From positions 8,673 to 72,672 of the forward strand of contig JBDZUM010000003.1 in assembly GCA_040255215.1 (NCBI GenBank): a DNA stretch of 64,000 bases. The letters run 5' to 3'. Shown one piece after another: positions 1 through 64,000 of this stretch. The stretch comes from Rhodospirillaceae bacterium (GTDB lineage: Bacteria; Pseudomonadota; Alphaproteobacteria; Reyranellales; JAQSWP01). The notes beneath the pieces were generated by a model that had not been told where the DNA came from, did no database searches, and was given only the letters and a program-made list of their open reading frames with translations. How positions within the stretch are numbered: position 1 is the stretch's first letter; the number at the start of each line of letters is the position of its first letter. Both the position numbers and the translations under genes were made by a program.

Positions 1-256
1 CTGTCAATAGTTGCCGATAGCCCCGCTCCGTCATCCACTTGGCCCGTTTGAGGTGAGCTTCCCAGCAGTGCCGTGTCCGGTCAGGCTCGGCCGCCGGATT
101 GCGGTGCAGGACGATCCGCGCCACCTCTCGCCAGTCGGCTCCCTCGTCGTCTGCATCCAGCAGCCGCAGGTAGGTGACGAAGTGCTGCTCGTCGTAGCGG
201 GTGACGCTGTCTGACCAAGGCACGTCGTCGGCAACGTCGGGATCAAGCTCGGTCAT
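1..256 (-). CDS. DUF2285-type small protein, QseM-like antiactivator (C-terminal end cut by window edge)
   Basis: Own minus-strand translation from the ATG at 256-254: MTELDPDVADDVPWSDSVTRYDEQHFVTYLRLLDADDEGADWREVARIVLHRNPAAEPDRTRHCWEAHLKRAKWMTERGYRQLL. Absent from the ORF track because it runs off the edge. Shares the LR..DA..GA.W.E.A ... GYR.LL pattern with the C-terminus of the 2961-3704 frame. Divergent from an XRE gene, as in qseM-qseC. Confidence 0.7.
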   Translation of the reverse strand, partial: MTELDPDVADDVPWSDSVTRYDEQHFVTYLRLLDADDEGADWREVARIVLHRNPAAEPDRTRHCWEAHLKRAKWMTERGYRQLLT

Positions 257-320
257 AGTCCGGCCTTCCTGAAGCCGTCCGTCTCCGCTGGGTGCAGACG
301 GAGGCGCCGCCGTCGAAGAA

Positions 321-354
321 TATCCCGATATGGGATAATCCGAAATCAGGATTA
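321..354. promoter_or_regulatory. Two overlapping palindromes in the divergent QseM-like/QseC-like intergenic region (candidate operators)
   Basis: TATCCC-gatat-GGGATA (321-337) and TAATCC-gaaatca-GGATTA (336-354) lie between the divergent starts at 256 and 390. Confidence 0.55.
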
Positions 355-389
355 GTGGAAGAACCGGCCTCACCATTTAGCCGGTTTTC

Positions 390-680
390 ATGCCCAAATC
401 GCTCCGCACGCCGCGGCAAGAACGACTGCAAGCATTATTAGCCCAAGTCCGGAAAGCCAGGAAGCTCACGCAATCCGATGTTGCCAAACGGCTCGATCGC
501 CCGCAGTCCTTTGTCGCCAAGTATGAAGGCGGGGAGCGTAGGCTGGATGTCGTTGAATTCGTTGAGGTCGCCGAAGCGCTTGAAACAGACCCCTGCGCAT
601 TACTCTCGAACCTTCTTCACGCCGACGAGCCTTTGCCGCCTGCGATCCAAGGTCGCCGACCAAGGCGCACCAGAGCCTAG
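390..680 (+). CDS. XRE-family helix-turn-helix regulator (QseC-like)
   Basis: HTH_XRE signature [42 protein letters not shown]. Divergent from the DUF2285 gene. Confidence 0.8.
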
Positions 681-804
681 GTAAATTCGTTGCCGGTCCA
701 GACTTCGCGGGCCGGTCTAGGCGTGTCTGTCCGCCGCGCACTTACGCCATCAGCATATCACTTCGGGTGCGCAAGAGGGATCGGTATCGTGACCGTCATG
801 CAAA

Positions 805-1743
805 TCAGGTCCGGTCTATACGGAAGCGCGACGGCGTGGTGCCCGTTAGCTTCCGGAAATTGTCGGTGAAGTGGCTGTGGCTGGCGAAGCCAACGGAGAT
901 CGCGATCTCGGCGATAGACTGTTCGGCGCCGAGCAACAGTTCCTTTGCCCGGAGGATGCGCCGTTCGATCAGGTAGCGATGCGGCGATGTGCCGGTGGAG
1001 GCCTTGAAGGCCTCGCCAAAATGATGTGTGCTCAAGCCTGCCAGCCCCGCCAGGTCGCTCAGGCTGATGTCGTCGGCGAGGTGTGCTTCGATGTAGTCGA
1101 CGACGCGCCGCAGGCGCAGCGCGCCGAGTCCGCCGATCACTGGCGGCGACCGGCTGAGCCCATCGCCATAGGCACGGAAGACATGCACGGCGAGCGCCGA
1201 CCCCAACCCCTCAGTATAGAGCCGCCCGCCCGCGCCGCGTTCGGCCAGTTCCCGGCGCCACGCCGCAGCCATGCCCTCGATGACCGGATCCCGGATGCCG
1301 ATCTGGGTCCTCAGCTCCAGCTCCTTCCCATCGAAGGCCTCGCCGACGATCTGCTTGATGAAGGCCTGTTCCATCGCGATGACGAGAATGCGCGGCGAAC
1401 TCGTCCAGCGCTGAAAGATCGGGCGGTCCCCGGAGTTGACATGGAGATCGCCGGAGACGATCCGGCGGCGCTCCGTTTCACGCATTTCCGGCAGCCGCCA
1501 TTCCATCTGGAACGGCGTGCCCTCGTGAATGGCGACCGTGAACTGCGTGGCGCCGATCTCAGTTCCCGGGTTCGGCTGCAATGTGCAGCGGCTGACGCCG
1601 ACGCCGTCATGGACAACCCGCTCGGCGTAGGACAACCGAGCCGAAGGAGTTTCGGAGCCGAAGTCGAGCAATTCTATTTGGCTCTTGGGCTGCGAATCCG
1701 GCATCCCTCGAAGCCTCCATACAATGGTATTCAAGGTTGGCAT
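805..1743 (-). CDS. AraC-family transcriptional regulator
   Basis: C-terminal double HTH: LSDLAGLAGLSTHHFGEAFKASTGTSPHRYLIERRILRAKELL ... IAISVGFASHSHFTDNFRKLTGTTPSRFR. Confidence 0.85.
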   Translation of the reverse strand: MPTLNTIVWRLRGMPDSQPKSQIELLDFGSETPSARLSYAERVVHDGVGVSRCTLQPNPGTEIGATQFTVAIHEGTPFQMEWRLPEMRETERRRIVSGDLHVNSGDRPIFQRWTSSPRILVIAMEQAFIKQIVGEAFDGKELELRTQIGIRDPVIEGMAAAWRRELAERGAGGRLYTEGLGSALAVHVFRAYGDGLSRSPPVIGGLGALRLRRVVDYIEAHLADDISLSDLAGLAGLSTHHFGEAFKASTGTSPHRYLIERRILRAKELLLGAEQSIAEIAISVGFASHSHFTDNFRKLTGTTPSRFRIDRT

Positions 1744-1952
1744 CCGAACGTCGAGTATCTATATGTTGCCTCGATCGCTCCGAGCACAGCCTCGTGCAAT
1801 GGTGGAAGGAATAGTAGAAGATTAGGACAAGGATAAGGCGAGAATTTCAGAAGCAATACTGGTCAATATTTATATAAACTTTACCATATTTACTTGATTT
1901 CTGATTCTGGCAAATTCCCGGGCGCATTGCGCAGTAAACGGAGGAAAGCCCG

Positions 1953-2570
1953 ATGTATCCCCGCTCCAGTCTGTTCATTTGCGCTGCTGCGCTGTCGCTT
2001 CTGACTGCGTGCGATGATCCGCCGAAGGCGGATGACAGTATCTTTGAAAAAACGCTGCAGACTTATTACGACTCGCACCCTGTCTGCGTCGCGATTCCGC
2101 TGACATTCCCCGTCGACCTGCGCAGCGACGGAGACACCGCCAGGAAGCGGCAGCTGGAACCTCTGGTGGCGGCCGGTCTGATCGCGGGCACCACTATCCA
2201 AAAGAACGAGCCCGCAGCGTCGGGACAAGGACAGGCGACCGACTATCTCCGCTACGCGCCGACTGCCGCCGGTGAGAAGGTCGTACGAAAGGGCGCGGAC
2301 AGTTTTCTCGGCGGCACGGACATCTGTTTCGCGCGGCGGAAGGTCGTGAAGATCGAGTCCTTCACCGAGCCCGCCGACGCTGCCGGGGTGAAGGCCTCGC
2401 GTGTCACTTATGACTATGAACTAAAAGACGTCGAGCCGTGGGCCACGGGACCCGATATCGCGGGCGCCTTCCCCCAGATTGCGGCTTTGCTGGCCAAGCC
2501 CGGTAACCAGGCGACCGACGTCCTGGTTCAGACCGATAACGGCTGGAAGCACGAACGCGACGTGCGCTGA
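1953..2570 (+). CDS. Putative lipoprotein, unknown function
   Basis: Signal peptide with lipobox LSLLTAC. Divergent from the AraC gene across an AT-rich spacer. Confidence 0.6.
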   Translation: MYPRSSLFICAAALSLLTACDDPPKADDSIFEKTLQTYYDSHPVCVAIPLTFPVDLRSDGDTARKRQLEPLVAAGLIAGTTIQKNEPAASGQGQATDYLRYAPTAAGEKVVRKGADSFLGGTDICFARRKVVKIESFTEPADAAGVKASRVTYDYELKDVEPWATGPDIAGAFPQIAALLAKPGNQATDVLVQTDNGWKHERDVR

Positions 2571-2875
2571 CGAAAAGCCTGTCGAAATCGAAGCCGAACT
2601 CGTGCTACACAGCCACGGGCTGCAACCGGCTCTTGCGCTGCGGCACTATGCCAGTCCCGTCGCCTGGCGATTACCCCGATTTCTCGACAATCTCCGGTTG
2701 AACGCGGAAGCGGTGCGTCTGCCGCGCACCAATATCAACGGGTGTCGCTGGTGACTTCTTCCCGAGGCCCGTGCCGCATCTGAGCGACGAGCCATTCTCC
2801 CCAGCGACAGATCGTCGAACAGCTCCGCTCGGCGCGTTGAATGCCACGAGCGATGCGACGGGAGGAGGCAGTGCC

Positions 2876-3704
2876 ATGGCAAAGGAGATTCCTCAAGAAC
2901 CCGGCGAACCGTCGCGCGCCGATTGGCGCGATCCCACGAACTACAAATCCCTGCTGACTCTTGACCGTTCCGGCTGGGCTTGGAATTGGCTCCGCCGAAA
3001 TCCCGACTACATTGCCCGAACGAGTCAACTTCTTGCGCGTAGGCGGCTCGAACAGCCCGGCACGCGATTGCGCGTCATCACCACATCGGATGCCGAGGAG
3101 GCGCGCGATTGGGGTTTGCACTTTCGCGGAGGCGCCGATCCGCCCGGCAACCGATGCCTGCATCTTCTGGCGAGCCGATTGGGATACATCGGTGCTGGCT
3201 GCCGAGACGCTGCCAGTGCGGCACGGCGATGGCGATGCCTTCGACATCCGCCGTTTCGACAGCGTGGCGACCGTACTACGGTGCCCTGACGGCCACGAGC
3301 ATCTGCTCCTCAGTGATGGGGTACATCACCTCCAGATGGAAGTGACGGCGGGCAGCCTGCTCGATGGCCCCGTTCGCTTCCGCTACGAGCTGTCCGGCTT
3401 CAAGCATATCGAGGCGAAGACGCTGACGCTGCGCCGCCTGATGCTGCTCCACCGCCTTGGACGCTTCCCGAGCGGGCTCTATCCCCCGGAACGCCGCGCC
3501 CGCCGCTGGGCGATGGCGCTTCGGGCCCATGACGCGGTGGGGGCCGGTGCCAGTCATCGCGAAATCGCCGCGGCGCTCTTCGGCGAGAAGGTCGTCAAGG
3601 AAGATTGGTGCGGCCGGTCAGACTATCTGCGCCTTCGGGTACAACGGCTCCTCCGAATGGCGGACAAGCTGGTGAACGGCGGCTATCGCGATCTCTTGCG
3701 ATGA
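2876..3704 (+). CDS. FseA-like ICE transfer activator (N-terminal WxWLRRNP domain plus C-terminal DUF2285), requires a +1 frameshift near 3122-3126
   Basis: Frame of 2771 gives MAKEIPQ...ADWRDPTNYKSLLTLDRSGWAWNWLRRNPDYIA...EARDWGLHF, with a GGAGG Shine-Dalgarno sequence before ATG 2876. Frame of 2961 continues AEAPIRPATDACIFWRADWD...GGYRDLLR. The junction is at CAC-TTT-C-GCG. Confidence 0.7.
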
Positions 3705-3744
3705 GCCGGAACGCGGAAGGAGTAGCGGCCTTTGCGGCCGTACG

Positions 3745-3825
3745 AGTGAGAGGGCGGCTGGGGATTCCGTGACGGGTTGAGGAGGCGAGAGAGAGGCTCT
3801 TGCCGGCCCGTCTCGGAGATCCGCG
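3745..3825 (+). repeat. Class-1 conserved structured leader, copy A (upstream of ardC)
   Basis: gagagggcggctggggattccGTGACGGGttgaggaggcGAGAGAGAGgctcttgccggCCCGTCtcGGAGAtccgcgATG. Outer stem GACGGG (3771-3776) / CCCGTC (3807-3812). Confidence 0.6.
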
Positions 3826-4788
3826 ATGTCACGTTCAACCGCTTGCGCTCGCTCCGGTCGGGACCGGGCGAGCCTCTATCAGGAAATCACCGACAAGTTT
3901 ATCGCCGAGCTGGAGGCAGGCCGCGTGCCCTGGGTCCAGCCCTGGGGCACGACGGCGGCGAAGGCATCGCTCGCCATGCCGAAGAATGCTGCGACCAGCC
4001 ATTGCTACTCCGGGATCAATGTGCTGATCCTGTGGCGTGCAGTCGTAGAGCGCGGCTTTTCGGGCCAGCGCTGGCTCACGTTTCGCCAGGCGCTTGGGCT
4101 CGGCGGCCATGTCCGTAAGGGCGAGACCGGCACGACTGTCGTCTATGCCGACCGCTTCGTTCCCGACGAGGAGCGCCGGCGGGCCGAACGCGACGGGGAC
4201 GAGCCGGGGGCCATCCCTTTCCTGAAGCGCTTCACGGTCTTCAACACCGACCAATGCGAGGGCCTGCCGCGGGAGCTCTCGACCTCGCCGCCGCCCGTGG
4301 CAGAGGGCATGATCCTGCCGCAGGCCGAGGCCCTGATCGCGGCCACGGGCGCGGATTTCCGCATCGGCGGCGACCGAGCCTTCTACAGCCCATCGCACGA
4401 TTTCGTCCAAGTGCCTCGGCCCGACGCCTACTTCGAGCCGATCAACTGGCACCGCACGGCGCTGCACGAGCTCGGCCATTGGAGCGGCCATCCCTCCCGG
4501 CTCGGCCGTGACCTGTCGGGCGGGTTCGGTTCCGTGCCCTATGCCAAAGAAGAGCTCTGTGCGGAGATGACCAGTGCCTTCGTCTGCGCCACGCTCGGCA
4601 TCGTGCCGACCGTGCGGCACGCCGACTACCTCGGATCCTGGCTCGAGGTGCTGCGCGAGGATGACCGCGCCATCGTTCGTGCCGCGAGCGCCGCGTCAAA
4701 AGCCGCGGACTATCTGCTCACCTTCCAGTCGCATCCCGACGAGCCCGTCGATATGGCGGCCGACGAAGACGAGCAGGAGGCGGCGTGA
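3826..4788 (+). CDS. ardC: ArdC-like antirestriction protein (ssDNA-binding N-domain plus zincin metallopeptidase)
   Basis: N-terminal YQEITDKFIAELEAGRVPWVQPW and C-terminal HEXXH motif TALHELGHWSGH. Confidence 0.85.
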   Translation: MSRSTACARSGRDRASLYQEITDKFIAELEAGRVPWVQPWGTTAAKASLAMPKNAATSHCYSGINVLILWRAVVERGFSGQRWLTFRQALGLGGHVRKGETGTTVVYADRFVPDEERRRAERDGDEPGAIPFLKRFTVFNTDQCEGLPRELSTSPPPVAEGMILPQAEALIAATGADFRIGGDRAFYSPSHDFVQVPRPDAYFEPINWHRTALHELGHWSGHPSRLGRDLSGGFGSVPYAKEELCAEMTSAFVCATLGIVPTVRHADYLGSWLEVLREDDRAIVRAASAASKAADYLLTFQSHPDEPVDMAADEDEQEAA

Positions 4789-4825
4789 TGCGTTTGCACA
4801 GCGATCACCGCAAGTCGGTATGCGG

Positions 4826-5791
4826 TTATGCTGCTTGCCGCGCGTGTTCGCAGCGGTGAATTTCGACCGTGACGTGGGAGAGCTGCGGCAGCTCGCGGAG
4901 CCTCGCTTTGTAGTGGCCGGGTTCTTGGGGGCGATCAGATATGACCGATACGATCACCGCCATATGGCCGGGGCCGATCCGCCACAGATGCAGATCTGAA
5001 ACCCGATCCCCATCATGTTCGAGTGTATGGCGGATCTGCTCCGACAGAGCGGTGTCCGGCATCGTGTCGAGCAGAACCGCCCCCGCGTCCCGAAGCAGTC
5101 CCCATGACCAACGGGCAATAACGACGCCTCCCACAATCCCCATGAGCGGGTCCATCCAGAGCCAGCCGTAAAACCGCCCGCCGAGCAGTCCAGCGATCGC
5201 CAGAACAGAGGTCAGCGCATCGGTGAGGACATGGAAATAGGCGGAACGCAGATTATGATCCTGATGGCCATGCGCATGCGCGTGTGGGTGACCGTCCTGC
5301 CGACCATGGTCATGGTGCTGATGATCGTGGTGACCGCCGTCGTGGAGCAGCCACGCGCTCACCAGATTGACGATCAGTCCCAAAACAGCCACGGCAATGG
5401 CCTCATTGAAGCGAATAGGGATAGGCGCGGTGAGGCGGAGCACGGACTCGAACCCGATCAACAGGGCGATAACTGCCAAGATGACGGCGCTTGAATATCC
5501 GGCCAGCTCTCCGAGCTTGCCGGTTCCGAATGTGAAGCGCTCGTCGTGAGCGTTGCGGCGTGCGTAGAGATAGGCGACAGCCGCAATCGTAAGCGCCCCG
5601 GCATGGGTCGCCATGTGAAAACCGTCGGCCAGCAGCGCCATCGACCCGAACATGGCTCCGGCGATGATCTCTCCGAACATCATCACAGCCGTCAGGCCGA
5701 TGACGATCCAGGTCCGCCGCTCGTTGCGGGCATGATCCGCACCAAGGAAAACATGATCGTGTTGCCAGGACTCGACGGAATCGGAGTGCAT
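4826..5791 (-). CDS. dmeF: Cation diffusion facilitator, DmeF-type Co(II)/Ni(II) efflux transporter
   Basis: N-terminal SWQHDHVFLG, six TM segments, and a His-rich loop HDGGHHDHQHHDHGRQDGHPHAHAHGHQDH. Confidence 0.85.
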   Translation of the reverse strand: MHSDSVESWQHDHVFLGADHARNERRTWIVIGLTAVMMFGEIIAGAMFGSMALLADGFHMATHAGALTIAAVAYLYARRNAHDERFTFGTGKLGELAGYSSAVILAVIALLIGFESVLRLTAPIPIRFNEAIAVAVLGLIVNLVSAWLLHDGGHHDHQHHDHGRQDGHPHAHAHGHQDHNLRSAYFHVLTDALTSVLAIAGLLGGRFYGWLWMDPLMGIVGGVVIARWSWGLLRDAGAVLLDTMPDTALSEQIRHTLEHDGDRVSDLHLWRIGPGHMAVIVSVISDRPQEPGHYKARLRELPQLSHVTVEIHRCEHARQAA

Positions 5792-5805
5792 TTGAAGCCT
5801 TCGCT

Positions 5806-6072
5806 TTAGAGGTATTTCGTAATCTCGCGGAACTCCGCGATCTTCTGTTGAACTTCAGGCGGTAGCGGGCCCGTAACCTCCCCCAAGTGGTGGTCGATGT
5901 GATCGATGATCAGCATCTGCTTAGCCTTCTCTAGTGCCTTGATCACGGCCTGCATCTGTTGGGCGATCACCATTCCGTCCCGTCCCTCGACGACCATACG
6001 GACGACAGTTGAGAGATGGCCTTCGGCGCGGCGAAGACGCCTGAGAATATCCGGATTGTCTGCATGGCTCAT
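5806..6072 (-). CDS. dmeR: CsoR/RcnR-family metal-sensing repressor (DmeR-like)
   Basis: 88 aa, LRRLRRAEGHLSTVVRMVVEGRD...IIDHIDHHL. Lies immediately upstream of the CDF gene. Confidence 0.85.
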   Translation of the reverse strand: MSHADNPDILRRLRRAEGHLSTVVRMVVEGRDGMVIAQQMQAVIKALEKAKQMLIIDHIDHHLGEVTGPLPPEVQQKIAEFREITKYL

Positions 6073-6083
6073 AGTTGTTATCC

Positions 6084-6102
6084 TATCCCCCTGGAGGGGA
6101 TA
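6084..6102. promoter_or_regulatory. Candidate DmeR operator (G/C-tract palindrome)
   Basis: TATCCCC-ctgga-GGGGATA, 12 nt upstream of the dmeR start. Matches the G/C-tract style of RcnR/CsoR operators. Confidence 0.6.
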
Positions 6103-6245
6103 CGGTCAAGTATGATAAACTTCGGTAGCGTCTCAGTTTGGCTCTCGCTTTTGGTAAGAGACGCGGCTTATCGCAGGCGGGGCGTTGCTCGGCTCCGATC
6201 TATTGGGGCATTCATTCGCTTCCCCACTTCGCATTAAGGATGCCT

Positions 6246-6626
6246 ATGGCAGATCGTCTGAAGAACTGGGCGCGTATCATTAAGCGGGATGTACATGCGC
6301 TGTACCTCGCCAGCCGCGATCCTCGCGTGCCCTGGTATGCCAAAGCCTTGGCCCTTGTCGTGGTGGGCTACGCGCTCTCCCCGATCGATCTTATTCCCGA
6401 TTTCATTCCGGTTCTGGGCTACCTGGATGACGTGATCCTGCTTCCGCTTGGTATCCTTCTCGTCATTCGCCTGATCCCTCCGAAAATTCTGGCTGAACAC
6501 CGTGACTTGGCCGCAGCGGCTCAGGAGCGCCCGGTGAGCCGCAGAGCGGCTGTTGTGATTGTCTGCATCTGGGCAGCTTGTATTGGACTGTCGGGATGGT
6601 TCGTCTATCGCTATTTCGGGCGCTGA
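6246..6626 (+). CDS. DUF1232 (YkvA-like) membrane protein
   Basis: YAKALALVVVGYALSPIDLIPDFIPVLGYLDDVILLPL. AAGGA Shine-Dalgarno sequence 5 nt before ATG 6246. Confidence 0.75.
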   Translation: MADRLKNWARIIKRDVHALYLASRDPRVPWYAKALALVVVGYALSPIDLIPDFIPVLGYLDDVILLPLGILLVIRLIPPKILAEHRDLAAAAQERPVSRRAAVVIVCIWAACIGLSGWFVYRYFGR

Positions 6627-6664
6627 AATTCAAACGGACACACTGCCCGGACGCGTTGGCTCCA

Positions 6665-6747
6665 GAGGGAGAGGCGGGAGGGGGACTTTGTGACGGGTTT
6701 GGAGGTCGAGAGAGAGGCTCCCGGCCGGCCCGTCATGGAGAACCGAC
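6665..6747 (+). repeat. Class-1 conserved structured leader, copy B (upstream of parB-like gene)
   Basis: gagaggcgggagggggactttGTGACGGGtttggaggtcGAGAGAGAGgctcccggccggCCCGTCatGGAGAaccgacATG. Near-identical to copy A. Confidence 0.6.
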
Positions 6748-8829
6748 ATGGCAACCGCCAATCCCAAGATCGTCCTGAGCCGGTCCCAGGACATTCCCTT
6801 CAACAAGCTGGTGCTGTCCCAGGCGAACGTCCGCCGGGTGAAGGCCGGCATCTCGGTCGAGGACCTGGCCGAGGATATCGCCCGGCGCACGCTCCTGCAG
6901 AGCTTGAGCGTGCGGCCGGTACTGAACGCTGAGGGCGTCGCGACCGGCATGTACGAGGTTCCGGCCGGCGGCCGGCGCTTCCGTGCGCTCGAACTGCTCG
7001 TGAAGCAGAAGCGCATGGCCAAGACCCAGCCCGTGCCGTGCGTCGTGCGCGAAGGCGGGACGCCCGAGGAGGACAGCCTGGCCGAGAACGTCCAGCGCGT
7101 CGCGCTCCATCCGCTCGACCAGTTCCGGGCCTTCCAGACCCTTCGCGACTCCGGCCTGGGTGAGGACGAGATCGCCGCCCGTTTCTTCGTCAGCCCCAGC
7201 GTCGTGAAGCAGCGCCTGAAGCTCGCATCGGTCTCGCCGAAGCTCCTCGACATCTATGCCGGCGACGAGATGACGCTCGAGCAGCTCATGGCCTTCACCG
7301 TCACCAATGACCATGACCGGCAGGAGCAGGTGTGGGAGCAGCTTGCCCGCTCCTACAACAAGGAGCCCTATTACATCCGCCGCCAACTTACCGAAGGCGC
7401 CATCCGTGCCTCCGACAAGCGGGCGCAATTCGTTGGCATCGAGGTCTACGAGGCGGCCGGTGGCGCCGTCATGCGCGATCTCTTCCAGCAGGACGATGGC
7501 GGCTGGCTGCAGGATCCGGCACTGCTCGACCGGCTCGTCGTCGAGAAGCTGACCAAAGAGGCGGAGGCGCTCCGCGGCGAGGGCTGGAAATGGATCGAGG
7601 TCGCGGCGGAGTTTCCCTACGGCCATACCGCCGGTCTCCGCCGCCTTGCCGGGGAGACGGCATCGCCTACCGACGAGGAGCAGGCGACCCACGACGCGCT
7701 GCGCGCCGAGTACAACAAGCTGGAGGAGACCTACGCGGAGGTCGAAGAACTCCCCGACGAGGTCGACCAGCGTCTCGGCGAGATCGAGACAGCGCTGGAG
7801 GCGTTCGACGATCGCCCTGTGATCTACGATCCCGCCGACATTGCCCGTGCCGGCGCCTTCGTCAGCATTGATGGCGACGGCGATCTGCGCATCGAGCGCG
7901 GCTATGTCCGTCCCGAGGATGAAGCGCCGGCCGAGCCGGACGCCGATGGCGACGCGCCCGAAGGTTCCGAGGACGACGGCGATGTCCAGCGCACGGTGGT
8001 CACCATCGGCGGCAACGGATCGTCGGCGAGTGCCGAGACCGCCGAGGAGGAAGATGGCATCAAGCCGCTGCCCGACCGTCTGGTCACCGAGCTCACCGCT
8101 CATCGCACGCTGGCGCTGCGCGACGCGCTGGCGAACGATCCCGACACCGCCTTCGTCGCGGTTCTTCATGCGCTCTGTCTCAACGCCTTCTATCGCTATG
8201 CGTCTGAGACCTGCCTGGAGATCGCGGCGAAGAGCGCGAGCTTCGGCACGCAGGCGCCGGGGCTCAACGACAGTGCGTCGGCCAAGGCGATCGAGGGCCG
8301 GCACGCGCAATGGGCCGGACAATTGCCGAAGGACGCCAGTGACCTCTGGAACGCGCTCATCGCCTTCGACGGCGACAGCCGCGCATCGCTGTTCGCGCAC
8401 TGCGCGTCGCTTTCGGTCAACGCGGTCCATGAGCCGTGGAACCGCAACCCGCGCCGCATCGTCCATGCGGGACGGGTCGCCCGAGCCGTCGGTCTCGACA
8501 TGGTCGCGGCCGGTTGGACGCCGACCGTCGACAACTATCTCGGCCGCGTCACCAAGGCACGCATCCTCGAAGCCGTGCGCGAGGCCAAGGGCGAAGCCTC
8601 GGCCCAGCTCATCGACCACCTCAAGAAGCCGGACATGGCGAAGGAGGCCGAGCGCCTGCTCGCCGGATCGGGGTGGCTGCCCGAGCCGCTTCGCCTGCCG
8701 GACGCCGAGACGGCTGTCGACGAACCGGCCACGACCGAGAATCTACCGGCGTTCCTCGATGACGACGAAGGCGCCTCCGTGGACTCCGATCCGAAAGAGC
8801 CGCAGCCGCCCGCCATCGCGGCAGAATGA
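6748..8829 (+). CDS. ParB/Srx N-terminal-domain protein (large ICE ParB-like protein)
   Basis: ParB box YEVPAGGRRFRALELL. 693 aa with an acidic central linker. Position after ardC is typical of this ICE backbone. Confidence 0.85.
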   Translation: MATANPKIVLSRSQDIPFNKLVLSQANVRRVKAGISVEDLAEDIARRTLLQSLSVRPVLNAEGVATGMYEVPAGGRRFRALELLVKQKRMAKTQPVPCVVREGGTPEEDSLAENVQRVALHPLDQFRAFQTLRDSGLGEDEIAARFFVSPSVVKQRLKLASVSPKLLDIYAGDEMTLEQLMAFTVTNDHDRQEQVWEQLARSYNKEPYYIRRQLTEGAIRASDKRAQFVGIEVYEAAGGAVMRDLFQQDDGGWLQDPALLDRLVVEKLTKEAEALRGEGWKWIEVAAEFPYGHTAGLRRLAGETASPTDEEQATHDALRAEYNKLEETYAEVEELPDEVDQRLGEIETALEAFDDRPVIYDPADIARAGAFVSIDGDGDLRIERGYVRPEDEAPAEPDADGDAPEGSEDDGDVQRTVVTIGGNGSSASAETAEEEDGIKPLPDRLVTELTAHRTLALRDALANDPDTAFVAVLHALCLNAFYRYASETCLEIAAKSASFGTQAPGLNDSASAKAIEGRHAQWAGQLPKDASDLWNALIAFDGDSRASLFAHCASLSVNAVHEPWNRNPRRIVHAGRVARAVGLDMVAAGWTPTVDNYLGRVTKARILEAVREAKGEASAQLIDHLKKPDMAKEAERLLAGSGWLPEPLRLPDAETAVDEPATTENLPAFLDDDEGASVDSDPKEPQPPAIAAE

Positions 8830-8877
8830 CCTCGACCAGCGGGGCGGCGCTTGTCGCCCCGTACCCTCTCACACAGA

Positions 8878-8913
8878 GCCCGGCCTCCTGAGCTTGTCGC
8901 AGGGGCGCCGGGC
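8878..8913 (+). repeat. Class-2 intercistronic hairpin, copy F
   Basis: GCCCGGC (8878-8884) / GCCGGGC (8907-8913), followed by tTTCGCAtTTCAGGAGAC and ATG 8937. Confidence 0.55.
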
Positions 8914-8936
8914 TTTCGCATTTCAGGAGACTTTCG

Positions 8937-9473
8937 ATGGACTGGTACACCTCCTGCTCCTACGAGCCCGATCGAAAGCGTCGCTTCCATACCGTCGCCC
9001 GGGCGCGGCTTCGTTGCCTCGCCGCGGAACTCGGCTTTTCGCCCGCATCGTTCGATCTGCGCTCGAACCAGGGCGGGATCGCCGTGTCCGGCGAGATCAC
9101 GCTCCATCATGAGCGCGTCTATGTGCAGGTCTGCCAGCCGGCGACCCGTGCCGACACCGGCATCCTCATCCGCAGTTGCGAAGGCCGGCGCGACTATACG
9201 GGCGGATGCAACAACTTCGCGCCGCTGCGGCTCCTTGATGACATTCCGGCGCTCGCCGAGCGGGTCCGCGCGGTGATCGCGGCCAACGGCGGCCGCGCCC
9301 ACGCAGCATGTGAGGGGGAGGACAATCGGGACGGGCGAGCCGGGTCGGGCCGAGAGAGAGCCCGCCGGCCGTCCCGCAACCCGCATCAGGAGGTCAATCA
9401 TGACCGACACCACATCGGCCCCCACTGTCAATCCGGACTGGGAATCCTGGCAGGCTCAGGCGGGAGAACGTGA
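8937..9473 (+). CDS. Conserved ICE-backbone hypothetical protein
   Basis: Good codon bias and a Shine-Dalgarno sequence AGGAGA. The 3' end runs through class-1 copy C and overlaps the next gene by 74 nt, so the true stop or extent is uncertain. Confidence 0.5.
   Translation: MDWYTSCSYEPDRKRRFHTVARARLRCLAAELGFSPASFDLRSNQGGIAVSGEITLHHERVYVQVCQPATRADTGILIRSCEGRRDYTGGCNNFAPLRLLDDIPALAERVRAVIAANGGRAHAACEGEDNRDGRAGSGRERARRPSRNPHQEVNHDRHHIGPHCQSGLGILAGSGGRT
9311..9399 (+). repeat. Class-1 conserved structured leader, copy C
   Basis: tgaggggGAggacaatcGGGACGGgcgagccgggtcgggccGAGAGAGAGcccgccggCCGTCCCgcaacccgcatcAGGAGGtcaatcATG. Outer stem 9328-9334 / 9369-9375. Confidence 0.55.
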
Positions 9474-9876
9474 CCGGCTCGCCAAGGAGGTGCTTCCCGC
9501 CAACAAGGCCGCCCTCTTCGACGTGCTCGCCGCTGCCGGCATCGTCACTGTCACCGTCCGCTTCGACGGCTATGGCGATTCCGGCCAGATCGAGGATATC
9601 GAGGCCTGCGCGACCGATACCATCGTCGAACTTCCTCCCGACCGGATCGAGATCACCGAGCCGCTTTACGACGGCTCGGGACTGGAGCGATCCACCCCGT
9701 CGGTCCGCGACGTGATCGAGAAGTTCGCCTACGACTTCCTTGAGGAAACCCATGGCGGCTGGGAGAACAACGAAGGCGCCTATGGCGATTTCACCTTCGA
9801 CGTCGAGAGCCGGACCATCACGCTCGAATACAACGAGCGGATGATGACGTCCGAATACTCCCAGCACGCATTCTGA
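9400..9876 (+). CDS. Conserved ICE-backbone hypothetical protein (possibly a DUF6878-type family; unverified)
   Basis: MTDTTSAPTVNPDWESWQAQAGERDRLAKEVLPANKAALFDVL...VRFDGYGDSGQIEDIEA. Strong AGGAGG Shine-Dalgarno sequence. Confidence 0.65.
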   Translation: MTDTTSAPTVNPDWESWQAQAGERDRLAKEVLPANKAALFDVLAAAGIVTVTVRFDGYGDSGQIEDIEACATDTIVELPPDRIEITEPLYDGSGLERSTPSVRDVIEKFAYDFLEETHGGWENNEGAYGDFTFDVESRTITLEYNERMMTSEYSQHAF

Positions 9877-9886
9877 GGAGGCGACG

Positions 9887-10249
9887 ATGGGACATTGCTA
9901 TCATCACGCCCTCTCCTCGGTGAACAAATGGGGCGGCACGGCGGACGACTATCTGCCGCTCCATCAATGGTTCGACGAGTCGAAGGCGATCACGGCCGAT
10001 TTTCGTCACCGGGCGCTGCGCCACCACGCAGAAGGCATCTTCATGCTGGAGCGCTTCTTCGGACCGACGATCACGATCTCCTCGGGCCGCGTCGTGCCGG
10101 TCCGCCTGATCGGCGAGCAGCATGTGCGCGAGGATCTCGGTTTCATCCCGAGCTTCGCCGACTGGGTCCGCTGCATTCGGCCAGAACCCTGGATGGGCCG
10201 CGCCCAGCCGATCCACCGCGACGTCGATCCCTTCGCGGCTACCGCCTGA
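9887..10249 (+). CDS. Conserved ICE-backbone hypothetical protein
   Basis: MGHCYHHALSSVNKWGGTADDYLPLHQWFDESK... Coding-like composition, 10 nt after the previous stop. Confidence 0.6.
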   Translation: MGHCYHHALSSVNKWGGTADDYLPLHQWFDESKAITADFRHRALRHHAEGIFMLERFFGPTITISSGRVVPVRLIGEQHVREDLGFIPSFADWVRCIRPEPWMGRAQPIHRDVDPFAATA

Positions 10250-10274
10250 CGTCCACCCCCTCATCATCCTCTTC

Positions 10275-10304
10275 GAAGAGCCCGGCCATCGCGCCGGGCT
10301 CTTC
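10275..10304 (+). repeat. Class-2 intercistronic hairpin, copy G
   Basis: Perfect 12-bp stem GAAGAGCCCGGC-catcgc-GCCGGGCTCTTC, then GCATCTCAGGAGACCTCTC-ATG (10324). Confidence 0.6.
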
Positions 10305-10323
10305 GCATCTCAGGAGACCTCTC

Positions 10324-11088
10324 ATGGCCGACTATCATTCACCGACCGTGGTGCAGCCGACGATTCCCGATCGCGACATGACGCCGCTCGAACGCCTGCT
10401 GCTCTCGCACATCCTCGATTGCGAGCCGGACGGCGACGGGTTCTATTTCTACAGCGAAACCGGCCCGAGCGACGGCATCGAGCTGCCGCTCGACGAACTC
10501 CGCACGGCGCTCGCGGCATCCGACGGCGTTCCGAGTACCGCCCATGACTACGTCATCGAGCGGCTGGGCCCCGCCGGCCCGGACGATACGCATTTCGAGA
10601 TCGACCTTAGCGGAACGTCGTGGGAGTTCATCCTCCAGGACATCGTCCGCCGGTCGCGGACCCTCGATCACATCACCGTCGTCTCGGCGTTCACCTGCAC
10701 CAAGATGCGCCCCGACGGTTTCGGAGGGATGGCGGTGCTGATCAGCGCCGACGCCATCAAGGGCAAATCTACCCACGATATCCTGGAAGACTTTCTCGCC
10801 GAAGGCGCCGAAGACGATCCGATGCGCTCTGTCGCTTGCGGCGCAAGATCGCATGTGCTGTTGGCGCTCGATGAACCGTCGGTAAAGCAAGAGGTCCGAG
10901 TGGTCATCGAAAGCGATCCCGCGTTCGCGGCCTTGGCACCGGAGGCGGTGACGGACGCCGATATCCGCTCAGCCTGTATCGCGGTCGCCGAACATGCCGA
11001 CCTGGCGGAGGAACAGGGCGCCGCCCGCTTCCGCGCCGCCCTCCGCGCCATTCGCGAGGCCGAGCGGCGATGCGCGCAGATCAACTGA
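10324..11088 (+). CDS. Conserved ICE-backbone hypothetical protein
   Basis: MADYHSPTVVQPTIPDRDMTPLERLLLSHILDCEPDGDGFYFYSETGP... Start chosen at the ATG following the hairpin and Shine-Dalgarno sequence. The upstream part of ORF 9895 is overlap noise. Confidence 0.6.
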   Translation: MADYHSPTVVQPTIPDRDMTPLERLLLSHILDCEPDGDGFYFYSETGPSDGIELPLDELRTALAASDGVPSTAHDYVIERLGPAGPDDTHFEIDLSGTSWEFILQDIVRRSRTLDHITVVSAFTCTKMRPDGFGGMAVLISADAIKGKSTHDILEDFLAEGAEDDPMRSVACGARSHVLLALDEPSVKQEVRVVIESDPAFAALAPEAVTDADIRSACIAVAEHADLAEEQGAARFRAALRAIREAERRCAQIN

Positions 11089-11114
11089 CTCTCCCACATC
11101 CGATCTCGCACAGA

Positions 11115-11138
11115 GAGCCCGGCCATCGCGCCGGGCCT
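11115..11138 (+). repeat. Class-2 intercistronic hairpin, copy H
   Basis: GCCCGGC-catcgc-GCCGGGC (11117-11136), then cTTCGCcgtTCAGGAGgCttgca-ATG (11160). Confidence 0.55.
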
Positions 11139-11159
11139 TCGCCGTTCAGGAGGCTTGCA

Positions 11160-11405
11160 ATGAGTATCCCCGACCACGCCCGCACCAACTTCCAGACCCT
11201 TCTACGCGCCGCGGCGGCCGGCGACCTGGCCCTTGTCGAATGCGCCGACGCGGCCACCGGCGATCCGCGCTACGTCATCTGCGCGGTTGGTCGCGACAAC
11301 GGCGATTACGTGCTGACGCCCTTCGGCCATCTGGCGCCGGCTAGCCCTTACGACGCCTACATCCCGCCAACCGATGATGCGGCGCCGCTCCCCGGGTCCG
11401 GTTGA
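11160..11405 (+). CDS. Small conserved ICE-backbone hypothetical protein
   Basis: MSIPDHARTNFQTLLRAAAAGDLALVECADAATGDPRYVICAVGRDNGDYVLTPFGHL. Confidence 0.55.
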   Translation: MSIPDHARTNFQTLLRAAAAGDLALVECADAATGDPRYVICAVGRDNGDYVLTPFGHLAPASPYDAYIPPTDDAAPLPGSG

Positions 11406-11410
11406 AAGGA

Positions 11411-11501
11411 AGAGGGGGCCGGGACGGGGTTGAGCCGGCCGGGCTCCAGAGAGAGAGCGGCCTGCCGGTCTCGCCCCTCCCGCTCTCCTGGACCTCCGCC
11501 C
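11411..11501 (+). repeat. Class-1 conserved structured leader, copy D (degenerate)
   Basis: agaGGGGGccGGGACGGGgttgagccggccgggctccAGAGAGAGAGcggcctgccggtctcGCCCCtcccgctctcctggacctccgcccATG. Confidence 0.45.
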
Positions 11502-14500
11502 ATGCACCCGACCACCGTATCCGCGGCCGTTACCACGGCCGCGCCTCGTACCCGCGCTATCACCGAGCCGGACACGGCGACCTGCCTGATCCGCGCCGCC
11601 AATCTCCTTCTCCCGGATATTGAACACGGCCACGCCGTCGATTCACGGCAGTTGCGCACCGCCATGGAACATGCTTTCGGCGGCGCCGACGCCGAAGGCG
11701 CCTGGGCGTGGAAACATGCCTATGACGCCTGCGAGGCCGCGCAGGTGCTCTTCCTGCGCAAGTTCGGCCCGGCCATCCGGGCGCGCGCCGCGACACCGGC
11801 TGCCCAGCTCGCCATGCTCGGCAAGGTCGCCGCTCTTCTGCCGTCGCAGACGCGCCGTTCCGAGGAGAGCCAGGCACTTCAGCAGTTCTCGACGCCGATC
11901 ACCCTCGGCTTCGCCGCCAGCATCGCCGGCGCGATCGACCCTGCCGATCTCGTGCTGGAGCCTTCGGCCGGGACGGGCCTGCTCGCGATCTTCGCCGAGC
12001 TGGCCGGGACATCGCTCGTCCTCAACGAGCTGGGCGAGACCCGTGCGGGGCTGCTCGCTTCTCTCTTTCCCGGCGCGGCCGTCTGCCGCCATGACGCGGC
12101 GCATATTCACGATCATCTCGACGCCGAAGTCCGGCCGAGCGTCGTGCTGATGAACCCGCCGTTCTCGGTGGCAGCGCATGTGGACGGCAAGGTTGCCGAC
12201 GCCGCCCTGCGCCATATCGCCTCCGCGTTGGCGCGCCTCGCCGAAGGCGGCCGCCTGGTCGCGATCACCGGCGCCAACCTCTCCTCCGACAATCCCGCCT
12301 GGCGCGATAGCTTCGTGCGGCTCCAGGAGCGGGGCCGTGTCGTGTTCTCGGCTGCGATCGACGGCCGCGTCTATGCCCGTCACGGCACCAGCGTCGAGAC
12401 ACGCCTGACGGTCATCGACCGCGTCCCCGCCGATGATCCGACGGCGTTCCCACCTTCGCTGGGCACCGCACCTGACGCCGCCACGCTTCTCGACTGGGTA
12501 ATCCGTCACGTCGTGCCGCGTGCCGCCACGGCGGCTTCCCCGGCGATACAGGCCGCGACGCCCGGAGGGCGCCTGGCATCCGCGCGTTCGGCGCCGCGCG
12601 TGGCTCCACCCCAGAACATCGGACCCGTCCCGGAAGACGCCGTCGACGTCGCCTATGAGCCTTGCGACTGGGCGCCTGCCGACGACGGACGTATCAGCGA
12701 GGCACTCTATGAGGGCTATACCCTCCAGTCGATCCGCATCCCGAATGCCAAGCCGCATCCGACGCGGCTGGTGCAATCGGCGGCCATGGCGTCGGTGGCG
12801 CCGCCCAAGCCGAGCTACCGCCCGCATCTGCCGGCGGCCGTTATCGCCGATGGCCTGCTGTCGGACGCCCAGCTCGAGAGCGTCATCTATGCCGGCGAGG
12901 CCCATGCCGGCTTCCTCGCCGGGTCGTGGACCGTCGACGAGACCTTTGACATCGTCGCGGCGGCGCCCGACGACGCCGAGGCGGCCGTCCGCTTCCGCCG
13001 CGGCTGGATGCTCGGTGACGGCACCGGCGCCGGCAAGGGCCGCCAGGTCGCGGGCGTGCTGCTCGACAACTGGCTGCAAGGTCGCTGTCGCGCGGTCTGG
13101 GTGTCGAAGTCGGACAAGCTGATCGAGGACGCCCAACGCGACTGGTCGGCGCTGGGGCAGGAGCGGCTGCTGATCACGCCGCTCGCCCGCTTCCGCCAGG
13201 GCACGCCGATCCGCCTGGAGCAGGGCATCCTCTTCACCACCTATGCGACGCTGCGCTCGGATGCGCGGGAGGCGAAGGCCTCGCGCGTTCAGCAGATCGT
13301 CGATTGGTTGGGCCGCGACTTCGATGGCGTCATCGTCTTCGACGAGAGCCACGCCATGCAGAATGCCGCGGGTGGGAAGGGCGAGCGTGGCGATCAGGCG
13401 CCCTCCCAGCAAGGCCGTGCTGGCCTCCGCCTGCAGCATGCGTTACCCAACGCCCGCGTCCTTTATGTGTCGGCGACCGGCGCCACCACGGTCCACAACC
13501 TCGCTTATGCGCAGCGGCTCGGCCTGTGGGGCGGCGAGGACTTCCCGTTCGCCACCCGCGCCGAGTTCGTCCAGGCGATCGAGGCCGGCGGCGTCGCGGC
13601 AATGGAAGTCCTGGCCCGCGACCTGAAGGCGCTCGGCCTCTATGCGGCTCGCTCTCTTTCCTACGAAGGCGTCGAATACGAGCTGGTCGAGCACGCGCTC
13701 AGCCCGGAGCAGATCCGCATCTACGACGCCTATGCCGGCGCCTTCCAGATCATCCACAACAATCTGACCGCGGCGCTGGAGGCCGCGAACGTCACGGGCG
13801 AGGGCGGCACCCTGAACGCCCAGGCGAAGTCGGCTGCGCGCTCCGCGTTCGAAAGCTCGAAGCAACGCTTCTTCAACCACCTCATCACGGCGATGAAGAC
13901 GCCGACGCTGATCGCCGCCGTCCATCGCGACCTCGACGCGGGCCACGCCGCTGTCATCCAGATCGTCTCGACCGGCGAGGCGCTGATGGAGCGGCGTCTG
14001 GCCGAGGTTCCGACCGAGGAATGGGGCGACGTGCAAGTCGACATCACGCCCCGCGAATATGTCCTCGACTATCTGGCGCATTCCTTCCCGACGCAGCTCT
14101 ACGAGCCCTTCACCGACAGCGAGGGCAATCTTTCCTCTCGCCCGGTGTTCCGCGACGGCCAGCCGGTGCAATGCCGCGACGCCATCGAACGGCGCCACCG
14201 CCTGATCGAGAAGCTCGCCGCGCTGCCGCCGGTGCAAGGCGCGCTCGACCAGATCGTCCAGCGCTTCGGCACCGACATGGTCGCCGAGGTCACCGGCCGC
14301 TCGCGGCGCATCGTGCGTGTCAGAGGTAATGACGGGAGTGATCGTCTGCGCGTCGAGAGCCGGGCCGGTTCGGCCAACCTTGCCGAGACGCAAGCCTTCA
14401 TGGACGACGAGAAGCGCATCCTCGTGTTCAGCGACGCCGGCGGCACCGGCCGCAGCTACCATGCCGATCTCGGCGCAAGGAACCGCCGCCTGCGCGTCCA

Positions 14501-15854
14501 CTACCTGCTCGAAGCTGGCTGGAAGGCGGATACTGCGATCCAGGGCCTCGGGCGCTCCAACCGCACCAACCAGGCGCAGCCGCCGCTGTTCCGGCCGATC
14601 GCCACCGACGTGAAGGCGGAAAAGCGCTTCCTCTCGACGATCGCGCGCCGCCTCGACACCCTGGGCGCCATCACCAAGGGCCAGCGCCAGACCGGCGGGC
14701 AGGGGCTGTTCCGCGCTGACGACAACCTCGAATCCGTCTATGGCCGCGCCGCGCTGCGCCAGCTCTACGTCCTGCTCTATTCCGGCAAGGTCGACGGCTG
14801 TTCACTGCAGGCGTTCGAGGACGCCACCGGCCTCAAGCTGACGGACGGCGACGGCAGTCTGCGCGAGGAGCTGCCGCCGATCACCACCTTTCTCAACCGC
14901 CTGCTGGCGCTCACCATCGACCTCCAGAACGTCTTGTTCAGCGTGTTCGAGGAATTGCTGCGCGCGAAGATCGAGGGCGCCGTCGCCTCCGGCACTTACG
15001 ATCTCGGCGTCGAGACGGTCACGGCGGAATCGCTGCGCATCACCGACCGCCGCACCATCTACGTCCATCCGGGCAGCGGCGCCGAGACGCAGGTCTTCAC
15101 CGTGGCCCGCCGCGATCGCAACCGGCCGTTCAGCCTCGCCGAGGCCCTGGACCGCGCTGGCGATCCCCGCGCAACCCTCCTGGTCAACGGCCAGTCGGGC
15201 CGCGCCGCCGTCCAGGTCCCCGCACCCAGCCTGATGCTCGATGACGGCGAGGTCGAGCGCCGCGTCCGTCTCCTGCGGCCGATGGAGCGCCCCGCCATCC
15301 CCTTGGCCGCGATGGCGCAGACCCATTGGCGCGAAGCCGACCGCGACGCGTTCGCCGCCGCCTGGGAGGCCGAGATCGCCGATCTGGCCGAGTTCACCGA
15401 CAGCCGGATCCATATCGTCACCGGTCTGCTGCTGCCGATCTGGAAGCGCCTTCCCGACGAAGGCTGTCGCGTCTACCGGCTTCAGACCGACGAGGGCGAG
15501 CGGGTGATCGGCCGTCTCGTCTCGCCGGCCTGGGTCGCGCAGGCGGTCGCGACCGACAAACCGACGATCAGCCCCACCGACGCGTGGACTGCCGTGCTCG
15601 ACGGCCGGACCGTGCTGGAGCTCGCCGACGGCCTCCAGCTTCGGCGCGCCAAGGTCATGGGCGCGTTCCGCGTCGAGCTCTCCGGCTTCACCGACGGCAT
15701 GGTCGACCGGCTGAAGGCGATGGGGCTCACCTCAGAGATCATTGCCTGGAAGCTCCGGCTGTTCGTCCCCACCGGCGCGACCGGCCCCGCAATCCTCGGC
15801 ACGCTGATGGAGCGCCATCCGCTCATGCGCGTCGCCGACCGCGGCGCGGCGTGA
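11502..15854 (+). CDS. Strawberry-notch family protein: N-terminal amino-methyltransferase fused to a DExH helicase-like core
   Basis: MTase motif I VLEPSAGTGLLA and motif IV VLMNPPFS. P-loop GDGTGAGKGRQ. DExH motif VIVFDESH. About 1450 aa. Start set at ATG 11502, after class-1 copy D. Confidence 0.85.
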   Translation: MHPTTVSAAVTTAAPRTRAITEPDTATCLIRAANLLLPDIEHGHAVDSRQLRTAMEHAFGGADAEGAWAWKHAYDACEAAQVLFLRKFGPAIRARAATPAAQLAMLGKVAALLPSQTRRSEESQALQQFSTPITLGFAASIAGAIDPADLVLEPSAGTGLLAIFAELAGTSLVLNELGETRAGLLASLFPGAAVCRHDAAHIHDHLDAEVRPSVVLMNPPFSVAAHVDGKVADAALRHIASALARLAEGGRLVAITGANLSSDNPAWRDSFVRLQERGRVVFSAAIDGRVYARHGTSVETRLTVIDRVPADDPTAFPPSLGTAPDAATLLDWVIRHVVPRAATAASPAIQAATPGGRLASARSAPRVAPPQNIGPVPEDAVDVAYEPCDWAPADDGRISEALYEGYTLQSIRIPNAKPHPTRLVQSAAMASVAPPKPSYRPHLPAAVIADGLLSDAQLESVIYAGEAHAGFLAGSWTVDETFDIVAAAPDDAEAAVRFRRGWMLGDGTGAGKGRQVAGVLLDNWLQGRCRAVWVSKSDKLIEDAQRDWSALGQERLLITPLARFRQGTPIRLEQGILFTTYATLRSDAREAKASRVQQIVDWLGRDFDGVIVFDESHAMQNAAGGKGERGDQAPSQQGRAGLRLQHALPNARVLYVSATGATTVHNLAYAQRLGLWGGEDFPFATRAEFVQAIEAGGVAAMEVLARDLKALGLYAARSLSYEGVEYELVEHALSPEQIRIYDAYAGAFQIIHNNLTAALEAANVTGEGGTLNAQAKSAARSAFESSKQRFFNHLITAMKTPTLIAAVHRDLDAGHAAVIQIVSTGEALMERRLAEVPTEEWGDVQVDITPREYVLDYLAHSFPTQLYEPFTDSEGNLSSRPVFRDGQPVQCRDAIERRHRLIEKLAALPPVQGALDQIVQRFGTDMVAEVTGRSRRIVRVRGNDGSDRLRVESRAGSANLAETQAFMDDEKRILVFSDAGGTGRSYHADLGARNRRLRVHYLLEAGWKADTAIQGLGRSNRTNQAQPPLFRPIATDVKAEKRFLSTIARRLDTLGAITKGQRQTGGQGLFRADDNLESVYGRAALRQLYVLLYSGKVDGCSLQAFEDATGLKLTDGDGSLREELPPITTFLNRLLALTIDLQNVLFSVFEELLRAKIEGAVASGTYDLGVETVTAESLRITDRRTIYVHPGSGAETQVFTVARRDRNRPFSLAEALDRAGDPRATLLVNGQSGRAAVQVPAPSLMLDDGEVERRVRLLRPMERPAIPLAAMAQTHWREADRDAFAAAWEAEIADLAEFTDSRIHIVTGLLLPIWKRLPDEGCRVYRLQTDEGERVIGRLVSPAWVAQAVATDKPTISPTDAWTAVLDGRTVLELADGLQLRRAKVMGAFRVELSGFTDGMVDRLKAMGLTSEIIAWKLRLFVPTGATGPAILGTLMERHPLMRVADRGAA

Positions 15855-15866
15855 GGGGAGGCGATC

Positions 15867-16919
15867 ATGTCCAGCACCATGTCCAGCCAAGCCACCGAGC
15901 TGGCGCGGCGTCTCGCGCGCGATGCCGAAGTCGTCTGCCGCCACTATCTTCCCAACGGTCGCCGCCACGGCCGCTACTGGCTGGTGGGCGATGTTCGGAA
16001 CACCCCCGGCCGCAGCCTCTATGTCCGTCTCACGGGACCGGACTCCGGCCCCGGCGCCGCCGGCAAATGGACCGACGCCGCCACCGGCGAGCACGGCGAT
16101 CTCCTCGACCTGATCGCCCTCAACCGCGGGCTCGACGCCTTCCGCGACGTGCTCGACGACGCGCGCCGCTTCCTCTGCCTGCCGCGTTCCGAGCCTGCGC
16201 ATCCGACCCGCGAACCGCCGCTGCCGGCCGGATCGCCCGAGGCGGCCCGCCGTCTGTTTCGCGCTGGCCGGCCCGTCGCCGGCACCCAGGCCGAAGCCTA
16301 TTTCCGCGCGCGCGGCATCACAGCACGGCTCGATTGGCCATCGCTGCGCTTCCATCCGGCGCTCTGGTACCGGTCGGACCGCGATGCTGCCCGCGAATCC
16401 TGGCCGGGGCTGCTCGCCGCCGTGACCGACGCGGACGGCCGGATCACCGGCGTCCATCGCACCTGGCTCGACCGGCAGCGTCCCGAGAAGGCCCCGCTCG
16501 CCGATCCGCGCCGTGCGCTCGGCCAACTGCTGGGCAACGGCGTGCGCTTCGGCCGCGTGGCCGACGTGCTCGCCGCCGGCGAGGGCATCGAGACCATGCT
16601 CGCCCTCAAATCGGTGCTGCCCGACCTGCCGATGATCGCCGCGCTCTCGGCCAACCATCTCGCCGCCCTCGATCTCGTCCCGATGCTCGCCCGGCTCTAT
16701 GTCGCACTGGACCGCGATGCCGCCGGCCGAATGGCGGCGGAACGGCTGCATGCGCGCGGATGCGACGCCGGCATCGAGATCCGCGACCTTATGCCGGCCA
16801 GGAGCGATTTCAACGTCGATCTGCGGCGCCTCGGCCCGGATGCCATGCTCACCCGGCTGGCGGACCAGCTCGCTCCGGCCGATGCCCTGCGGTTCCTGCG
16901 CCGTCTCGACGCCGCCTGA
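15867..16919 (+). CDS. Toprim-domain protein (primase-like, ICE backbone)
   Basis: Toprim signatures AAGEGIETMLAL and YVALDRDAAG. Confidence 0.75.
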   Translation: MSSTMSSQATELARRLARDAEVVCRHYLPNGRRHGRYWLVGDVRNTPGRSLYVRLTGPDSGPGAAGKWTDAATGEHGDLLDLIALNRGLDAFRDVLDDARRFLCLPRSEPAHPTREPPLPAGSPEAARRLFRAGRPVAGTQAEAYFRARGITARLDWPSLRFHPALWYRSDRDAARESWPGLLAAVTDADGRITGVHRTWLDRQRPEKAPLADPRRALGQLLGNGVRFGRVADVLAAGEGIETMLALKSVLPDLPMIAALSANHLAALDLVPMLARLYVALDRDAAGRMAAERLHARGCDAGIEIRDLMPARSDFNVDLRRLGPDAMLTRLADQLAPADALRFLRRLDAA

Positions 16920-16967
16920 CCGGAAGGCCGAGCACGGCATCTCTCGCGGTTCGGTGTCGGACCGGAA

Positions 16968-17219
16968 GGGGACGGGGGAGCCGTGCGGCGGATCTTCCGG
17001 GCCGGTCAGGGGGCCGCGCCTGCGGCCTTCCCGAGCGGCGATCTGCCAGGGCCGGTCCCGGTCCGGCAATGGCGTCCGGCGGCTATTTTCCGCCGCCGGG
17101 CGGGAAGACCGCCCGGCTTTGCATCGCGAAACAAAATAGCCGCCTCCCGCCATCCTCCGCATGCGCTCCGGCCCCTTGCCGGCAGGCCGGCGGCGGGGTG
17201 CGGGCCCGGCTCCGTCCCC
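16968..17219 (+). other. About 250-nt highly structured GC-rich intergenic element (expanded class-1 variant)
   Basis: Closing stem GGGGACGG..AGCCG (16968-16983) / CGGCTCCGTCCCC (17207-17219). Perfect 12-bp stem GGCGGCTATTTT (17078-17089) / AAAATAGCCGCC (17133-17144) encloses the hairpin CCGGGCGG-gaaga-CCGCCCGG (17096-17116). Confidence 0.55.
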
Positions 17220-17279
17220 GGCGGGCGATCGCCGTGAAGGCCGCGATGGGCGCGGCCAGACCGGCAACAGGAGCCCGCC

Positions 17280-18236
17280 ATGACGCACGATCCGATGCCC
17301 TTCCTCATTCCCGACACCGAGCCCGCCGACGAGCTGCACACCGCCTCGCCCACCGCGCATCTGCTCGACGAGCTGGCGCTCTACGGCCATCGGCCCGGCC
17401 GGGACGAGCCCGATCCGCGTCCGCTGCCCGAGGCGGATATCGTCCGCGCCGAGCTCGGCGCGATCGTCGACGGCTTCGCCGCGATGTTGACCGACACGCG
17501 GCTCGAGGACGATCTCGACGACCTGCTCTGGTCCTTCGTCAACTTGTTCCACCGCAAGATCGACCGCATCGAGCGCGATCTCGACACCAACGAGCAGGCG
17601 CAGCGCCGCTCGCAGCTCGAGCAGAACGGCTCCGAGGTCCGCTCGGTCGAGCTCGAGCGCCTCATCGATCAGGGCCTCGGCCTGATCGAGCGCCGCAACG
17701 CCTTCGAGTTCTGCCGCGACCATGCCGCCGAGCACTACGAGGCGGTCACCGGCTCGCTGTGGCGGCCCCGCTCGGGCTCGATGGTCAACCATCGCGCGCT
17801 CACCTCCGCGATGATCGACAGCCGCGAGTTCATCGCCGCCCAGCGCCGCGCCGAGGCGCAGCTGCTCGTGCCCACGGGCAGCCGCATCGCCTTCACCGGC
17901 GGCTCCGACTTCAACGATCACCAGCGCATCTGGGCCGCGCTCGACAAGGTCCACGCGAAGCATCCCGACATGGTGCTGCTACACGGTGGCAGCCCGCGTG
18001 GCGCCGAGCGCATCGCCGCCTGCTGGGCCGACAACCGCAAGGTCGTCCAGGTCGCCTTCAAGCCCGACTGGAACCGCCACCGCAACGCCGCGCCCTTCAA
18101 GCGCAACGACGAGCTGCTCGACGTCCTGCCGATCGGGGTCATGGTCTTCCCCGGCACCGGCATTCAGGAGAACCTCGCCGACAAGGCCAGGAAGCTCGGC
18201 ATCCCGGTCTGGAAGTTCGGCAAAGGCGGCGGGTGA
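17280..18236 (+). CDS. DUF2493-domain protein with about 190-aa N-terminal extension
   Basis: C-terminal MVLLHGGSPRGAERIAACWADNRKVVQVAFKPDWNRHRNAAPFKRNDELL. Confidence 0.75.
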   Translation: MTHDPMPFLIPDTEPADELHTASPTAHLLDELALYGHRPGRDEPDPRPLPEADIVRAELGAIVDGFAAMLTDTRLEDDLDDLLWSFVNLFHRKIDRIERDLDTNEQAQRRSQLEQNGSEVRSVELERLIDQGLGLIERRNAFEFCRDHAAEHYEAVTGSLWRPRSGSMVNHRALTSAMIDSREFIAAQRRAEAQLLVPTGSRIAFTGGSDFNDHQRIWAALDKVHAKHPDMVLLHGGSPRGAERIAACWADNRKVVQVAFKPDWNRHRNAAPFKRNDELLDVLPIGVMVFPGTGIQENLADKARKLGIPVWKFGKGGG

Positions 18237-18325
18237 GCGCCGCTTCCCTTCGTCTTGGCACGATGCCGGCATAGTCGCGATGGCTGGTTCTCCTCGCCGT
18301 GCTTCTGCTCAGAGTAAGATCTGTC

Positions 18326-18838
18326 TCAGGGTCGATGGGTTCGCGACGAGCCAGTGCGCCCAGGAGTTTCGATCGTTCTCGTTTTCGGCCAGAGAGACTC
18401 AAAGAGAAGTGCTGCGACACCGCAGGTAATGGCGACGTCGGCGAGATTGAACGCGGGCCAGTGATAGACGCCGAGATGGAAATCCAGGAAATCCGTCACC
18501 GCGCCGTCGTCGAGCCGATCGACAATGTTGCTGATCGCACCGCCAATGATGGCAGCCAGCGCCAGTCTCTGGACGCCGCTGCTGCTCCGTCCGAGCCATA
18601 GGGAAAGCCCCGTTACGATAGCGACTCCGACCAGGGCGAGAAGGTAGGGCGCGTACTGATCCGCCGAGCTCAGAAGGCCGAAACTGATGCCGCGGTTGTA
18701 GACGAGCACGAGCTTGAAGAACGACGTCACTGGCGCAACGTGACCCGATTCGGCGAACGTGATCTCGAAGAACCGTTTGGTCGCCTGGTCGAGCACGATG
18801 ACGCCAATTGATAATGCGATGGGGAATGCCAGTCGCAT
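18326..18838 (-). CDS. lspA: Signal peptidase II (lipoprotein signal peptidase)
   Basis: VYNRGISFG and WPAFNLADVAI motifs, four TM segments. Confidence 0.85.
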   Translation of the reverse strand: MRLAFPIALSIGVIVLDQATKRFFEITFAESGHVAPVTSFFKLVLVYNRGISFGLLSSADQYAPYLLALVGVAIVTGLSLWLGRSSSGVQRLALAAIIGGAISNIVDRLDDGAVTDFLDFHLGVYHWPAFNLADVAITCGVAALLFESLWPKTRTIETPGRTGSSRTHRP

Positions 18839-18844
18839 CGCTCG

Positions 18845-20974
18845 TCAGCTCCGCAGCATGCGCAGGCCCGAGGCGATGACGAGGAACTCGCTCACCTCGT
18901 GGGCCACCACCACGATCGGCAAGGAGAAGGCGCCAGCCATGGCGCCGACGATCAGCGCGCCGATGACGACGGCGGACAGCGCGAGGTTTTGCTTGACGAC
19001 GGTTTGCGTGCGCTGCGCATGCCTCAGCGCATAGACGAGCTTCTCCAGGTCGTCCGCCATCAACGCCACGTCCGCCGTCTCCAAGGCGACATCGGTGCCG
19101 GCGGCGCCCATGGCGACCCCGACCGTCGCTTCTGCAAGCGCCGGTGCGTCGTTGACGCCGTCGCCCACCATTGCGACGTGGCCGCGCTCTTCCGCAAGGG
19201 CGCGGATCTTCGCGACCTTGTCCTCCGGCTTGAGCGCGGCGAAAACCTCGTCGATGCCGGCGTCCTTGGCGATGGCTTGGGCCGTGCGCGGGTTGTCGCC
19301 CGTCAGCATGACGATGCTGCGGATGGCGGCTCGGTGCAGCGCCGCGATGGCCTGTCGGGCGTTCGGCCGGAGCGTGTCGCGCAGGGCGAGCAGTCCCCAG
19401 GCCCTCCGGTCGTCGCCGACGATGATGACCGTCTTGCCGTCGTCCTGGAGCCGCGCGATCTCGCCCTCGAGGCTCTCGAGCGGAATGCTGAGCCGGCTTT
19501 CGAACAGCGCCGGGCTGCCGATATAGAGGCGGCGCCCGTCCACGGATGCTTCGGCGCCGACGCCGGTCAAGGCGCGGAATCCGCTTACGTCAGGGACGGC
19601 GAGATCGGCTTCACGGGCGCGGCGCACGATCGCGCGGGCAAGCGGATGCTCGCTGTGGCGCTCGACGGCCGCAGCCATCGCGAGCAGCGCGTCCGCGTCC
19701 GCCGGGCTTCCGTCGCTCCGGCCTGCCAACAGGATATCGGTCACCTGAGGCTGGCCGCTGGTGAGCGTCCCCGTCTTGTCGAGGGCGACGACACTCACCT
19801 TGGCGAGCTCCTCCACGTAGACGCCGCCCTTGACCAGCACGCCGTTGCGGGCCGCCGTTCCCAATGCGGCGACCATGGTGATGGGGATGGAGATCACCAG
19901 CGCACACGGCGCGGCGGCGACGATGAACACCGTTGCCCGCATTACCGCGTCCTGCCAGGAGAGGCCAAGCGCGAGCGGGAGACCCAAGGCGGCGAGGATG
20001 CCGAGCCCGAGCACCGCCGGGCTGTACCAGGCGCCGAAGCGCTCGATAAAGCGCTGGCTCCGACCGCGTCGCTCCTGCGCTTCCTCGACCATCTGGATGA
20101 TGCGGGCCAGCGTGTTGTCGGCGTGCGTCCGGGTGGCGCGGACCTCGAGCGCCGCCTCGCCGTTGATGGTGCCCGCGAACACGGAGTCGCCCGGTTCCTT
20201 CTCGACAGGCACGCTCTCGCCTGTGACCGGTGCCTCGTTCACGCTCGATAGGCCGCTGAGGATCTCGCCGTCGGTCGGCATGGCCTGGCCGGGCCGCGCG
20301 ATGAATACGTCCCCGACGCGTAATTCCTCCACCGGAATCTCGACCTCCCTGCCGTCGCGGCGGACAAGGGCCACCTTCGGAGCGAGCGCCATAAGCGCTC
20401 TGATCGCCGAGCGCGTCTTCTCCTCGGTGTAGCCTTCGGCCGCCTCGGAGATCGAGTAGAGGAAGACCAGCATCGCGCCTTCCGCCGGCTGGCCCATGAT
20501 CGCCGCGACGACGGCGGCCACGGACATCAGCAGCTCGATGCCGATCTCCCGCTCGAAGACCAACTCCTCGATGGCCTCGCGTCCGAAGAAATAGCCGCCG
20601 ATGAGGATTGACACGATGTAGAGCGGCACCGCAGGGACCTCGGCTGCGGGCGCCATGCTTGCGAGCCAGCCGACAAGCAGGAGGAGGCCGGATGCGGCGG
20701 AGGTGAGGACCTTGGCGTTACGCCACGGCTTCGGCAGCGCCGGCAGCTCGCGCCCTTCCTCGGCCGGGAAGCCGGCCTCGCCGAGCTGCCGTCGAACCTC
20801 GGCCGCCGACGTCGCCGCGGGATTGAATCGGACCCGGACCTTGGCAGCCTTGGGATAGACGTCGATGTCCGCGATCCCCGGGCGGCCCGAGAGACCGCGC
20901 CGCAGCGCCGCCGCGTCGTGCTCGCAATCCAGATTGGCCACGCGCCACTCAGCGCTCTCGATCGTTCGGTTCAT
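18845..20974 (-). CDS. Heavy-metal P1B-type ATPase (Cd/Zn/Pb-like context), atypical APC transmembrane motif
   Basis: DKTGTLT, GDGVNDAP and TGES-type (VTGESVPV) motifs. TM6 reads AAAPCALV rather than CPC. The N-terminal HMA-like domain has a single Cys (NLDCEHD). ATG 20974 preferred over TTG 20992. Confidence 0.85.
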   Translation of the reverse strand: MNRTIESAEWRVANLDCEHDAAALRRGLSGRPGIADIDVYPKAAKVRVRFNPAATSAAEVRRQLGEAGFPAEEGRELPALPKPWRNAKVLTSAASGLLLLVGWLASMAPAAEVPAVPLYIVSILIGGYFFGREAIEELVFEREIGIELLMSVAAVVAAIMGQPAEGAMLVFLYSISEAAEGYTEEKTRSAIRALMALAPKVALVRRDGREVEIPVEELRVGDVFIARPGQAMPTDGEILSGLSSVNEAPVTGESVPVEKEPGDSVFAGTINGEAALEVRATRTHADNTLARIIQMVEEAQERRGRSQRFIERFGAWYSPAVLGLGILAALGLPLALGLSWQDAVMRATVFIVAAAPCALVISIPITMVAALGTAARNGVLVKGGVYVEELAKVSVVALDKTGTLTSGQPQVTDILLAGRSDGSPADADALLAMAAAVERHSEHPLARAIVRRAREADLAVPDVSGFRALTGVGAEASVDGRRLYIGSPALFESRLSIPLESLEGEIARLQDDGKTVIIVGDDRRAWGLLALRDTLRPNARQAIAALHRAAIRSIVMLTGDNPRTAQAIAKDAGIDEVFAALKPEDKVAKIRALAEERGHVAMVGDGVNDAPALAEATVGVAMGAAGTDVALETADVALMADDLEKLVYALRHAQRTQTVVKQNLALSAVVIGALIVGAMAGAFSLPIVVVAHEVSEFLVIASGLRMLRS

Positions 20975-20997
20975 CGTTGATCCCGTCTCCAAATTGG

Positions 20998-21029
20998 TTC
21001 ATCATATCATTAAGCGATGATACGATGAA
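20998..21029. promoter_or_regulatory. Candidate ArsR/SmtB operator in the divergent ATPase/ArsR intergenic region
   Basis: Imperfect 13-bp inverted repeat TTCATCATATCAT-taagcg-ATGATACGATGAA (12/13 matching). Confidence 0.6.
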
Positions 21030-21047
21030 TTGCCAGAGGCGAAATCC

Positions 21048-21437
21048 ATGCTTGTGATGGACCGCATCGAGGCCTACGGCCTCCAGGCCAAGCTGTTCCG
21101 CGGCCTCTCCGACGAGTCGCGGCTCGCGATTCTCGAGGCGCTGCGCGACGGCCCCCTGCCGGTGGGCCGAATCGTCGAGGTCACCGGCCTCTCCCAATCC
21201 AATACGTCGAACCACCTGCGGTGCTTGAGCGAATGCGGCCTCGTATCGGCCGAGCAGCAGGGCCGGTTCGTTTACTATCGCCTTGCCGACACGCGCATCG
21301 AGACCCTGCTTCGGCTCGCCGACGACTTGCTCGCGGAGGTAGGGCGCCGGATCTATGCGTGCACGAACTATCGTGGCTCGACGAAAACCGATACCCGGGC
21401 CACCGGCACGCCCGCGCAGCGCCAGGGAAGGCGGTGA
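21048..21437 (+). CDS. ArsR/SmtB-family metalloregulator
   Basis: LFRGLSDESRLAILEALRDGPLPVGRIVEVTGLSQSNTSNHLRCLSECGLV. Start could also be TTG 21030 or ATG 21057. Confidence 0.85.
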   Translation: MLVMDRIEAYGLQAKLFRGLSDESRLAILEALRDGPLPVGRIVEVTGLSQSNTSNHLRCLSECGLVSAEQQGRFVYYRLADTRIETLLRLADDLLAEVGRRIYACTNYRGSTKTDTRATGTPAQRQGRR

Positions 21438-21439
21438 TC

Positions 21440-22180
21440 ATGATGCTCCGCCGTCGTCAAGCCGTTCTCGCACTGCTTGTCTTGGGCGTCGGAACGCTCG
21501 GAGCATCTGTGTCACAGGGCATCGCGGCGCAGCAGAGAGGCAATTGCGGCCATCCAACCGTTGATGTCGTGTTCGACGATCCCGCCGAGCTCGACATGGC
21601 ATGTCTGGCGCTGACCGATATCACGGAGTACTTCCGGGGCATGGGCTTCGAGGTGGCGCCCAGGGTTTCGCTGCGTTTCGCCGACCGTCCCGCGGATCGC
21701 TCCGCCGACGATGCCTCCAGACACGGCTATTTCGACAGGGGGCGATCGCAGATCGTCGCCTATCGAACATCGGACGTGAGCCCTTGGGGGCTGCCCTGGA
21801 CGCCGCAACTGGCCGGCTCCTTTCTCCGCCACGAGCTGGCGCACATGGCGGTCTGGGAAGCGGTCGATCGCGATCGCAGCCGCTTGCGGCGAGAGTGGCA
21901 CGAGTTCATCGCCTATGCGGTGCAGCTCGATCTCATGGAACCGCAACTTCGGGAGGAGGTTCTTGCGGTGCAGGCGCAGGTCCAGCCCTTCGCCAACCTT
22001 GCGGGAGTCAATGAGTTCACATCCCGCATGGACCCTGACGTCTTCGCGGTCGCGGCGTACCGGACCTACCTCGCCAGAGGCTCGGCCAAGTTCCTGGCTC
22101 AGCTCCTGCGCGGGGAAGTCGTGCCTCCGCCTTTCTCCTATCCGTTCCCTGTGCTGCCGAGCGAGGTGCCATCCCAATGA
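21440..22180 (+). CDS. Secreted hypothetical protein with HExxH motif
   Basis: Signal peptide MMLRRRQAVLALLVLGVGTLGASVSQG. Motif FLRHELAHMAVWE. No family recognised. Confidence 0.55.
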   Translation: MMLRRRQAVLALLVLGVGTLGASVSQGIAAQQRGNCGHPTVDVVFDDPAELDMACLALTDITEYFRGMGFEVAPRVSLRFADRPADRSADDASRHGYFDRGRSQIVAYRTSDVSPWGLPWTPQLAGSFLRHELAHMAVWEAVDRDRSRLRREWHEFIAYAVQLDLMEPQLREEVLAVQAQVQPFANLAGVNEFTSRMDPDVFAVAAYRTYLARGSAKFLAQLLRGEVVPPPFSYPFPVLPSEVPSQ

Positions 22181-22303
22181 GGCTCCCGGGCATCAAGGAA
22201 ATCATTTCGCGGCGTCCGGTCGGCTTGACGCAGATCAATGTCCGGCTCCGCCCAGGATGCGAGAAATCCGGCACGATGCAAAGCTACGTGAGCGGAGTGT
22301 GCG

Positions 22304-22546
22304 GTGAGCGCGACCGGCACGGAAGGGGCTGAGCAAGCGACGTACCACTTCTCGCGGGTACTGGTCGCGCCGTTCGAGGAAGCAATCGAACGTGTCATCG
22401 CGGCGCTTCAGCGCGAAGGCTTCGGTGTCCTGACCGACATCGACGTGGGCCTTCTTTTCGACGAAGCGGCCTGCGGTTCGCGACTAGATCGAATTTCCGA
22501 TTCAGGTCCAGAAATCGGTCAGTGCCGGTCGCATCTTTGCCTATGA
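22304..22546 (+). pseudogene. Truncated DUF302-type gene remnant
   Basis: The first ~48 aa (YHFSRVLVAPFEEAIERVIAALQREGFGVLTDIDV) look like a DUF302 N-terminus. Similarity then ends abruptly and the frame closes at 80 aa, against roughly 130 aa expected. Confidence 0.4.
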
Positions 22547-23361
22547 CCGCGGCGCCCGCGCGGGCGAGCCCGCGCGCCGGGCTCTCGTGAACCGAGCCGC
22601 CTCGCGGCGTCTCGGCCCTGGCGGGCTTCGATCCCTGGCGCAGCGCGCGCAGATGCCGGCTCCAAGATGCATCAAGGCGAGCCGCGATGGTCTCCCATCG
22701 GAGTCGTTCCGATAGATCGGCGTGCAGACCTTCAGCATGCCCCGCCGCGCTGATCCGCACGGCTTCGTGTCGGCTATTCGGTATCGCGTCCGCCGCGCGC
22801 AGTGAGCATGGATTGCGCCCGTCGTTGTGCCGATCATGAGGCCGGCACCGGTGCGCCTCAGCCCGATCATCGGCGCGTTCGCCATGAGAATCAGCCTGTC
22901 TCATCCCTCGACCGCATTGCCCTGGCAGCCCGTCACCGACCCCGCGCTGCCGTCCTGAGAGCCGTGTGGCGGAGCGTGGCGGACATCGTCGAAACGGGTC
23001 TGGAAGACGGCGGCGACACGGGTCAGGGGCGTCCGTTCCGGCACGGTCGAGACCGAGATGAAGACGCGCGGGTGCTTCGGCCAGGGTCTCCTTGCATGCT
23101 GAGATTCGCAGACCGTCCCTGCATGTCTCTCAAAGCGCTAGAGCCCGCGTCGCCCCTCTCCAACCTGTCCGGCGGAAGAATTTCCCCGGCCCGCAAGCGG
23201 GCCTCCTCGCGGACGCTTCGCTCCAAATTCTCCCGCCTCCCAGGTCCTCCACTCCGTTCCGGCCGCTTCGCTGTGCTCGCGGTGATGAGGGGTGCCTTGC
23301 GGTCTCTGAGCGCCGAGCCATCGCAGGGCGGTCCTGCGACTCAAGCGAAAGGAGACACATC

Positions 23362-23694
23362 ATGGCCATCACCCTCGGGACCTTCACCAAGCTCGACGAC
23401 GGCGTCTTCACGGGCACCCTCAAGACCCTCAACGTCACCGCCGCGCTCACCATCGTCCCTATCGACAAGATGTCCGAGAACGCACCCGACTATCGGGTCT
23501 ATGCCGGCCAGCGCTACGAGGTCGGCGCCGCCTGGAGCCAGGTCGCGAAGTCGAGCGGCGAGACCTACCTGAACCTCAAGATCGGGGCGCCCGAGTTCGG
23601 GCCGAACTGGGTCCGGGCCCGGCTGGTCAAGCTCGAAAACCCCAACGGGGACGGCGCCACCCACATCGCGCTGTGGGAACCGCGCGACCGATAA
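23362..23694 (+). CDS. DUF736-family protein (copy 1)
   Basis: MAITLGTFTKLDDGVFTGTLKTLNVTAALTIVPIDKMSENAPDYRVY. GGAGA Shine-Dalgarno sequence. Paralogue at 45756. Confidence 0.8.
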   Translation: MAITLGTFTKLDDGVFTGTLKTLNVTAALTIVPIDKMSENAPDYRVYAGQRYEVGAAWSQVAKSSGETYLNLKIGAPEFGPNWVRARLVKLENPNGDGATHIALWEPRDR

Positions 23695-23701
23695 TGCCCC
23701 A

Positions 23702-23740
23702 AGCCCCGTCGCGGATCGCCGCGGCGGGGCTTTCCTTCTG
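23702..23740 (+). terminator. Intrinsic terminator-like hairpin after DUF736 copy 1
   Basis: 13-bp stem AGCCCCGTCGCGG-atcg-CCGCGGCGGGGCT, followed by the T-rich run TTCCTTCTG. Confidence 0.55.
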
Positions 23741-23881
23741 CGTGTGATTTCGCACGCCCGCTCGAATTCGCGGGGGGCGCCTTTTCGAGCGTCCCGGAAC
23801 GCGCCCCATCGCGCCCATCCTCGCTTGGCGCGCGGCGACGTTCGCCGTCGCCGCCTGCACCGCAATCGAGGAGCGCCGAAG

Positions 23882-24154
23882 ATGGATGACGAGATCGTCC
23901 GGGCCGCCAATGCGAAGAAGGGCAGCCCGTTTCTGAACACCGACCAGGCCGCCCACTATGTCGGCCTGTCGCGCCGGACGCTCGAAAAGATGCGCACGGC
24001 CGGCGGCGGGCCGCGCTTTCGCAAGCATGGCCGCTACGTCCGCTATCACATCGACGACCTCGACGAATGGTCGGCCGAGCACGTCAAGACGTCGACCTCG
24101 GAGCCCGACCGTCCGCGTCCCGCCCGGCCCGAGAACGGCAGGGCACGGCAATGA
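23882..24154 (+). CDS. rdfS: Excisionase-type HTH protein, RdfS-like recombination directionality factor
   Basis: FLNTDQAAHYVGLSRRTLEKMRTAGGGPRFRKHGRYVRYHIDDLDEW. First gene of an rdfS-traF-transglycosylase arrangement as in ICEMlSymR7A. Confidence 0.7.
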   Translation: MDDEIVRAANAKKGSPFLNTDQAAHYVGLSRRTLEKMRTAGGGPRFRKHGRYVRYHIDDLDEWSAEHVKTSTSEPDRPRPARPENGRARQ

Positions 24155-24699
24155 TCGAACGGTTTCTCACGCGCACGAAGCGGCGCCGGCGCGGGCAAAG
24201 GCGCCCGCGTGCAGTCCTCGCCCTCTCTCTGCTCGGGCTCGGCCTCATCGGCCTCGCGACGCTCGCCCGACCGGCGCCGCGGCTCGTGTGGAACGCCAGC
24301 GCCAGTGCCCCGATTGGCCTCTATCGCGTCCTGCCGGAGAACGCTGTACGCGGCGATCTGGTGCTAGTCCGTACACCGGAGTCCGTGCGGCAGCTCGCCG
24401 CCGAACGAGGCTATCTCCCGCTGAACGTCCCGTTGGTGAAGCGCGTCGCGGCGGCGGACGGCGACATCGTCTGCGCCGCTGACAATGCGATCTCCGTCAA
24501 TGGCCGCGTCGTTGCCGAACGGCTGGCGCGCGACCGCCTTGGCCGTCCGCTGCCGCGCTGGAGCGGCTGCCTTCTCCTCGATGTCGGCGAAACCTTCCTG
24601 CTCATGGAGGGCGTCACCGATTCCTTTGATGGCCGGTATTTCGGGCCAGTCCCGACGGCCGCGATCATTGGGAGGCTCGCGCCGCTATGGACCGAGTGA
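24151..24699 (+). CDS. traF: Conjugative S26-family signal peptidase TraF
   Basis: ATGA overlap with the previous gene. NASASAPIGLYRV...LVKRVAA...GDSFDGRYFGPV pattern. Confidence 0.8.
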   Translation: MIERFLTRTKRRRRGQRRPRAVLALSLLGLGLIGLATLARPAPRLVWNASASAPIGLYRVLPENAVRGDLVLVRTPESVRQLAAERGYLPLNVPLVKRVAAADGDIVCAADNAISVNGRVVAERLARDRLGRPLPRWSGCLLLDVGETFLLMEGVTDSFDGRYFGPVPTAAIIGRLAPLWTE

Positions 24700-25340
24700 C
24701 CCTCCTGCTGCTCGGCGTATTGGCGGTCGGACCCATCCCTAGAGCCATGCCCGCCTATGCCGAACCCGCCGCCACGACAGATGCCGCGCTCGATCGCTGG
24801 CGGGATTTCATCGCCGAGGCGTCGCGCCGGTTCGGCGTGCCCGAGGCCTGGATACGCGCGGTCATGCAGGCCGAGAGCGCCGGCCGGACAATGCTCGACG
24901 GCCGTCCGATCACCTCGCACGCCGGGGCGATGGGCCTGATGCAGGTGATGCCCGACACCTATGAGGAGATGCGGCGCGCGCACGGTCTCGGCTCCGATCC
25001 GCACGACCCGCGCGACAATATCCTGGCGGGCACCGCCTATCTGCGCGCCATGCACGACCTCTATGGCTACCCAGCCTTGTTCGCCGCCTACAATGCCGGG
25101 CCGGACCGATACGACGACCACCTGCAGCAAGGCCGGCCTCTGCCGGCCGAGACGCGGGCCTACCTCGCATCCATCGCGCGGATCGATCCAGGCCCGCCGC
25201 CGTCGCCGTCCGTGGCATCGGGAACGCGGCTGTTCTTCAAGCTGCGAACCGTTGCCGATATGTCATCCGGTCGCGATGGGGTGTCGCCGTCGAGCGGCCT
25301 GTTCGTCCCGTTGACCACCGTGCCGGATGGCCAGCGATGA
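24687..25340 (+). CDS. Lytic transglycosylase (SLT domain)
   Basis: VMQAESAG, AMGLMQVMP and AAYNAGP motifs, with a signal peptide. Confidence 0.85.
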   Translation: MDRVTLLLLGVLAVGPIPRAMPAYAEPAATTDAALDRWRDFIAEASRRFGVPEAWIRAVMQAESAGRTMLDGRPITSHAGAMGLMQVMPDTYEEMRRAHGLGSDPHDPRDNILAGTAYLRAMHDLYGYPALFAAYNAGPDRYDDHLQQGRPLPAETRAYLASIARIDPGPPPSPSVASGTRLFFKLRTVADMSSGRDGVSPSSGLFVPLTTVPDGQR

Positions 25341-25573
25341 ACGGCGCTCGTGCTACTGGAGCCCTGCCGGAGAGAGGGGCCTCGTCTCGGTATGCCTATC
25401 GTACCAGCCAGGACGAAACGCCCGTCAAGGATGCGCGGTCCCCCCAAAATGCTGGCGCATTTTGGCTCCCCCACGCCCCGCTGCGCGGCGCCTGCGGCGT
25501 CCTTGACCGGCGCTTCGCCGGCCGATGCCAGGGCCTGTCCTCGATGAGGAGGACATCAAACCTGGAGGTTCAG

Positions 25574-25936
25574 ATGACCACGCTTCATACCCATCCGCAC
25601 GCCGCATTCGACCGTTTCCCGATGCTCGTCGAGAGCGTCAAAGAGGAGTTCGGCACCGAGGGACTCATGTCGAACGTCGAGCGTTTCATCGAAGCGGAAC
25701 GCGCCGATTTCCACTGGGACGGGCGACTCGCGGAGATGAATCTCGGCGCCTATGAGGGCTTCGACGAAGAGGACGAAGCGTTCGATCTCGTGTCGATCGT
25801 CGGCTATTTCCGCAGCCGCTATTACGTCGCGACCTGCGTCGTGGATCCCGAACGGCACGTCCACTGGATGCTCCGTCTACGCCATTTCGAGAGCTTCGAG
25901 AGCGCCGAACAGGCGTTCCTGGCGGGCGGTGGCTAA
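25574..25936 (+). CDS. Hypothetical protein
   Basis: GGAGG Shine-Dalgarno sequence before ATG 25574. Acidic 120-aa product. No family recognised. Confidence 0.5.
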   Translation: MTTLHTHPHAAFDRFPMLVESVKEEFGTEGLMSNVERFIEAERADFHWDGRLAEMNLGAYEGFDEEDEAFDLVSIVGYFRSRYYVATCVVDPERHVHWMLRLRHFESFESAEQAFLAGGG

Positions 25937-26291
25937 CCACACCGATCGCTTCGGGAGCGGCGTCGCCACGGCGTCGCTCCCATCATGTTAGCGGACGACT
26001 CCGCCTGGTCCATGGGCATCGCCTTGAGCCGAGACCAGGCAAGAGATCGTAGGTAAGCGCGGGACGGACGGAGAGTAGATCGAAAGTCGCGTAAGGCAAG
26101 ATTAAAGGGGTGTCTCGCATGAGCCACTATCTCTTTGTCTGCACATCGTTATTCAGAGAGATTCTGATTGCGGGCTTCGAGACTCCCTCGCGTAAGCCCT
26201 TGATTCTCCGCATGGCGATGGAGACGCCTTGCGGCCCGCGCGCGGGCGCTGCTTCCTCATGTTGTCGGACACTTTCGACTGTCGCTGAGGC

Positions 26292-28286
26292 ATGGTCATG
26301 ACACGGGACGACGAGTTCGAGCCGAAGCTCGGGAAGATCCGCTCCCGTGGCAGCAAACGCGGCCGAAAATATCTGCACCGGGTGCTGCAGGCGACGATGC
26401 TTGCCGGCGGGCGCCTGCGGATCGGACCGTCAGCACGCAAAGCAAAGTTCCACGGCAGCCAGATCGGTCGCGGCGCCGGCATCGGCCGCATGCTCGCCAC
26501 GCGTGATCGCTATGCGGCGTTCCGCAGCCGCCGTGTCGTCGTCAAAGCCCGCATCGTCAAACTCGCCGGCAACGGCATCAAGGGCGCGCGTGCGCATCTG
26601 CGCTATATCCAGCGCGACGGCGTGACCCGCGACGGCCACCCGGGGGAGCTCTATTCAGCCGAGCAGGATCGCGCCGACGGCAAGACGCTCATCGAGCGCT
26701 CTACAGGCGACCGCCATCAGTTCCGCTTCATCGTCGCGCCCGAGGACGGAGCCGAATACGACGACCTGAGGCCGTTCGTGCGCCGCCTGATGACGCAGAT
26801 GGAGGACGACCTCGGTACAAAGCTCGAATGGGTCGCGGTCGATCACTACAACACCGGCCATCCGCATAGCCATATCATCCTCCGCGGCAAGGACGACCAG
26901 GGGCAGGACCTGGTCATTGCACGCGAGTACATCACCAAGGGATTGCGGGAGCGCGCCGCCGAACTGGTCACGCTGGACCTCGGGCCGCGCACCGATCTGG
27001 AGATCGAGAACCGCCTGCGCAACGAGGTCGAACAGGAGCGGCTCACCAGCATCGACCGGCGCCTGCTGCGCGACCGGCATGGGGAGGGGCTGGTCTGGTC
27101 CGCGGACAGGGACGCCTTCCAGCAGACCTTGCGGGCCGGCCGCCTGCAGAAGCTGAAACATCTGGGACTGGCCGAGGAAGTGCGGCCGGGCGAGTGGCGC
27201 TTGGCGGGCGACCTCGAGAACACGCTCAAGCGCATGGGCGAGCGCGGCGATGTCATCAGGACGATGCAGCGCGAGATGGCAGCGAAGGGTGTAACGCGCG
27301 CCGCCGCCGATTACGTGATCTTCGACCCGGCCGTGAAGGACAGCCGCCCGATCACCGGCCGGCTGGTCGCGCGGGGCCTGTCCGACGAGATCAACGACCG
27401 CCACTACCTGATCGTCGACGCTCTCGACGGCCGCACCCACTATGTCGACATCGGCAGGGGGGAAGCGACCGAGCCCATGCCCGAAGGCGCCATCGTGCGC
27501 ATCGATCCGAAGCGCGCCGAGCCCCGACAGGTCGATCGCACGGTCTCCGAAATCGCGGCTGCCAATGGCGGGCGGTATGACGTCGATATCCACCTTCGTC
27601 ACGACCCGTCCGCCAGCGCCAGTTTCGCCGAAACCCACGTGCGCCGGCTGGAGGCGATCCGCCGCATCACCGGCGGTGTCGAGCGCGAGGCCGACGGAAC
27701 GTGGGTGATTGCCTCCGACCATTTGGAGCGAGCGGCGGCGTTCGAGCGCCGTCAGGCACAGGCTATTCCCGTGGTGGTGCAAACGCTGTCGCCATTGCCC
27801 CTCGATCGCCAGATTGGCGCCGAGGGTGCAACTTGGCTCGACTGCGAGCTGGTCGCGGAGATCCCGGAACCCGTACGCGACGAGGGTTTCGGGCGGGAGG
27901 TGCGTGCGGCGCAGGTGCGGCGGCGGCAGTGGCTTATCGCGCAGGAGCTGGCCCGTGAGGAACAGGACCGGATCGTCTATCGCGCCAATCTCCTCGGCAT
28001 CCTGCGACGGCGCGAACTAAATCGCGTCGCCGGTCAGCTATCGGGTGAACTGGGGCTGGGCTACGTCGAGACAAAGTCGGGGGAGAAGGTCGACGGCATC
28101 TATCGCCGGCATGTTGATCTGGCGCGCGGCCGCTTCGCCGTCATTGAGAAAGCCCGCGAGTTCACACTGGTACCGTGGCGGCCCGTGCTGGAGCGCCATC
28201 TGGGCAAGCAGGTCTCCGGCCTCGTTCGCGGCGACAGCATTTCCTGGACCGTCGGGCGCCAGCGGAGCGGGCCGACCGTCTCGTAA
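26292..28286 (+). CDS. Conjugative relaxase (RlxS-like, relaxase plus DUF3363-type C-terminal region)
   Basis: N-terminal MTRDDEFEPKLGKIRSRGSKRGRKYLHRV. Histidine triad HYNTGHPHSHIILRG. True start may be ATG 26298. Confidence 0.85.
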   Translation: MVMTRDDEFEPKLGKIRSRGSKRGRKYLHRVLQATMLAGGRLRIGPSARKAKFHGSQIGRGAGIGRMLATRDRYAAFRSRRVVVKARIVKLAGNGIKGARAHLRYIQRDGVTRDGHPGELYSAEQDRADGKTLIERSTGDRHQFRFIVAPEDGAEYDDLRPFVRRLMTQMEDDLGTKLEWVAVDHYNTGHPHSHIILRGKDDQGQDLVIAREYITKGLRERAAELVTLDLGPRTDLEIENRLRNEVEQERLTSIDRRLLRDRHGEGLVWSADRDAFQQTLRAGRLQKLKHLGLAEEVRPGEWRLAGDLENTLKRMGERGDVIRTMQREMAAKGVTRAAADYVIFDPAVKDSRPITGRLVARGLSDEINDRHYLIVDALDGRTHYVDIGRGEATEPMPEGAIVRIDPKRAEPRQVDRTVSEIAAANGGRYDVDIHLRHDPSASASFAETHVRRLEAIRRITGGVEREADGTWVIASDHLERAAAFERRQAQAIPVVVQTLSPLPLDRQIGAEGATWLDCELVAEIPEPVRDEGFGREVRAAQVRRRQWLIAQELAREEQDRIVYRANLLGILRRRELNRVAGQLSGELGLGYVETKSGEKVDGIYRRHVDLARGRFAVIEKAREFTLVPWRPVLERHLGKQVSGLVRGDSISWTVGRQRSGPTVS

Positions 28287-28555
28287 CTCAAGCAAGCGTG
28301 GCGTTCCGTCGGTTGCTTGAAGTTACTGGTATCGAGATATTAGCGCGAGCAACGCTAGACTAGCAGATGGCTAATCGATGCATATCGCTCGCCCAAGGTT
28401 TGGTCGCAGCGGAACATCGCGCCGATCATGGTCATGGCGTATGCTTGTCTTTAGGGATGTTCTTCTCGAGTCGTGCGTCTCCGGCCACTTGGACGTCGCA
28501 TTGTTGCTCTTCTAAGTGCATCGCTGGAGCGCCATGACTCGCGGGAGAGACGGCA

Positions 28556-28981
28556 GTGGTGGCGGAACTGAACATTGTCGGGCACGGGATCGATCTGGTG
28601 GATATCGCCGAGATGCGGCGATGGATCGATGATCCGCGCGATCCATTGATTCCGCGCTGCTTCGTTCAGGAGGAGTTAGATGAGGTGGGCGGAGGACCCG
28701 ACCGGATCGAGCGCTTAGCCGGCCGGTTCGCCGCGAAGGAAGCTGTCTTGAAGGCGCTGGGAACTGGGTTTGGGGCTGGCGTCGCTTTTTCTGACGTGAT
28801 CATCCATCGCGCGGCGGGCGGACCGCCGCAGGTCCGGCTTACGGGCGGTGCCGCAAAGGCTGCGGCGGAACTAGGCATTGCTGAATGGCGGCTGAGCATC
28901 AGCCACACCAGCGCAATGGCCATGGCGAGCGCCATCGCGATCGGCGGCGCGCTTCACGACGAAGGGTCTGATCGCGCCTGA
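28556..28981 (+). CDS. acpS: Holo-ACP synthase (AcpS-type 4'-phosphopantetheinyl transferase), accessory copy
   Basis: GHGIDLVDIAEM, RFAAKEAVLKALG and RLSISHTSAMAMA motifs; 141 aa. GTG start. 3' end overlaps the convergent MazG-like gene by 28 nt. Confidence 0.8.
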   Translation: MVAELNIVGHGIDLVDIAEMRRWIDDPRDPLIPRCFVQEELDEVGGGPDRIERLAGRFAAKEAVLKALGTGFGAGVAFSDVIIHRAAGGPPQVRLTGGAAKAAAELGIAEWRLSISHTSAMAMASAIAIGGALHDEGSDRA

Positions 28982-29874
28982 TCGGCAGCAGCCTGACCGA
29001 GGTAGTCGATGCGGCGATGGTCGAGATCCACCGCGATCCGACCGCCGCGCGCGGCGAGGACAGCGCGCCATACCTTGAAGCCCTGCAGGATCGCCTGCTC
29101 CCACTCGCCCGTCGTGCACTGCTTGACCTCCAGGTGTGAGGTCATGTCCTTGATCGTGCGCAGGAGTTGGAAGTCGAGCACGCTGACACCCTCGAGCATG
29201 TGATGGCGTCGGGCATAGTCGAAAGCGAGCGCGGCCACGCCCTCCTCGATCACCGCAGCGCGTCCGCCATCTTCGACCTCGTCGAGGAGCGGGCGGCTCT
29301 TGCGCTTGCGGCGCAGCAGCGCGCGCGTGATCGGCGACCAGCCCAGCACGGCGGCATAAGCGAGATGGAAGACGTCGTGGAACCGATAGCCATCCGGATC
29401 ATAGGCGTTGTCGGTCAGCTCGGCGCCGAACGGCTTGCCGTTGATCAGCACGCGGACGTGCTGACGATCATCGCCTTCGACGTCGAGCAATTCGACCTCG
29501 AACCGGCGCGGCAGGCGCTCGCCTTCGGGAAGCGTCGCATCGAAACACAGCGGCTCGGTGCGCTCAGTCGCCCAGCGCGCCATCACCTTGGCGAGGTTGG
29601 CGGCCGCGATCTCATCGAGAGTCAGGTCGAACTTGCTCGCGACGTTCGCAATGTACCAGAGTAGGTCGCCAAGCTCCTCGGACACGCGCTCTTTGAAGAG
29701 CCGGTGCGCTTCGCCATCGCGCAGATGCTTCTTGTATTCGCTCAGAAGCTGACCGGTTTCGCCGGCGAGACCCAGCATTGGGACGATGAGGGAAAGGCTA
29801 TCATCCGCACCCTCGCCCGCCGGGACGCGATCGGTGCGCAGGGCCTCTTTCTGATATTGGTCGAAATCCATCAT
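28954..29874 (-). CDS. MazG-like NTP pyrophosphohydrolase with about 200-aa unknown C-terminal domain
   Basis: FDQYQKEALRT, LGLAGETGQLLSEYKK and EELGDLLWYIANVA (all-alpha NTP-PPase signatures). ATG 29874 follows an AAGGAG Shine-Dalgarno sequence; GTG 29889 is the alternative start. Confidence 0.75.
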   Translation of the reverse strand: MMDFDQYQKEALRTDRVPAGEGADDSLSLIVPMLGLAGETGQLLSEYKKHLRDGEAHRLFKERVSEELGDLLWYIANVASKFDLTLDEIAAANLAKVMARWATERTEPLCFDATLPEGERLPRRFEVELLDVEGDDRQHVRVLINGKPFGAELTDNAYDPDGYRFHDVFHLAYAAVLGWSPITRALLRRKRKSRPLLDEVEDGGRAAVIEEGVAALAFDYARRHHMLEGVSVLDFQLLRTIKDMTSHLEVKQCTTGEWEQAILQGFKVWRAVLAARGGRIAVDLDHRRIDYLGQAAADQARSDPSS

Positions 29875-29890
29875 CGTCTCCTTCGGCACT

Positions 29891-31075
29891 TCACCCAGCG
29901 GCCGCCCTCGCCGCGTCGATCGCGCCGGGCGGCGTGTCGGCGCCGACGCGTATCTTCTCGTTCAAATTCCATTTCGGAGGATAGAAGAGCTCGATCGGAG
30001 TCGGAGTCGGCTCGAACTTCTGCTTGATCCGCGTGCGTCCGGTTCGCCCTGCGATCTGAGGGTGCGCGACGCGCGCATATTTGTCGACTTCGCAAAACAG
30101 ATTCTGGCAGTCTATCAAGTGGAGCCGCCGTCCCCAGAGCGATTGAAAGCCGAGGCCAAGGCGCTCGAACTCCTGCTCCTGCAGATCGGCCATGAGCCGA
30201 ATCAGTTCAGGTTCGTTGAGTCCCCCGGGGTCGACGAAGCATTTGCGCAGACCGTCTCGCGCGCCAGGCCCTGGCACGACGAAATCCATCTCACTGAAAT
30301 CGGTGATCTCGCTGTAGTTGATGTCGGTGATGAACTGATAGGCGAGAAAGTCGCCGATGGTGGGGTAGGCACGGAGTTTCTCGAACCCTTCCTGCATGGT
30401 GCGGGTCTGTGCCAACCGTTCAGGGAGTCGGTCCGCCATCATGCGTTCGAGCAACAGCAGGTGATTCTGATGCTTCGCGGATCGCCCAAACGCGCTGCTG
30501 CCTGGCGGCATGATGTAGGCGGCAGAGTAGATGCGGTGGCCGTCACGCATAGCCCGCGCGAGCACCTCGTCGTAGCGTGCGAAGCGGTAATCTTCGAACG
30601 TGATTGAGCCGAACGATCGCTCCAGCAGCTCCCAAGTCTCGATCTTGTTGAACAGCTTGAACAACAGGATGCGGAAGAAGACTTCACGCGGCGAGCTCGG
30701 CAAATCGGCGCGATAGATGACGTGTCGAATAAGATATTGGCTCGCCCGATCGGAAGCCCGATAGGCGTTGGTGAACTTGTAGGTAGTGAGCACCGCGTTG
30801 CTGGTCCAAGGCCGCGCCTCGCCGCGCGCGCGCCGGAAGAAGACGTCTTGGCGTTCGGCGGCGAAGCGCCAATAGCTCTCATAGACCTCCGAAACCTTGG
30901 CGGGCGCGAGATGGGGCAGAATGATCGGCTGCGGCGCGGTTGCGGCGGGCGCGTCGTTGGCTCGCGGCGCGACCGGCAGGTCTATCGGCAGTGTGGCGGT
31001 CGCAGGATCAATGCGCGGCTTCGGTGGGCGGCCGCGCGGGCGTTTGGCGGCAGGCTTGGGGGGCTTCTTCCTCAA
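29891..31075 (-). CDS. Protein of the 5-hmdU DNA kinase helical-domain / aGPT-pyrophosphorylase-like family, with N-terminal AT-hook
   Basis: Core YESYWRFAAERQDVFFRR..ARPWTSNAVLTTYKFTNAYRASDRASQYL recognised from memory of proteins annotated as 'nucleotide kinase domain / DNA base hypermodification'. N-terminal KRPRGRPPKPR. No ATG is available; the TTG start overlaps the upstream stop (TTGA). Confidence 0.55.
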   Translation of the reverse strand: MRKKPPKPAAKRPRGRPPKPRIDPATATLPIDLPVAPRANDAPAATAPQPIILPHLAPAKVSEVYESYWRFAAERQDVFFRRARGEARPWTSNAVLTTYKFTNAYRASDRASQYLIRHVIYRADLPSSPREVFFRILLFKLFNKIETWELLERSFGSITFEDYRFARYDEVLARAMRDGHRIYSAAYIMPPGSSAFGRSAKHQNHLLLLERMMADRLPERLAQTRTMQEGFEKLRAYPTIGDFLAYQFITDINYSEITDFSEMDFVVPGPGARDGLRKCFVDPGGLNEPELIRLMADLQEQEFERLGLGFQSLWGRRLHLIDCQNLFCEVDKYARVAHPQIAGRTGRTRIKQKFEPTPTPIELFYPPKWNLNEKIRVGADTPPGAIDAARAAAG

Positions 31076-31926
31076 GATGCTGTCCCGACGGCCATGACCG
31101 GGACTGCGGGCCGAGCCGGCGCTGCGACAGGAGCAGGCACCAGAGCTTGGGCGGCGACGACGAGCGGCGCGAAATCGGGATCGCTTTTGGTAATGCGCTC
31201 CAGCTTGGCGACGCCGACCATGACGTTCAGCCGCGCCAGCGGCATATCCATCTCATGGGCCATGAAGGCGCCAAGCTGGGCGAGGCCGAGATAGTTGCCA
31301 TAGGCTTTGTCGAAGATTTGCTGGGTCGCGTAGAAGGCGTTCACGACCAGGCCGGCGGCGGTCGGCTCGAAGCTGACCTGTTGCAGGCAGGGGAAGCCGA
31401 GCTGCGCGCTGGCGACATGATCGCGCCCTGGGTCGAAGGTCGTCGCCTGTAGCATCGAGCGGCGCACGCCCGCTCGCGAACCATATTGTGACAAGATCCA
31501 CTCCAACTGATTTCCGTCGCACGGCCCGCGGCCGTACATGATCATGCGTTCGAAATACAGGCCGCGGCCGTTGGCTTTCTTGTTCATCGCCTGCCAGCGC
31601 GGGAATGTCGCACGATAAAGTGTGAAAAGGCGGGTGCGGTCGCCGCGCGACATCTCCCAGATGCGCTGCGGAAAGATGGTGAAGGCGACATCCTCGACCT
31701 TGAGACGCCCCTTGCGTTTGAGGAGCTGATCGACGGCTAGGCGCACGGCCGGATCTTCAGGCGCCACGCCCGTGTCGTCGAAGCCGGTCACGCTCAATAC
31801 CAGCGGCGAGACCTCGGTGCCGGCGCCGTCGAGAACTCCGAGCAGGAGGCGCGACCAGGCTCGCGATAGGTTGTTGTCGTTGATCATGACGGGCTCCGGC
31901 GCGGCCGATGCTTTCGACTTACTCAT
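31072..31926 (-). CDS. Divergent thymidylate synthase / pyrimidine hydroxymethylase-fold protein
   Basis: Manual alignment to ThyA: RRSMLQATTFDP ~ RRIIVSAWNP; LGFPCLQQVSF ~ LPPCHxxFQF (catalytic Cys kept); YATQQIFDKAYGNYLGLAQLGAFMA ~ YQRSxDxxLGxPFNIASYxLLxxMMA. GGAGG Shine-Dalgarno sequence. The start overlaps the upstream stop (ATGAGTAA). Confidence 0.6.
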   Translation of the reverse strand: MSKSKASAAPEPVMINDNNLSRAWSRLLLGVLDGAGTEVSPLVLSVTGFDDTGVAPEDPAVRLAVDQLLKRKGRLKVEDVAFTIFPQRIWEMSRGDRTRLFTLYRATFPRWQAMNKKANGRGLYFERMIMYGRGPCDGNQLEWILSQYGSRAGVRRSMLQATTFDPGRDHVASAQLGFPCLQQVSFEPTAAGLVVNAFYATQQIFDKAYGNYLGLAQLGAFMAHEMDMPLARLNVMVGVAKLERITKSDPDFAPLVVAAQALVPAPVAAPARPAVPVMAVGTAS

Positions 31927-32812
31927 CCGGGTCGTCCTCCAGATGGCGATACTGTGCGAGGCCGACATAGGCCTCGGGTGCGATACGAACGAACGCCGCC
32001 CAGGCGCCGCTGTCGGCGGCTGCCTGAACGATTCCGGGGCGCACCGCGCGGAACAGGCGGCCGTTCGCCAAGTCACGCTCATAGGCGAGGCCGGTGCCGG
32101 TCGTTGCCGTTCCCGGAGGAAGGAGCAACAGCATGTTTACCTCGGCATCGAGGGTCGGCCCCGCGCGGTGGCGGTCGGCGACGATCAAGGGCTCGGGCGT
32201 CAGGGCGCCGAGGATGTCGGCGCGCAGGGCCTTTGGCGTGACGCGCTGCAGGGCGGCGGCGCGCGTCCGCGAGATCATGTTCACGCTGGCCGAGAGGTGG
32301 GTGAGGAGCGTCCCGTAGCCGACGCCGAAATCGCAGGCGATCGTGAACATTTGCGCCGCCGTCGCGGTCTCGGGCGTCCAACCGCGCGTGGCGAAGGCGC
32401 GGCGTAGACCCATGATCGGCATCAGCGTGAAGCCCGCAAAGGTGTCGGCGAGGAATTCCTTTGGGTCTTCCCAGGGATGCTCCTTGGCGTCCTCGCGTAA
32501 CTCGTCGATCGATGAGCCGTGGCCGAAGACGTGATGGCCAAGCTCGTGCCCGCAATTATAGGCGCGCCGCGGCAACGGGCGACGCGCCGAGAGGTGGATG
32601 CGCGGCGGCGCGCCGCGTTGGTACATCCCCTCCATGTTGATGTTGTTGAAACGCACGGTGACGCCCAGCGTCTCGCAAAGCCCGTAAATGCAGATGGCGC
32701 CATGCTGGTCGAGCTTGGCTTTTGCCCGCGTGGTGATCGCCGCCTGCATGGCTTGGGTCGCAAGGGCGCGACGATTGAAATTGGGCTTGGTGGTGCGCAT
32801 CAGGTTCGTCAC
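31919..32812 (-). CDS. ImmA/IrrE-family metallopeptidase
   Basis: HEXXH motif YNCGHELGHHVFGH in a DUF955-like context. GTG start overlaps the XRE stop (GTGA). Confidence 0.8.
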   Translation of the reverse strand: MTNLMRTTKPNFNRRALATQAMQAAITTRAKAKLDQHGAICIYGLCETLGVTVRFNNINMEGMYQRGAPPRIHLSARRPLPRRAYNCGHELGHHVFGHGSSIDELREDAKEHPWEDPKEFLADTFAGFTLMPIMGLRRAFATRGWTPETATAAQMFTIACDFGVGYGTLLTHLSASVNMISRTRAAALQRVTPKALRADILGALTPEPLIVADRHRAGPTLDAEVNMLLLLPPGTATTGTGLAYERDLANGRLFRAVRPGIVQAAADSGAWAAFVRIAPEAYVGLAQYRHLEDDPDE

Positions 32813-33180
32813 CGACCGCCTCCCTCGGCGTTCGGGGTAGAATCGCTGCGCATGGCGGCGAGGAGCTTGAGCAGGCGGTCGAGGTCGTCCGGCCTAAGCT
32901 TGGTGAGCTCGCGGGCGGCGAGTTCGAGCCGGGGATCCTGGGCGTCGAGGGTGTCCGGCGTCTCGCCGAGCAGCCAGGCAACGCCAACGTCATAAATTTC
33001 CGCAAGGCGCGCGAGTTCGTCGGCCGAGACCCGGCGGTTTCCGGCCTCCATCTCCGAGACCGACGGCCGGTGCAGGCCGATCATCTTGGCGACTTGGCCC
33101 TGGGAGAGACCCGCGAGTTTGCGCGCCTCCTTCAGGCGTTCGGCGATCAGAGCGCGCTTGACTGCTTCCGTGTCATTCAT
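32809..33180 (-). CDS. XRE-family HTH regulator (ImmR-like partner of the ImmA peptidase)
   Basis: IAERLKEARKLAGLSQGQVAKMIGLHRPSVSEMEAGNRRVSADELARLAEIY. ATGA overlap with the upstream gene. Confidence 0.8.
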   Translation of the reverse strand: MNDTEAVKRALIAERLKEARKLAGLSQGQVAKMIGLHRPSVSEMEAGNRRVSADELARLAEIYDVGVAWLLGETPDTLDAQDPRLELAARELTKLRPDDLDRLLKLLAAMRSDSTPNAEGGGR

Positions 33181-33482
33181 GCGGCGGTCGCTTCTTTGTC
33201 GGTCTGCTTCTTTAGCAATTCGCACACGAAGGCGGCTGTTTCGTCGATGGAGCGCGGCAGCTTGGTCGTCTCGTCGACGAAGATGTTCACGTCGTTCGGG
33301 ATCGGCGCGCCGATCTCGGTGGATAGGATGGTGGTGGCGACGGGCCAGACCTTGCTGTCGAACTTCGGGATATTGTCGACCGGCTTGGTCGCGCCCGTCA
33401 GCGCCGGGCACTCGAGGCCGCTATCAGTCTGAATCTGGCCGAGCACGGCGATCAGTTTCTCTTTCAGTGTGGCGGGGTCCAT
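33177..33482 (-). CDS. Small acidic carrier-protein-like (ACP/PCP-fold) protein
   Basis: 101 aa. IPKFDSKVWPVATTILSTEIGAPIPNDV aligns by eye with ACP [28 protein letters not shown], giving Ser43 as the candidate phosphopantetheine site. Strong AAGGAGG Shine-Dalgarno sequence. Confidence 0.45.
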   Translation of the reverse strand: MDPATLKEKLIAVLGQIQTDSGLECPALTGATKPVDNIPKFDSKVWPVATTILSTEIGAPIPNDVNIFVDETTKLPRSIDETAAFVCELLKKQTDKEATAA

Positions 33483-33506
33483 ATGCGCCTCCTTGATCCG
33501 ACATAT

Positions 33507-33538
33507 GGTAAGATAATCTTACCGACCTGTCATGTCAA
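33507..33538 (-). promoter_or_regulatory. Sigma70-like promoter of the cargo operon with an overlapping palindromic operator
   Basis: Minus strand reads TTGACA (33538-33533), N17, TATCTT (33515-33510). The perfect palindrome GGTAAGAT-a-ATCTTACC (33507-33523) covers the -10 element. Confidence 0.6.
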
Positions 33539-33664
33539 GTACTGCAACACCCTCGGCGCATCCACTCTGAGTATCCCGAGAGAAAGTTCGAATGCGTACG
33601 AACGTTATCTCACCGCAATTGGTCGTACATAACGGCCATTAGAGATTCCAGCATTCTGCCTGAC

Positions 33665-33713
33665 CCTTGTTCCGATCCTGCGGCTCCCGTGCCGAAGATG
33701 AATCGGAACAAGG
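33665..33713 (+). promoter_or_regulatory. 12-bp inverted repeat immediately 5' of traG, overlapping its ribosome-binding region
   Basis: CCTTGTTCCGAT (33665-33676) / ATCGGAACAAGG (33702-33713). The right arm ends 3 nt before ATG 33717 and contains the only AAGG Shine-Dalgarno-like sequence. Confidence 0.5.
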
Positions 33714-33716
33714 CAT

Positions 33717-35756
33717 ATGACCCCCACCAAGCTGCTCATCGGCCAGATCTTCATCGTCTTCGCGATCGTGATCGCGGGCGTCTGGGCGGCGACGCAATGG
33801 GCGGCCTTCCAACTCGGCTACCAGGTCCAGCTCGGCGAGCCCTTGGCGGTGCTTTTCGGCACTCCGGTCTATCGGCCCTGGAAGCTGTTCGAGTGGTGGT
33901 ATCACTATGAAGCCTACGCCCCGGATGTCTTCAACCGGGCCGGAGTGCTGGCTGGCGCCAGCGGCATCATGGGCTGCGCCGCGGCCATCGTCGGCTCGCT
34001 GTGGCGGGCACGCCAGAACCGGCTGGTCACCACCTACGGTTCCTCGCGTTGGGCGAACAAGCGTGAGATCGAAGGCGCCGGGCTCTTCCGCGCGGCGGGC
34101 GTCTTCCTCGGCCGCCTCGGTGGCCAGTATCTGCGCCACGACGGACCCGAGCACGTCATGGCCTTCGCCCCGACCCGCTCCGGCAAGGGCGTCGGCCTCG
34201 TCATTCCGACCCTGCTGTCATGGACCGGGTCAGCCGTCGTCCACGACATCAAGGGCGAGAACTGGCAACTGACGGCCGGCTGGCGGTCGAAGTTCTCGCA
34301 CTGCCTGCTGTTCAACCCGACCGATCCGCGCTCGGCCCGCTACAACCCGCTCCTGGAGGTGCGGAAGGGACCGGACGAGGTCCGCGACGTCCAGAACATC
34401 GCCGACATCCTGGTCGACCCCGAAGGGGCGCTCGAACGTCGCAGCCATTGGGAGAAGACCAGCCACTCGCTGCTGGTTGGCGCCATCCTGCATGTCCTCT
34501 ATGCGGAGGAAGAGAAGACGCTCGCCCGCGTCGCGACCTTCCTCTCCGATCCGCAGCGGTCTTTCGCCCACACCCTGCGCCGGATGATGGCGACCAATCA
34601 TCTTGGCACGCCGGAGCATCCCCAAGTCCATCCCGTTGTCGCTTCGGCCGCGCGCGAGGTGCTGAACAAGTCGGAGAACGAGCGCTCCGGCGTGCTGTCC
34701 ACCGCCATGTCGTTCCTCGGCCTCTATCGCGATCCGACGGTGGCGGCGACGACAGCGGCCTGCGACTGGCGCATCGTCGACCTGGTCGATGCGGCGCGGC
34801 CGGTCTCGCTCTACCTCGTCATTCCGCCATCGGACATCTCGCGGACCAAGCCGCTGGTGCGTCTGGTCCTCAACCAGATCGGCCGCAGGCTCACCGAGCG
34901 GCTGGAAGGCGATCCGGGCAAGCGCCGGAAGCATCAGCTCCTGATGATGCTCGACGAGTTCCCCGCGCTCGGACGGCTCGACTTCTTCGAGACCGCGCTC
35001 GCCTTCATGGCCGGCTACGGCATCCGCGCCTACCTGATCGCGCAGAGCCTCAACCAGATCTCCAAGGCCTATGGCGAGAACAACGCCATTCTCGACAATT
35101 GCCACGTCCGGATCGCGTTCAGCAGCAACGACGAGCGGACGGCGAAACGCATTTCCGACGCGCTCGGCACGGCGACCGAGCTGCGCGCCCAGCGCAACTA
35201 CGCCGGCCATCGGCTGGCGCCCTGGCTCTCCCACGTCATGGTCAGCCGCCAGGAGACCGCGCGCCCGCTGCTGACACCGGGCGAGGTGATGCAGCTGCCG
35301 GCGGCCGACGAGCTGGTGCTGGTCTCCGGGCTTCCGCCGATCCGCGCCAAGAAGCTGCGCTACTACGAGGATCGGAACTTCACCGCGCGTGTCGCCGGCG
35401 CGCCGCTGCTTTCCGACGGCGCCTATCGGGACAAGCCGGCCCCGCGTCCCGACGATTGGGGCGGACAGGTGCGCGGGCTGCATCTCCGCCTCGTCGCCGC
35501 TGCCGATGAGGCGGCCGGCATCGCGGAAGAAGAGGGCGGCCTGCAGCAGCAGCGCCATCCCGGCCTGCCCGAAGAAGGCGTCGCCAGGCCCACCGCGCCC
35601 GAGCGCGACAATCCGCTCGGCCTCGCCGATGACGAGTCCGATACCGCCGCCGACAAGCGTGCCATGGACCGACTGCGTGGTCTCAACACGGTCGCGCGTG
35701 CCCACGCCATGAACGAAGGCGCGGGTCGCGATGACGACTTGCTGCCGAACTTCTGA
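33717..35756 (+). CDS. traG: Type IV coupling protein TraG (VirD4 family)
   Basis: N-terminal TM segments, Walker A FAPTRSGKGVGLVIPTLL, 679 aa. Confidence 0.9.
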   Translation: MTPTKLLIGQIFIVFAIVIAGVWAATQWAAFQLGYQVQLGEPLAVLFGTPVYRPWKLFEWWYHYEAYAPDVFNRAGVLAGASGIMGCAAAIVGSLWRARQNRLVTTYGSSRWANKREIEGAGLFRAAGVFLGRLGGQYLRHDGPEHVMAFAPTRSGKGVGLVIPTLLSWTGSAVVHDIKGENWQLTAGWRSKFSHCLLFNPTDPRSARYNPLLEVRKGPDEVRDVQNIADILVDPEGALERRSHWEKTSHSLLVGAILHVLYAEEEKTLARVATFLSDPQRSFAHTLRRMMATNHLGTPEHPQVHPVVASAAREVLNKSENERSGVLSTAMSFLGLYRDPTVAATTAACDWRIVDLVDAARPVSLYLVIPPSDISRTKPLVRLVLNQIGRRLTERLEGDPGKRRKHQLLMMLDEFPALGRLDFFETALAFMAGYGIRAYLIAQSLNQISKAYGENNAILDNCHVRIAFSSNDERTAKRISDALGTATELRAQRNYAGHRLAPWLSHVMVSRQETARPLLTPGEVMQLPAADELVLVSGLPPIRAKKLRYYEDRNFTARVAGAPLLSDGAYRDKPAPRPDDWGGQVRGLHLRLVAAADEAAGIAEEEGGLQQQRHPGLPEEGVARPTAPERDNPLGLADDESDTAADKRAMDRLRGLNTVARAHAMNEGAGRDDDLLPNF

Positions 35757-35769
35757 TGGGGGCCATCCG

Positions 35770-36207
35770 ATGAACCGTCCCGCCAGACGCGCCAAGGCCC
35801 GCCACCAGCTCTTCCTCGACGCCGATCTCAGCGAGAAGCTGGAGGCGCTCGCGGCCAAGCCCGGCGCGTCGAAGTCCGCCATCCTGGCCGATGCGGTGGC
35901 GGCGTGGCTCAACCGCCGGGGTGCGCAGGAACTCGACGACCGCTTCGGCCTTCGCCTCAACCGGATGAGCGCACAGCTCAACCGGATCGAGCGCGACCAG
36001 CAGGTCTTGCTGGAAAGCCTAGCGCTGTTCGTCCGCTACCAGCTCACGGTCACCGCGCCGCTCCCTGAAGCCGACCAGGCCGCGCGCGCCGTCGGGCGCG
36101 ACCGCTTCCAGGCCTTCGTCGATCAGGTCGGCCGCCAGCTTGCGGCCGGCGGCCGGACGCTGAGCCGGAACGGAGCCGGTAACGGAGAGGGGGAGGGCGC
36201 GCCATGA
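35770..36207 (+). CDS. Ribbon-helix-helix (CopG-like) protein between traG and trbB
   Basis: RAKARHQLFLDADLSEKLEALAAKPGASKSAILADAVAAWL. Conserved position in Tn4371/ICEMlSymR7A-type trb clusters. Confidence 0.75.
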   Translation: MNRPARRAKARHQLFLDADLSEKLEALAAKPGASKSAILADAVAAWLNRRGAQELDDRFGLRLNRMSAQLNRIERDQQVLLESLALFVRYQLTVTAPLPEADQAARAVGRDRFQAFVDQVGRQLAAGGRTLSRNGAGNGEGEGAP

Positions 36208-37211
36208 GCCTGCCCCATCCCGAGGCCCAGGCCAATCTGCAAGCCCAGGAGCGCCGGCGCGCCATGCTGCGCACCGCCATGGGACCGGCGATCGCCGCCG
36301 CGCTCGCCGACCCCGCCGTCGTCGAGGTGATGGTCAACCCCGACGGCGTGCTGCGGCTCGACCGGCTCGGCGAGGGCCGGATCGATACCGGCGCCCGGCT
36401 GGCGCCGGCTGAGGTCGAGCGGATCATCCGCCTGGTCGCGAGCCACGTCCGCGCTGAGGCCCATGCCGGCAACCCGGTGGTCAGCGCCGAGCTGCCGCCG
36501 CGTGACGACGGCTTGGCGGGCGAACGCTTCGAAGGCTTGCTGCCGCCGGTGGCGACGGCGCCGTGCTTCGCGATCCGCAAGCCGGCGGCGAAGATCTACA
36601 CGCTCGACGACTATGTCGCCGACCGCATCGTCATGCCGGTTCAGGCCGACGCGCTGCGCAAGGCCGTCCGGGACCGGCGCAACCTGCTGATCGCGGGCGG
36701 CACCAGCTCGGGCAAGACGACGCTCGCCAATGCGCTGCTGGCCGAGATCGCCGGGCTCGACGAGCGGGTGATCCTGATTGAGGACACCCGCGAGCTGCAA
36801 TGCGCGGCACCCGATTGTGTGGCGCTGCGCACCCGGCCGGGCGTCGTCTCCATGGCGGATCTGGTCCGTTCCACCCTGCGGCTGCGGCCGGACCGGATCA
36901 TCGTCGGCGAGGTCCGCGGCGCCGAGGCCCTCGACATGCTCAAGGCCTGGAACACCGGTCATCCCGGCGGCATCGCCACCGTCCACGCCAACTCCGCGCG
37001 GTCCGCCCTCTACCGGCTCGAGCAGCTCGTGCAGGAAAGCGTCGTCACCGTCCCCCGGCGGCTGATCGCCGAGGCGATCGACCTCGTCGTCTTCATCCAG
37101 GGCCGCGGCACGGGCCGCCGCATCGAGACGATCGCCGAAGTCGCCGGCCTCGATGCCGACGGCGATTACGCCGTCACCGACCTCGCACCCCATCGGCTTC
37201 ATGCCCTGTGA
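36204..37211 (+). CDS. trbB: TrbB (VirB11-family ATPase)
   Basis: Walker A LIAGGTSSGKTT. RPDRIIVGEVRG and GHPG motifs. Confidence 0.9.
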   Translation: MSLPHPEAQANLQAQERRRAMLRTAMGPAIAAALADPAVVEVMVNPDGVLRLDRLGEGRIDTGARLAPAEVERIIRLVASHVRAEAHAGNPVVSAELPPRDDGLAGERFEGLLPPVATAPCFAIRKPAAKIYTLDDYVADRIVMPVQADALRKAVRDRRNLLIAGGTSSGKTTLANALLAEIAGLDERVILIEDTRELQCAAPDCVALRTRPGVVSMADLVRSTLRLRPDRIIVGEVRGAEALDMLKAWNTGHPGGIATVHANSARSALYRLEQLVQESVVTVPRRLIAEAIDLVVFIQGRGTGRRIETIAEVAGLDADGDYAVTDLAPHRLHAL

Positions 37212-37226
37212 CAAGGAGCGACTACC

Positions 37227-37577
37227 ATGTGTCCGTCCACGTCCCTTCAAGCTCCCCACGCTTCGACAAAGTGTTTCCTGCGGTCGCTTGCCGGCGCCGC
37301 GGCCGTCACACTGCTGCTTTGCGGGACGGCGCACGCCGCCGGTTCGGGCATGCCCTGGGAGCAGCCGCTGGAGCAGGTGCTGCTGTCCGTCCAGGGGCCG
37401 GTCGCCAGGATCGTCGCGGTGATCATCATCATCATCACCGGCCTGACGCTCGCCTTCGGCGAGACCAGCGGCGGCTTCCGGCGGCTGATTCAGATCGTCT
37501 TCGGCCTCACCATCGCGTTCGCGGCCAGCTCGTTCTTCCTCAGCTTCTTCAGCTTCGGCGGCGGAGCGCTGGTCTGA
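37227..37577 (+). CDS. trbC: TrbC (VirB2-like pilin)
   Basis: Signal peptide plus two hydrophobic segments. Position after trbB. Confidence 0.8.
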   Translation: MCPSTSLQAPHASTKCFLRSLAGAAAVTLLLCGTAHAAGSGMPWEQPLEQVLLSVQGPVARIVAVIIIIITGLTLAFGETSGGFRRLIQIVFGLTIAFAASSFFLSFFSFGGGALV

Positions 37578-37849
37578 TGCCGGACGGAGTCCACCATATC
37601 GAGGGGTTCGAGGCGCCGCTGCACCGGGCTCTGACCGAGCCGATCCTGCTCGGCGGCGCGCCGCGCGCCATTGCCATCGTCAACGGCACCGTGGCGGCGG
37701 CCATGGGGCTCGGCCTGCAGCAATGGATCGCCGGCCTAGTGCTGTGGGTCGTCGGTCACACGCTGGCGGTGTTCGCCGCCAAGCGCGATCCCGACTTCGC
37801 CGCCGTGCTCGTCCGCCATCTTCGCCAGAAGGGATGGTGGTCGTGCTGA
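37577..37849 (+). CDS. trbD: TrbD (VirB3-like)
   Basis: MPDGVHHIEGFEAPLHRALTEPILLGGAPR. ATG overlaps the trbC stop. Not resolved in the ORF track because it is hidden inside ORF 36800-37849. Confidence 0.8.
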   Translation: MPDGVHHIEGFEAPLHRALTEPILLGGAPRAIAIVNGTVAAAMGLGLQQWIAGLVLWVVGHTLAVFAAKRDPDFAAVLVRHLRQKGWWSC

Positions 37850-40302
37850 ACCTCGCCGAATACCGCCAGACCGCCGACCGGCTGGCCGATCATCTGCCCT
37901 GGGCGGCGCTGGTGGCGCCCGGGGTCGTCCTCAACAAGGACGGCAGCTTCCAGCGAACCCTGCGCTTCCGTGGTCCCGACCTGGAAAGCGCCACCGAAGC
38001 CGAGCTGGTCGGCGCATGCGCGCGGGCGAACAATGTCCTGCGCCGCTTCGGCTCCGGCTGGGCGCTCTTCTTCGAGGCCGAGCGGGTCGAGGCGCTCGGC
38101 TACCCCGCCGCGCGTTTCCCCGATCCGGCCTCCTGGCTGGTCGACGAGGAACGCCGCGCCGCCTTCGATGGGCGGCGCGGCCAGCACTTCGAGAGCCGCT
38201 ATCACCTGACGCTGCTCCACCTGCCGCCGGCCGACCAGGTCGCCAGGGCCGAGCGCGCGCTGATGGAACGGGACACGCCCGAGACCGGGCGGGACTGGCG
38301 GCAGGAGCTCACGGGCTTCGTCGCCGAGACCGATCGCGTGCTCGATCTCTTGTCCGGCTTCATGCCGGAGGTGCGGGCGCTCGACGATGCCGAGACCCTG
38401 ACCTACCTCCACGGCACCGTTTCCACGCGGCGCCATCCGGTCGCTGTTCCCGAGACCCCGCTCTATCTCGACGCCATCCTGGTCGACACGCCGCTCAGCG
38501 GCGGCATCGAGCCGATGCTGGGCGAGCGGCATCTCCGCACGCTGACCATCCTGGGCTTCCCGAACCTGACACGGCCGGGCCTTCTCGACGCGCTCAACCA
38601 TCAGGACTTCGCCTATCGCTGGGTAACGCGCTTCCTCGCGCTCGACAAGACGGAGGCGGCCAAGGCGCTCACCCGGATCCGGCGCCAGTGGTTCAACAAG
38701 CGCAAGTCGATCGCCGTGCTGCTGCGCGAGGTCATCCACAACGAACCGGTCCAGCTGCTCGACTCCGACGCCGACAACAAGGTGATGGATGCGGATCTGG
38801 CGCTCCAGGCGCTCGGCGGCGACCATGTCGCCTTCGGCTATCTCACCACGGCCATCACGGTTTCGGACACGGATCGGCTTCGTGCGGACGAGAAGGTCCG
38901 CGCGGTCGAGCGGATCGTCAACGGCCTCGGCTTCACCTGCCTGCGTGAAAGCGTCAATGCGGTCGAGGCCTGGCTCGGCAGCTTGCCGGGCCATGTCTAC
39001 GCCAATGTCCGCCAGCCGCTGGTGCATACGCTGAACCTCGCGCATCTGATGCCGCTGTCCTCGGTGTGGGCCGGACCGGCACGGAATGCTCACCTGGACG
39101 GCCCGCCGCTGCTCTACGCCGAGACCAGCGGCTCGACGCCGTTCCGGCTTTCCACCCATGTCGGCGACGTTGGCCACATGCTCATCGTCGGGCCGACCGG
39201 CGCCGGCAAGTCCGTGCTGCTGGCGATGCTGGCACTCCAGTTCCGCCGCTATGCCGGCTCCCAGGTCTATATTTTCGACAAGGGGTATTCCGCGCGCGCC
39301 GCCGTGCTCGCCATGGGCGGCGAGCATCATGCGCTGGGCTCCGACGGTTCGCTCGCCTTCCAGCCGTTGCGGGGCATCGACGATCTGGCCGAGCGAAGCT
39401 GGGCCGCCGAATGGATCGGCGCGCTGCTGGCGCACGAGAAGGTCGTCGTCACCCCGGAGGTGAAGGAGTCCGTCTGGTCGACGTTGACCAGTCTGGCTTC
39501 CGCGCCGGTCGAAGAGCGCACGCTCACCGGCCTCTCGGTGCTGCTGCAATCGAACGCGCTCAAGGCCGCGCTTATGCCCTACACGCTGGACGGCCCGTTC
39601 GGCCGGCTGCTCGACGCCGCCGAGAACCGGCTCGCATTGGCGGACGTGCAGTGCTTCGAGACCGAGGAGCTGATGTCGCAAGCCGGCGTGGTCCTGCCGG
39701 TGCTGACCTATCTCTTCCATCGGCTGGAGGAGCGCTTCGCCAGCCTGTCGGAGACAGGGGAGAAAGGCCGGCCCACGCTGCTGATCCTCGACGAGGCCTG
39801 GGTCTATCTCGACAACCCGGTCTTCGCCGCGCGCATCCGCGAATGGCTGAAGGTGCTGCGCAAGAAGAACGTCAGCGTTGTCTTCGCCACCCAGTCGCTC
39901 GCCGATGTCGCCGGCAGCGCCATCGCGCCGGCCATCGTCGAGAGCTGCCCGCAGCGCATCTTCCTGCCCAACGACCGGGCGATCGAGCCACAGGCGCGGG
40001 CCGCCTATGAGCGCTTCGGCCTCAACGAGCGGCAGGTCGAGCTGATCGCCCGCGCCACCCCGAAGCGCCACTACTACCTGCAATCGCGGCGCGGCAACCG
40101 GCTGTTCGAGCTCGGGCTCGGCCCCATCGCGCTGGCGCTCTGCGGCGCGTCCGACCCGGCCTCCCAGACCCTCATCGACCAGGTCCTCGCCGAGAGGGGA
40201 GCGGAGGGCTTCGCCGCCGCCTTCCTCGATGCGCGCGGCCTCGATTGGGCCGCCGGCCTGCTGACCGACTTCCCCACCCCTGAACAGGAGACATCATCAT
40301 GA
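37834..40302 (+). CDS. trbE: TrbE (VirB4-family ATPase)
   Basis: MVVVLNLAEYR start typical of TrbE. Walker A VGPTGAGKS. LILDEAW (Walker B). Confidence 0.9.
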   Translation: MVVVLNLAEYRQTADRLADHLPWAALVAPGVVLNKDGSFQRTLRFRGPDLESATEAELVGACARANNVLRRFGSGWALFFEAERVEALGYPAARFPDPASWLVDEERRAAFDGRRGQHFESRYHLTLLHLPPADQVARAERALMERDTPETGRDWRQELTGFVAETDRVLDLLSGFMPEVRALDDAETLTYLHGTVSTRRHPVAVPETPLYLDAILVDTPLSGGIEPMLGERHLRTLTILGFPNLTRPGLLDALNHQDFAYRWVTRFLALDKTEAAKALTRIRRQWFNKRKSIAVLLREVIHNEPVQLLDSDADNKVMDADLALQALGGDHVAFGYLTTAITVSDTDRLRADEKVRAVERIVNGLGFTCLRESVNAVEAWLGSLPGHVYANVRQPLVHTLNLAHLMPLSSVWAGPARNAHLDGPPLLYAETSGSTPFRLSTHVGDVGHMLIVGPTGAGKSVLLAMLALQFRRYAGSQVYIFDKGYSARAAVLAMGGEHHALGSDGSLAFQPLRGIDDLAERSWAAEWIGALLAHEKVVVTPEVKESVWSTLTSLASAPVEERTLTGLSVLLQSNALKAALMPYTLDGPFGRLLDAAENRLALADVQCFETEELMSQAGVVLPVLTYLFHRLEERFASLSETGEKGRPTLLILDEAWVYLDNPVFAARIREWLKVLRKKNVSVVFATQSLADVAGSAIAPAIVESCPQRIFLPNDRAIEPQARAAYERFGLNERQVELIARATPKRHYYLQSRRGNRLFELGLGPIALALCGASDPASQTLIDQVLAERGAEGFAAAFLDARGLDWAAGLLTDFPTPEQETSS

Positions 40303-41024
40303 TGCGCAAGACGCTCGCGGCCCTGGCCGTCGCAACCTCGCTCGGTGCCGGCATGGCGGTGGTTCCGGCCGGGCCGGCCGCCGCCATCACCGTGTTCGAC
40401 CCCTCGAACTTTGCCCAGAACATCCTGCAGGCCGCCCGCGCGCTGGAGCAGATCAACAACCAGATCCAATCGCTTCAGAACCAGGCGACCATGCTGCAGA
40501 ACATGGCGAAGAACCTTCAGCGCCTGGACTATTCGTCGCTCGGCCAGATCACCGGGGCGCTTCAGCGCATCGACGGGCTGATGATCCAGGCGCAGGGCAT
40601 CGCCTTCGAGGTCGGCGCCACCGATGCCGCCTTCCGGCAGCAATTCCCCGAACAGTATGACGCCGCGGTGACCACCGATCAGTTCGTGGCCGACGCCAGG
40701 ACCCGCTGGCGCAACTCGATGAGCGCGTACCACCAGACCATGCGGATTCAGGCGCAGGTGGTCGAGAACGTCCAGGCCGATGGCGCCACCTTGTCGGAAC
40801 TGGTGACGGCCTCGCAGGGCGCGGTGGGGAGCCTGCAGGCGCAGCAGGCGACCAACCAGCTGCTCGCCCTTTCCACCAAGCAGCAGCTCCAGATCCAGAA
40901 CCTGATGGCGGCGCAGTACCGCTCGGAAGCGCTGGACCAGGCGCGCAAGGCCCAGGCGGAGGAAGCCGCCCGCGCGGCGACGGCTCGCTTCCTCGGCTCG
41001 GGGACGGCCTACACGCCGCGCTAG
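40299..41024 (+). CDS. trbJ: TrbJ (VirB5-like)
   Basis: Signal peptide, Q-rich coiled-coil region, ATGATG overlap with trbE. Confidence 0.85.
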   Translation: MMRKTLAALAVATSLGAGMAVVPAGPAAAITVFDPSNFAQNILQAARALEQINNQIQSLQNQATMLQNMAKNLQRLDYSSLGQITGALQRIDGLMIQAQGIAFEVGATDAAFRQQFPEQYDAAVTTDQFVADARTRWRNSMSAYHQTMRIQAQVVENVQADGATLSELVTASQGAVGSLQAQQATNQLLALSTKQQLQIQNLMAAQYRSEALDQARKAQAEEAARAATARFLGSGTAYTPR

Positions 41025-41051
41025 CGGCGGGAGGGCAGGGAGCTTCGCGAC

Positions 41052-42413
41052 ATGGGCGACCTCAACGTCATCGACCGCTTCATGGAGACCTTCATCCGCT
41101 ACATCGATAGCGGGTTTGGGCTGCTGACCGGCGACGTCGCCTTCCTGACCACCATCCTCATCGCCATCGACATCACGCTGGCCGGCCTGTTCTGGGCCAT
41201 GGACGGCGAGTCCAACATCTTCGGCCGCCTCATCAAGAAAATCCTCTACGTCGGCGTCTTCGCGCTCATCCTCAATAACTTCTCGATGCTGGCCGACATC
41301 GTCTACCGGTCCTTCGCCGGCCTCGGCCTGCAGGCCACCGCCAACAGCCTGACCGCGGCGGATCTGCTCAAGCCTGGCCGGCTCGCGGGAACCGGGTTTG
41401 AGGCCGCATGGCCGCTGCTCCACCAGGTCGGCGAGCTGATGGGCTTCACCAGCTTCTTCGACAACTTCCTGACCATCATCGTGCTGTTGATCTCCTGGGC
41501 AATCGTGGTCCTGGCGTTCTTCATCCTGGCGGTGCAGCTCTTCATCACCATCCTGGAATTCAAGCTGACGACGCTGGCCGGTTTCGTGCTGGTGCCCTTC
41601 GCGCTCTGGAACAAGACCTCGTTCCTCGCCGAACGCGTGCTGGGCAATGTCGTCTCGTCCGGCATCAAGGTGATGGTGCTGGCGGTCATCGTTGGCATCG
41701 GCTCGAGCTTCTTCGGCGAGTTCATCACCGCGCTGCAAGGACAGGAGCCGAACATCGGCCAGGCCATGTCGCTGGTGCTGGCCGCGCTCTCGCTGTTCGG
41801 TCTCGGCATCTTCGGTCCGGGCATTGCTTCCGGCCTCGTCTCCGGGGCGCCCCAGCTCGGCGCTGGTGCCGCGATCGGTACCGCTGGCGCACTCGCCGGC
41901 GCCGCGATGCTGACCGGTGGCGCCGCCATCGCCGGCATGCGCGGCCTCGGTGCGGCCGGATCGGGCGGCATGGCCGCGATCCGCGCCGGCACGTCGGTCG
42001 GCGCCGCGGCATCCACCGCTTATGGACTCGGTCAAGCGACGTCCGGCGCAACCGGCATGGCCGGCGTGGCTGCCGGACTGGGCGGAGTGGCGCGCGCGGG
42101 CGGCGGCGCCGTCGCGCAAGGCGTTCGCGCCATGGCGAGCCGCGCCGGCGAACCCCTGAAGGAGAGCGCGCAAGCAGGCCGCAGCGCCGCATGGCGCGCC
42201 ACCGGCGGCTCCGCCCCGGGCGGAGCCAGTTCTGCTTTAGCGGCGTCGGCGCGTGCCGCTCCCGTATCGCCATCCGGCGGCGCCGCGCCCGAATGGGCCA
42301 GGCGCCTGCGCGCCGAGCAGGCGGCGCGCGCCCACCGCCAGGCCACGACGCAGGCGATCAGGGACGGCGACCGTCCCGGCGGCGCGGCCAACCCGGACCT
42401 CAAGGAGGACTGA
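41052..42413 (+). CDS. trbL: TrbL (VirB6-like)
   Basis: Multiple TM segments, Gly/Ala-rich C-terminal tail. Confidence 0.85.
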   Translation: MGDLNVIDRFMETFIRYIDSGFGLLTGDVAFLTTILIAIDITLAGLFWAMDGESNIFGRLIKKILYVGVFALILNNFSMLADIVYRSFAGLGLQATANSLTAADLLKPGRLAGTGFEAAWPLLHQVGELMGFTSFFDNFLTIIVLLISWAIVVLAFFILAVQLFITILEFKLTTLAGFVLVPFALWNKTSFLAERVLGNVVSSGIKVMVLAVIVGIGSSFFGEFITALQGQEPNIGQAMSLVLAALSLFGLGIFGPGIASGLVSGAPQLGAGAAIGTAGALAGAAMLTGGAAIAGMRGLGAAGSGGMAAIRAGTSVGAAASTAYGLGQATSGATGMAGVAAGLGGVARAGGGAVAQGVRAMASRAGEPLKESAQAGRSAAWRATGGSAPGGASSALAASARAAPVSPSGGAAPEWARRLRAEQAARAHRQATTQAIRDGDRPGGAANPDLKED

Positions 42414-42419
42414 TCCGCG

Positions 42420-43136
42420 ATGAAGTTCAAACGCACTCTCCAGCGCTACGGCCAGACGCCCGAGCCGGTGACGCCCTACCAGAAGGCGGCTCAAGCCTGG
42501 GACGAACGCATCGGCTCGGCGCGCGTCCAGTCCAGGAACTGGCGCCTCATGGCCTTCGGCAGCCTCGCGCTCAGCATGGGGCTCGCCGTTGGCATGGCCT
42601 GGCAGTCGATGCAGAGCCGCGTCACGCCCTATGTGGTCGAGGTCGACCGCCTGGGCGAGGTCCGCGCCGTCGCGCCGGCGATCGAGACCTATCAGCCGAC
42701 CGACGCGCAGATCGCGTGGCATTTGGGCCGGTTCATCGCAAGCGTGCGCGGGGTATCGGTCGATCCGGTGCTGGTGCGCCGGAACTGGCTCGACGCGTAC
42801 GACTTCGCCACCGACCGGGCGGCGGTCTTCCTCAACGACTACGCGCGCACCACCGACCCGTTCGCCGCCATCGGCACGCGCAGCGTCTCGGTCCAGGTGA
42901 CGAGCGTGGTGCGCGCCTCGGACTCGTCGTTTCAGGTGAAGTGGACCGAGCAGGTCTACGAGCGCGGCAGCCTCGCCCGCACCGAGCGCTGGACCGCCAT
43001 CCTCACGACCGTCATCCAGCCGCCGCGCAGCGCCGAGGTGCTTCGCAAAAACCCGCTCGGCCTCTACGTCAACGCCATCGCCTGGTCGCGCGAACTCGAT
43101 CCCGCGACCGCGCCCGAAGGGAGGATCCCCCAATGA
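42420..43136 (+). CDS. trbF: TrbF (VirB8-like)
   Basis: YQKAAQAWDERIGSARVQSRNWRLMAF, one TM segment. Confidence 0.85.
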   Translation: MKFKRTLQRYGQTPEPVTPYQKAAQAWDERIGSARVQSRNWRLMAFGSLALSMGLAVGMAWQSMQSRVTPYVVEVDRLGEVRAVAPAIETYQPTDAQIAWHLGRFIASVRGVSVDPVLVRRNWLDAYDFATDRAAVFLNDYARTTDPFAAIGTRSVSVQVTSVVRASDSSFQVKWTEQVYERGSLARTERWTAILTTVIQPPRSAEVLRKNPLGLYVNAIAWSRELDPATAPEGRIPQ

Positions 43137-44194
43137 CCCGCTCTTTATCGATCGGCGCAATCCCGATCCCTGTCGATCCGATCCGCGCCATCCTGATCGC
43201 CTCCGTGTCGTCCCTGGCGCTGGCCGCCTGCGCCGGCCGGACGCCGCCGCCGTCCATCGCCTACGACAGTGCGGAATTCCAGGCGGCGGTGATCGAGACG
43301 GAGCCGCCCAGGCCGGTCAAGGTCGTGACCATCGCCGAGCCCTTGCCGCTGCCCGGGCAGCTCCTGCCGCCGCCATCGACCCGACGCCGGGCCGACAACC
43401 GGCCGCCGACCGAGCAGGTCGACGCCGCCAACAAGGCGGCGCTCCAGGAGCCCAGCACCCACGGCTATATCAATGCCGTCCAGGTCTATCCCTATACGCA
43501 AGGCGCGCTCTACCGCCTCTACGCCGCGCCCGAGCGGGTCAGCGACATCGCGCTTCAGCCGGGCGAGACCCTGACCGCCGTCTCCGCCGGCGACACGGTG
43601 CGCTGGGTGATCGGCGACACCACCAGCGGCTCGGGGGAGACACGCCGCGTCCATGTGCTGGTCAAGCCCTTCGCGCCGGGTCTTACCACCAACCTCGTCA
43701 TCGCCACCGATCGGCGCACCTACCATCTCCAGCTCGAGAGCACCGACGACACCGCGATGGCGGCGATCTCCTGGACCTATCCGCGGGACCAGCTTCTGGC
43801 GCTGCAGCGGCGGAACGAGACCGCCGATGCCGCCACGCCGATTGCCAGCGGCGTCACCCTGGAGAACCTGCGGTTCCGTTACGCCATCTCCGGCGACAGC
43901 CCGCCCTGGCGGCCGGTGCGCGCCTTCGACGACGGCTCCAAGGTCTTTATCGAGTTCCCCGGACGGATCGACCAGGGCGAGGCGCCGCCGCTCTTCGTGG
44001 TCGGTCCCGCAGGCGACAACCAGCTCGTCAACTACCGGGTCCGGCGCAACTACTACATCGTCGACCGCCTGTTCGCCGCCGCCGAGCTGCGCCTGGGGGC
44101 AGATCCGCAGCAGGTCGTCCGCATCAGCCGTACCGACAGCGTTTCCGGCGCCGTCGCGTCCGGCGCCGGACCGCGACCGCGGCCGGACCGCTAG
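43133..44194 (+). CDS. trbG: TrbG (VirB9-like)
   Basis: ATGA overlap with trbF. Lipobox LALAAC. VirB9-like C-terminal region. Only this 3' part of ORF 41408-44194 is real. Confidence 0.85.
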   Translation: MTRSLSIGAIPIPVDPIRAILIASVSSLALAACAGRTPPPSIAYDSAEFQAAVIETEPPRPVKVVTIAEPLPLPGQLLPPPSTRRRADNRPPTEQVDAANKAALQEPSTHGYINAVQVYPYTQGALYRLYAAPERVSDIALQPGETLTAVSAGDTVRWVIGDTTSGSGETRRVHVLVKPFAPGLTTNLVIATDRRTYHLQLESTDDTAMAAISWTYPRDQLLALQRRNETADAATPIASGVTLENLRFRYAISGDSPPWRPVRAFDDGSKVFIEFPGRIDQGEAPPLFVVGPAGDNQLVNYRVRRNYYIVDRLFAAAELRLGADPQQVVRISRTDSVSGAVASGAGPRPRPDR

Positions 44195-44205
44195 GGGAGG
44201 GCGAC

Positions 44206-45435
44206 ATGTCGGACACCGCCGCCCCGCGGCCGGAGGCTCCCAAGCATGACCCGGAGACCCTGGTCCTCAAGGCCACACCGCGCCGCACCGTTCGCTTCAA
44301 GCGCAAGCTGCTGATCGGCATCGCCGCGGTCGCCTGCGGCGGGGTGCTCGGCGTGACCTGGCTGGCGCTCCAGGGACCGGGGATGCGGATTGGCCAGCAA
44401 GGCCAGGAGCTTTACAGCACCGAGCGCAAGCCGACGCCCGAGGGTCTCGCCGGCCTGCCCGGCGACTATGGGCAGATGCGTCCCGGCACGCCGCAGCTCG
44501 GCCCGCCGCTGCCGGGCGATCTCGGCGGACCCATCCTGGAGCGCCAGCGCCAGCTCGGGATCGTGCCGGGCGCCAGCATGGACGACCAGGCCGCCCTGGC
44601 CGAGCGTCAGCGCCTCGCCCAGCAGGCTCAGAAGGCACGAGAAGCGGGCGTGTTCTTCCAGATTGCCACTCGGCCTGCGCCAGCCGCCACATCGAGCGCG
44701 GGGCAGGGCGCCAGCATCGCGACGGCGGGCGAGCTCCCGCCGACAGCGGACGCCGATCGGCTTAATCTCGATCCTGAGCGCGATCAGAACAACCAGCAGC
44801 GCAAGCTCGACTTCCTGAACCAGCCCGTCGAGAAGAGCATCTACAATCCTCACGCGCTTCAGACGCCGGCGTCGCCCTATCAGGTGATGGCGGGCAGCAT
44901 CATCGCCGCCAGCCTCGTGACGGGCCTGAACTCGGACCTGCCGGGTGCCGTCGTCGCCCAGGTGACGGAGAACGTCTACGACAGCGTCACCGGTCGCACG
45001 CTGTTGATCCCACAGGGCGCGCGGCTGATCGGCAGCTATGACAGCGTCATCGCCTTCGGACAGTCGCGTGCGCTCTTGGTCTGGCGGCGCATCGTTCTGC
45101 CCGATGGCTCCTCCAGTCAGATCGAGAATCTGCCCGCGACCGATGCCGCTGGCTACGCCGGGCTCGAGGACGAGGTCGACTTCCACACCTGGCGGCTGAT
45201 CAAGGGCGTGGTCCTCTCGACGCTGCTCGGCGTCGGCACCGAGCTCAGCCTCGGCGGTGAGGAGAGCGATCTGGTCCGGGCTCTGCGGGAATCCACCCAG
45301 CAGAACGCCAACCGCGCCGGCCAGCGCCTCACCGAGCGGAACCTCAACATCCAGCCGACCATCACCGTCCGCCCCGGCTGGCCGCTGCGCGTGATCGTCC
45401 ACAGGGATCTCGTGCTCAGGCCCTATCGCGGATGA
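44206..45435 (+). CDS. trbI: TrbI (VirB10-like)
   Basis: N-terminal TM segment, Pro-rich linker, C-terminal GSIIAASLVTGLNSDLPG ... RPGWPLRVIV. Confidence 0.9.
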   Translation: MSDTAAPRPEAPKHDPETLVLKATPRRTVRFKRKLLIGIAAVACGGVLGVTWLALQGPGMRIGQQGQELYSTERKPTPEGLAGLPGDYGQMRPGTPQLGPPLPGDLGGPILERQRQLGIVPGASMDDQAALAERQRLAQQAQKAREAGVFFQIATRPAPAATSSAGQGASIATAGELPPTADADRLNLDPERDQNNQQRKLDFLNQPVEKSIYNPHALQTPASPYQVMAGSIIAASLVTGLNSDLPGAVVAQVTENVYDSVTGRTLLIPQGARLIGSYDSVIAFGQSRALLVWRRIVLPDGSSSQIENLPATDAAGYAGLEDEVDFHTWRLIKGVVLSTLLGVGTELSLGGEESDLVRALRESTQQNANRAGQRLTERNLNIQPTITVRPGWPLRVIVHRDLVLRPYRG

Positions 45436-45448
45436 AAGGAGCAGGCCC

Positions 45449-45751
45449 ATGTCCGAACTGAAGCTCGGCAAGCTGCCCGACCGGACGCCGGTCAAGATCG
45501 CCATCACGGTGAGTCCCGACCTCAACCAGGCGCTTCGGGATTATGCCGCGATCTATCGCGCGACCTATGGTGAGGCCGAATCCGTCGCCGACCTGATCCC
45601 GTTCATGCTCGGCGCGTTTCTGGAAAGCGACCGCGGCTTCGCCAGGGCGCGAAAGACGGTGTCGCTCGACGCCCCTGTTGAGACGGCGCGGGACCGCCGT
45701 ACCCGCCGCTCTCTATCCGAACCCCCGTCAACCACGAGCCAGGAGGAGTAA
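45449..45751 (+). CDS. DUF2274-family protein
   Basis: MSELKLGKLPDRTPVKIAITVSPDLNQALRDYAAIY. Canonical position after trbI. Confidence 0.8.
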   Translation: MSELKLGKLPDRTPVKIAITVSPDLNQALRDYAAIYRATYGEAESVADLIPFMLGAFLESDRGFARARKTVSLDAPVETARDRRTRRSLSEPPSTTSQEE

Positions 45752-45755
45752 GACC

Positions 45756-46088
45756 ATGTCTGTGATCGGCACATTCACGCCCGCCAAGGATGGCGGCTGG
45801 ACCGGTTCCATCCACACGCTGACGATCAACACGAAGGTGCGGCTTGTCCCGAACGACAACCGCGACAACGAGAACGCGCCGGTGTTCCGGGTGTTCGTCG
45901 GCCAGTCCCGCGTCGGCGACGCCTGGGCGGCGCGCTCCAGCGGCGACAGCCCGAAGGACTACCTTCGCGTCCGCCTCGACGACCCCAGCCTGCCGGGACC
46001 CATCAGCGCCGCCCTGTTCCAATCCGAGGACGGGAACGAGGCGCAGCTCGTCTGGAGCAGGCGGAAGGCGGAGGGGGCTACGAAATAG
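45756..46088 (+). CDS. DUF736-family protein (copy 2)
   Basis: MSVIGTFTPAKDGGWTGSIHTLTINTKVRLVPNDNRDNENAPVFRVF. Paralogue of 23362-23694. Confidence 0.8.
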   Translation: MSVIGTFTPAKDGGWTGSIHTLTINTKVRLVPNDNRDNENAPVFRVFVGQSRVGDAWAARSSGDSPKDYLRVRLDDPSLPGPISAALFQSEDGNEAQLVWSRRKAEGATK

Positions 46089-46112
46089 GCTCTCTGTCCT
46101 GAGATCGGAGAA

Positions 46113-46226
46113 AGCCATATTGCATATATGGTTTGGATCAATTTTGACGTAGTACGTTGGTTCGATCGCCGCTTTACCATTGACGGGCGAAGCCATATCT
46201 AATATATGGTTATGATCGAATTTGTC
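46113..46226 (+). promoter_or_regulatory. Two direct copies of an approximately 35-bp palindrome-containing box upstream of abiEi (candidate AbiEi operators/promoter)
   Basis: AGCCATATtgcATATATGGTTtgGATCaATTTTG (46113-46147) and AGCCATATctaATATATGGTTatGATCgAATTTG (46191-46226). Each contains CCATAT..ATATGG. AT-rich spacer. Confidence 0.6.
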
Positions 46227-46246
46227 AAAGTAAGTCCGAAACCGCC

Positions 46247-47056
46247 ATGTCCCGGCTCCTATCCGCGCCCTTCTTCAGCGCTCACCCGGTCTTCAGCCGC
46301 GCCGAATATGCCGCCGCTGTCGGCCGTCGCCCGCAAGACAAGGTCGTCACGGTGATGCTCACCCAGCATCTTCAAGCGGGCAACATCCGGCGCATCGCGC
46401 GGGGCGTCTTCGCGTCCGTGCCCAAGCATGCCGACGCCGGGAAATGGTCCGTCGACCGCTTCCTAGCCGCCTCCCGTCTGCGCCGTGGCGGCGTGATCGC
46501 CTATCACTCGGCCCTCGAGCTGCACGGCTGCGCCTACACCGAGGGCCATGAGGTGCAGGTGATCGCGCGCGGCGACCCCGGCCTCTTCGAGGCGGTCGGC
46601 TTGACCTGCCGGTTCGTCAAGCCGCCGCGCGGCTTCGCCCAACGCAATGGGGCATTAACTGACGGCGTCACGGCGGTCGACCGCCTGGGGCTGGAGGTCT
46701 GTGTGACGACGATCGAGCGGACGATCGCGGATCTGTTCGACCGCTATGACCTGGCCGGCGGCGCGGAGGAACTCTTCAACTCGCTGGACCTGGTCGCACG
46801 CGTCGACGCCGAGGCGCTGGTCCGGTACGCGCGCGCACTCGGCAATGCCACGGCCGCTGGCGCGCTGGGCTCCTGGCTGGAGCGCGAGCAGAAACGGCTG
46901 GGTGTGCCGGACCGTGCGCTCGAAGAGCTCCGCACGCTGGCGCCGTCCCAGGCGCGATATGCGCTGGGCACCAAATCGGGCGAGGGTAGGACAGCCAAGG
47001 GCTGGAACGTCATCCTCCCCATCGACATCGTCGAACGCCGGTTTGAGGGGCTGTGA
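46247..47056 (+). CDS. abiEi: AbiEi-family type IV antitoxin/transcriptional regulator
   Basis: 269 aa. N-terminal winged-helix-like region and C-terminal AbiEi-like region. Stop is adjacent to the ATG of the AbiEii gene. Confidence 0.75.
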   Translation: MSRLLSAPFFSAHPVFSRAEYAAAVGRRPQDKVVTVMLTQHLQAGNIRRIARGVFASVPKHADAGKWSVDRFLAASRLRRGGVIAYHSALELHGCAYTEGHEVQVIARGDPGLFEAVGLTCRFVKPPRGFAQRNGALTDGVTAVDRLGLEVCVTTIERTIADLFDRYDLAGGAEELFNSLDLVARVDAEALVRYARALGNATAAGALGSWLEREQKRLGVPDRALEELRTLAPSQARYALGTKSGEGRTAKGWNVILPIDIVERRFEGL

Positions 47057-48034
47057 ATGGCGGCGCCCTCGGTCCAAACACTGCAGCGCATTGCGGACGA
47101 GACCGGCCACCAGCTCGGCACGCTCGAAAAGGTGCTGCGGCTCCTGGACCTGTTGCAGGAGATCGCCCGCGATCCAGACCTGTCGGAGCGACTCGTCCTC
47201 AAGGGCGGAACGGCGCTGAATGTCTTCCACCTCGGCCTCGACCGACTCTCGGTCGATATCGACTTGAACTACATAGGCGCGCTCGACCGGGCGGTGATGG
47301 AGACCGAGCGCCCAACCGTCGACGCTGCGCTCAATCGTCTCCTCGCTTCCCAGGGTTACAGCGTCCGCCGTCAGCCCGACGAGCACGCTGGCGGCAAGTG
47401 GCTGTCGCGCTACTCGTCCGCGCTTGGCGGCAATGCCACGCTGGAGCTCGATGTCAACTACATGGCGCGCCAGCCCCTGTTTGGCGCGGCCCGCATGGAG
47501 TCGCGTCCCCTCGGCAAAATACACGCGAGCGACGTTCTCGTTCTCGACCTCCATGAAATCGTCGCCGGCAAGCTCGTCGCACTCGTTGACCGGCATGCCG
47601 CGCGCGATCTGTTCGATGCGCGCCGCATACTATCGATCGACGGGCTCGACTGGAGCGGGATCAAGGCCGCCGTTCTGGCTATCGGCGCCTGTGGGCGGCG
47701 CGACTGGCGGACCATGTCGGTCGACGCCATCAAAGGCGATCCGCGCGAGCTTCGCCAGAAGCTCGCGATCTGCCTGCCGCGCGACTGTTTTGCCGCCAAG
47801 GGAGACGTCGACGCGTGGATCGAAGAGACCGTGGCGCTTTGCCGGGAAAGATTCGCCTTCCTGTTCAATCTGTCGGCGAACGAGCGCGAGTTTCTCGATC
47901 GCGTTCTCGATCGGGGCGAAATTAATGCAGATCTGCTCGACGTCGCCCCCGAGATAGGTGCTCGAATTGAGGCTATGCCGATGCTTGCGTGGAAGTGCCT
48001 CCATGTCCGGAAAAACCGAGGATTGGACCGCTGA
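47057..48034 (+). CDS. abiEii: AbiEii/AbiGii-family nucleotidyltransferase toxin
   Basis: LVLKGGTALNVFHLGLDRLSVDIDLNY (GG...DxD nucleotidyltransferase motif). 325 aa. Confidence 0.8.
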   Translation: MAAPSVQTLQRIADETGHQLGTLEKVLRLLDLLQEIARDPDLSERLVLKGGTALNVFHLGLDRLSVDIDLNYIGALDRAVMETERPTVDAALNRLLASQGYSVRRQPDEHAGGKWLSRYSSALGGNATLELDVNYMARQPLFGAARMESRPLGKIHASDVLVLDLHEIVAGKLVALVDRHAARDLFDARRILSIDGLDWSGIKAAVLAIGACGRRDWRTMSVDAIKGDPRELRQKLAICLPRDCFAAKGDVDAWIEETVALCRERFAFLFNLSANEREFLDRVLDRGEINADLLDVAPEIGARIEAMPMLAWKCLHVRKNRGLDR

Positions 48035-48258
48035 CCGAATGGAACCGGTGAGGATCTCATCATCTGATCAAAGCCTCCGACGACCGGTCCGGCTCGTCCT
48101 CTTCAATCGCGCGTCCTTTGGAGTCAATTTGGCCGTGCCTCTCGCTATCGGCTCGGCGTTGCTATTTGCCGGCAATGTCGATTTTCTCGAAGACACGTCC
48201 GAGCCCCGTCGCGGTCCGCGACACCTTTGCGCTCGACAGGGTACTTGCTGCAGTCTAT

Positions 48259-48609
48259 ATGGTTCTAGTGACTAAGTTCGTCCGGATATTCGTGTTCGCC
48301 TTGCTCACCGCATTTGCGGTGGGTTCGGTCGCGCACGCGACGAGCGCAACCGCCATGTCGCTTAAAATGGCACTCGCCGATGGCGGCGCCATGGATATGG
48401 CCGACTGTCAGGGCTGCGGCTCCGACAACGAAGGCGACGATGGCGGGCTTGGTTGTGACATGGTCTGCGTCGCTCCGCTTCTGGCCAGTCTCAGCCCGGA
48501 GGGCAGCGTTCCGGCGGTGACCGGTATATCTCCGTCGGCCCGCGCCTTTTACGACCTTGTCGGACGGACGGGTCCGCCCGAACCCTACCCTCCCCGAACG
48601 CTCATCTGA
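48259..48609 (+). CDS. Small secreted Cys-rich protein preceding multicopper oxidase 1
   Basis: Signal peptide FVFALLTAFAVGSVAHA. CQGCGSD...GCDMVCVAP. C-terminal PPEPYPPRTLI. Weak paralogue at 56717. Confidence 0.5.
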   Translation: MVLVTKFVRIFVFALLTAFAVGSVAHATSATAMSLKMALADGGAMDMADCQGCGSDNEGDDGGLGCDMVCVAPLLASLSPEGSVPAVTGISPSARAFYDLVGRTGPPEPYPPRTLI

Positions 48610-48750
48610 TCGGACGCCGGTCGGGGTACGCTCCGACCGCTGCGCCCTGCTGCGCTTCCCGGGCAATCGCACGGGCAGCCGCCGCTCAATGCATGTGCAG
48701 ACCCGAGTCTGCGCATCCGAAGCACAGCGGAAATCAGATGAGAGCGAACC

Positions 48751-50223
48751 ATGTCACCGATCACCCTGGCGCTATCGCGCCGGACTTTACTGAAGGCGTG
48801 CGCCGCCGGCGCTGCCAGCCTGGGAATGCCCGGTCTCATGTTTCCCGCGCGGGCGGCCGGCATCCGGGAGTTTTCCTTGCGGGCCGCACCGGGACGGGCG
48901 CGGCTCGTGTCGGAGCCGCACCGCGAAACACCTGCCTGGTGCTATAACGGAACTGTCCCCGGACCTGAAATCCGCGTCCGTCAGGGCGAGCGCCTCCGGA
49001 TCACCGTCGAGAACGGGCTCGCCGAAGAGACCACCGTCCACTGGCACGGGCTCAGGGTGCCGAACGCCATGGATGGCGTCCCGCATCTCAACCAGCCGCC
49101 GATTGCGCCGGGCAAAAGCTTCTTCTACGAGTTCGACGCGGTCGATGCCGGTACCTTCTGGTATCACCCGCATCAGCGCAGTTTCGAGCAGGTCGGGCGC
49201 GGCCTCTACGGGCCGCTGATCGTCGAGGAGCCCGCACCTCCCCAGGTAGATCGGGAACTCTTCTGGGTGCTCGACGACTGGCGCCTCACCAGGTCCGCCG
49301 AGATCAGCGACGACTTCGGCAACGGCCATGACATGAGCCACAATGGCCGGATCGGCAACACCGTCACGATCAATGGTCGCGTGCCGGACGCGCTTCCGGT
49401 GCGAAGCGGCGAGCGCATCCGGCTGCGGCTCATCAATGCCGCGAACGCACGCATCTTCGGGCTCGACTTCCAGGGCCATGCACCAACGGTCATCGCGCTC
49501 GACGGCCAGCCGGTTACGCCGCATGCGCCCGCGGGCGGTCTCGTCGTGCTCGGGCCAGCCATGCGGGCCGACATCATGCTCGACATGACCGGAAAGCCAA
49601 ACAGCCGTGTGACGGTCAGCGACCGCTTCTACCGGGGCCTCGAATACCGGCTGATCGACCTCGTCTATGACCAGAGACCGGTGAGAGACACTGTACCCGA
49701 CTGGCCCATCGCGCTTCCCGCGAACCCGTTGCCCGAACCCGATCTCGCCGAAGCCCGTCGCCATGAGGTGATCTTCAACGGCGGCATGATGGGCGCGATG
49801 GTGATGGCGAAGATGGGCGGCAGCATGGGCGAAGGCGGCCGGACCGGCATGGCCAGCGGCATGATGCGCGGCATGATGGGAATGATGCACGGGCAGGGCA
49901 TCTGGTTCGTCAACGGCAAGGCCGCCGAAGGCCATGTGCTCGACCCGATGCTGACGCTCGACCTCGACCGTTCGCATGTCATCGCCATGACCAATGCGAC
50001 GGCGTGGCACCATCCGATCCACCTGCACGGCCATTCCTTCCGGGTGATCTCGCGCAACGACGCGCCGACGCCGCACCGCGAATGGCAGGACACGGTGCTG
50101 ATGGCGCCTCGGGAGAAGGTCGAGGTTGCCTTCGTGGCCGACAATCCCGGCGACTGGATGTTTCACTGCCACATCCTCGAACACCAGGCTGGCGGGATGA
50201 TGGGCGTCATCCGCGTCACCTGA
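48751..50223 (+). CDS. Multicopper oxidase (Tat-exported) with Met-rich insert
   Basis: Tat signal SRRTLLKACAAGAASLG. Copper sites HWHGL, HPHQ, HPIHLHGH and HCHILEHQAGGMMG. Met-rich segment GGMMGAMVMAKMGG. Confidence 0.9.
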   Translation: MSPITLALSRRTLLKACAAGAASLGMPGLMFPARAAGIREFSLRAAPGRARLVSEPHRETPAWCYNGTVPGPEIRVRQGERLRITVENGLAEETTVHWHGLRVPNAMDGVPHLNQPPIAPGKSFFYEFDAVDAGTFWYHPHQRSFEQVGRGLYGPLIVEEPAPPQVDRELFWVLDDWRLTRSAEISDDFGNGHDMSHNGRIGNTVTINGRVPDALPVRSGERIRLRLINAANARIFGLDFQGHAPTVIALDGQPVTPHAPAGGLVVLGPAMRADIMLDMTGKPNSRVTVSDRFYRGLEYRLIDLVYDQRPVRDTVPDWPIALPANPLPEPDLAEARRHEVIFNGGMMGAMVMAKMGGSMGEGGRTGMASGMMRGMMGMMHGQGIWFVNGKAAEGHVLDPMLTLDLDRSHVIAMTNATAWHHPIHLHGHSFRVISRNDAPTPHREWQDTVLMAPREKVEVAFVADNPGDWMFHCHILEHQAGGMMGVIRVT

Positions 50224-50247
50224 TCCAGAGATTCAAGGAGAACCACC

Positions 50248-50694
50248 ATGCACAAGATCATCGTCGCCGCCCTCGCCGCAGTAATTCTCGGTGCAGGCGT
50301 CTATTTCACGAACGCATCGCTCGCGGTCGCCGAGGACGTGACCCTCTACAAGAACCCGCAATGCGGCTGCTGCGAAGCCTATGCCGACTATCTGCGCGAC
50401 AACGATTTTACCGTCACCGTCAAGCCGACCCACGAGCTCGTCACCATGAGCCGCGATGCCGGCATCCCGGACGACTTCCAGGGCTGCCACCTCGCCTTCA
50501 TCGACGATTACGTGGTGAGCGGTCATGTCCCCATTGGAACGGTGAATCGCCTGCTCTCGGAGCGTCCCGACATCAAGGGCGTGACTTTGCCCGGCATGCC
50601 GATGGGATCGCCCGGCATGAGCGGCGCCAAGACCGAACCTTTCACGATCTACGCCGTGGGTGACGGCAAGCCGTCCGTATACGCGGTCGAATAG
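50248..50694 (+). CDS. DUF411 (CopG-like) periplasmic metal-binding protein
   Basis: Signal peptide, CGCCEAY motif, GMPMGSPGM. Confidence 0.85.
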   Translation: MHKIIVAALAAVILGAGVYFTNASLAVAEDVTLYKNPQCGCCEAYADYLRDNDFTVTVKPTHELVTMSRDAGIPDDFQGCHLAFIDDYVVSGHVPIGTVNRLLSERPDIKGVTLPGMPMGSPGMSGAKTEPFTIYAVGDGKPSVYAVE

Positions 50695-50706
50695 GGAGAT
50701 TTTCCG

Positions 50707-50862
50707 ATGAACAACGCACCGACCGGCATGGGTATGGGCATGATGGACGGCATGGGCGGCATGATGATGTGGGGCATGGGCCTTGTCTGGCTTCTCGTGA
50801 TCGTCCTGCTCGTCCTCGGCATCGCGGCGCTGGTCAAATACCTCTTCGTGGGCAAGCGCTGA
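50707..50862 (+). CDS. 51-aa Met/Gly-rich single-TM peptide (below the ORF-track cutoff)
   Basis: Own translation: MNNAPTGMGMGMMDGMGGMMMWGMGLVWLLVIVLLVLGIAALVKYLFVGKR. Stop overlaps the next ATG (TGATG). Confidence 0.55.
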   Translation: MNNAPTGMGMGMMDGMGGMMMWGMGLVWLLVIVLLVLGIAALVKYLFVGKR

Positions 50863-51326
50863 TGAACCGTGCCGTTCTTGGCGCCACGATACTACTCGGC
50901 GGAAGCGCCGTGGCCGGGCTGCTCTGGGTCGGACTTGACCGGAGCGGTCCGGGGGAGGAATCCGGCGAACGGCTCGAACGCGGGCGAGCGATCTATGCGG
51001 CGAATTGCGCGTCCTGTCATGGCGCGAAGCTCGAAGGCCAGCCGGACTGGAAGAGCCGCCTTCCATCCGGTCGCCTGCCCGCGCCGCCGCATGACGCCTC
51101 TGGCCACACCTGGCATCACCCCGACGCGGTTCTGTTCCGCATCACCAAGGAAGGACCTGCAGCCGTTGTTGGCGGCGGCTACCAGAGCGACATGCCCGGT
51201 TTCGCTGGCGTGCTGTCCGACGACGACATCCGCGCCGCCCTGGACTTCATCAAGAGCACCTGGCCGGAGCGAGAGCAGCAGTACCAGGCCGAGTTGGGCC
51301 GACGGGAAAGGGAGGCACGCCAATGA
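50862..51326 (+). CDS. c-type cytochrome
   Basis: Haem motif CASCHG, with a downstream Met ligand region SDMPGF. Confidence 0.8.
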   Translation: MNRAVLGATILLGGSAVAGLLWVGLDRSGPGEESGERLERGRAIYAANCASCHGAKLEGQPDWKSRLPSGRLPAPPHDASGHTWHHPDAVLFRITKEGPAAVVGGGYQSDMPGFAGVLSDDDIRAALDFIKSTWPEREQQYQAELGRREREARQ

Positions 51327-51859
51327 AACCTTTTTCCGTGCTCGGGTTCCTGCTGGCGCTGGCTTTCTCGACCGCAACGATGGCGGACGGGCCGAATGCC
51401 GTCCCGCTGCACGACACGTCGCAGCTGCTACCGACAATCTTTTTTGCTGACGAACACGGCAACGCGCTCACGCTCGACCGCTGGCGCGGCAAGGTTGTCC
51501 TTCTCAACGTCTGGGCCACCTGGTGCGCCCCTTGCCGCCATGAGATGCCGACACTGGACCGCCTTCAGGCAAAGCTCGGCAGCGGGCGCTTCGAGGTCGT
51601 GGCCCTGTCGATCGACCGCGCCGGCGTCGGTGTCGTTCGTAAGTTCTTCGACGAGATCGGTATCCGGCATCTGGGTATCTTCATCGACGAGACGATGAAG
51701 GCATCGCGCGACCTCAGGATACTCGGCCTCCCGGGGACGTTGCTCATCGGGCCGGATGGGCGGGAGCTCGGCCGGCTGATCGGACCGGCTGAATGGGACA
51801 CACCGGAGATGGTCGCCTTCTTCGAGAGCGTCATCGCCGGGCAAACAGGAAAGGAATAG
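51323..51859 (+). CDS. TlpA-family thiol:disulfide oxidoreductase
   Basis: VWATWCAPCRHEMP, with a signal peptide. Confidence 0.85.
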   Translation: MKPFSVLGFLLALAFSTATMADGPNAVPLHDTSQLLPTIFFADEHGNALTLDRWRGKVVLLNVWATWCAPCRHEMPTLDRLQAKLGSGRFEVVALSIDRAGVGVVRKFFDEIGIRHLGIFIDETMKASRDLRILGLPGTLLIGPDGRELGRLIGPAEWDTPEMVAFFESVIAGQTGKE

Positions 51860-51864
51860 ACACG

Positions 51865-52161
51865 ATGATCACGAAACGGACCGCCGCAATTGCGACCCCG
51901 CGCATCCCATTGTTCCTCCGGATGCCCTGGCTGTCGAAACGTCGGATTGTGCTGCTTGCGGGTCTCGGGACGCTCGCCGCTGGACTTGCCCTGAACTGGG
52001 GCTGGCTGACGGCGGTCGGCGTGGCGCCGATCCTGCTCGCCCTCGCGCCCTGCGCCGCGATGTGCGCCCTCGGCCTGTGCATGCGCGGCGGTGGGGCAAA
52101 GTCCTGCGCGACCCATGGCGAGACGGATGCAGGCCCGTCGCCGCGGAGCCGACAGGAGTGA
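51865..52161 (+). CDS. Small Cys-containing membrane protein, unknown function
   Basis: Two TM segments. LALAPCAAMCALGLCM. Confidence 0.45.
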   Translation: MITKRTAAIATPRIPLFLRMPWLSKRRIVLLAGLGTLAAGLALNWGWLTAVGVAPILLALAPCAAMCALGLCMRGGGAKSCATHGETDAGPSPRSRQE

Positions 52162-52208
52162 TGTCGCCGACCGGTGTCATCGACCGCAAGGATGGCCAAG
52201 GAGAGCGT

Positions 52209-52901
52209 ATGAGTTTCGCTCGATTTACCGCTGTTCTGATCGGCGCGTTCGCTTTTGCCATGCCGGCATTGGCGCACCATCCGGGCGCCGACCTCGACCG
52301 GGTCATGGGCAGCAAGGAGCAGTTATTTCAGGCCATCGACAGCCCGGCCCCGCCCTTCGATCTGGCCGATGCCGACGGGAACATCGTGAAACTATCGGAC
52401 TTCGCCGACAGGATCGTCGTGCTGAACTTCATCTTTGCCAGCTGCACGGATGTCTGCCCGCTGCACTCCGCCCTGATCGCCGACGTCCAGTCGAAGATCA
52501 ACGTCACGTCGATGAAGGACATGATCCAGTTCATCACGGTGACGACCGACCCCGATCTCGACACGGCGGATGTTTTGAAGAGCTATGGCGAGGCGCATGG
52601 CCTCGACCCGTATAATTGGATGTTCCTGACCCGCCGTCCGGGCGACCCCGAGGACGCGACACGAACGCTTTCGGAGACCTATAAGGTCAGGTTCGAACCG
52701 CTGAATGATGGACAGCAGATGCATGGCGTCGTGACGCACGTGATCGACCGTGACGGGCGTTTCGCTGCCAAGTTCCACGGCTTGCGCTTCGAGCCGTTGA
52801 ACCTGGTGCATTACATCAACGGGCTGACCAACGCCTCCTCTCGCCCGTCCAGGCCGGCAGAGGCGGGCTGGTGGAACAGCGTGAAGGGGCTGTTCCGATG
52901 A
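52209..52901 (+). CDS. SCO1/SenC-family copper chaperone
   Basis: FIFASCTDVCP (CxxxC) and downstream conserved His (VTHVIDRDG). Confidence 0.85.
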   Translation: MSFARFTAVLIGAFAFAMPALAHHPGADLDRVMGSKEQLFQAIDSPAPPFDLADADGNIVKLSDFADRIVVLNFIFASCTDVCPLHSALIADVQSKINVTSMKDMIQFITVTTDPDLDTADVLKSYGEAHGLDPYNWMFLTRRPGDPEDATRTLSETYKVRFEPLNDGQQMHGVVTHVIDRDGRFAAKFHGLRFEPLNLVHYINGLTNASSRPSRPAEAGWWNSVKGLFR

Positions 52902-53410
52902 CGAACGTGAATTCGAGCAATGGACAATTCGCCGCCGCAGGGGCTGGCGAATGGCTGTCCGCGCTGCGTCGATACGTCGCCTTCGTCGCTGTCGCGAATC
53001 TCGTCTGGGAGTTCGCGCACATGCCGCTCTACACGTTGTGGGAAACGGGGTCGGCAGGGGACATCGTGTTTGCCGTCGTGCATTGCACGGGCGGCGACAT
53101 CCTGATCGCGCTCAGCGCGGTCATGCTGGCGCTGTTCCTCGCCGGCACTCCTACATGGCCAGCCGTAGGGACAGGCCGCATCGTCGTAATGACCCTGATG
53201 CTCGGGCTTGGCTACACGCTTTTCAGCGAATGGCTCAACATCGAAGTGCGGCAGGCATGGGCCTACCGGGATCTGATGCCGGTCATCCCCATCATAGACG
53301 CCGGACTCAGTCCGGTGCTGCAATGGATATTTGTTCCACTGACGGCGTTCCGCGTCGCGACCGGCAGGTGGTTCGGACTGACCAGAACGGCGGGCGGTGC
53401 CGATGCTTGA
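52898..53410 (+). CDS. Integral membrane protein, unknown function
   Basis: ATGA overlap with the SCO gene. Four or five TM segments. Confidence 0.5.
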   Translation: MTNVNSSNGQFAAAGAGEWLSALRRYVAFVAVANLVWEFAHMPLYTLWETGSAGDIVFAVVHCTGGDILIALSAVMLALFLAGTPTWPAVGTGRIVVMTLMLGLGYTLFSEWLNIEVRQAWAYRDLMPVIPIIDAGLSPVLQWIFVPLTAFRVATGRWFGLTRTAGGADA

Positions 53411-54140
53411 ACTGTCGGGCATCGGCCTGATCGCCGCCTTCGCGGCGGGCGCGGTCTCCTTCGTCTCTCCCTGCGTCCTCCCGCTGGTGCCGGGATATGT
53501 CTCTTACGTTGCGGGACATACGGTCGTCGCCAGCGACGTCGATCCTGTCGGCCGTCGGCGCCAAGCCATCGGTATGAGCCTGTATTTCGTCCTTGGCTTT
53601 TCGACGGTCTTCATGATTCTGGGAGCAAGCGCGACGGCGCTCGGCCAGATACTTCTGAGCTACCGGTACGAACTGAACCTCGTCGGTGGCGGTATTGTAA
53701 TCGTGTTCGGCCTGTTCTTGATCGGCATGGCGCGGATCACCGTGATGCAGCGAGAGGTCCGCTTCCACCTGTCCATCACGGGGGGCCAGCCGCTCTCGGC
53801 CTATGTCCTCGGGCTCGCCTTTGGCTTCGGCTGGACGCCCTGCATAGGGCCGATCCTCGGCGCCATCCTCACGGCGAGCGCGGCCACAGCAACGGTTGGA
53901 GAGGGCGTCGGACTCCTCGCCATCTACTCAGCCGGGCTTGGTGTGCCCTTCCTGCTCGCTGCCGCCTTCACCGACCGCTTGACCCGGCGCCTGCGAGCGA
54001 TCGGGCGCATCGGGCGTCGACTGCATCAGATCGCCGGGCTGCTCATGGTGGCAATGGGCATCGCTATGATCACCGGGCAGCTTTCGGCGCTGTCCTACTG
54101 GCTGCTGGATACCTTTCCAATACTGGGGACGGTCGGGTGA
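53403..54140 (+). CDS. ccdA: Cytochrome c biogenesis / thiol-disulfide transporter CcdA (DsbD family)
   Basis: FVSPCVLPLVPGY and GWTPCIGPILG motifs. Confidence 0.85.
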   Translation: MLELSGIGLIAAFAAGAVSFVSPCVLPLVPGYVSYVAGHTVVASDVDPVGRRRQAIGMSLYFVLGFSTVFMILGASATALGQILLSYRYELNLVGGGIVIVFGLFLIGMARITVMQREVRFHLSITGGQPLSAYVLGLAFGFGWTPCIGPILGAILTASAATATVGEGVGLLAIYSAGLGVPFLLAAAFTDRLTRRLRAIGRIGRRLHQIAGLLMVAMGIAMITGQLSALSYWLLDTFPILGTVG

Positions 54141-54330
54141 TGCGATGGCCTGCCCCGGAACCCACAACCGCTCGCGTTCCAGGTCATAGCAGGCGGCCCG
54201 AAGGCTTGCGGGAACCCCCGAAGCTTTGACGCGTTAGTGTCCCTACACCCCGCGAGCGGATGGAGAGGATACACTCTGAACTCATGCTGGCTCTCGGACG
54301 GAGTAAAGACGGCGCCAGCAGGAGAAATGC

Positions 54331-54876
54331 ATGTCAAAAGGATTTGGAGCGGGTCTGGGGCTCGGCATCGTCGGGACGATCATCGTCGCTATCGCCGTCT
54401 GGATCACCGTCACTTATACGGGGATCTACAATGTCGCTGCCTCGGATCAACATGCAGATGCGGTCCGGTGGACGTTCGACACCACAATGCACCGTTCGGT
54501 CGCCAACCGGGCAGGCGGCGCGGACCTGCCGGACAGCTTTTCCCGAGACCTGATTGTCCAGGGCGCGCAGCATTATGCGGAAACTTGTGCGCACTGCCAC
54601 GGCACTCCGGGCGGTAAGCCGGCGGAATGGTCGCGGGGGATGCGGCCTGAGCCACCGCATCTGACCGAAGCCGCGACCGAGTGGAACCCGCAGCAGATCC
54701 ACTGGATCATCACCAACGGTATCAAGATGACGGGGATGCCGGCGTTCGGGCCGCATCATTCCCGGGAGGAAATCGTAGCGCTGACGGCGTTCGTAACGAC
54801 GCTTCCCGCGTTGACGGCGGATGAATATGCCACGCTAACGGGTGGCGCCAATGGCCCTGCAACTGAGCGACCGTAA
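54331..54876 (+). CDS. c-type cytochrome
   Basis: CAHCHG haem motif and GMPAFG. Confidence 0.8.
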   Translation: MSKGFGAGLGLGIVGTIIVAIAVWITVTYTGIYNVAASDQHADAVRWTFDTTMHRSVANRAGGADLPDSFSRDLIVQGAQHYAETCAHCHGTPGGKPAEWSRGMRPEPPHLTEAATEWNPQQIHWIITNGIKMTGMPAFGPHHSREEIVALTAFVTTLPALTADEYATLTGGANGPATERP

Positions 54877-54895
54877 CGAAGAGGAACGCCAGCGC

Positions 54896-55759
54896 ATGTC
54901 CTATGTACGCTTCGGGCTGATGATCCTCACCTCCACGGTGGTGATGTTCATCCTCATGTACCTGAACACCTACGCGTGGGAACACGTCTTCTTCTCGGAA
55001 ACGCGGACCTACATGGCGATCATGATGGGCGCGACGATGGCGGTCATCATGCTTGCCTACATGCTGGGCATGTATTCGAATAAGGGAGTCAACATTGCTA
55101 TCTTCGCGGGAGCGATTGTCGCCTTCACCCTGTCGCTATGGTTGGTCCGGAGCCAGGTCGCGGTCAGCGGGCCGAGTTACATGCGGGCGATGATCCCACA
55201 CCACTCGATTGCCGTCATGACTTCCGAGCGGGCGCAAATCCGTGACCCGCGTGTGCGCAAGCTGGCCGACGAGATCATTGAGGCGCAGCGGCGCGAGATT
55301 GCCGAGATGGGCTACCTGATCGCGGACGTCTCGTCCGGAAACGTCGTCGAGAGCATTTACAAGGATCCGCCTGCCGAGCCGGGGACCGTTGAGGATGCTC
55401 TCTCAAACACACTTGTCAGCCAGCTCGACCTTGCGCCAATGCCTGAGGCCGAGGCCGATCGAGTGCTTGAAGCGTCTGCTCCCTGCACATTCACCCGAAG
55501 TCCGGAGGCCGACCCGATACTTTGGTCCGCTCGCGAAAGTGGCGCGGCGGCGATAAAGTTGAATGGCGTCCTGGTGTCTCTCGCCGCAGCTGGTGCCCTA
55601 CAGGATGGCGGCGCGACTTTTTCGGCGCCCGGCACAACGATAACCGTCCGGCCGCTCGGTGACGATACCAACTGGCGCCAGAATGCCGAGCTCGTGTTCG
55701 AACTCGACTCGGGCCTGAACGTGGGTTACCGCGGATTCTATAGCTGTGCGGCGGACTGA
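54896..55759 (+). CDS. DUF305-domain membrane protein with extra C-terminal domain
   Basis: MRAMIPHHSIAVMTSE ... EIIEAQRREIAEM. Confidence 0.75.
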   Translation: MSYVRFGLMILTSTVVMFILMYLNTYAWEHVFFSETRTYMAIMMGATMAVIMLAYMLGMYSNKGVNIAIFAGAIVAFTLSLWLVRSQVAVSGPSYMRAMIPHHSIAVMTSERAQIRDPRVRKLADEIIEAQRREIAEMGYLIADVSSGNVVESIYKDPPAEPGTVEDALSNTLVSQLDLAPMPEAEADRVLEASAPCTFTRSPEADPILWSARESGAAAIKLNGVLVSLAAAGALQDGGATFSAPGTTITVRPLGDDTNWRQNAELVFELDSGLNVGYRGFYSCAAD

Positions 55760-55796
55760 GGCCCAGGGAAGCGGTATTCCTGGGAAGGAAAGCCAC

Positions 55797-56558
55797 ATGG
55801 CTTTGGACGAGAGCGACAGGACCGCGAGCCTCTACCGGATGGTAATGCCCGATCATTTGTGCCCCTACGGGCTCAAGGCGAAGGATCTGCTTGAGCGTCG
55901 GGGCTTCACCGTCGAGGATTACCACCTCAAAACCCCCGAAGAAACCGAGGCCTTCAAGAAGGAGCATGGTGTCGACACGACTCCGCAGGCGTTCATCGGC
56001 GGAGAGCGGATCGGCGGCTATGACGATCTCCGCGAGCATTTCGGGCAGGAGCTCCGGGACCAGGGCAAAACTAGCTACCAGCCGGTCATTGCCATCTTTT
56101 CGGTGGCGCTCCTGATGGCGTTCGCCGTGAGCTGGTACACCTTCGGCACCGTCCTCACGATCCGCGGCTTGGAGTGGTTCATCGCGATCAGCATGTGCAT
56201 TCTTGCCATCCAGAAGCTCCAGGACATCGAGGGCTTCTCAACGATGTTCCTGAACTACGACCTGCTGGCGCGACGATGGATCCGATACGGATACGTCTAT
56301 CCGTTTGGTGAGGCGCTGGCCGGCATCCTCATGATCGCCGGCACACTGATCTGGATCGCAGCGCCGGTCGCGCTTTTCATCGGAACGGTGGGCGCTGTGT
56401 CGGTCTTCAAGGCGGTCTACATCGACAGGCGTGAGTTGAAATGCGCCTGCGTAGGCGGCTCGAGCAATGTCCCCTTGGGGTTCATCTCGCTCACCGAGAA
56501 CGTGATGATGATGGCGATGGCGATCTGGATGCCGCTTCGGATGGCCTGGCTCGGCTGA
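55797..56558 (+). CDS. Glutaredoxin-like domain fused to MauE/DoxX-type membrane domain
   Basis: Monothiol CPYG in place of CPYC, TTPQAFIGGERIGGYDDL, then four TM segments with KCACVGG. Confidence 0.7.
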   Translation: MALDESDRTASLYRMVMPDHLCPYGLKAKDLLERRGFTVEDYHLKTPEETEAFKKEHGVDTTPQAFIGGERIGGYDDLREHFGQELRDQGKTSYQPVIAIFSVALLMAFAVSWYTFGTVLTIRGLEWFIAISMCILAIQKLQDIEGFSTMFLNYDLLARRWIRYGYVYPFGEALAGILMIAGTLIWIAAPVALFIGTVGAVSVFKAVYIDRRELKCACVGGSSNVPLGFISLTENVMMMAMAIWMPLRMAWLG

Positions 56559-56716
56559 ACGGCTCCAAGCGACCGATGTTCTCCCGGTAGCTCCGCTCGC
56601 GTTCTGGCCAGCTACCCGTAAGCGAGCGCGGCGGCACCACGGCGGTGCTATGCCGCACCCCCCTTTCCTGGAATGAAGTCGTTGCCGTTGATGACGCCGT
56701 ATGCTATCCACTCTCC

Positions 56717-57130
56717 GTGTTGAACTGGTCCTTCAGATTGTGCATCAATGTCCGGCGCCTCTTGGGCGCCCTTGTTGCTGTCGCATTTTTGATGGCGAGC
56801 GCCGGCGTCGGCCATGCCATCCCGGCATCCGGTCCGCACGATCACCCGGCCGAAAGCGGTTCTCTTCATGGGGGAGCCTGTCATGCTGGCATCTCGCAAG
56901 CAGCGGATTGTGCCGACAACGCTGCACAGCAGGACCAAGGGCAGCCCGCGAAGCACGGGGCCCTTGGAAATTGCTGCGTCGTCGCTTGCTCTCCGACTAT
57001 TGTAGTTGCCGCCATTACGGAAGTCGCCGTCATCAACTTTTCTTTGGTACGGCTTGGTGTTTATGTAGACCAGTTCGCCGGCTTGGATGCCCCGGACGGC
57101 CTTTTCCGTCCTCCCCGCGCCCGCGTCTGA
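56717..57130 (+). CDS. Small secreted Cys-rich protein preceding the copAB module
   Basis: Signal-like LLGALVAVAFLMASAGVGHA. ADCADN...GNCCVVACSP. C-terminal LFRPPRARV. Start uncertain (GTG 56717 or TTG 56738). Confidence 0.4.
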   Translation: MLNWSFRLCINVRRLLGALVAVAFLMASAGVGHAIPASGPHDHPAESGSLHGGACHAGISQAADCADNAAQQDQGQPAKHGALGNCCVVACSPTIVVAAITEVAVINFSLVRLGVYVDQFAGLDAPDGLFRPPRARV

Positions 57131-57362
57131 TCTCCGCGCGGCTGCCCTGGTCGGGCGGGATTCGGACATCGAGAGCTTCACGTTCCTGCTGACATAAGAA
57201 CTGCGCTCGTTCGGGCGCTGCAGGTTCGGAAGTGCGCTATCGCACGTCCCGGTTCCCTTCCAATCCGCTTGTCGCGCCCGCCGGAGATCCGATCCCGGCC
57301 ACTGGAGGTCTGTGTCCTCAAGCAGCCTCGGTTCTATCAATGTGACAAACAGGATTCGCAAA

Positions 57363-57917
57363 ATGTCGAAAACACTCCCGAACCTTCTCCGCATTTCTCT
57401 CCTCGCCGGCTTCACGACGATCGCCGCCGCGAGCGCCGCTTTCGCATCTCCCGGTCATGGCCTGCCGTTCGGCGAGGCCGCCAAGGCCGAGCAGGCGACG
57501 CGCACCGTGACGATCACCATGCGCGACAATCTGTACGAACCAGAAAGTCTGACCGTGAAGCCGGGCGAGATCGTCCGCTTCGTCCTCGTGAACAAGGGCG
57601 AACTGCTTCACGAGTTCAACATCGGAACCGCCGCCATGCACGCCAAGCACCAGGAAGAAATGGCGATGATGATGCAACACGGCATGCTGACGCCGACGGG
57701 CATGAATCACGACATGTCGAAGATGGACCATTCAAAGATGGGCGGCATGAACATGGGCGATATGAAGCATGACGATCCCAACAGCGTCCTGGTCGAGCCC
57801 GGCAAGACGGCTGAGCTGGTCTGGAAGTTCACGAAGCCGACCGAACTCGAATTCGCCTGCAACATCCCGGGACACTACGAGTCCGGGATGGCTGGCCCGA
57901 TCAACTTTACGAAGTGA
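57363..57917 (+). CDS. Cupredoxin-domain copper-binding protein with Met/His-rich loop
   Basis: Type-1 copper site LHEF...ACNIPGHYESGM. Loop HQEEMAMMMQHGM..MNHDMSKMDHSKMGGMNMGDMKH. Confidence 0.8.
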   Translation: MSKTLPNLLRISLLAGFTTIAAASAAFASPGHGLPFGEAAKAEQATRTVTITMRDNLYEPESLTVKPGEIVRFVLVNKGELLHEFNIGTAAMHAKHQEEMAMMMQHGMLTPTGMNHDMSKMDHSKMGGMNMGDMKHDDPNSVLVEPGKTAELVWKFTKPTELEFACNIPGHYESGMAGPINFTK

Positions 57918-57934
57918 ACGGGGAGGGGCAGACG

Positions 57935-59680
57935 ATGAACAAGCCAATCACTGTTTTCTCGCGACGGGACGCGCTCAAGCTCGCCGGAGCGGCAGGCTTC
58001 GCCGGCACCGTCGCTGTCTATCCCAGCCGCCGCAGCTTCGCCTCTTCGACGAAGGAGTACACGCTGAACGTCGACGCTGATCGCATCGCCGTCGATGGCG
58101 TTAGCAGCAACGCCATCCTGATGGGCGGTTCCGTGCCGGCGCCGACGATGCGCTGGCGCGAGGGTGACGAGGTCGTGGTCTATGCGACCAATCGTCTGGA
58201 TGCGCCCACGTCCATCCACTGGCACGGACTCCTCATCGAAGGCGTCATGGATGGCGCACCCGGCTTCAACGGCTATGTCGCCATCCAGCCCGGCGAGACC
58301 TACACCTACCGGTTCAAGCTGCGCCAGGCCGGTACCTATTGGTACCACAGCCACTCCGCGATGCAGGAGCAGCAGGGCATGTACGGCGCCATCGTCATCG
58401 AACCCTCCGGGCGCGAACCGGTTCGCGCGGATCGCGACTATGTTGTGGTCCTCTCGGACCATACCCAGGAAGACCCGATGCGCGTTCTGTCCAACCTGAA
58501 GGCCGATGCCGGCTACTACAATTACGGGAAAAGGACCCTCATCGACTTCTTCCGGGACGCAAACCGCGACGGGTTCAATACCGCTCTGAAGGACCGCATG
58601 GAATGGGGCGACATGCGGATGGACCCGACCGACCTCGCGGACGTGACCGGATACACCTTCCTGATCAACGGCCGTGGACCGAAAGACAACTGGACCGCTC
58701 TGTTCAACCCCGGTGAGCGTATCCGGCTCAGGTTTATCAACGCATCGGCCATGAGCTTCTTCGACGTCCGCATACCGGGACTTCCCATGACCGTGTTCTC
58801 CGCCGATGGGCAGAATGTCCAGCCGGTTCGTGTCGACGAGTTCCGCTTCGGTGTCGGCGAGACATACGACGTCATCGTGCTTCCACGCGATGACAAGGCG
58901 TTCACGATCTTTGCGGAGCCGATCGATCGTTCGGGCCATGCCCGGGCTACCCTGGCGCCGCGTGAGGGTATGGAGGCCGCTATCCCCGAACCGCGACCGC
59001 GCACGATCCTCAGCATGGCGGACATGGGCATGGCACACGGTGGCATGGACCACGGTTCGATGACAGGGATGAACCATGGCCCGATGGCGGGCGGTGCCAT
59101 GTCCAGTGGCGCCATGGGTGGCATGGACCATAGCAAGATGGGCGGAGCGCCCATGGCTGGCATGGACCACGGCGCTATGGGTCATGGCGGAGCGGCGGCC
59201 GAGGGCGGAGAACGCCGCCCCTTCGGCTGGGCCGATGCGAGCACCCCACCGGGAATGAAGGCGCTGGACTACGCTGACCTGAAGGCATCGACACCGAATT
59301 CGGACGACCGCGAGCCGACCCAGGAGATCGAAGTGCGGCTGACAGGCATCATGGAACGATACATGTGGAATCTGAACGGCCGTCCCTTCGGGAAGGACGA
59401 GCCGATCCGCGTGGCCTATGGAGACCGTGTACGCCTGAAGTTCGTCAACACGACCATGATGGCGCACCCGATGCACCTGCATGGCATGTTTGTCGAACTG
59501 GAGAACGGCCAGACCGACAGGAAGCCGCGCAAGCACGTCGTCGTGGTGCCTCCCGGCAAGACCGTCTCTGCGGTGTTGACGGCGAACGAGCCGGGCGATT
59601 GGCCGTTCCATTGCCACCTGATCTATCACATGGAAGCTGGGATGATGACGCGTTTCATCGTCGAGCCGAAAAGCGCGTGA
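57935..59680 (+). CDS. copA: Copper-resistance multicopper oxidase CopA
   Basis: Tat signal SRRDALKLAGAAG. HWHGL, YHSH, HPMHLHG and HCHLIYHMEAGMM. Met/His-rich repeat MDHGxM. Confidence 0.9.
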   Translation: MNKPITVFSRRDALKLAGAAGFAGTVAVYPSRRSFASSTKEYTLNVDADRIAVDGVSSNAILMGGSVPAPTMRWREGDEVVVYATNRLDAPTSIHWHGLLIEGVMDGAPGFNGYVAIQPGETYTYRFKLRQAGTYWYHSHSAMQEQQGMYGAIVIEPSGREPVRADRDYVVVLSDHTQEDPMRVLSNLKADAGYYNYGKRTLIDFFRDANRDGFNTALKDRMEWGDMRMDPTDLADVTGYTFLINGRGPKDNWTALFNPGERIRLRFINASAMSFFDVRIPGLPMTVFSADGQNVQPVRVDEFRFGVGETYDVIVLPRDDKAFTIFAEPIDRSGHARATLAPREGMEAAIPEPRPRTILSMADMGMAHGGMDHGSMTGMNHGPMAGGAMSSGAMGGMDHSKMGGAPMAGMDHGAMGHGGAAAEGGERRPFGWADASTPPGMKALDYADLKASTPNSDDREPTQEIEVRLTGIMERYMWNLNGRPFGKDEPIRVAYGDRVRLKFVNTTMMAHPMHLHGMFVELENGQTDRKPRKHVVVVPPGKTVSAVLTANEPGDWPFHCHLIYHMEAGMMTRFIVEPKSA

Positions 59681-59689
59681 GGCAGAACG

Positions 59690-60427
59690 ATGAAATCAAT
59701 GTTTGGACGATACAACCCTCGGCAGAAGCTTGCGTTCCTTGCCGGTTTCATGCCCGCCCTGTTCCTGTTCGGCCCGGCCCAGTCCGCCGAGCCCGGTCAG
59801 CTGTTCACCTTCTTTCAGGCCGAGCAGTTCGAATACCGAGCGAATGATGGGCAGGATAGTCTCAACTGGGATGCCCAGGGCTGGATCGGTAACGACGACC
59901 ACAAGGCCTGGCTGAAAACCGAAGGCGAGAAGCCGACGGACGGGCAGTTGGAAAAGGGAGAAATCCAGCTGCTCTATAGCCGCCGGATTTCCGATTTCTT
60001 CGATGCTCAGGCGGGTGTGCGCTATGACATCGAGCCCGGCCCCGAACGGGGATTCGGCGTCTTCGCCCTGCAGGGACTGGCACCCTATTGGTTCGAAGTC
60101 GATGCCTCCGCCTTCGTCAGCAACAAAGGCGAGCTTTCGGCTCGCTTCGAGGCCGAGTACGACCTCCTGATCACACAGAAGCTGATCCTTCAACCGACGG
60201 CCGAGGTCAACCTTGCAGCCCAAAGCGTACGGGAGCGGGGCATCGGCTCCGGCATCAACGATGTCGAGCTCGGGCTTCGCCTCCGCTACGAAATCGAGCG
60301 GAGCTTCGCTCCGTATATCGGCATCAGTTGGGAGCGCAAAATCGGCGAGACGGCCGATTTCGCGCGGGACGAGGGAGAAGATATCGACAATCTATCCTTC
60401 GTCACCGGAATCCGTTTCTCGTTCTAA
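59690..60427 (+). CDS. copB: Copper-resistance outer-membrane protein CopB
   Basis: Immediately after copA. FFQAEQFEYR ... beta-barrel-like C-terminus ending in F. Confidence 0.85.
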   Translation: MKSMFGRYNPRQKLAFLAGFMPALFLFGPAQSAEPGQLFTFFQAEQFEYRANDGQDSLNWDAQGWIGNDDHKAWLKTEGEKPTDGQLEKGEIQLLYSRRISDFFDAQAGVRYDIEPGPERGFGVFALQGLAPYWFEVDASAFVSNKGELSARFEAEYDLLITQKLILQPTAEVNLAAQSVRERGIGSGINDVELGLRLRYEIERSFAPYIGISWERKIGETADFARDEGEDIDNLSFVTGIRFSF

Positions 60428-60440
60428 GCAGGAGATTTCT

Positions 60441-60884
60441 ATGTTTCCGAGTAGTTTATTCGCTTTCGCCACCATACTGCTGCTCAGTAGTCCGGCAGTG
60501 GCTGGCGAAGTGCGCATGGAGATGCGCAATCAGTCTGGAAGCGAGCGGTTCGTCTATGAGCCCGATTTCATCCGAGTGTCGCCGGGTGACACGGTCGTCT
60601 TCGTCCCCATCGACAAGGGCCACAATGCCGTCTCCATCGGCGGGTTTGGCGCCGGCGGCGATCAGCCAATCAATGTCGGCTTCAACAAGGAGGTATCGGT
60701 TACGTTCGACAAGCCTGGCATCTACGGCGTGAAATGCACGCCACATGTCGGGCTTGGCATGGTCGGCATCATCGTCGTAGGCGAGGTCGAGGTATCGGAG
60801 GCAGCGCGCGCGAGCATCGCAAAGCTTCCGCCGAAGGCACGCCAGCGGTTCGAATTGCTGCTCGGACAGGTCGGGCGTTCCTGA
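60441..60884 (+). CDS. Pseudoazurin-type blue copper protein
   Basis: KGHNAV ... YGVKCTPHVGLGM (Cys-x2-His-x4-Met), with a signal peptide. Confidence 0.8.
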   Translation: MFPSSLFAFATILLLSSPAVAGEVRMEMRNQSGSERFVYEPDFIRVSPGDTVVFVPIDKGHNAVSIGGFGAGGDQPINVGFNKEVSVTFDKPGIYGVKCTPHVGLGMVGIIVVGEVEVSEAARASIAKLPPKARQRFELLLGQVGRS

Positions 60885-61432
60885 TGTCCGTGGCCCGAAC
60901 AGAGCAGGAGGGGCGCCTAACGAGCGCCTCTCCGTCCACAACGACGAAGGTTGGCCCGACACTTGATGGTGCGCGACCTGGCTGGCGGCGGTTGGGACAG
61001 GTCACCAGAGTGTTGGTCGCTGCCGGCTCTTTCAACCTTCTTGCGGACCTTGAAAGTGTCTACGCCGACGCCCCGCCGCTATCATTGGGATATCAGGTCC
61101 AGGTCGAGAACGCCTATGCCACCAGTGGTCCCGCGGCAAGTTCAACGGAAGTTCGTTTTCGACTGGTAAACGACAGCGGCACAACCGTCGTGCTGTTGGG
61201 AGTCAGTTCCCGGATTGCGAAAAACTCAAGGCTCGTCGCCCGAATCGGAGCCCAGGCGACCACCGAACTCCAATCGGTTAGTGTGCCCGCAGGGGAGGTA
61301 CTCGATCTCACGACGTCGCACCTTTGGTATGAGTTGTCTCCCCTGCGCAATAAGCTCGAAGCGGGAGACGTCTTTGAACTGGAACTCAATCTTGTGAATT
61401 CACGTGTTATGACAGACGTCCACGTCCACTGA
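60884..61432 (+). CDS. PCu(A)C-like (DUF461-like) protein lacking most canonical Cu ligands
   Basis: The fold-level pattern VENAYATSG...VRFRLVNDSGTTVVLLGVSS...PAGEVLDLTTSHLWYEL..LEAGDVFELELNL resembles PCuAC, but the His/Met ligands are mostly absent. Assignment is tentative. Confidence 0.4.
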   Translation: MSVARTEQEGRLTSASPSTTTKVGPTLDGARPGWRRLGQVTRVLVAAGSFNLLADLESVYADAPPLSLGYQVQVENAYATSGPAASSTEVRFRLVNDSGTTVVLLGVSSRIAKNSRLVARIGAQATTELQSVSVPAGEVLDLTTSHLWYELSPLRNKLEAGDVFELELNLVNSRVMTDVHVH

Positions 61433-61522
61433 CTTAGGGGGACCGTAAAATCCACGCCGATGAACGATGTTCGAAGAGATTATCGAATCAAAGAAATCTA
61501 CGCATAGAGTGAAGGATTGCTG

Positions 61523-62830
61523 ATGGCGCAAGAATACCAGAAAGGGAGCATCAGCCTTTCCGGAGCAGTAGCTATGGGCACCGGTGTCATGATCGGTGCC
61601 GGGATCTTCGCGCTTACCGGACAGATCGCGCAGTTGGCCGGACCGCTTTTTCCGCTGTCGTTCGTTGTCGGCGCGATCGTGACCGCATTCAGCGCGTACA
61701 CCTATATCAAGATGTCGAACGCTTATCCGTCGGCGGGCGGCATCGGGATGATCCTGAAGAAAGCATATGGGCCGACGACAATCGCGGCAGGTGCAGCGCT
61801 TCTGATGGCGCTTTCGATGGTCATCAACGAAAGCCTCGTCGCTCGGACGTTCGGCACTTACATCCTGCGAGGGTTCGGCGCCGACCCGGACAGTTTCCTG
61901 GTGCCTTTGCTTGGCGTCGGGCTCATCGTCTTCGCTTATCTTGTCAATGTCTCGGGCAACCGATCCGTCGGGCTTCTGTCCATCGTCATGGCAGCGCTCA
62001 AGATTGGCGGCATCGCGCTGTTCGGCGCGGCGGGACTCTGGGCCAGCGGCATTTCCTTCGAAGCCACGGGCGGAGATACGGGCACCGGCGGCTTTCTGGC
62101 GTCTGTCGCGCTTTCGATCCTGGCCTTCAAAGGCTTTACGACCATCACCAACAGCGGCGCCGAGATCACCGCTCCGCACCGCAACGTCGGTCGGGCAATC
62201 GTACTCTCCATCGCGACCTGCGTCGTCGTCTACCTGCTCGTCGCCTTCGCGGTCGGCTCCAGCCTGCCGCTCGATCGCATCGTGGCGGCGAAGGATTACG
62301 CCTTGGCTGAAGCAGCCCAGCCCGCCCTCGGTCAGACCGGCTTCTACCTGACGGTGGCGCTCGCTCTGGTGGCGACGGCGTCTGGCCTGATCGCCAGCGT
62401 TTTCGCGGTCTCGCGCATGTTGGCGATGCTGACCGACATGAAGATGATTCCACACAGCCATTTCGGGATGCTGGGAACGATCAAGGACCACACGCTCGTC
62501 TACACCGTCGTGATCGCAGGCTTTCTGACGGTCTTCTTCGACCTCAGCCGGATCGCCTCTCTCGGGGCCTTCTTCTATCTCGTGATGGACATCATCATCC
62601 ACTGGGGCGTGTTCCGGCATCTCCGCCAAGAAGTCGGCGCGCGCGGCTGGGTGCTGCTGGCGGCAATCACGCTCGACGCGGTGGTGCTTTCTGCCTTCGC
62701 CGCGATGAAATGGCAGTCCGATCCGCTGATCGTCGTGATCGGCATCGTCGGTATAACGTTGGTGTTCCTGTTTGTGCGGGCTTTCCTGGCGCGCAATCCG
62801 GTCAGAGAAGGCGGTCAGAACCATCATTGA
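61523..62830 (+). CDS. APC-superfamily amino acid/polyamine permease
   Basis: GTGVMIGAGIFALTGQIA and 12 predicted TM segments. GAAGGA Shine-Dalgarno sequence before ATG 61523. Confidence 0.8.
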   Translation: MAQEYQKGSISLSGAVAMGTGVMIGAGIFALTGQIAQLAGPLFPLSFVVGAIVTAFSAYTYIKMSNAYPSAGGIGMILKKAYGPTTIAAGAALLMALSMVINESLVARTFGTYILRGFGADPDSFLVPLLGVGLIVFAYLVNVSGNRSVGLLSIVMAALKIGGIALFGAAGLWASGISFEATGGDTGTGGFLASVALSILAFKGFTTITNSGAEITAPHRNVGRAIVLSIATCVVVYLLVAFAVGSSLPLDRIVAAKDYALAEAAQPALGQTGFYLTVALALVATASGLIASVFAVSRMLAMLTDMKMIPHSHFGMLGTIKDHTLVYTVVIAGFLTVFFDLSRIASLGAFFYLVMDIIIHWGVFRHLRQEVGARGWVLLAAITLDAVVLSAFAAMKWQSDPLIVVIGIVGITLVFLFVRAFLARNPVREGGQNHH

Positions 62831-62900
62831 AAATGGCGGCTTGAGCTTCCTATCCCTGGAAGCCTCAAGCTGAGGCGCGGTAGCGAAAGGTTGGCATGAC

Positions 62901-64000
62901 ATGGGCCACGATCATCATCACGCAGCGTCCAACATTCCGGTGGATGCCAAAACGACGAAGGACCCGGTCTGCGGGATGACGGTCGCAGTCAAGCCCGGCA
63001 CTCGCCACGCCGAGTTCCAGGGCGAGACCTTTCATTTCTGCTCAGAGAAGTGCCAGACGAAGTTCGAGGCAGACCCTTGGTTCTACGCCTCGGGCCGGGC
63101 CGCAGGGCGGAAGAAGGCTGCTCCGGCCAACGTCCAGTATACCTGCCCGATGCATCCTGAAATCGTCCGCGACTCGCCCGGTGCCTGCCCGATCTGCGGC
63201 ATGGCGCTGGAGCCGATGCTGCCATCAGACGAGCCCAGCGAGGAGCTCACCGACTTCACCCGCCGGATGTGGATCTCGGCGGCGGCCGCAGTGCCGCTCA
63301 TCATCCTGACTATGGGTGAACTCGTGGCTTTGCCGGTGCGCGACTGGATCGGGCACCAGACCGCGAGTTACCTCGAGTTCGTGCTGGCGACGCCGATCAT
63401 CCTTTGGGCGGCCTTGCCGTTCTTCAGGCGCGGGTTGGACTCGGTGGTGAACCGATCCCCCAATATGTGGACGCTGATCAGCCTCGGCGTGGCGGCGGCC
63501 TATCTCTATTCGCTGGTCGCCACCTTCCTGCCGGGCGTCTTTCCGGATGCTTACCGGATGGGTCATGGCGTCGGCACTTATTACGAGGCGGCGGTGGTGA
63601 TCGTGGCGCTGGTCTTCGTGGGCCAGGTTCTGGAGCTGCGGGCACGCGAACGGACCGGCGACGCGATTCGGGCGCTGCTCGACCTCGCGCCCAAGACCGC
63701 CCGGCGCATTCTGCCCGATGGATCGGAATATGACGCGCCGCTGGACAACATCATGGAGGGAGACCGGCTGCGGGTGCGCCCTGGGGATGCGGTCCCGGTG
63801 GACGGGACGGTGATCGAGGGCAGATCGTCCCTGGATGAAAGCATGCTGACCGGCGAGTCGATGCCGGTGGAAAAGGGTCCTGGCGATGCGGTGACCGGGG
63901 CCACGATCAACAAGAACGGCAGCCTCGTGATCCAGGCGGGCAAGGTCGGCGCCGATACGGTGCTGGCGCAGATTGTGGCGATGGTTTCGAACGCACGCCG
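62901..64000 (+). CDS. Copper-type P1B ATPase (5' part; continues beyond window)
   Basis: Own translation: [28 protein letters not shown] (TRASH/YHS), [20 protein letters not shown] helices, [12 protein letters not shown]. Not in the ORF track because it is open at the window end. Confidence 0.85.

Follow-up and report, generated by a model that had tools for sequence, protein, structure and literature searches.

The stretch from 2876 to 3704 of the window (the window being the whole 64,000-nucleotide piece of DNA analysed here) appears, from its sequence, to encode in a single gene an FseA-type protein that activates ICE excision and transfer, and the full protein would be made only by way of a +1 shift of the translating ribosome. 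We put the probability of this reading at about 85%. It draws on what was observed of fseA: a conserved two-frame architecture with selection acting in each frame, a conserved slip motif, and the fold and genomic setting.

The first, msi172-like part of fseA occupies codons 1–83 in frame 0 (2876–3124, forward strand). It is preceded by the Shine-Dalgarno sequence GGGAGGAGG (2860–2868, forward strand), 7 nt 5' of the ATG at 2876, which is kept in locus L001 and differs by one base in L002 (GGGAGAAGG). Translation from this ATG reads MAKEIPQEPGEPSRADWRDPTNYKSLLTLDRSGWAWNWLRRNPDYIA...EARDWGLHF, with TTT (3122–3124) as codon 83 and an AWNWLRRN motif at residues 35–42 of the FseA-like protein. Residues 16–84 of the frame-0 product match PF20109 (DUF6499, now "Trans_reg_dom") in Pfam with E 3.7e-14 and 53 bits, against a cut-off of 23.8. 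The second, msi171-like part lies in the +1 frame (3126–3704, forward strand), reads AEAPIRPATDACIFWRADWD...GGYRDLLR after C3125, and comprises a beta-rich middle domain and a DUF2285 extended-turn HTH before its TGA stop (3702–3704). Its C-terminus matches PF10074 (DUF2285, now "RovC_DNA-bd") with E 5.5e-20 and 72 bits, against a cut-off of 26.4. To judge from their scores, this pair of matches in two frames is far beyond chance. The initial annotation had described just such FseA-like halves offset by +1, and its coordinates are exact, with domain matches in both frames. The +1 frame is open for 56 codons 5' of the junction, and the two parts joined at TTT|C give a protein of 275 aa. The site itself, TGG GGT TTG CAC TTT C GCG (3110–3128, forward strand), holds an SD-like UGGGG in the Trp-Gly codons, UUU-C at 3122–3125 and GCG at 3126 as first +1 codon. 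Unshifted, frame 0 continues on the forward strand through 3125–3289 as a tail of 54 codons (RGGADPPGNRC...), rich in Arg and Gly (11 and 8 residues, respectively), to a TGA at 3287–3289. After 3126, GC3 favours the +1 frame (0.77 vs 0.48); the N-terminal part is not discriminated by this measure (0.64 vs 0.63).

Related DNA was collected by one genome scan and one metagenome scan (9-sequence alignment A3), with the two halves placed separately by tblastn; the genome scan, made with the single protein, gave two loci only. At 14 loci (L001–L012, L015 and L029), 48–97% identical in the C-terminal part and each from an independent assembly, the C-terminal half is again in the +1 frame relative to the N-terminal half, so that with the window there are 15 split sequences; in 16 more distant loci (about 40–55% identity) both halves share a single frame. 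All 15 split sequences carry the junction pattern TGG GGN NTN NNN TTT (W-G-x-x-F; TGGGG-N7-TTT), followed by C in 12 and by T in three, and the first +1-frame codon thereafter is mostly GCC or GCG. The proposal that alignment of split homologues would reveal a conserved TTT-C site is thus borne out in the form TTT-C/T. Codons near the slip site vary synonymously (GGT/GGA/GGG/GGC, TTG/CTG, CAC/CAT), and the junction TTT is never TTC. TTT accounts for 19 of the 234 Phe codons (8%) in confident genes of the window, and fseA itself uses TTC seven times and TTT once, at the junction. TTT-Y after W-G-x-x occurs in none of the 16 single-frame loci, nor in L041 or L042, two loci with single-ORF homologues. 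In L029 the open frames overlap for just 28 codons, with the slip site inside. The TTT-T variants are L002 (3262–3266) and L008 and L010 (1684–1688); here a shifted tRNA-Phe would re-pair with UUU, not UUC, and the frame-0 A-site codon is TGC.

The selection on the two halves is seen in the mean pairwise diversity by codon position among 13 aligned split genes. On the 5' side of 3125, diversity at frame-0 positions 1/2/3 is 0.25/0.19/0.41, peaking at the third position of frame 0. On the 3' side of 3126, in the same numbering, it is 0.38/0.17/0.14, the peak now falling on the third position of the +1 frame. The switch comes between bins 3056–3125 and 3126–3185. Because the diversity peaks change over at the junction, both halves are seen to be under purifying selection, each in its own frame; a dN/dS near 1 in the C-terminal part is contradicted by these codon-position values. 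The +1 pattern holds also across the frame-0 tail region (3126–3289), where frame-0 third positions are the least variable, and the tail is therefore without frame-0 coding. Among the split relatives these tails span 17–427 codons and show no relationship at the protein level, which upholds the earlier suspicion that the frame-0 run-on is not real protein: it is not kept as such.

Homologues encoded by a single ORF, P0012 (at L041) and P0110 (at L042), belong to the same family as the window's fseA and allow the join to be placed. P0012 reads ...AWGCTFAEMPSRR... and P0110 reads ...QWGLHAFEPPS..., both aligning over the junction with no gap, and this collinearity agrees with the earlier claim that the halves meet seamlessly at CAC-TTT-C-GCG. 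This sequence comparison confines the join to the stretch between W-G (3110–3115) and A-E (3126 onward), an interval in which TTT-Y is the sole invariant. The DNA for P0012, TGG GGG TGC ACG TTC GCC GAG, corresponds to a split sequence that lacks one T of the GG(T)TTG run and has (G)TTC in place of TTT; L041 is thus one T from the split form, and the split and fused states interconvert via single-base indels beside the site. Because these genes have no TTT-Y at the junction, expression of single-ORF FseA is not limited by recoding. The single-ORF variants lie at 1501–2385 of L041, which shows the same AraC-fseA-ardC-parB synteny as the window, and at 1501–2277 of L042, where fseA stands directly between two LuxR-type (Autoind_bind) genes and rdfS-traF-SLT in a compact quorum-sensing-fseA-rdfS module. 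A further single-frame homologue, at about 1780 of L019, has an in-frame stop (..FFWLPE*NPLV..) and is probably a pseudogene or an assembly error.

The closest known system is FseA of ICEMlSymR7A from Mesorhizobium japonicum R7A, in which the slip site is UUUC, tRNA-Phe moving from UUU to UUC with an efficiency of 4–13% (PMC4755241). The two systems share a DUF6499, middle and DUF2285 domain order, +1-offset ORFs that meet after W-G-L-x-F at UUU-C and continue with GCN, and an SD-like UGGGG 7 nt 5' of the slip site. In R7A the WGL beside the slip site is encoded by an SD-like UGGGGG (PMC10359603). Both also have QseM-like and QseC-like genes nearby and an rdfS-traF-SLT operon with an inverted repeat upstream. 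A msi172/msi171-type gene was compared in a Mesorhizobium plasmid locus (L032), where DUF6499 and DUF2285 are annotated as separate genes and a convergent DUF2285-only gene and an HTH gene adjoin. Its junction reads ...CAG TGG GGG CTC CTG TTT C GCA AGC..., with a frame-0 stop six codons on, and joining at TTT|C yields 266 aa with AWEFLRRN at residues 31–38, the same length and motif numbering as published for FseA (PMC10359603). This fusion and the 275-aa window fusion form a single HSP that spans the junction (32% identity, E 3e-33), with DWGLHFAEAPIRPATDACIFW in the window set against QWGLLFASS-LRP--DAAVFW. The likeness to the msi172/msi171 split drawn in the initial annotation therefore stands, the Mesorhizobium gene having TTT-C at the equal position. 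On the other hand, the frame-0 tail is 54 codons in the window vs 6 in R7A, and the cargo is metal resistance vs symbiosis.

The only serious rival holds that the second half is initiated on its own, so that DUF6499 and DUF2285 would be on separate polypeptides, acting jointly or independently, the second translated from an internal start in the +1 frame (ATG 3090 or GTG 3191). A +1-frame ATG or GTG does lie 7–12 codons 5' of the junction in 12 of the 15 split loci (ATG 3090 in the window), it is preceded by an SD-like GAGGAGG or GAGGCGG in L004, L005 and L011, and gene callers annotate DUF2285-only products of 170–204 aa. Yet the position of this start wanders (-7, -9, -10, -11, -12), L002 has one only at -27, and L015 and L029 have none; such starts are by-products of frame-0 GAT-G Asp codons, and ATG 3090 has no SD. 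The collinearity of the fusion with single-ORF homologues also speaks against two polypeptides, as do the findings that unfused msi172-msi171 in R7A gives 0.8% of the promoter activation of the fused gene (PMC4755241) and that DUF6499 helix 2 is a structural core of FseA (PMC4755241, PMC10359603). We regard separate polypeptides as improbable.

A different mechanism or position, namely RNA polymerase slippage on the T run or an earlier ribosomal shift between GGU and UGC, seems to us very unlikely. The single-ORF comparison bounds the junction just to W-G through A-E, and the W-G-C-T-F of L041 corresponds to the +1 frame from 3117 onward, as an earlier shift would have it; against this, GGN-YTG varies among split sequences (GGT TTG, GGG CTG, GGC GTC) and TTT-Y does not, and in R7A the shift is placed at UUU-C by review (PMC4755241). 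Transcriptional slippage was rejected, the T run of 3–4 bases being too short for known cases. As for a pseudogene or assembly error, in which a single-base insertion broke a continuous fseA, the 16 single-ORF relatives and the one base that parts the two states lend it some sense, but 14 further independent assemblies, with identities down to 48%, are split by +1 at the very same codon, both halves are under purifying selection with TTT-Y fixed, and TTTC is no error-prone homopolymer, all of which makes it exceedingly improbable.

The fused product is also consistent with the FseA reading at the level of structure. An AlphaFold2 model of the window fusion (24-sequence alignment A2; mean pLDDT 79, pTM 0.75) opens with three helices at the N-terminus, is rich in beta structure in the middle and ends in a helical C-terminal domain. 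Foldseek against the PDB returned a single significant match, RovC (6xz5; E 1.6e-8, target TM 0.71, 245 aligned columns), and phmmer against PDB sequences likewise found RovC (E 6.5e-8) via the AWxxLRRNP motif and the DUF2285 region. The predicted whole-protein fold thus resembles that of FseA/RovC. RovC, a Yersinia chromosomal regulator of a secretion system (the activator of T6SS4), shares with the window protein the AWxxLRRNP helix and the DUF2285 DNA-binding domain, whereas it is a single ORF with no frameshift, lacks the first DUF6499 helix and is 17% identical to the window fusion.

In the proposed mechanism, translation would begin at ATG 2876 and produce the DUF6499 domain; with UUU (3122–3124) in the P site, the peptidyl-tRNA-Phe would re-pair from UUU to UUC and C3125 would be skipped; and reading would resume at GCG (3126) through the middle domain and DUF2285 to give the 275-aa protein (...DWGLHF|AEAPIR...). 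The junction peptide expected from a UUU-C slip is ...DWGLHFAEAPIR..., and ribosomes that fail to shift would yield a 137-aa DUF6499 protein with a meaningless tail. That ribosomes do shift here, that they do so at a low rate, and that the FseA-like protein activates the window's rdfS promoter are suggested by the analogy with ICEMlSymR7A. By that analogy the shift would be rare and would limit active FseA, a dimer of which would bind the inverted repeat upstream of rdfS and switch on rdfS-traF-SLT, with the QseM-like protein binding the DUF6499 domain as an antiactivator.

Such a shift has a well-known counterpart in prfB (RF2), where a P-site tRNA re-pairs in the +1 direction at a YUU-Y motif and an SD-like G-rich element lies upstream of it. 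The window's fseA is like prfB in both motif and element. In prfB, however, the slip occurs on CUU-U, the A site holds a UGA stop, the SD is 3 nt upstream, and the gene is autoregulatory; fseA has its G-run 7 nt upstream and, next to UUU in frame 0, CGC in the A site, a common sense codon and the commonest Arg codon here (52.8 per 1000). Because CGC is common (TGC in the TTT-T variants), neither a "hungry codon" pause nor a stop is evident at the A site. The SD-like GGGG at the slip site is inseparable from the need to encode Trp-Gly. A search for a conserved RNA structure downstream found none: the RNAalifold consensus has an energy of -6.3 kcal/mol, its covariation term is slightly unfavourable, and the window sequence after the slip site folds no better than shuffles (z = +0.9).

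The regulatory neighbours of fseA are those to be looked for in an FseA system. At the very start of the window lies a QseM-like DUF2285-only ORF (1–256, reverse strand, ATG 256; PF10074 E 1.2e-9), the C-terminal ~15 codons of which fall beyond the window start and which is complete in L001, and divergent from it is a QseC-like XRE-family HTH gene (390–680, forward strand; HTH_31/HTH_3). The QseM-like/QseC-like pair that had been noted upstream of fseA is therefore present, and by sequence it matches the QseM/QseC arrangement, with a putative antiactivator role. Between the pair and fseA come an AraC-family gene (805–1743, reverse strand) and a 205-aa ORF (1953–2570) with a lipoprotein-like signal sequence at its start and no Pfam match; the pair thus lies 2.2 kb upstream of fseA, whereas in R7A it is directly downstream and convergent. 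On the 3' side of fseA is ardC (3826–4788), and the whole block just described, with ardC after it, is syntenic in L001–L006. A scan of 1–4000 for sigma-70 promoters and terminators found none, and repeats upstream of fseA are nothing remarkable.

The operon that the initial annotation had named as probable target is likewise in place at 23882–25340, with an inverted repeat upstream: rdfS (23882–24154; HTH_17), traF, an S26 peptidase gene (24151–24699) joined to rdfS by an ATGA overlap, and an SLT transglycosylase gene (24687–25340), all on the forward strand. By analogy, rdfS-traF-SLT is probably the target operon of the window FseA. The candidate FseA box, (C)TCGAA-N17-TTCGA(G), lies at 23762–23788 on the forward strand (23761–23789 with the outer C/G), 94–120 nt 5' of rdfS, and CTCGAA-N17-TTCGAG is the only TCGAA-N14-18-TTCGA in the 64 kb, with 0.56 matches expected across the window. 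Repeats ~105–120 nt 5' of rdfS are seen in relatives as GTCGAA-N15-TTCGAC (Variovorax), GTCGTT-N16-AACGAC (Sphingomonas) and in imperfect form (Sphingobium, Bradyrhizobium). The FseA box as published consists of two inverted hexamers 15–16 bp apart beside a -35 element; the candidate, set against this description of the box, fits it but for a spacer of 17 bp instead of 15–16 bp. No -35/-10 could be assigned next to the candidate box. On the 3' side of the SLT transglycosylase gene follow an ORF with no assigned identity and a DUF3363 relaxase, and beyond the relaxase TraG, a Trb-type T4SS and copper-resistance cargo.

Several further features of the element may be recorded. No integrase was seen among the scanned window ORFs, and for this reason the ICE ends probably lie outside the window; blastn against plasmids gave no close DNA relative. 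The cargo includes an AbiEii toxin gene with an upstream partner ORF, two multicopper oxidases, copB and an HMA-domain P-type ATPase (46247–48034, 48751–50223, 57914–60427 and 18845–20992). A CDF cation-efflux gene (4826–5791, reverse strand), an RcnR/CsoR-type repressor gene (5806–6072, reverse strand) and a DUF1232 gene (6138–6626) are missing, as the segment 4796–6662, from the otherwise syntenic L001 and have the look of cargo inserted between ardC and the ParB-like gene. Paralogous leaders of ~100 nt (3726–3825 and 6658–6753), 78% identical, lie directly 5' of ardC (ATG 3826) and of the ParB_N-like gene (ATG 6748). Both fold to a long hairpin, GACGGGUU...GAGAGAGAGGCUC...GGCCCGUC, right before the SD (z = -2.6 and -1.2), and the leader sequence is also kept 3' of fseA in L001, L003, L008, L010 and L012. 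A regulatory leader common to both genes is one possible role, a single-strand promoter serving early-transferred genes another; Rfam gave no match in the window, leaders included. Finally, the reverse strand between the relaxase and traG (28954–33411) encodes a MazG_C protein, a 5-hmdU DNA kinase helical-domain protein (E 6e-111), a 336-aa ORF, an M78 (IrrE-like) peptidase and an XRE HTH protein, a set typical of thymidine hypermodification in phages and found here within an ICE.

The input to the window's fseA would also differ from that in R7A, where fseA is in the TraR-activated traI2 operon: among the scanned window ORFs there is no traR/traI or tra box, and about 55 ORFs scanned across the window gave no LuxR/LuxI match (Autoind_bind, autoinducer synthase). 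Many FseA/QseM ICEs are without quorum sensing (PMC4755241). We would offer, as a speculation more doubtful than not by a good way, that the conserved AraC-family regulator and the QseM/QseC switch 2 kb upstream together form the input to a frameshift-gated FseA in a quorum-sensing-free clade of metal-resistance ICEs, that the DUF6499 product of unshifted ribosomes, abundant and carrying a long tail of variable sequence, serves as a QseM-titrating decoy, and that the frameshift ratio might thereby set a threshold, beyond lowering FseA output.

The window's fseA adds a new and diverged member to a class that is well described and in which splits are common: about 61% of 4709 curated FseA homologues from alpha-, beta- and gamma-proteobacteria are split by a conserved +1 site, and misannotation is frequent (PMC10359603). 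The initial annotation slightly overstated the novelty of the case, as non-symbiotic ICEs that lack quorum sensing were already known to carry split FseA genes (PMC4755241, PMC10359603), and the gene opens no new question. In protein searches nearly all close relatives are stored as DUF2285-only fragments of 170–204 aa. Gene callers split or truncate fseA, and its correct annotation marks the master switch of a copper- and cation-resistance ICE together with its likely operator and target operon. That a lineage diverged to 32% identity from R7A-type FseA keeps UUU-C/U speaks for recoding as a general brake on the transfer of ICEs.

Follow-up and report, generated by a model that had tools for sequence, protein, structure and literature searches.

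Background

The closest known counterpart in context is the radC RNA motif (RF01754), an orphan cis-regulatory candidate whose consistent location is the 5' UTR of genes acting on DNA, among them radC, integrases, DNA methyltransferases and a gene for an anti-restriction protein (Weinberg et al. 2010, PMC2864571). Its gene context is essentially common with that of the element described below, which we propose to call the AGAG leader, subtypes 1 and 2. The RF01754 seeds are however beta- and gamma-proteobacterial and form several hairpins with tetraloops and no AGAG boxes, unlike the AGAG leader, and RF01754 gave no match on leader slices of 141-161 nt even at E <= 10. STAXI (RF01728) is found near ssb, topoisomerase, antirestriction and integrase genes of mobile elements, and its action as RNA or as ssDNA is debated (PMC2864571). 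It differs from the AGAG leader by its tandem pseudoknots with UUCG loops and its occurrence in Enterobacteriales. The Frpo/ssi elements are single-strand promoters of plasmid leading regions, which form on the transferred (template) strand with a long stem mimicking the -35/-10 duplex (Samuel et al. 2024, PMC11541004). Like the AGAG leader, Frpo is structured, lies upstream of co-facing anti-defence and establishment genes and is present in several copies per leading region. The AGAG leader, in contrast, is on the coding strand, G-U rich, about 22 bp long, devoid of promoter hexamers and locked to the Shine-Dalgarno and AUG.

The early genes of phage T7 are separated by RNase III sites, one of which lies upstream of gene 0.3 (ocr). 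These sites resemble the AGAG leader by an intercistronic hairpin with an internal loop, an antirestriction gene and a comparable helix. The leader has near-invariant purine boxes, however, whereas the T7 sites are not known to have invariant ones, and cleavage of the leader is putative. In the fourU and ROSE RNA thermometers, the Shine-Dalgarno is masked by pairing to a U-rich tract, and the type 1 leader shows a similar U-A/U-G pairing of a U-rich tract with GGAG at the hairpin base. At about -33 kcal/mol it is yet far too stable for physiological melting, its genes are neither heat-shock nor virulence genes, and the type 2 Shine-Dalgarno is not sequestered. Finally, protein-bound translational operators include the MS2 coat-protein operator, the T4 RegA sites and the ribosomal-protein operators. 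With these and with standby/STAB-SD sites the AGAG leader shares a structured RNA at the ribosome-binding site (RBS) and conserved unpaired purines, and its Shine-Dalgarno-like tracts upstream of the real one are a standby/STAB-SD-like feature; it differs in having no known binding protein, and 30S binding would be hypothetical. The leader matched no family of Rfam 15, which also sets it apart from thermometers and STAXI, and the literature search returned no described counterpart, in agreement with the original prediction made on this DNA.

Four copies of the leader in the window

Four copies, A to D, had been predicted in the window (the whole 64 kb stretch of DNA analysed) and were all found at the expected places (Table 1). 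The sequence GAGAGAGAG occurs exactly 4 times in the 64 kb, always on the + strand and each time inside one of the copies, against 0.93 occurrences expected; 3 of 100 shuffles attained 4. The copies are members of a single family and fall into two subtypes, type 1 (A and B) and type 2 (C and D); each copy ends at the RBS of the following gene. Copies A and B scored 91.9 and 96.1 bits with the model R1, and copies C and D 42.6 bits (E 6.9e-8) and 70.8 bits (E 1.8e-15) with the model R2, each copy being itself in the seed of its model. The RNA folds of A and B reached -39.9 (z -2.5) and -39.2 kcal/mol, respectively.

Table 1. Leader copies, their structural parts and neighbouring genes in the window
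Feature	Position	Strand	Remarks
DUF2285 FseA-like protein	2961-3704		
Copy A, type 1 leader	3743..3825	+	Before ardC
Copy A Box 1	3743-3753	+	CGAGTGAGAGG
Copy A P1	5' arm 3762-3776; 3' arm 3807-3822		Internal loop 3777-3783
Copy A P2	3784-3791 with 3797-3804		Loop AGAGG 3792-3796
Copy A Shine-Dalgarno	3815-3819		GGAGA, within P1 3' arm
ardC	3826..4788	+	ATG at 3826; ArdcN + zincin metallopeptidase domains (Pfam); behind copy A
Copy B, type 1 leader	6664..6747	+	Before parB-like gene
Copy B Box 1	6664-6674	+	AGAGGGAGAGG
Copy B P1	5' arm 6685-6697; 3' arm 6729-6741		
Copy B P2	6703-6711 with 6718-6726		GAGAGAGAG at 6708-6716
Copy B Shine-Dalgarno	6737-6741		GGAGA, within P1 3' arm
ParB-like protein	6748..8829	+	ATG at 6748; 693 aa (Pfam); behind copy B
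Copy C, degenerate type 2 leader	9310..9399	+	Before DUF6878 gene
Copy C Box 1 remnant	9310-9321	+	GTGAGGGGGAGG
Copy C P1	9327-9334 with 9369-9376		CGGGACGG with CCGTCCCG
Copy C loop run	9352-9360		GAGAGAGAG
Copy C Shine-Dalgarno	9388-9393		AGGAGG
DUF6878 gene	9400..9876	+	ATG at 9400; Pfam; behind copy C
Copy D, type 2 leader	11404..11501	+	Before strawberry notch
Copy D Box 1	11404-11415		GAAAGGAAGAGG; overlaps DUF6117 stop TGA 11403-11405
Copy D P1	5' arm 11417-11429; 3' arm 11472-11481		
Copy D loop run	11449-11457		
Copy D GCTCTCC	11482-11488		Complementary to Box 1
Strawberry-notch-type helicase (sno)	11502..15854	+	ATG at 11502; AAA_34 + Helicase_C_4 (Pfam); behind copy D
Toprim gene	15867-16919		3' of sno

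The observation behind the original prediction is confirmed, and the element proved far better supported than the first description could show; its interpretation is partly supported, and several details had to be revised. Copies A and B, described as nearly identical, have an identity of about 77-80%, and compensatory changes alone do not turn A and B into C and D, which are a distinct subtype with an extra helix. The proposed GAGGGGG box is really AGAGnnAGAGK (hereafter Box 1); B keeps it well, A departs from it by one change, and in C and D it is degenerate. The placing of GAGAGAGAG as the loop of an inner stem holds for C and D, where the whole run is loop; in A and B its first half makes up the 5' side of the inner stem, with just AGAGG looped out. 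The element was also thought to end 15-40 nt before the start codon, but the Shine-Dalgarno of A and B lies inside the outer stem. Finally, the four regions were taken as intergenic, which is not strictly true of C in this window: the copy is overlapped by a read-through ORF (8937-9473) whose stop is lost (TGT at 9309-9311, where L003, a 94% relative, has TGA). Copy C also lacks the 3' GCUCUCC.

The downstream genes are indeed of the antirestriction and establishment type, and the relatives add DUF932-like, RadC and orf8937-like members, so that in the window and its relatives leaders are followed by ParB, ArdC, DUF932-like, RadC, Sno, orf8937-like, DUF6878 and a 182-aa family. The 693-aa ParB-like protein has >8000 homologues. 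One type 2 copy precedes the RadC gene of locus L019. All leader-bearing genes are co-oriented and face the presumed oriT upstream of the relaxase gene, and parB keeps its leader despite a cargo insertion, both in the window and in locus L001. A search of this conjugative element for an RNA-binding protein or an antisense RNA candidate found none.

Distribution of the family

The family was surveyed in 80 loci (1.5 Mb) anchored on ParB and thus selected independently of the motif. In this search of related loci, a check suggested in the original prediction, a type 1 copy was found before parB in 79 of the 80. A second copy lies upstream in 62/67 loci and a type 2 copy downstream in 35/58. The nhmmer matches in the 1.5 Mb comprised 162 type 1 and 54 type 2 copies, every one of the 216 on the gene strand; likewise, GAGAGAGAG was counted 86 times on the + strand of these loci and 0 times on the - strand. 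This recurrence before parB and uniform strand are far beyond chance. The carriers are alphaproteobacterial ICEs and repABC/VirB plasmids, and the leader is kept across five orders of Alphaproteobacteria.

Box 1 is overlapped by the stop codon of the upstream ORF in about 15 of 50 type 2 copies, which would place the leader inside a longer transcript there. Terminator-like hairpins are frequent just 5' of the leader, and the first leader of a cluster often has no adjoining upstream ORF.

Structure, covariation and strand

Type 1 is made of helices of 13 and 9 bp and type 2 of helices of 5, 11, 6 and 5 bp; compared with type 1, the latter has one extra helix and a 3' GCUCUCC able to pair with Box 1. 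The base pairing is backed by covariation. In the type 1 alignment, 93.6% of the cells are paired, compared with 35-51% in slid controls. Cells with double changes number 119 against 35.7 +/- 4.2 in shuffles (0/500), a control that overstates significance as sequences within a subtype share descent. All 7 pairs of P2 covary (columns 87-101, for instance, are AU 52, GC 34 and CG 20 times). For type 2, 79.7% of the cells are paired in a MAFFT alignment that was not structure-fitted (39-54% when slid), and 83% in the A5 alignment, which was fitted to the model (40-53% when slid), with double changes at 18 pairs. Few changes are seen in the P1 core GACGGG/CCCGUC, where no pair has more than 5 double changes, and the conservation of this core could reflect DNA recognition as well as RNA. 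The conserved pairing thus bears out the earlier view of a functional single-strand structure, rather than a coding constraint or a simple duplex operator.

The helices contain 572 G-U pairs versus 63 A-C mismatches. The mean MFE of type 1 is -33.5 kcal/mol on the + strand and -21.8 kcal/mol on the - strand. Because G-U pairs greatly outnumber A-C mismatches and the sense fold is better by about 12 kcal/mol, in 142 of 142 copies, the selected structure is on the sense strand and almost certainly RNA, which argues against both a template-strand hairpin and a duplex operator. The + strand also folds better in 39/39 type 2 copies, and copy B folded as DNA reaches only -11.6 kcal/mol (z -1.1). No -35/-10-like hexamers were recognisable near the copies, and no promoter near any of them.

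Ribosome-binding site and purine boxes

In type 1, the Shine-Dalgarno GGAG pairs with the U-rich tract at the base of the long hairpin (G117 in 135, G118 in 136, A119 in 95 and G120 in 114 of 142 copies), 7-8 nt from the AUG. In type 2, it directly follows the outermost helix, whose end is at a median of 13 nt before the AUG, and its mean unpaired probability is 0.49. As the type 2 Shine-Dalgarno is not sequestered, simple occlusion cannot be the mechanism common to both types. The predicted accessibility of the type 1 Shine-Dalgarno, 0.13-0.19, is not clearly below the 0.04-0.66 obtained for several genes without a leader in this GC-rich window.

Two purine boxes, Box 1 and the loop AGAG, are near-invariant and for the most part unpaired. 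Positions A36, G37, A40 and G43 of Box 1 are invariant in 142/142 copies, a conservation exceeding that of every stem, and A91-G94 of the loop are conserved at 89-99%. Box 1 sits 12-14 nt before the hairpin. In all, about 18 highly conserved unpaired nucleotides surround the covarying scaffold. The internal loop, UUGRRGG, is asymmetric and resembles a Shine-Dalgarno in 90/142 copies. The complementarity between Box 1 and the 3' strand of P2 is no greater than in the shuffled control, so Box 1 behaves as a single-stranded site and not as a switch arm. In alphaproteobacterial 16S genes the anti-Shine-Dalgarno is followed by CCUUUCU, with which AGAGAGG can pair.

Proposed function and alternatives

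Our preferred explanation, held with about even confidence, is that the AGAG leader is a shared translational operator or leader, acting in cis as a sense-strand RNA for establishment genes. Among the roles first proposed, this control leader is the best fit: ardC, parB, the DUF6878 gene and strawberry notch are most likely controlled jointly after transcription. The leader would be transcribed together with establishment and anti-defence genes, as their 5' untranslated or intercistronic region. Each copy is a long, nearly coaxial hairpin with its 3' end on or beside the RBS. In type 1, both Shine-Dalgarno G's, and usually all four bases, pair with the Y-U-Y tract at the P1 base. Box 1, the loop AGAGK or GAGAGAGAG and the GACGGG/CCCGUC helix would most likely form the recognition surface for one common partner, which may be a protein or else the 30S subunit, contacted via the pyrimidine-rich 3' tail of its 16S rRNA. 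Binding of this partner would open, lock or mask the RBS, and ardC, parB, DUF932, radC, sno and their neighbours would switch together post-transcriptionally. The analysis establishes the family, its strand and structure, its placement with respect to the start codon and its gene association; transcription, an effect on translation initiation and the existence of a partner are inferred.

A possible but distinctly less probable reading is a processing or stability module, in which RNase III or another endonuclease would cut a long establishment transcript into separate mRNAs. Such cuts would leave protective hairpins and a free RBS and are compatible with a translational leader. In its favour, the element lies between cistrons and reappears in front of one gene after another in a co-oriented cluster, its coaxial hairpin of about 22-27 bp with an internal loop fits by helix length, and both the stops overlapping Box 1 and the terminator-like hairpins agree with cutting. 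RNase III sites however need little primary sequence, whereas the near-invariant boxes and the conserved P1 sequence call for a sequence-specific partner.

Control at the level of duplex DNA is unlikely. In this view the direct repeat of Box 1 (AGAG-nn-AGAG) would serve as a promoter element or as a site for an activator or repressor, for example the DUF2285 FseA-like protein or ParB, and only the hairpin would be 5' UTR. This would account for Box 1 outranking every stem in conservation, and its spacing would put the transcription start at the hairpin base. The leader moreover stays with parB after divergent cargo insertion upstream, so the promoter must be close, and the frequent lack of an upstream ORF before the first leader points the same way. 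Yet no -35 partner lies upstream of Box 1 and no flank is conserved across subtypes. In type 2, the conserved 3' GCUCUCC matches Box 1 by complementarity (83% paired), both were lost together in copy C, and where upstream stops overlap Box 1 it is presumably transcribed. The published FseA/RdfS sites also differ: that at PrdfS is an inverted repeat, and RdfS has no consensus (PMC10359603, PMC11963761).

We regard a metabolite or ion riboswitch as improbable. Box 1, UUGRRGG and the AGAG loop would form the pocket and the P1 base the expression platform, in line with the conserved unpaired nucleotides, the type 1 Shine-Dalgarno in the closing helix and the constant 5' leader position. There is however neither a multi-helix junction nor a supported pseudoknot, alternative pairing is unsupported, the type 2 Shine-Dalgarno is not sequestered, and the genes serve DNA handling by mobile elements, not metabolism.

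More improbable still is an ssDNA element of the transferred strand, the single-strand promoter or primosome site of the original prediction, serving in the recipient as an Frpo-like promoter or Toprim priming site. These are leading-region-type genes that all face the presumed oriT, a Toprim gene follows sno, and each element carries multiple copies. Against this, the selected strand is the coding one and cannot be the template of these genes (an objection to a promoter, not to priming on the + strand), the hairpins are weak as DNA and lack -35/-10-like hexamers, the stems, at about 22 bp, fall short of the length of an Frpo-type promoter, and the fixed register with the Shine-Dalgarno and AUG is left unexplained.

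A selfish or neutral REP- or MITE-like repeat without a role in expression, suggested by the several copies per element and their palindromic character, is effectively refuted by the single orientation of 216/216 copies and their fixed distance to the start codons of a defined gene set, and covariation and conservation across five orders also oppose it.

Gene setting of the AGAG leaders

The four leader copies of the window, named here the AGAG leader family, lie where an ICE of the ICEMlSymR7A/Trb type carries its establishment genes. As originally predicted, each copy directly precedes its gene: ardC (copy A), the parB-like gene (copy B), the DUF6878 gene (copy C, the 9400 gene of the prediction) and the strawberry-notch helicase gene sno (copy D). 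Copies A and B are of type 1, copies C and D of type 2. The run GAGAGAGAG occurs four times in the 64 kb, always on the + strand and always within these copies. The features considered here are collected in the table below.

Positions and order of features in the window and in related loci
Feature	Sequence	Position	Strand	Remarks
Establishment part of the ICE	window	2.9-18 kb
DUF2285 (FseA-like) gene	window			first gene of the establishment part, before ardC
ardC	window			after the DUF2285 gene
Cargo dmeF, rcnR, DUF1232	window	4826-6626		between ardC and the parB-like gene
ParB-like gene, 693 aa	window			after the cargo
orf8937, DUF6878, DUF6915, orf10324, DUF6117	window			in this order, 3' of the ParB-like gene
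TGT in orf8937	window	9309-9311
TGA, counterpart of this TGT	L003	3335-3337
sno	window			after DUF6117
Toprim and YspA/DUF2493 protein genes	window			after sno
traF, SLT gene, DUF3363 relaxase, traG, trbB-I	window			farther downstream
Second intercistronic element	window	8875-8936; 10277-10323; 11114-11159	+	before orf8937, orf10324 and DUF6117
Imperfect inverted repeat	window	25955-25983		upstream of the relaxase gene
MazG and 5-hmdU DNA kinase domain genes	window	28954-31075	-	adjacent genes
46-nt direct repeats	window	46112-46157; 46190-46235		downstream of trbI
Metal-efflux cargo	L001 (Indioceanicola plasmid)	10524-11785		between ardC and the parB leader
Three-hairpin element	L015	8479-8552
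Three-hairpin element	L008	4790-4864
Two type 1 leaders	L083 (IMGVR_UViG_3300017645_000160)	7186-7304; 8557-8676		about 1.4 kb apart, as in ICEs

The window and an Indioceanicola plasmid independently acquired cargo between ardC and parB, the leader staying with parB. The cargo is of the dmeF/rcnR metal-efflux type in both, and the position immediately 5' of the parB leader is a possible insertion hot spot. In the 94% relative L003, one type 2 leader lies directly before sno, where the window has, in addition, four genes and another type 2 copy. The stop codon TGA of the orf8937 counterpart in this relative reads TGT in the window, so that the ORF runs through copy C to 9473 and overlaps the start of DUF6878 by 74 nt; this is either a stop-codon loss or a sequencing error.

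Occurrence beyond the window

More than 8000 ParB homologues are known; related loci were gathered by ParB protein alignment alone (61-94% identity), with one genome per species. The resulting 80 loci (1.5 Mb) span Rhodospirillales, Hyphomicrobiales, Sphingomonadales, Rhodobacterales and Caulobacterales. A profile search of these sequences recovered 162 copies of type 1 and 54 of type 2, without exception on the gene strand; of the GAGAGAGAG run, the gene strand has 86 occurrences and the opposite one none. A type 1 copy precedes parB in 79 of the 80 loci, the exception being a locus cut 15 nt before the gene. Second type 1 copies were present in 62 of the 67 loci with sufficient upstream sequence, and type 2 copies in 35 of the 58 with sufficient downstream sequence.

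Using blastn (E <= 1e-3), the leader was also detected in 183 PLSDB plasmids, including pRL7 of Rhizobium johnstonii 3841; by genus they comprise 80 from Rhizobium, 28 from Mesorhizobium and 14 from Agrobacterium, plus others. Scanning metagenomes with a strict pattern returned at least 120 instances. The sole contig classed as viral to carry the motif (L083) is probably no virus but a misfiled conjugative element.

Type 1 leaders precede the genes of ParB, ArdC and a DUF932-like 400-aa protein, others rarely, and type 2 leaders those of Sno, an orf8937-like protein, DUF6878 and a RadC/JAB protein. Among the 122 metagenomic instances listed, which were picked by the motif alone, the downstream gene encodes ParB (82), a DUF932-like protein (10), ArdC (9), a member of a 182-aa family (7) or Sno (3). 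These are gene types that populate plasmid leading regions. On pRL7 the Sno homologue is annotated as a bifunctional class I SAM-dependent methyltransferase/DEAD/DEAH box helicase.

Anatomy of the two leader types

From 5' to 3', type 1 begins with Box 1 (AGAGnnAGAGK); across 142 distinct copies its A36, G37, A40 and G43 never change. Between Box 1 and the outer stem P1 (YUUYCGUGACGGG paired with CCCGUCRYGGAGA) lies a variable spacer, 12-14 nt long, and P1 is followed by an asymmetric internal loop (UUGRRGG) and the inner stem P2 (GGYCGAGAG paired with CUCUCGGCC), which is closed by the pentaloop AGAGK. Then come 7-8 nt and the AUG.

Type 2 retains Box 1 and the GACGGG/CCCGU(U)C helix and possesses, compared with type 1, an additional helix, GAGCCG/CGGYUC. 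It ends in GCUCUCC, complementary to Box 1; the Shine-Dalgarno sequence follows immediately and the AUG lies a median of 13 nt beyond the outermost helix. The earlier proposal that the GAGAGAGAG run forms the loop of the inner stem holds for type 2, whose terminal loop is drawn with the whole run, but not for type 1, where the first half is stem and the second half loop. Copy C is a decayed type 2 leader, with a degenerate Box 1 and the 3' GCUCUCC lost.

In many type 2 copies (in L008, L010, L039, L058, L059 and other loci), Box 1 is preceded, at a distance of only about 10-15 nt, by a terminator-like hairpin that has a T run. In a distinct set of about 15 of 50 type 2 copies, copy D included, the stop codon of the upstream gene overlaps Box 1. 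Translational coupling via this stop was rejected, since such copies are restricted to that fraction of type 2 and none is of type 1.

Covariation and strand asymmetry

Covariation supports the structure in both types, bearing out the claim that the pairing is conserved over the sequence. In type 1, standard pairs fill 93.6% of the pair cells, and sliding the partners brings this down to 35-51%; double changes were counted in 119 cells against 35.7 +/- 4.2 in shuffles (0/500). All 7 pairs of P2 covary, with variants that include GAGAG:CUCUC, GGGAG:CUCCC, GGAGG:CCUCC, GAAAG:CUUUC and CAGAG:CUCUG. The type 2 structure was drawn by hand and tested afterwards on alignments. Its cells are paired at 79.7% in a plain MAFFT alignment, for which RNAalifold returned no structure, and at 83%, with double changes at 18 pairs, in a model-fitted alignment that is by construction biased towards the structure.

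The helices contain 572 G-U pairs versus 63 A-C mismatches. The sense-strand fold is better than its complement by 11.7 kcal/mol in type 1 (142/142 copies), and is also the better one in type 2 (39/39); the mean MFE of the 66-nt core is -33.5 kcal/mol. With DNA parameters, copy B folds no better than shuffled sequence. The G-U excess and the greater stability of the sense strand are the pattern expected of an RNA made from the gene strand, and this asymmetry is the reverse of the expectation for a template-strand hairpin. We consider it probable that the AGAG leader is a functional sense-strand RNA.

Position at the ribosome-binding site

In type 1 the GGAG is largely paired (its first two G in 135 and 136 of 142 copies, the A in 95 and the last G in 114), and individual folds often carry the pairing on into the spacer. 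With a mean unpaired probability of 0.49, the type 2 Shine-Dalgarno sequence remains free of pairing, though it adjoins the outermost helix. Because of this, what both types share is not occlusion but the location, exactly at the ribosome-binding site, of a large conserved structure studded with purines. Shine-Dalgarno accessibility calculated from the partition function did not separate the leaders from other genes of the GC-rich window.

Box 1 is mostly unpaired. A competition between Box 1 and Box 2 for the CUCUC strand was considered, and the complementarity of Box 1 proved not to exceed the shuffled control, so that a two-state switch of this kind is without support and was rejected. An intrinsic terminator or attenuator was discarded as well: no terminator-like site coincides with any copy, and the 3' flank reads GGAGAnnnnnnAUG.

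The purine tracts are the boxes (Box 1 and the loop AGAG), the true Shine-Dalgarno sequence and also the internal loop, which resembles a Shine-Dalgarno sequence in 90 of 142 copies. Seven pairs are possible between AGAGAGG and the CCUUUCU located 3' of CCUCC at the end of alphaproteobacterial 16S genes, as read from gene sequences, from which the mature rRNA 3' end may differ. Such complementarity would fit a standby or decoy role.

Comparison with known elements

No match was obtained with Rfam 15 for the whole window at gathering thresholds. At E <= 10, copies A-D and the best type 1 and type 2 relatives gave only chance matches to long hairpins such as miRNA precursors. Literature searches did not return a description of the leader either, in line with the first impression that it is not a described element. 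The leader is real, widespread and covariation-supported; apparently undescribed, it is a new family of a known kind, the orphan cis-regulatory leader RNAs found on mobile elements.

Its nearest known counterpart is the radC RNA motif (RF01754); according to PMC2864571, that motif sits in 5' UTRs, namely those of genes for RadC, integrases, DNA methyltransferases and anti-restriction proteins. The leader shares this context, with ArdC, RadC and Sno downstream and one copy before radC. Identity was ruled out: RF01754 gave no match at E <= 10 on short slices, the fold is unrelated and the seed sequences look unrelated too. For these reasons the leader is, judged on sequence and predicted fold, an alphaproteobacterial analogue of the radC motif and not a member of its family. 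FourU thermometers have a U-tract/Shine-Dalgarno pairing in common with the type 1 leader only; fourU and ROSE hairpins are marginal and melt at 30-42 C, whereas the leader is far too stable.

Proposed function and alternatives

Our preferred reading, to which we give even chances, is that the leader is a cis-acting sense RNA which exerts its effect on the neighbouring ribosome-binding site, its AGAG boxes being read by one common partner. A wider scheme, possible though doubtful, would make it the RNA half of a previously undescribed post-transcriptional regulon, supplying a burst of establishment-gene expression when an alphaproteobacterial conjugative element enters a new cell. By recognising the invariant AGAG boxes of each leader, one partner would act as a joint switch for ardC, parB, DUF932, radC, sno and others. 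Candidates for it are a protein, encoded by the element or by the host, and the 30S subunit itself via the CCUUUCU 3' of the anti-Shine-Dalgarno. No constant upstream gene, as a possible regulator, was found before the first leader, and the 64 kb contain neither CUCUCUCUC nor a complement of Box 1 that might act as antisense partner.

To our knowledge, the control of leading-region or establishment genes is understood in no more than a few enterobacterial plasmids, through Frpo and by repression of the KorA/KorB or ArdK type. Alphaproteobacterial ICEs and repABC plasmids form a large family that includes symbiosis islands and rhizobial and agrobacterial plasmids, and searches of Rfam and the literature revealed no comparable control for them. 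If true, the regulon would be the translational counterpart of Frpo-driven zygotic induction. As one compact element open to mutation, the leader gives access to the joint expression of ardC, parB, sno and neighbouring genes, and its covariance model is a sensitive marker for the establishment module in genomes and metagenomes. It joins, beside radC and STAXI, a short list of orphan structured RNAs at the DNA-handling genes of mobile elements.

An RNase III-type module for processing or stability is compatible with the leader reading. The helix length would accommodate the roughly two near-coaxial turns of such a site, and the layout resembles that of the RNase III sites in T7 early mRNA; we hold such a module to be unlikely. 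For Box 1, a promoter or operator role in duplex DNA seems more unlikely still. Conserved unpaired nucleotides, as present here, would suit a riboswitch; the leader has no junction, and the single alternative pairing tested was not above chance. We hold this reading to be very improbable.

The ssDNA promoter or primosome site put forward in the original prediction is less probable again, a priming site on the + strand being a remote possibility. Against it stand the strand asymmetry, the weak stability as DNA, the absence of promoter hexamers at all copies, stems that are too short and the fixed register with the start codon. The leader indeed differs from Frpo in strand and architecture: on the template (-) strand the fold is the weaker one in all 142 copies, the 572 G-U pairs becoming C-A mismatches, and instead of a long imperfect stem with -35/-10 there are stems of about 22 bp and no sigma-70-like hexamer pair. 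A neutral repeat is scarcely credible, and a REP or MITE-type repeat, with both orientations and variable intergenic positions, was rejected because 216 of 216 copies are in sense orientation at a fixed distance to start codons.

Neighbouring elements

An element of about 75 nt, found outside the window in L015, L008 and 17 further loci, is made of three hairpins (GGGGAAAGCCTTCCCC, GGCCGAG..CTCGGCC and TGCGGGGnnnCCCCGCA) followed by ACGCCCC. All 19 copies are on the gene strand, none on the other, and 13 abut Box 1 of the first type 1 leader. No Rfam match was obtained for it. The hairpins are perfect palindromes of equal stability on both strands, and the element could therefore act at the DNA or ssDNA level. 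A second intercistronic element occurs three times in the window; it consists of a GC-rich hairpin (AGAGCCCGGCC...GCCGGGCTCT), then TCGCAT..TCAGGAG, then ATG, and its strict form was found only in the window and the closest relative, L003.

In an AT-richer intergenic region upstream of the relaxase gene, the imperfect inverted repeat GGGAGCGGCGTCGCC-ACG-GCGTCGCTCCC is a candidate oriT, with no RP4-type nic consensus near it. The two AT-rich 46-nt direct repeats, 76% identical and set in an otherwise GC-rich region, each hold a CCATAT..ATATGG palindrome and look like operator sites. Finally, MazG C-terminal and 5-hmdU DNA kinase helical domains, which occur in phage thymidine hypermodification pathways, are encoded inside the ICE between the relaxase gene and traG, and this pair hints at a DNA-modification function carried by the element.

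Follow-up and report, generated by a model that had tools for sequence, protein, structure and literature searches.

What does a long, GC-rich and strongly structured spacer do in front of a gene of unknown function? The window analysed here (64 000 nucleotides of contig JBDZUM010000003.1 from assembly GCA_040255215.1, a Rhodospirillaceae bacterium) raises this question at positions 16920-17279, between a DUF7146 + Toprim_3 gene (15867-16919, + strand) and a DUF2493/YAcAr gene of the SLOG family (17280-18236, + strand; Pfam PF10686, E = 6.5e-33). A first-pass annotation of the window had described this stretch as a GC-rich, non-coding spacer folding into several stems. The spacer is real, with the two genes on either side; its core has a GC content of 0.76 and its fold goes far beyond those of shuffled sequences. 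Relative to shuffles, RNA folding of 16920-17279 gave z scores of -4.72 (+ strand) and -3.49 (- strand), and DNA folding of the core gave -5.16 (+) and -5.74 (-). The minus strand of the core (255 nt) reaches -97.9 kcal/mol as DNA, and the region has the top folding stability of all 260-nt segments across the first 34 kb.

Judged from 64 aligned spacers, the conserved element, here called E1, is 17008-17262 rather than the whole of 16920-17279, and the 5' part of the spacer (16920-17007) lies outside it, with low occupancy and low conservation. E1 is a Y-shaped core of about 250 nt whose folding strand is probably the minus strand, the complement of the genes. A covariance model of the element (R1) matches E1 with 168.1 bits (E = 1.6e-39), the match being found in the + orientation. 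The 5' part of the spacer contains GGGGACGG (16968-16975) and TGCGGCGGAT (16984-16993), which had been proposed to pair with CCGTCCCC (17212) as an outer stem and with ATCCTCCGCA as an inner helix, respectively. The letters of the outer stem are present but their pairing is not kept in homologues, and the pairing of TGCGGCGGAT with ATCCTCCGCA is not conserved among 70 homologues. When the 90 nt preceding the core are matched with the equivalent 3' segment in the same 70 homologues, the longest stretch of complementarity comes to 5.14, compared with 5.26 after shuffling, and a run of 8 is reached only by the window, its close relative L001 and L018. The consensus fold gives 17212-17219 another partner, 17044-17055, and the conserved closing stem differs from the one first described, consisting of about 55 bp formed by 17012-17068 with 17199-17257. 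The GGGGACGG-type motif is not enriched in the window (seven matches versus 5.0 expected; 24 of 100 shuffles reach seven). The idea that the spacer is a class-1 leader with a 220-nt insert in place of its loop is not supported on either count, the closing stem being unconserved in homologues and the motif unenriched in the window; to judge from the homologous sequences, the GGGGACGG/CCGTCCCC stem is lineage-specific or a chance match.

E1 rests on a basal stem that is long and imperfect (17012-17068 with 17199-17257); at its top, a three-way junction gives rise to two branches. Coordinates of stem arms and branches are given without strand. The L arm of the stem (17012-17068; helices 1-8 of the covariation test) carries the near-invariant blocks GGCCTTC, GGCGATC and GCAA, with CAA at 17067-17069 invariant and GGCGATC kept even when its R-arm partner varies. 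The first branch (B/C/D, residues 17069-17153), defined by inverted repeats and covariation, comprises helix B (17069-17073 with 17149-17153), helix C (17078-17089 with 17133-17144), an apical hairpin D of variable length (17095-17117) and the conserved unpaired stretch TTTGCATCGCGAAAC (17118-17132). Helix C is the 12-bp stem GGCGGCTATTTT/AAAATAGCCGCC and hairpin D the GCCGGGCGG-gaaga-CCGCCCGGC structure that had both been recognized in the first-pass annotation; each is present and shows compensatory changes in homologues. Helices 9, 10 and 12 of this branch are 91-96% paired with many two-sided changes, and Rhodobacterales-type copies (L032 and relatives) are devoid of helices C and D. The branch is followed by the conserved unpaired junction strand CCTCCGCATGCGCTCCGG (17154-17171), identified from the consensus of the two paralogue types (see below) and the conservation profile. 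Its consensus, CGCC(R)TCCTCCGCTGCGCTCCGG, is common to both types and is purine-rich on the minus strand (GGAGCGCAGCGGAGGA). Branch E (17172-17198) is a second hairpin, variable in length and sequence, in which helix 13 is 93% paired and all four of its pairs change on both sides. The R arm (17199-17257), delineated by the consensus lines and covariation, is more conserved than its L partner and includes the near-invariant GAAGGCCGCGATGGGCGCGGCC (17236-17257), which is also able to form a local hairpin.

Covariation across homologous elements, suggested with the first-pass annotation as a check, revealed a fold with compensatory changes on many pairs that is shared by many conjugative elements of Alphaproteobacteria, and the structure of E1 and of its paralogue E2 is real and conserved. 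In 96 homologues, 86.8% of the pair cells hold standard pairs, compared with 73.4 +/- 0.3% after shuffling and 38-47% when the partners are slid. Two-sided changes occur in 60 of the 74 pairs (CTATTTT/AAAATAG versus CTTTCTT/AAGAAAG is one example of compensation) and there are 840 compensatory cells versus 290 in shuffles; none of 500 shuffles reaches any of these measures, although the counts are not independent events because the alignment was fitted to the model and the sequences are phylogenetically related. All-against-all pairing of columns without a covariation filter was swamped by GC-rich columns. The small open reading frames across the spacer had been taken for shadows. Column variability in the element lacks 3-periodicity (510 of 2000 permutations equal or exceed the observed value), core lengths modulo 3 are scattered (22, 12 and 29) and indels break the frame, on which grounds a small coding frame, for example the 84-residue one at 16983-17237, was rejected. 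A stop-free-frame test carries no information at this GC content. Rfam 15 returned no match in the whole window at the gathering threshold and no family over the core 17008-17262 at E values up to 10, and three sub-threshold matches at chance level in 16800-17400 all fall outside the core. Searches of the literature on DUF2493, on DUF736 and on ssDNA promoters in ICEs or alphaproteobacteria yielded no description of the element.

The window contains a second copy, E2 (23107-23338, - strand), a diverged paralogue with the same architecture that R1 detects over its full model length (41.9 bits, E = 6.8e-9) and that sequence alone recovers at an E value of only 0.24. As DNA, E2 folds to -65.4 kcal/mol on the minus strand (z = -4.85) versus -54.7 kcal/mol on the plus strand (z = -3.59). 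E1 and E2 have the same orientation and each directly precedes a Shine-Dalgarno sequence and start codon. The end of E1 is separated by 17 nt from the start codon of the DUF2493 gene (Shine-Dalgarno AGGAG at 17269-17273 and ATG at 17280, together 17269-17282 on the + strand), and E2 ends 23 nt before that of a DUF736 gene of the msi110 family (23362-23694, + strand; Pfam PF05284). Over both types, in more than 100 copies, the gap between element and start codon is 12-24 nt (type 1: 12-23 nt, median 16; type 2: median 21 nt). Type 1 numbers 76 copies counting the window (75 in 80 related loci), and both copies are carried by about 35 related genomic loci besides the window and by two annotated plasmids. 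Because the distance to the start codons is fixed, the element goes with the downstream genes and not with the toprim gene. An earlier suggestion that it is linked to this primase-like gene finds no support in the comparison, since the paralogue precedes DUF736, far from the toprim gene, since loci with toprim but without DUF2493 are also without the element (L010, L045, L053 and L071), and since in L025 the element stays with the first 30 codons of DUF2493. With both types as queries, nhmmer recovered no third copy from the window or from two plasmids. Among other intergenic hairpins considered as further copies, 8950-9305 has no significant fold (z = -1.24), and 11040-11320, 4730-5060, 22290-22550 and 2640-2880, likewise put through folding, have no homology to the element.

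The two strands of the element differ in stability. Using RNA parameters, the complement of the genes folds better in 68 of 70 type-1 copies (by a mean of 13.2 kcal/mol) and in 28 of 29 type-2 copies; using DNA parameters, it does so in 63 of 70 (by a mean of 7.1 kcal/mol) and 26 of 29, respectively. Base composition accounts for about 5 of 11 kcal/mol of the strand difference, and the two strands of the window's own E1 fold equally well. Three ssDNA promoter regions of plasmid F, used as a positive control, fold 6-11 kcal/mol better on the transferred strand, a difference of the same sign and size as that found here, so that the control behaves like the element. The wobble pairs are also asymmetric in type 1, in which the consensus pairs include 309 A.C on the plus strand (G.T on the minus strand) versus 115 G.U on the plus strand (about 2.7 to 1); in type 2 the ratio is about 1 to 1 (84 versus 77). 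Some pairs pass through C-G, U.G and U-A on the minus strand with the wobble as the majority state (pairs 64/443 and 168/276), and G.U on the plus strand is seen at several pairs. Of the 60 apical triloops, 43 are C(TNC)G on the plus strand, i.e. C(GNA)G on the minus strand, and none is C(GNA)G on the plus strand; C-GNA-G is an unusually stable DNA minihairpin. The conserved unpaired positions contain 35.5% C and 14.6% A on the plus strand. Loop types, wobble counts and unpaired-base composition suggest the minus strand, as does folding.

The genes of this region are arranged on one strand in the order ardC, ParB-like, Strawberry-notch helicase, toprim, E1-DUF2493, E2-DUF736, traF, msi107 and rlxS, the last (26292-28286) being assigned as the relaxase gene by Pfam DUF3363/Relaxase. 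In the ICEMlSymR7A family, oriT is located after the rdfS-traF-msi107 operon and before rlxS (PMC11963761), which by analogy would place it here in the intergenic region 25937-26291. A search for ATCCTG-like motifs and a comparison of the region before rlxS with that of pAtK224b located no nic site, the region being too diverged. Leading genes, then oriT, then tra genes is also the layout of plasmid F, and the ParB-like proteins of this region and of the F leading region are homologous over their full length (28% identity, E = 1e-53). By analogy of gene layout, and on that basis only, the minus strand would be the transferred strand. The element was rejected as oriT itself, since there are two copies, located 9 and 3 kb before rlxS and each directly adjoining a start codon, and integron attC-like sites were set aside on position and copy number.

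The explanation that we favor, while giving it slightly less than an even chance, is that E1 and E2 belong to a new class of Frpo-like ssDNA promoters or initiation hairpins, unrelated in sequence to the known ones, that act on the transferred strand of a conjugative element of the ICEMlSymR7A type. The gene-complementary strand would enter the recipient cell as single-stranded DNA, and each element on it would form a long, imperfect hairpin that includes a three-way junction. The basal stem would restore a stretch of duplex, with the -35-like TTGCCG at the junction end and internal loops about where the -10 element and start site would be. RNA polymerase would initiate on this rebuilt duplex and copy the incoming strand into DUF2493 (E1) and DUF736 (E2) mRNA ahead of the second DNA strand, and this RNA may double as a primer for the second strand, a role also proposed for Frpo of F. 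The R arm (17199-17257) would then serve as template arm and also provide the beginning of the 5' UTR, with a predicted transcription start inside or just after it, at about 17230-17240, and a 5' UTR running from near GAAGGCCGCG. Observed are a conserved and covarying fold, its occurrence in two copies, a fixed distance to the start codons and better folding of the minus strand; we infer which strand is transferred, that the element recruits RNA polymerase, and where transcription starts. With a little more reserve, we propose that this may be a family of Y-shaped structures made of ssDNA and not of RNA, preserved by compensatory change across Alphaproteobacteria and serving as an early-expression promoter of ICEs, symbiosis islands included, and possibly as a primer site. 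Coupled to this, and put forward just as tentatively, is the notion that the stem, pre-opened and without a canonical -10 box, might be what recruits RNA polymerase.

Linear scans around E1 and E2 for E. coli-type sigma-70 -35/-10 promoters and for intrinsic terminators found none, and the aligned spacers contain no conserved promoter upstream of the element. By eye, the L arm read on the minus strand shows the -35-like TTGCCG (complement of 17064-17069), situated right at the three-way junction and with an invariant TTG, followed after 17 nt by a weak -10-like GCAGAT (complement of 17041-17046; TCCGAT in most homologues). The -10-like hexamers GCAGAT, TCCGAT and CCAGAT have no key A at -11. 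Besides the covarying fold, the strand bias, the F control and the gene context, we counted in favor of an ssDNA promoter the two homologous copies before genes, as with Frpo1 and Frpo2 in F, the stability of -98 kcal/mol in 260 nt, which passes the threshold of -75 kcal/mol per 300 nt of the pESBL screen, and the absence of both an upstream promoter and an Rfam family. Counted against it were the missing E. coli-type -35/-10 pair, the weak -10-like hexamers, the site of TTGCCG at the junction, the wobble parity of type 2, the pairs with G.U on the plus strand, the non-independence of the covariation counts, the equal folding of both strands of the window's E1, the lack of homology to Frpo regions and the assignment of the transferred strand by layout only.

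In plasmid F, the homologous Frpo1 and Frpo2 precede leading-region genes (PMC9849209), and ssDNA promoters of pESBL were screened for by folding below -75 kcal/mol per 300 nt (PMC12672017). Like Frpo1/Frpo2 and ssi1-3 (ColIb-P9/pESBL; class 1), E1 and E2 are non-coding hairpins of about 250-300 nt with downstream genes pointing to oriT. Both groups have at least two homologous copies per element, are very stable as ssDNA and fold better on the strand that templates the downstream genes. The neighbors of Frpo1/Frpo2 are also of overlapping kind (ParB-like, anti-restriction, methylase or helicase), with homology shown for the ParB-like protein only; the anti-restriction and methylase genes near the F hairpins and near E1/E2 are so called by annotation or assignment. 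R1 has no match in the Frpo1, Frpo2 and Frpo3 regions of F. Unlike Frpo, E1 and E2 reside in an alphaproteobacterial ICE or plasmid with 66% GC, and they have a three-way junction instead of a simple long stem-loop and no canonical -10 box. The function of Frpo is backed by in vitro transcription, deletions and 5' RACE, whereas that proposed for E1 and E2 comes from sequence analysis. The class 2/3 ssDNA promoters of pESBL and F (including Frpo3, before ardB/klcA and M.EcoGIX) make up hairpin classes that have no sequence relationship and came to light through folding energy alone; they are GC-rich with a purine-rich transferred strand, as here. In both groups the base of the hairpin is within some tens of nt of the start codon (about 36 nt for the F Frpo3 region as folded here, 12-24 nt for E1/E2). 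The class 2/3 promoters have recognisable -35/-10 boxes and mapped start sites, neither of which is seen in E1 and E2; these are backed instead by deep covariation across many genera. Single-strand origins of the ssoA type, known from rolling-circle plasmids and ICEBs1, are strand-specific folded ssDNA of 150-300 nt recognised by RNA polymerase and in this respect resemble the role proposed for E1/E2. RS-B and the CS-6 sequence TAGCGT of the terminal loop, both hallmarks of ssoA, were not seen in E1 by eye, and such origins are not known to occur in front of start codons. Rfam cis-regulatory and small-RNA families are similar to E1 in size, covariation and intergenic position, but the strand evidence points away from a sense RNA.

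Among the three functions originally listed for the spacer, the evidence thus favors an ssDNA promoter, with a non-coding RNA as the main rival and a priming site retained only as a possible second role. An RNA made from the plus strand would be either a structured 5' leader of the DUF2493 and DUF736 mRNAs or a processed small RNA. We consider this unlikely, if less so than the remaining alternatives, and give no better chance to the accompanying proposal that such a leader controls translation or stability, e.g. through an unpaired, anti-Shine-Dalgarno-like CCUCC motif or binding of an ICE protein. It would lie on the same strand as the genes, with a short fixed spacing to Shine-Dalgarno sequence and start codon that holds in more than 100 copies, and the covariation, being strand-symmetric, is equally compatible with RNA. 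The conserved unpaired CGCCGUCCUCCGCU contains CCUCC, the plus strand of the window has the RNA-folding z score of -4.72 noted above, and C/T variation in the invariant 3' local hairpin gives G-C or G.U on the plus strand (34 and 25 sequences). Set against these points is the poorer folding of the plus strand in 68 of 70 type-1 and 28 of 29 type-2 copies, together with A.C as the majority state of that strand at some covarying pairs. Its unpaired positions are rich in C and poor in A, an unusual composition for structured RNA, and its apical loops include almost no GNRA or UNCG tetraloops, the GNA triloops being on the other strand. Furthermore, about 55 bp of stem separate the junction CCUCC from the Shine-Dalgarno sequence, no conserved promoter marks a 5' end and Rfam has no match.

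A site that only primes on ssDNA (a single-strand origin or ssi), with no role in mRNA synthesis, would share the minus-strand folding evidence in identical form with the ssDNA promoter. ICEs such as ICEBs1 carry a single-strand origin, E1 adjoins the toprim gene, and synthesis of the complementary strand, on the transferred strand or a rolling-circle one, could be primed by the host's RNA polymerase or primase, or by the toprim protein of the ICE. Frpo, described as promoter and primer source alike, provides a further precedent (PMC9849209, PMC12672017). Such a site would, however, have no reason to end 12-24 nt before the start codons of two unrelated genes, and the element tracks DUF2493 rather than toprim, with E2 far from the toprim gene; we regard priming alone, whichever enzyme carried it out, as improbable. 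Least likely by far is a role as double-stranded DNA, the element being a long imperfect palindrome to which a regulator binds or which extrudes as a cruciform, or else as a minus-strand antisense RNA controlling both genes. The element is palindrome-like, R1 also matching the minus strand at the same places with 29-53 bits, and minus-strand folding is favored. Compensatory changes inside branches B-E and the length variation of D and E nevertheless point to intra-strand pairing and not to a two-fold operator, and a double-stranded role predicts strand symmetry where asymmetry is seen. An antisense RNA would require a promoter within two unrelated coding regions, of which none is conserved or detected, and the loops are too variable for kissing-loop control.

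Promoters of the ssDNA type are currently documented only in enterobacterial IncF and IncI plasmids, where they were found singly by folding. If E1 and E2 are such promoters, the ICEMlSymR7A family and related plasmids would harbor a class of them without sequence relationship to the known ones, with hosts including Mesorhizobium, Bradyrhizobium, Agrobacterium, Methylocystis, Paracoccus, sphingomonads and others, and the covariance model could be used to annotate it. DUF2493 and DUF736 would be the first genes expressed on entry, which would offer a way to approach two widespread proteins whose function is unknown, and a DNA structure would be supported by comparative sequence analysis and not by folding energy alone. 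Should the wider family be of this kind, it would be the first class of ssDNA promoter from beyond the enterobacterial plasmids, and the first to be defined through covariation. Should the element instead act as an RNA leader, it would be a large, widespread and new structured mRNA leader absent from Rfam. Either outcome is directly testable in the R7A system, which is genetically tractable. The spacer matches 92 plasmid records, the neighboring toprim gene is carried by more than 545 genomes, and the element follows this gene in nearly all of the 80 loci examined.

The spacer at 16920–17279 separates the DUF7146+Toprim_3 gene (15867–16919) from the DUF2493/YAcAr gene (17280–18236). Folded as RNA, it is much more stable than its dinucleotide shuffles (z = −4.72 for the plus strand, −3.49 for the minus); the core of E1, the folded element before the DUF2493 gene (17008–17262), folded as DNA gives z = −5.16 and −5.74, respectively. 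A sliding 260-nt scan with DNA parameters places the most stable window of the first 34 kb, on both strands, in the E1 region. Coding tests of the element gave no coding signal, which bears out the description of the spacer as non-coding in the first-pass annotation, and no Rfam match was found. The spacer, its strong fold and the inner helices of that annotation were likewise confirmed; the proposed closing stem and the element limits of 16920–17279 were not. The closing motif GGGGACGG does occur at 16968 with its complement at 17212, but is not enriched (seven matches versus 5.0 expected). Neither this outer stem nor the TGCGGCGGAT/ATCCTCCGCA helix is kept in homologues: across 70 homologues, the longest run of complementarity that the 90 nt upstream share with the corresponding 3' segment is 5.14 nt, compared with 5.26 nt in shuffled sequence.

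A blastn search of plasmids gave 92 alphaproteobacterial records with similarity confined to 17001–17290. Relatives of the toprim protein were confirmed in genome contigs in at least 545 cases; of the 80 loci examined, nearly all have a spacer of 230–400 nt preceding a DUF2493 gene. Conservation in the spacer alignment is strong between about 17012 and 17257 and weak over 16920–17007. RNAalifold applied to a 35-sequence alignment produced a single coherent structure, whichever strand was used: a long imperfect basal stem (L arm, 17012–17068; R arm, 17199–17257) topped by a three-way junction, from which extend branch B/C/D (17069–17153), of which helix C is A/T-rich and the apical hairpin D variable, and branch E (17172–17198). 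Two conserved strands, 17118–17132 and 17154–17171, are unpaired. Minimum-energy folds of distant homologues, each computed from a single sequence, match this consensus. The covariation check proposed in the first-pass annotation, made with a covariance model (R1; 239 positions, 74 pairs) on 96 matches, supports the structure. Standard pairs make up 86.8% of pair cells, compared with 73.4 ± 0.3% in shuffles and 38–47% with partners slid; both sides have changed in 60 of the 74 pairs, and 840 compensatory cells were observed versus 290 in shuffles, these counts being from related sequences in an alignment fitted to R1. None of 500 shuffles reached the observed value of any covariation measure. 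One of the short helices (number 11) is unsupported, at 64% paired. In seven Rhodobacterales-type loci (L032, L033, L041, L049, L056, L058 and L059, at about 4088–4287) the type-1 copies are only 176–200 nt long and have a short hairpin in place of helices C and D, so that the basal stem, junction strand and branch E appear to form the essential core.

A diverged second copy, E2 (23107–23338), is a full-length match to R1 (41.9 bits, E = 7e-9) ending 23 nt before the ATG of the DUF736 gene (23362). Since E2 is barely detectable by sequence alone (nhmmer, E = 0.24), it is the structure that is conserved in it. About 35 of the loci have such a copy some 2.1 kb after the first, directly before DUF736, and plasmids pAtK224b and pMC4 carry the same pair. 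Type-1 copies end 12–23 nt (median 16) before DUF2493 and type-2 copies 18–24 nt (median 21) before DUF736, a gap occupied by nothing but a Shine–Dalgarno sequence. The element goes with DUF2493, not with toprim: four loci with toprim and no DUF2493 (L010, L045, L053 and L071) have no element, and in L025 it is retained beside a DUF2493 reduced to its first 30 codons. The suggested link to the adjacent primase-like gene is therefore withdrawn. In a mechanical ORF call (23092–23694, 200 aa) the DUF736 gene is extended too far and covers E2, and a publicly annotated 66-aa 'hypothetical protein' of pAtK224b (19920–20120), mostly within the element (19949–20193), is probably a spurious gene call. 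A weak R1 match in pMC4 (38065–38242; 17 bits, E = 0.004), which stops 16 nt short of a small hypothetical gene flanked by two DUF736 genes, may be a third, more diverged member of the family.

The ICE backbone is of the ICEMlSymR7A type and lies wholly on the plus strand: ardC (3826), a ParB-like gene (6748–8829), DUF6878 (9310) and a Strawberry-notch helicase gene (11430), then toprim, E1 with DUF2493, metal-resistance cargo and E2 with DUF736, followed by traF (24067), msi107/SLT (24687), the relaxase gene rlxS (26292), traG, and trbE/trbL of the trb type IV secretion cluster. The oriT of ICEMlSymR7A is located between the rdfS-traF-msi107 operon and rlxS (PMC11963761). Plasmid F has the same layout, with leading genes directed toward oriT and then the tra genes, and its leading-region ParB-like protein (7539–9497) is an end-to-end homologue of that in the window (28% identity, E = 1e-53); a preprint describes YfjB, a protein of the F leading region that is conserved and zygotically induced. 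Should the relaxase gene be the last to enter, as it is in the well-studied systems, the minus strand would be the one transferred and thus the template for the leading genes.

It is the gene-complement strand that folds better. In type 1 it is the more stable in 68 of 70 copies with RNA parameters (mean 13.2 kcal/mol) and in 63 of 70 with DNA parameters (mean 7.1 kcal/mol), and in type 2 in 28 and 26 of 29, respectively; shuffles attribute about 5 of 11 kcal/mol of the difference to base composition. For E2 the minus-strand fold is the better one by 10.7 kcal/mol; an exception is the window's own E1, the two strands of which are about equal. The three F-plasmid single-stranded-DNA promoter regions, used as a control, fold 6–11 kcal/mol better on the transferred strand, a bias alike in direction and size. 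The wobble pairs, triloops and unpaired bases point the same way. Type-1 consensus pairs include 309 A·C on the plus strand (G·T on the minus strand) versus 115 G·U on the plus strand, the two being balanced in type 2 (84 versus 77), and at several pairs the minus-strand wobble is the majority state between C-G and U-A. Apical C(GNA)G triloops number 43 of 60 on the minus strand and none on the plus strand; C-GNA-G closes unusually stable DNA minihairpins. Conserved unpaired positions on the plus strand (C 35.5%, T 23.7%, G 26.2%, A 14.6%) are atypical of structured RNA. In view of this strand preference, a leader in the plus-strand mRNA, with which the short distance to the start codon would accord, appears the less likely reading, although it is the main rival.

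We tentatively read E1 and E2 as single-stranded-DNA promoters or initiation hairpins of a new class, unrelated in sequence to those known, that on the presumably transferred minus strand would rebuild a promoter as single-stranded DNA and drive early expression of DUF2493 and DUF736. Of the functions suggested in the first-pass annotation, the single-stranded-DNA promoter is the favoured one, without the closing stem proposed there. Plasmid F has two homologous hairpins, Frpo, before its leading genes; in single-stranded form they restore a promoter, from which expression is early and transient (PMC9849209). Further classes on pESBL and F, unrelated in sequence, were identified from folding energy, with confirmation by 5' RACE (PMC12672017; bioRxiv preprint). 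E1 and E2 fit Frpo-type elements in size, stability, copy number, position, orientation and strand bias, but no homology to Frpo was found with R1 against F, nor any published description of the element in the literature. The minus-strand L arm reads TTGCCG, 17 nt, GCAGAT, the TTG being invariant and the −10-like hexamer being TCCGAT in most homologues and CCAGAT in type 2; internal loops lie at this hexamer and a few nucleotides farther on, and are followed by the nearly invariant GAAGGCCGCGATGGGCGCGG. GGCGATC in the L arm persists even in copies whose pairing partner is not conserved, and conservation is higher in the R arm than in the L arm; both would be predicted were one arm recognised by its sequence and the other transcribed. 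Weak points of this reading are the absence of a canonical −10 from the promoter scans, the location of the −35-like site at the junction, the lack of homology to Frpo and the presumed polarity of transfer. A site for priming only, which would share a folded transferred strand, seems improbable for an element that accompanies DUF2493; a double-stranded operator or an antisense RNA is very improbable.

The stretch 23700–24030, which separates DUF736 from traF and is the expected site of rdfS and its promoter, has 25-nt inverted arms (23770–23794 with 23976–24000) and ranks second in minus-strand DNA stability over the 34 kb (z ≃ −3.7); it is not homologous to the element. The gap from DUF2493 to the second element, just ~0.9 kb in most loci, looks like an insertion hotspot: it holds a heavy-metal P-type ATPase and ArsR in the window (18845–21437) and mer/czc, HEPN and Abi genes in pMC4 (21254–36009). 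In pAtK224b (22762–23273) merF directly follows DUF736. Cargo directly after the relaxase gene (28954–32082, minus strand) includes genes for a MazG_C protein and for one with a 5-hmdU DNA kinase helical domain, which suggests a thymidine hypermodification module, unusual on an ICE. Beside multicopper oxidase genes, cargo at 46247–48034 includes an AbiEii toxin gene preceded by an unassigned 269-aa ORF that is probably its AbiEi partner.
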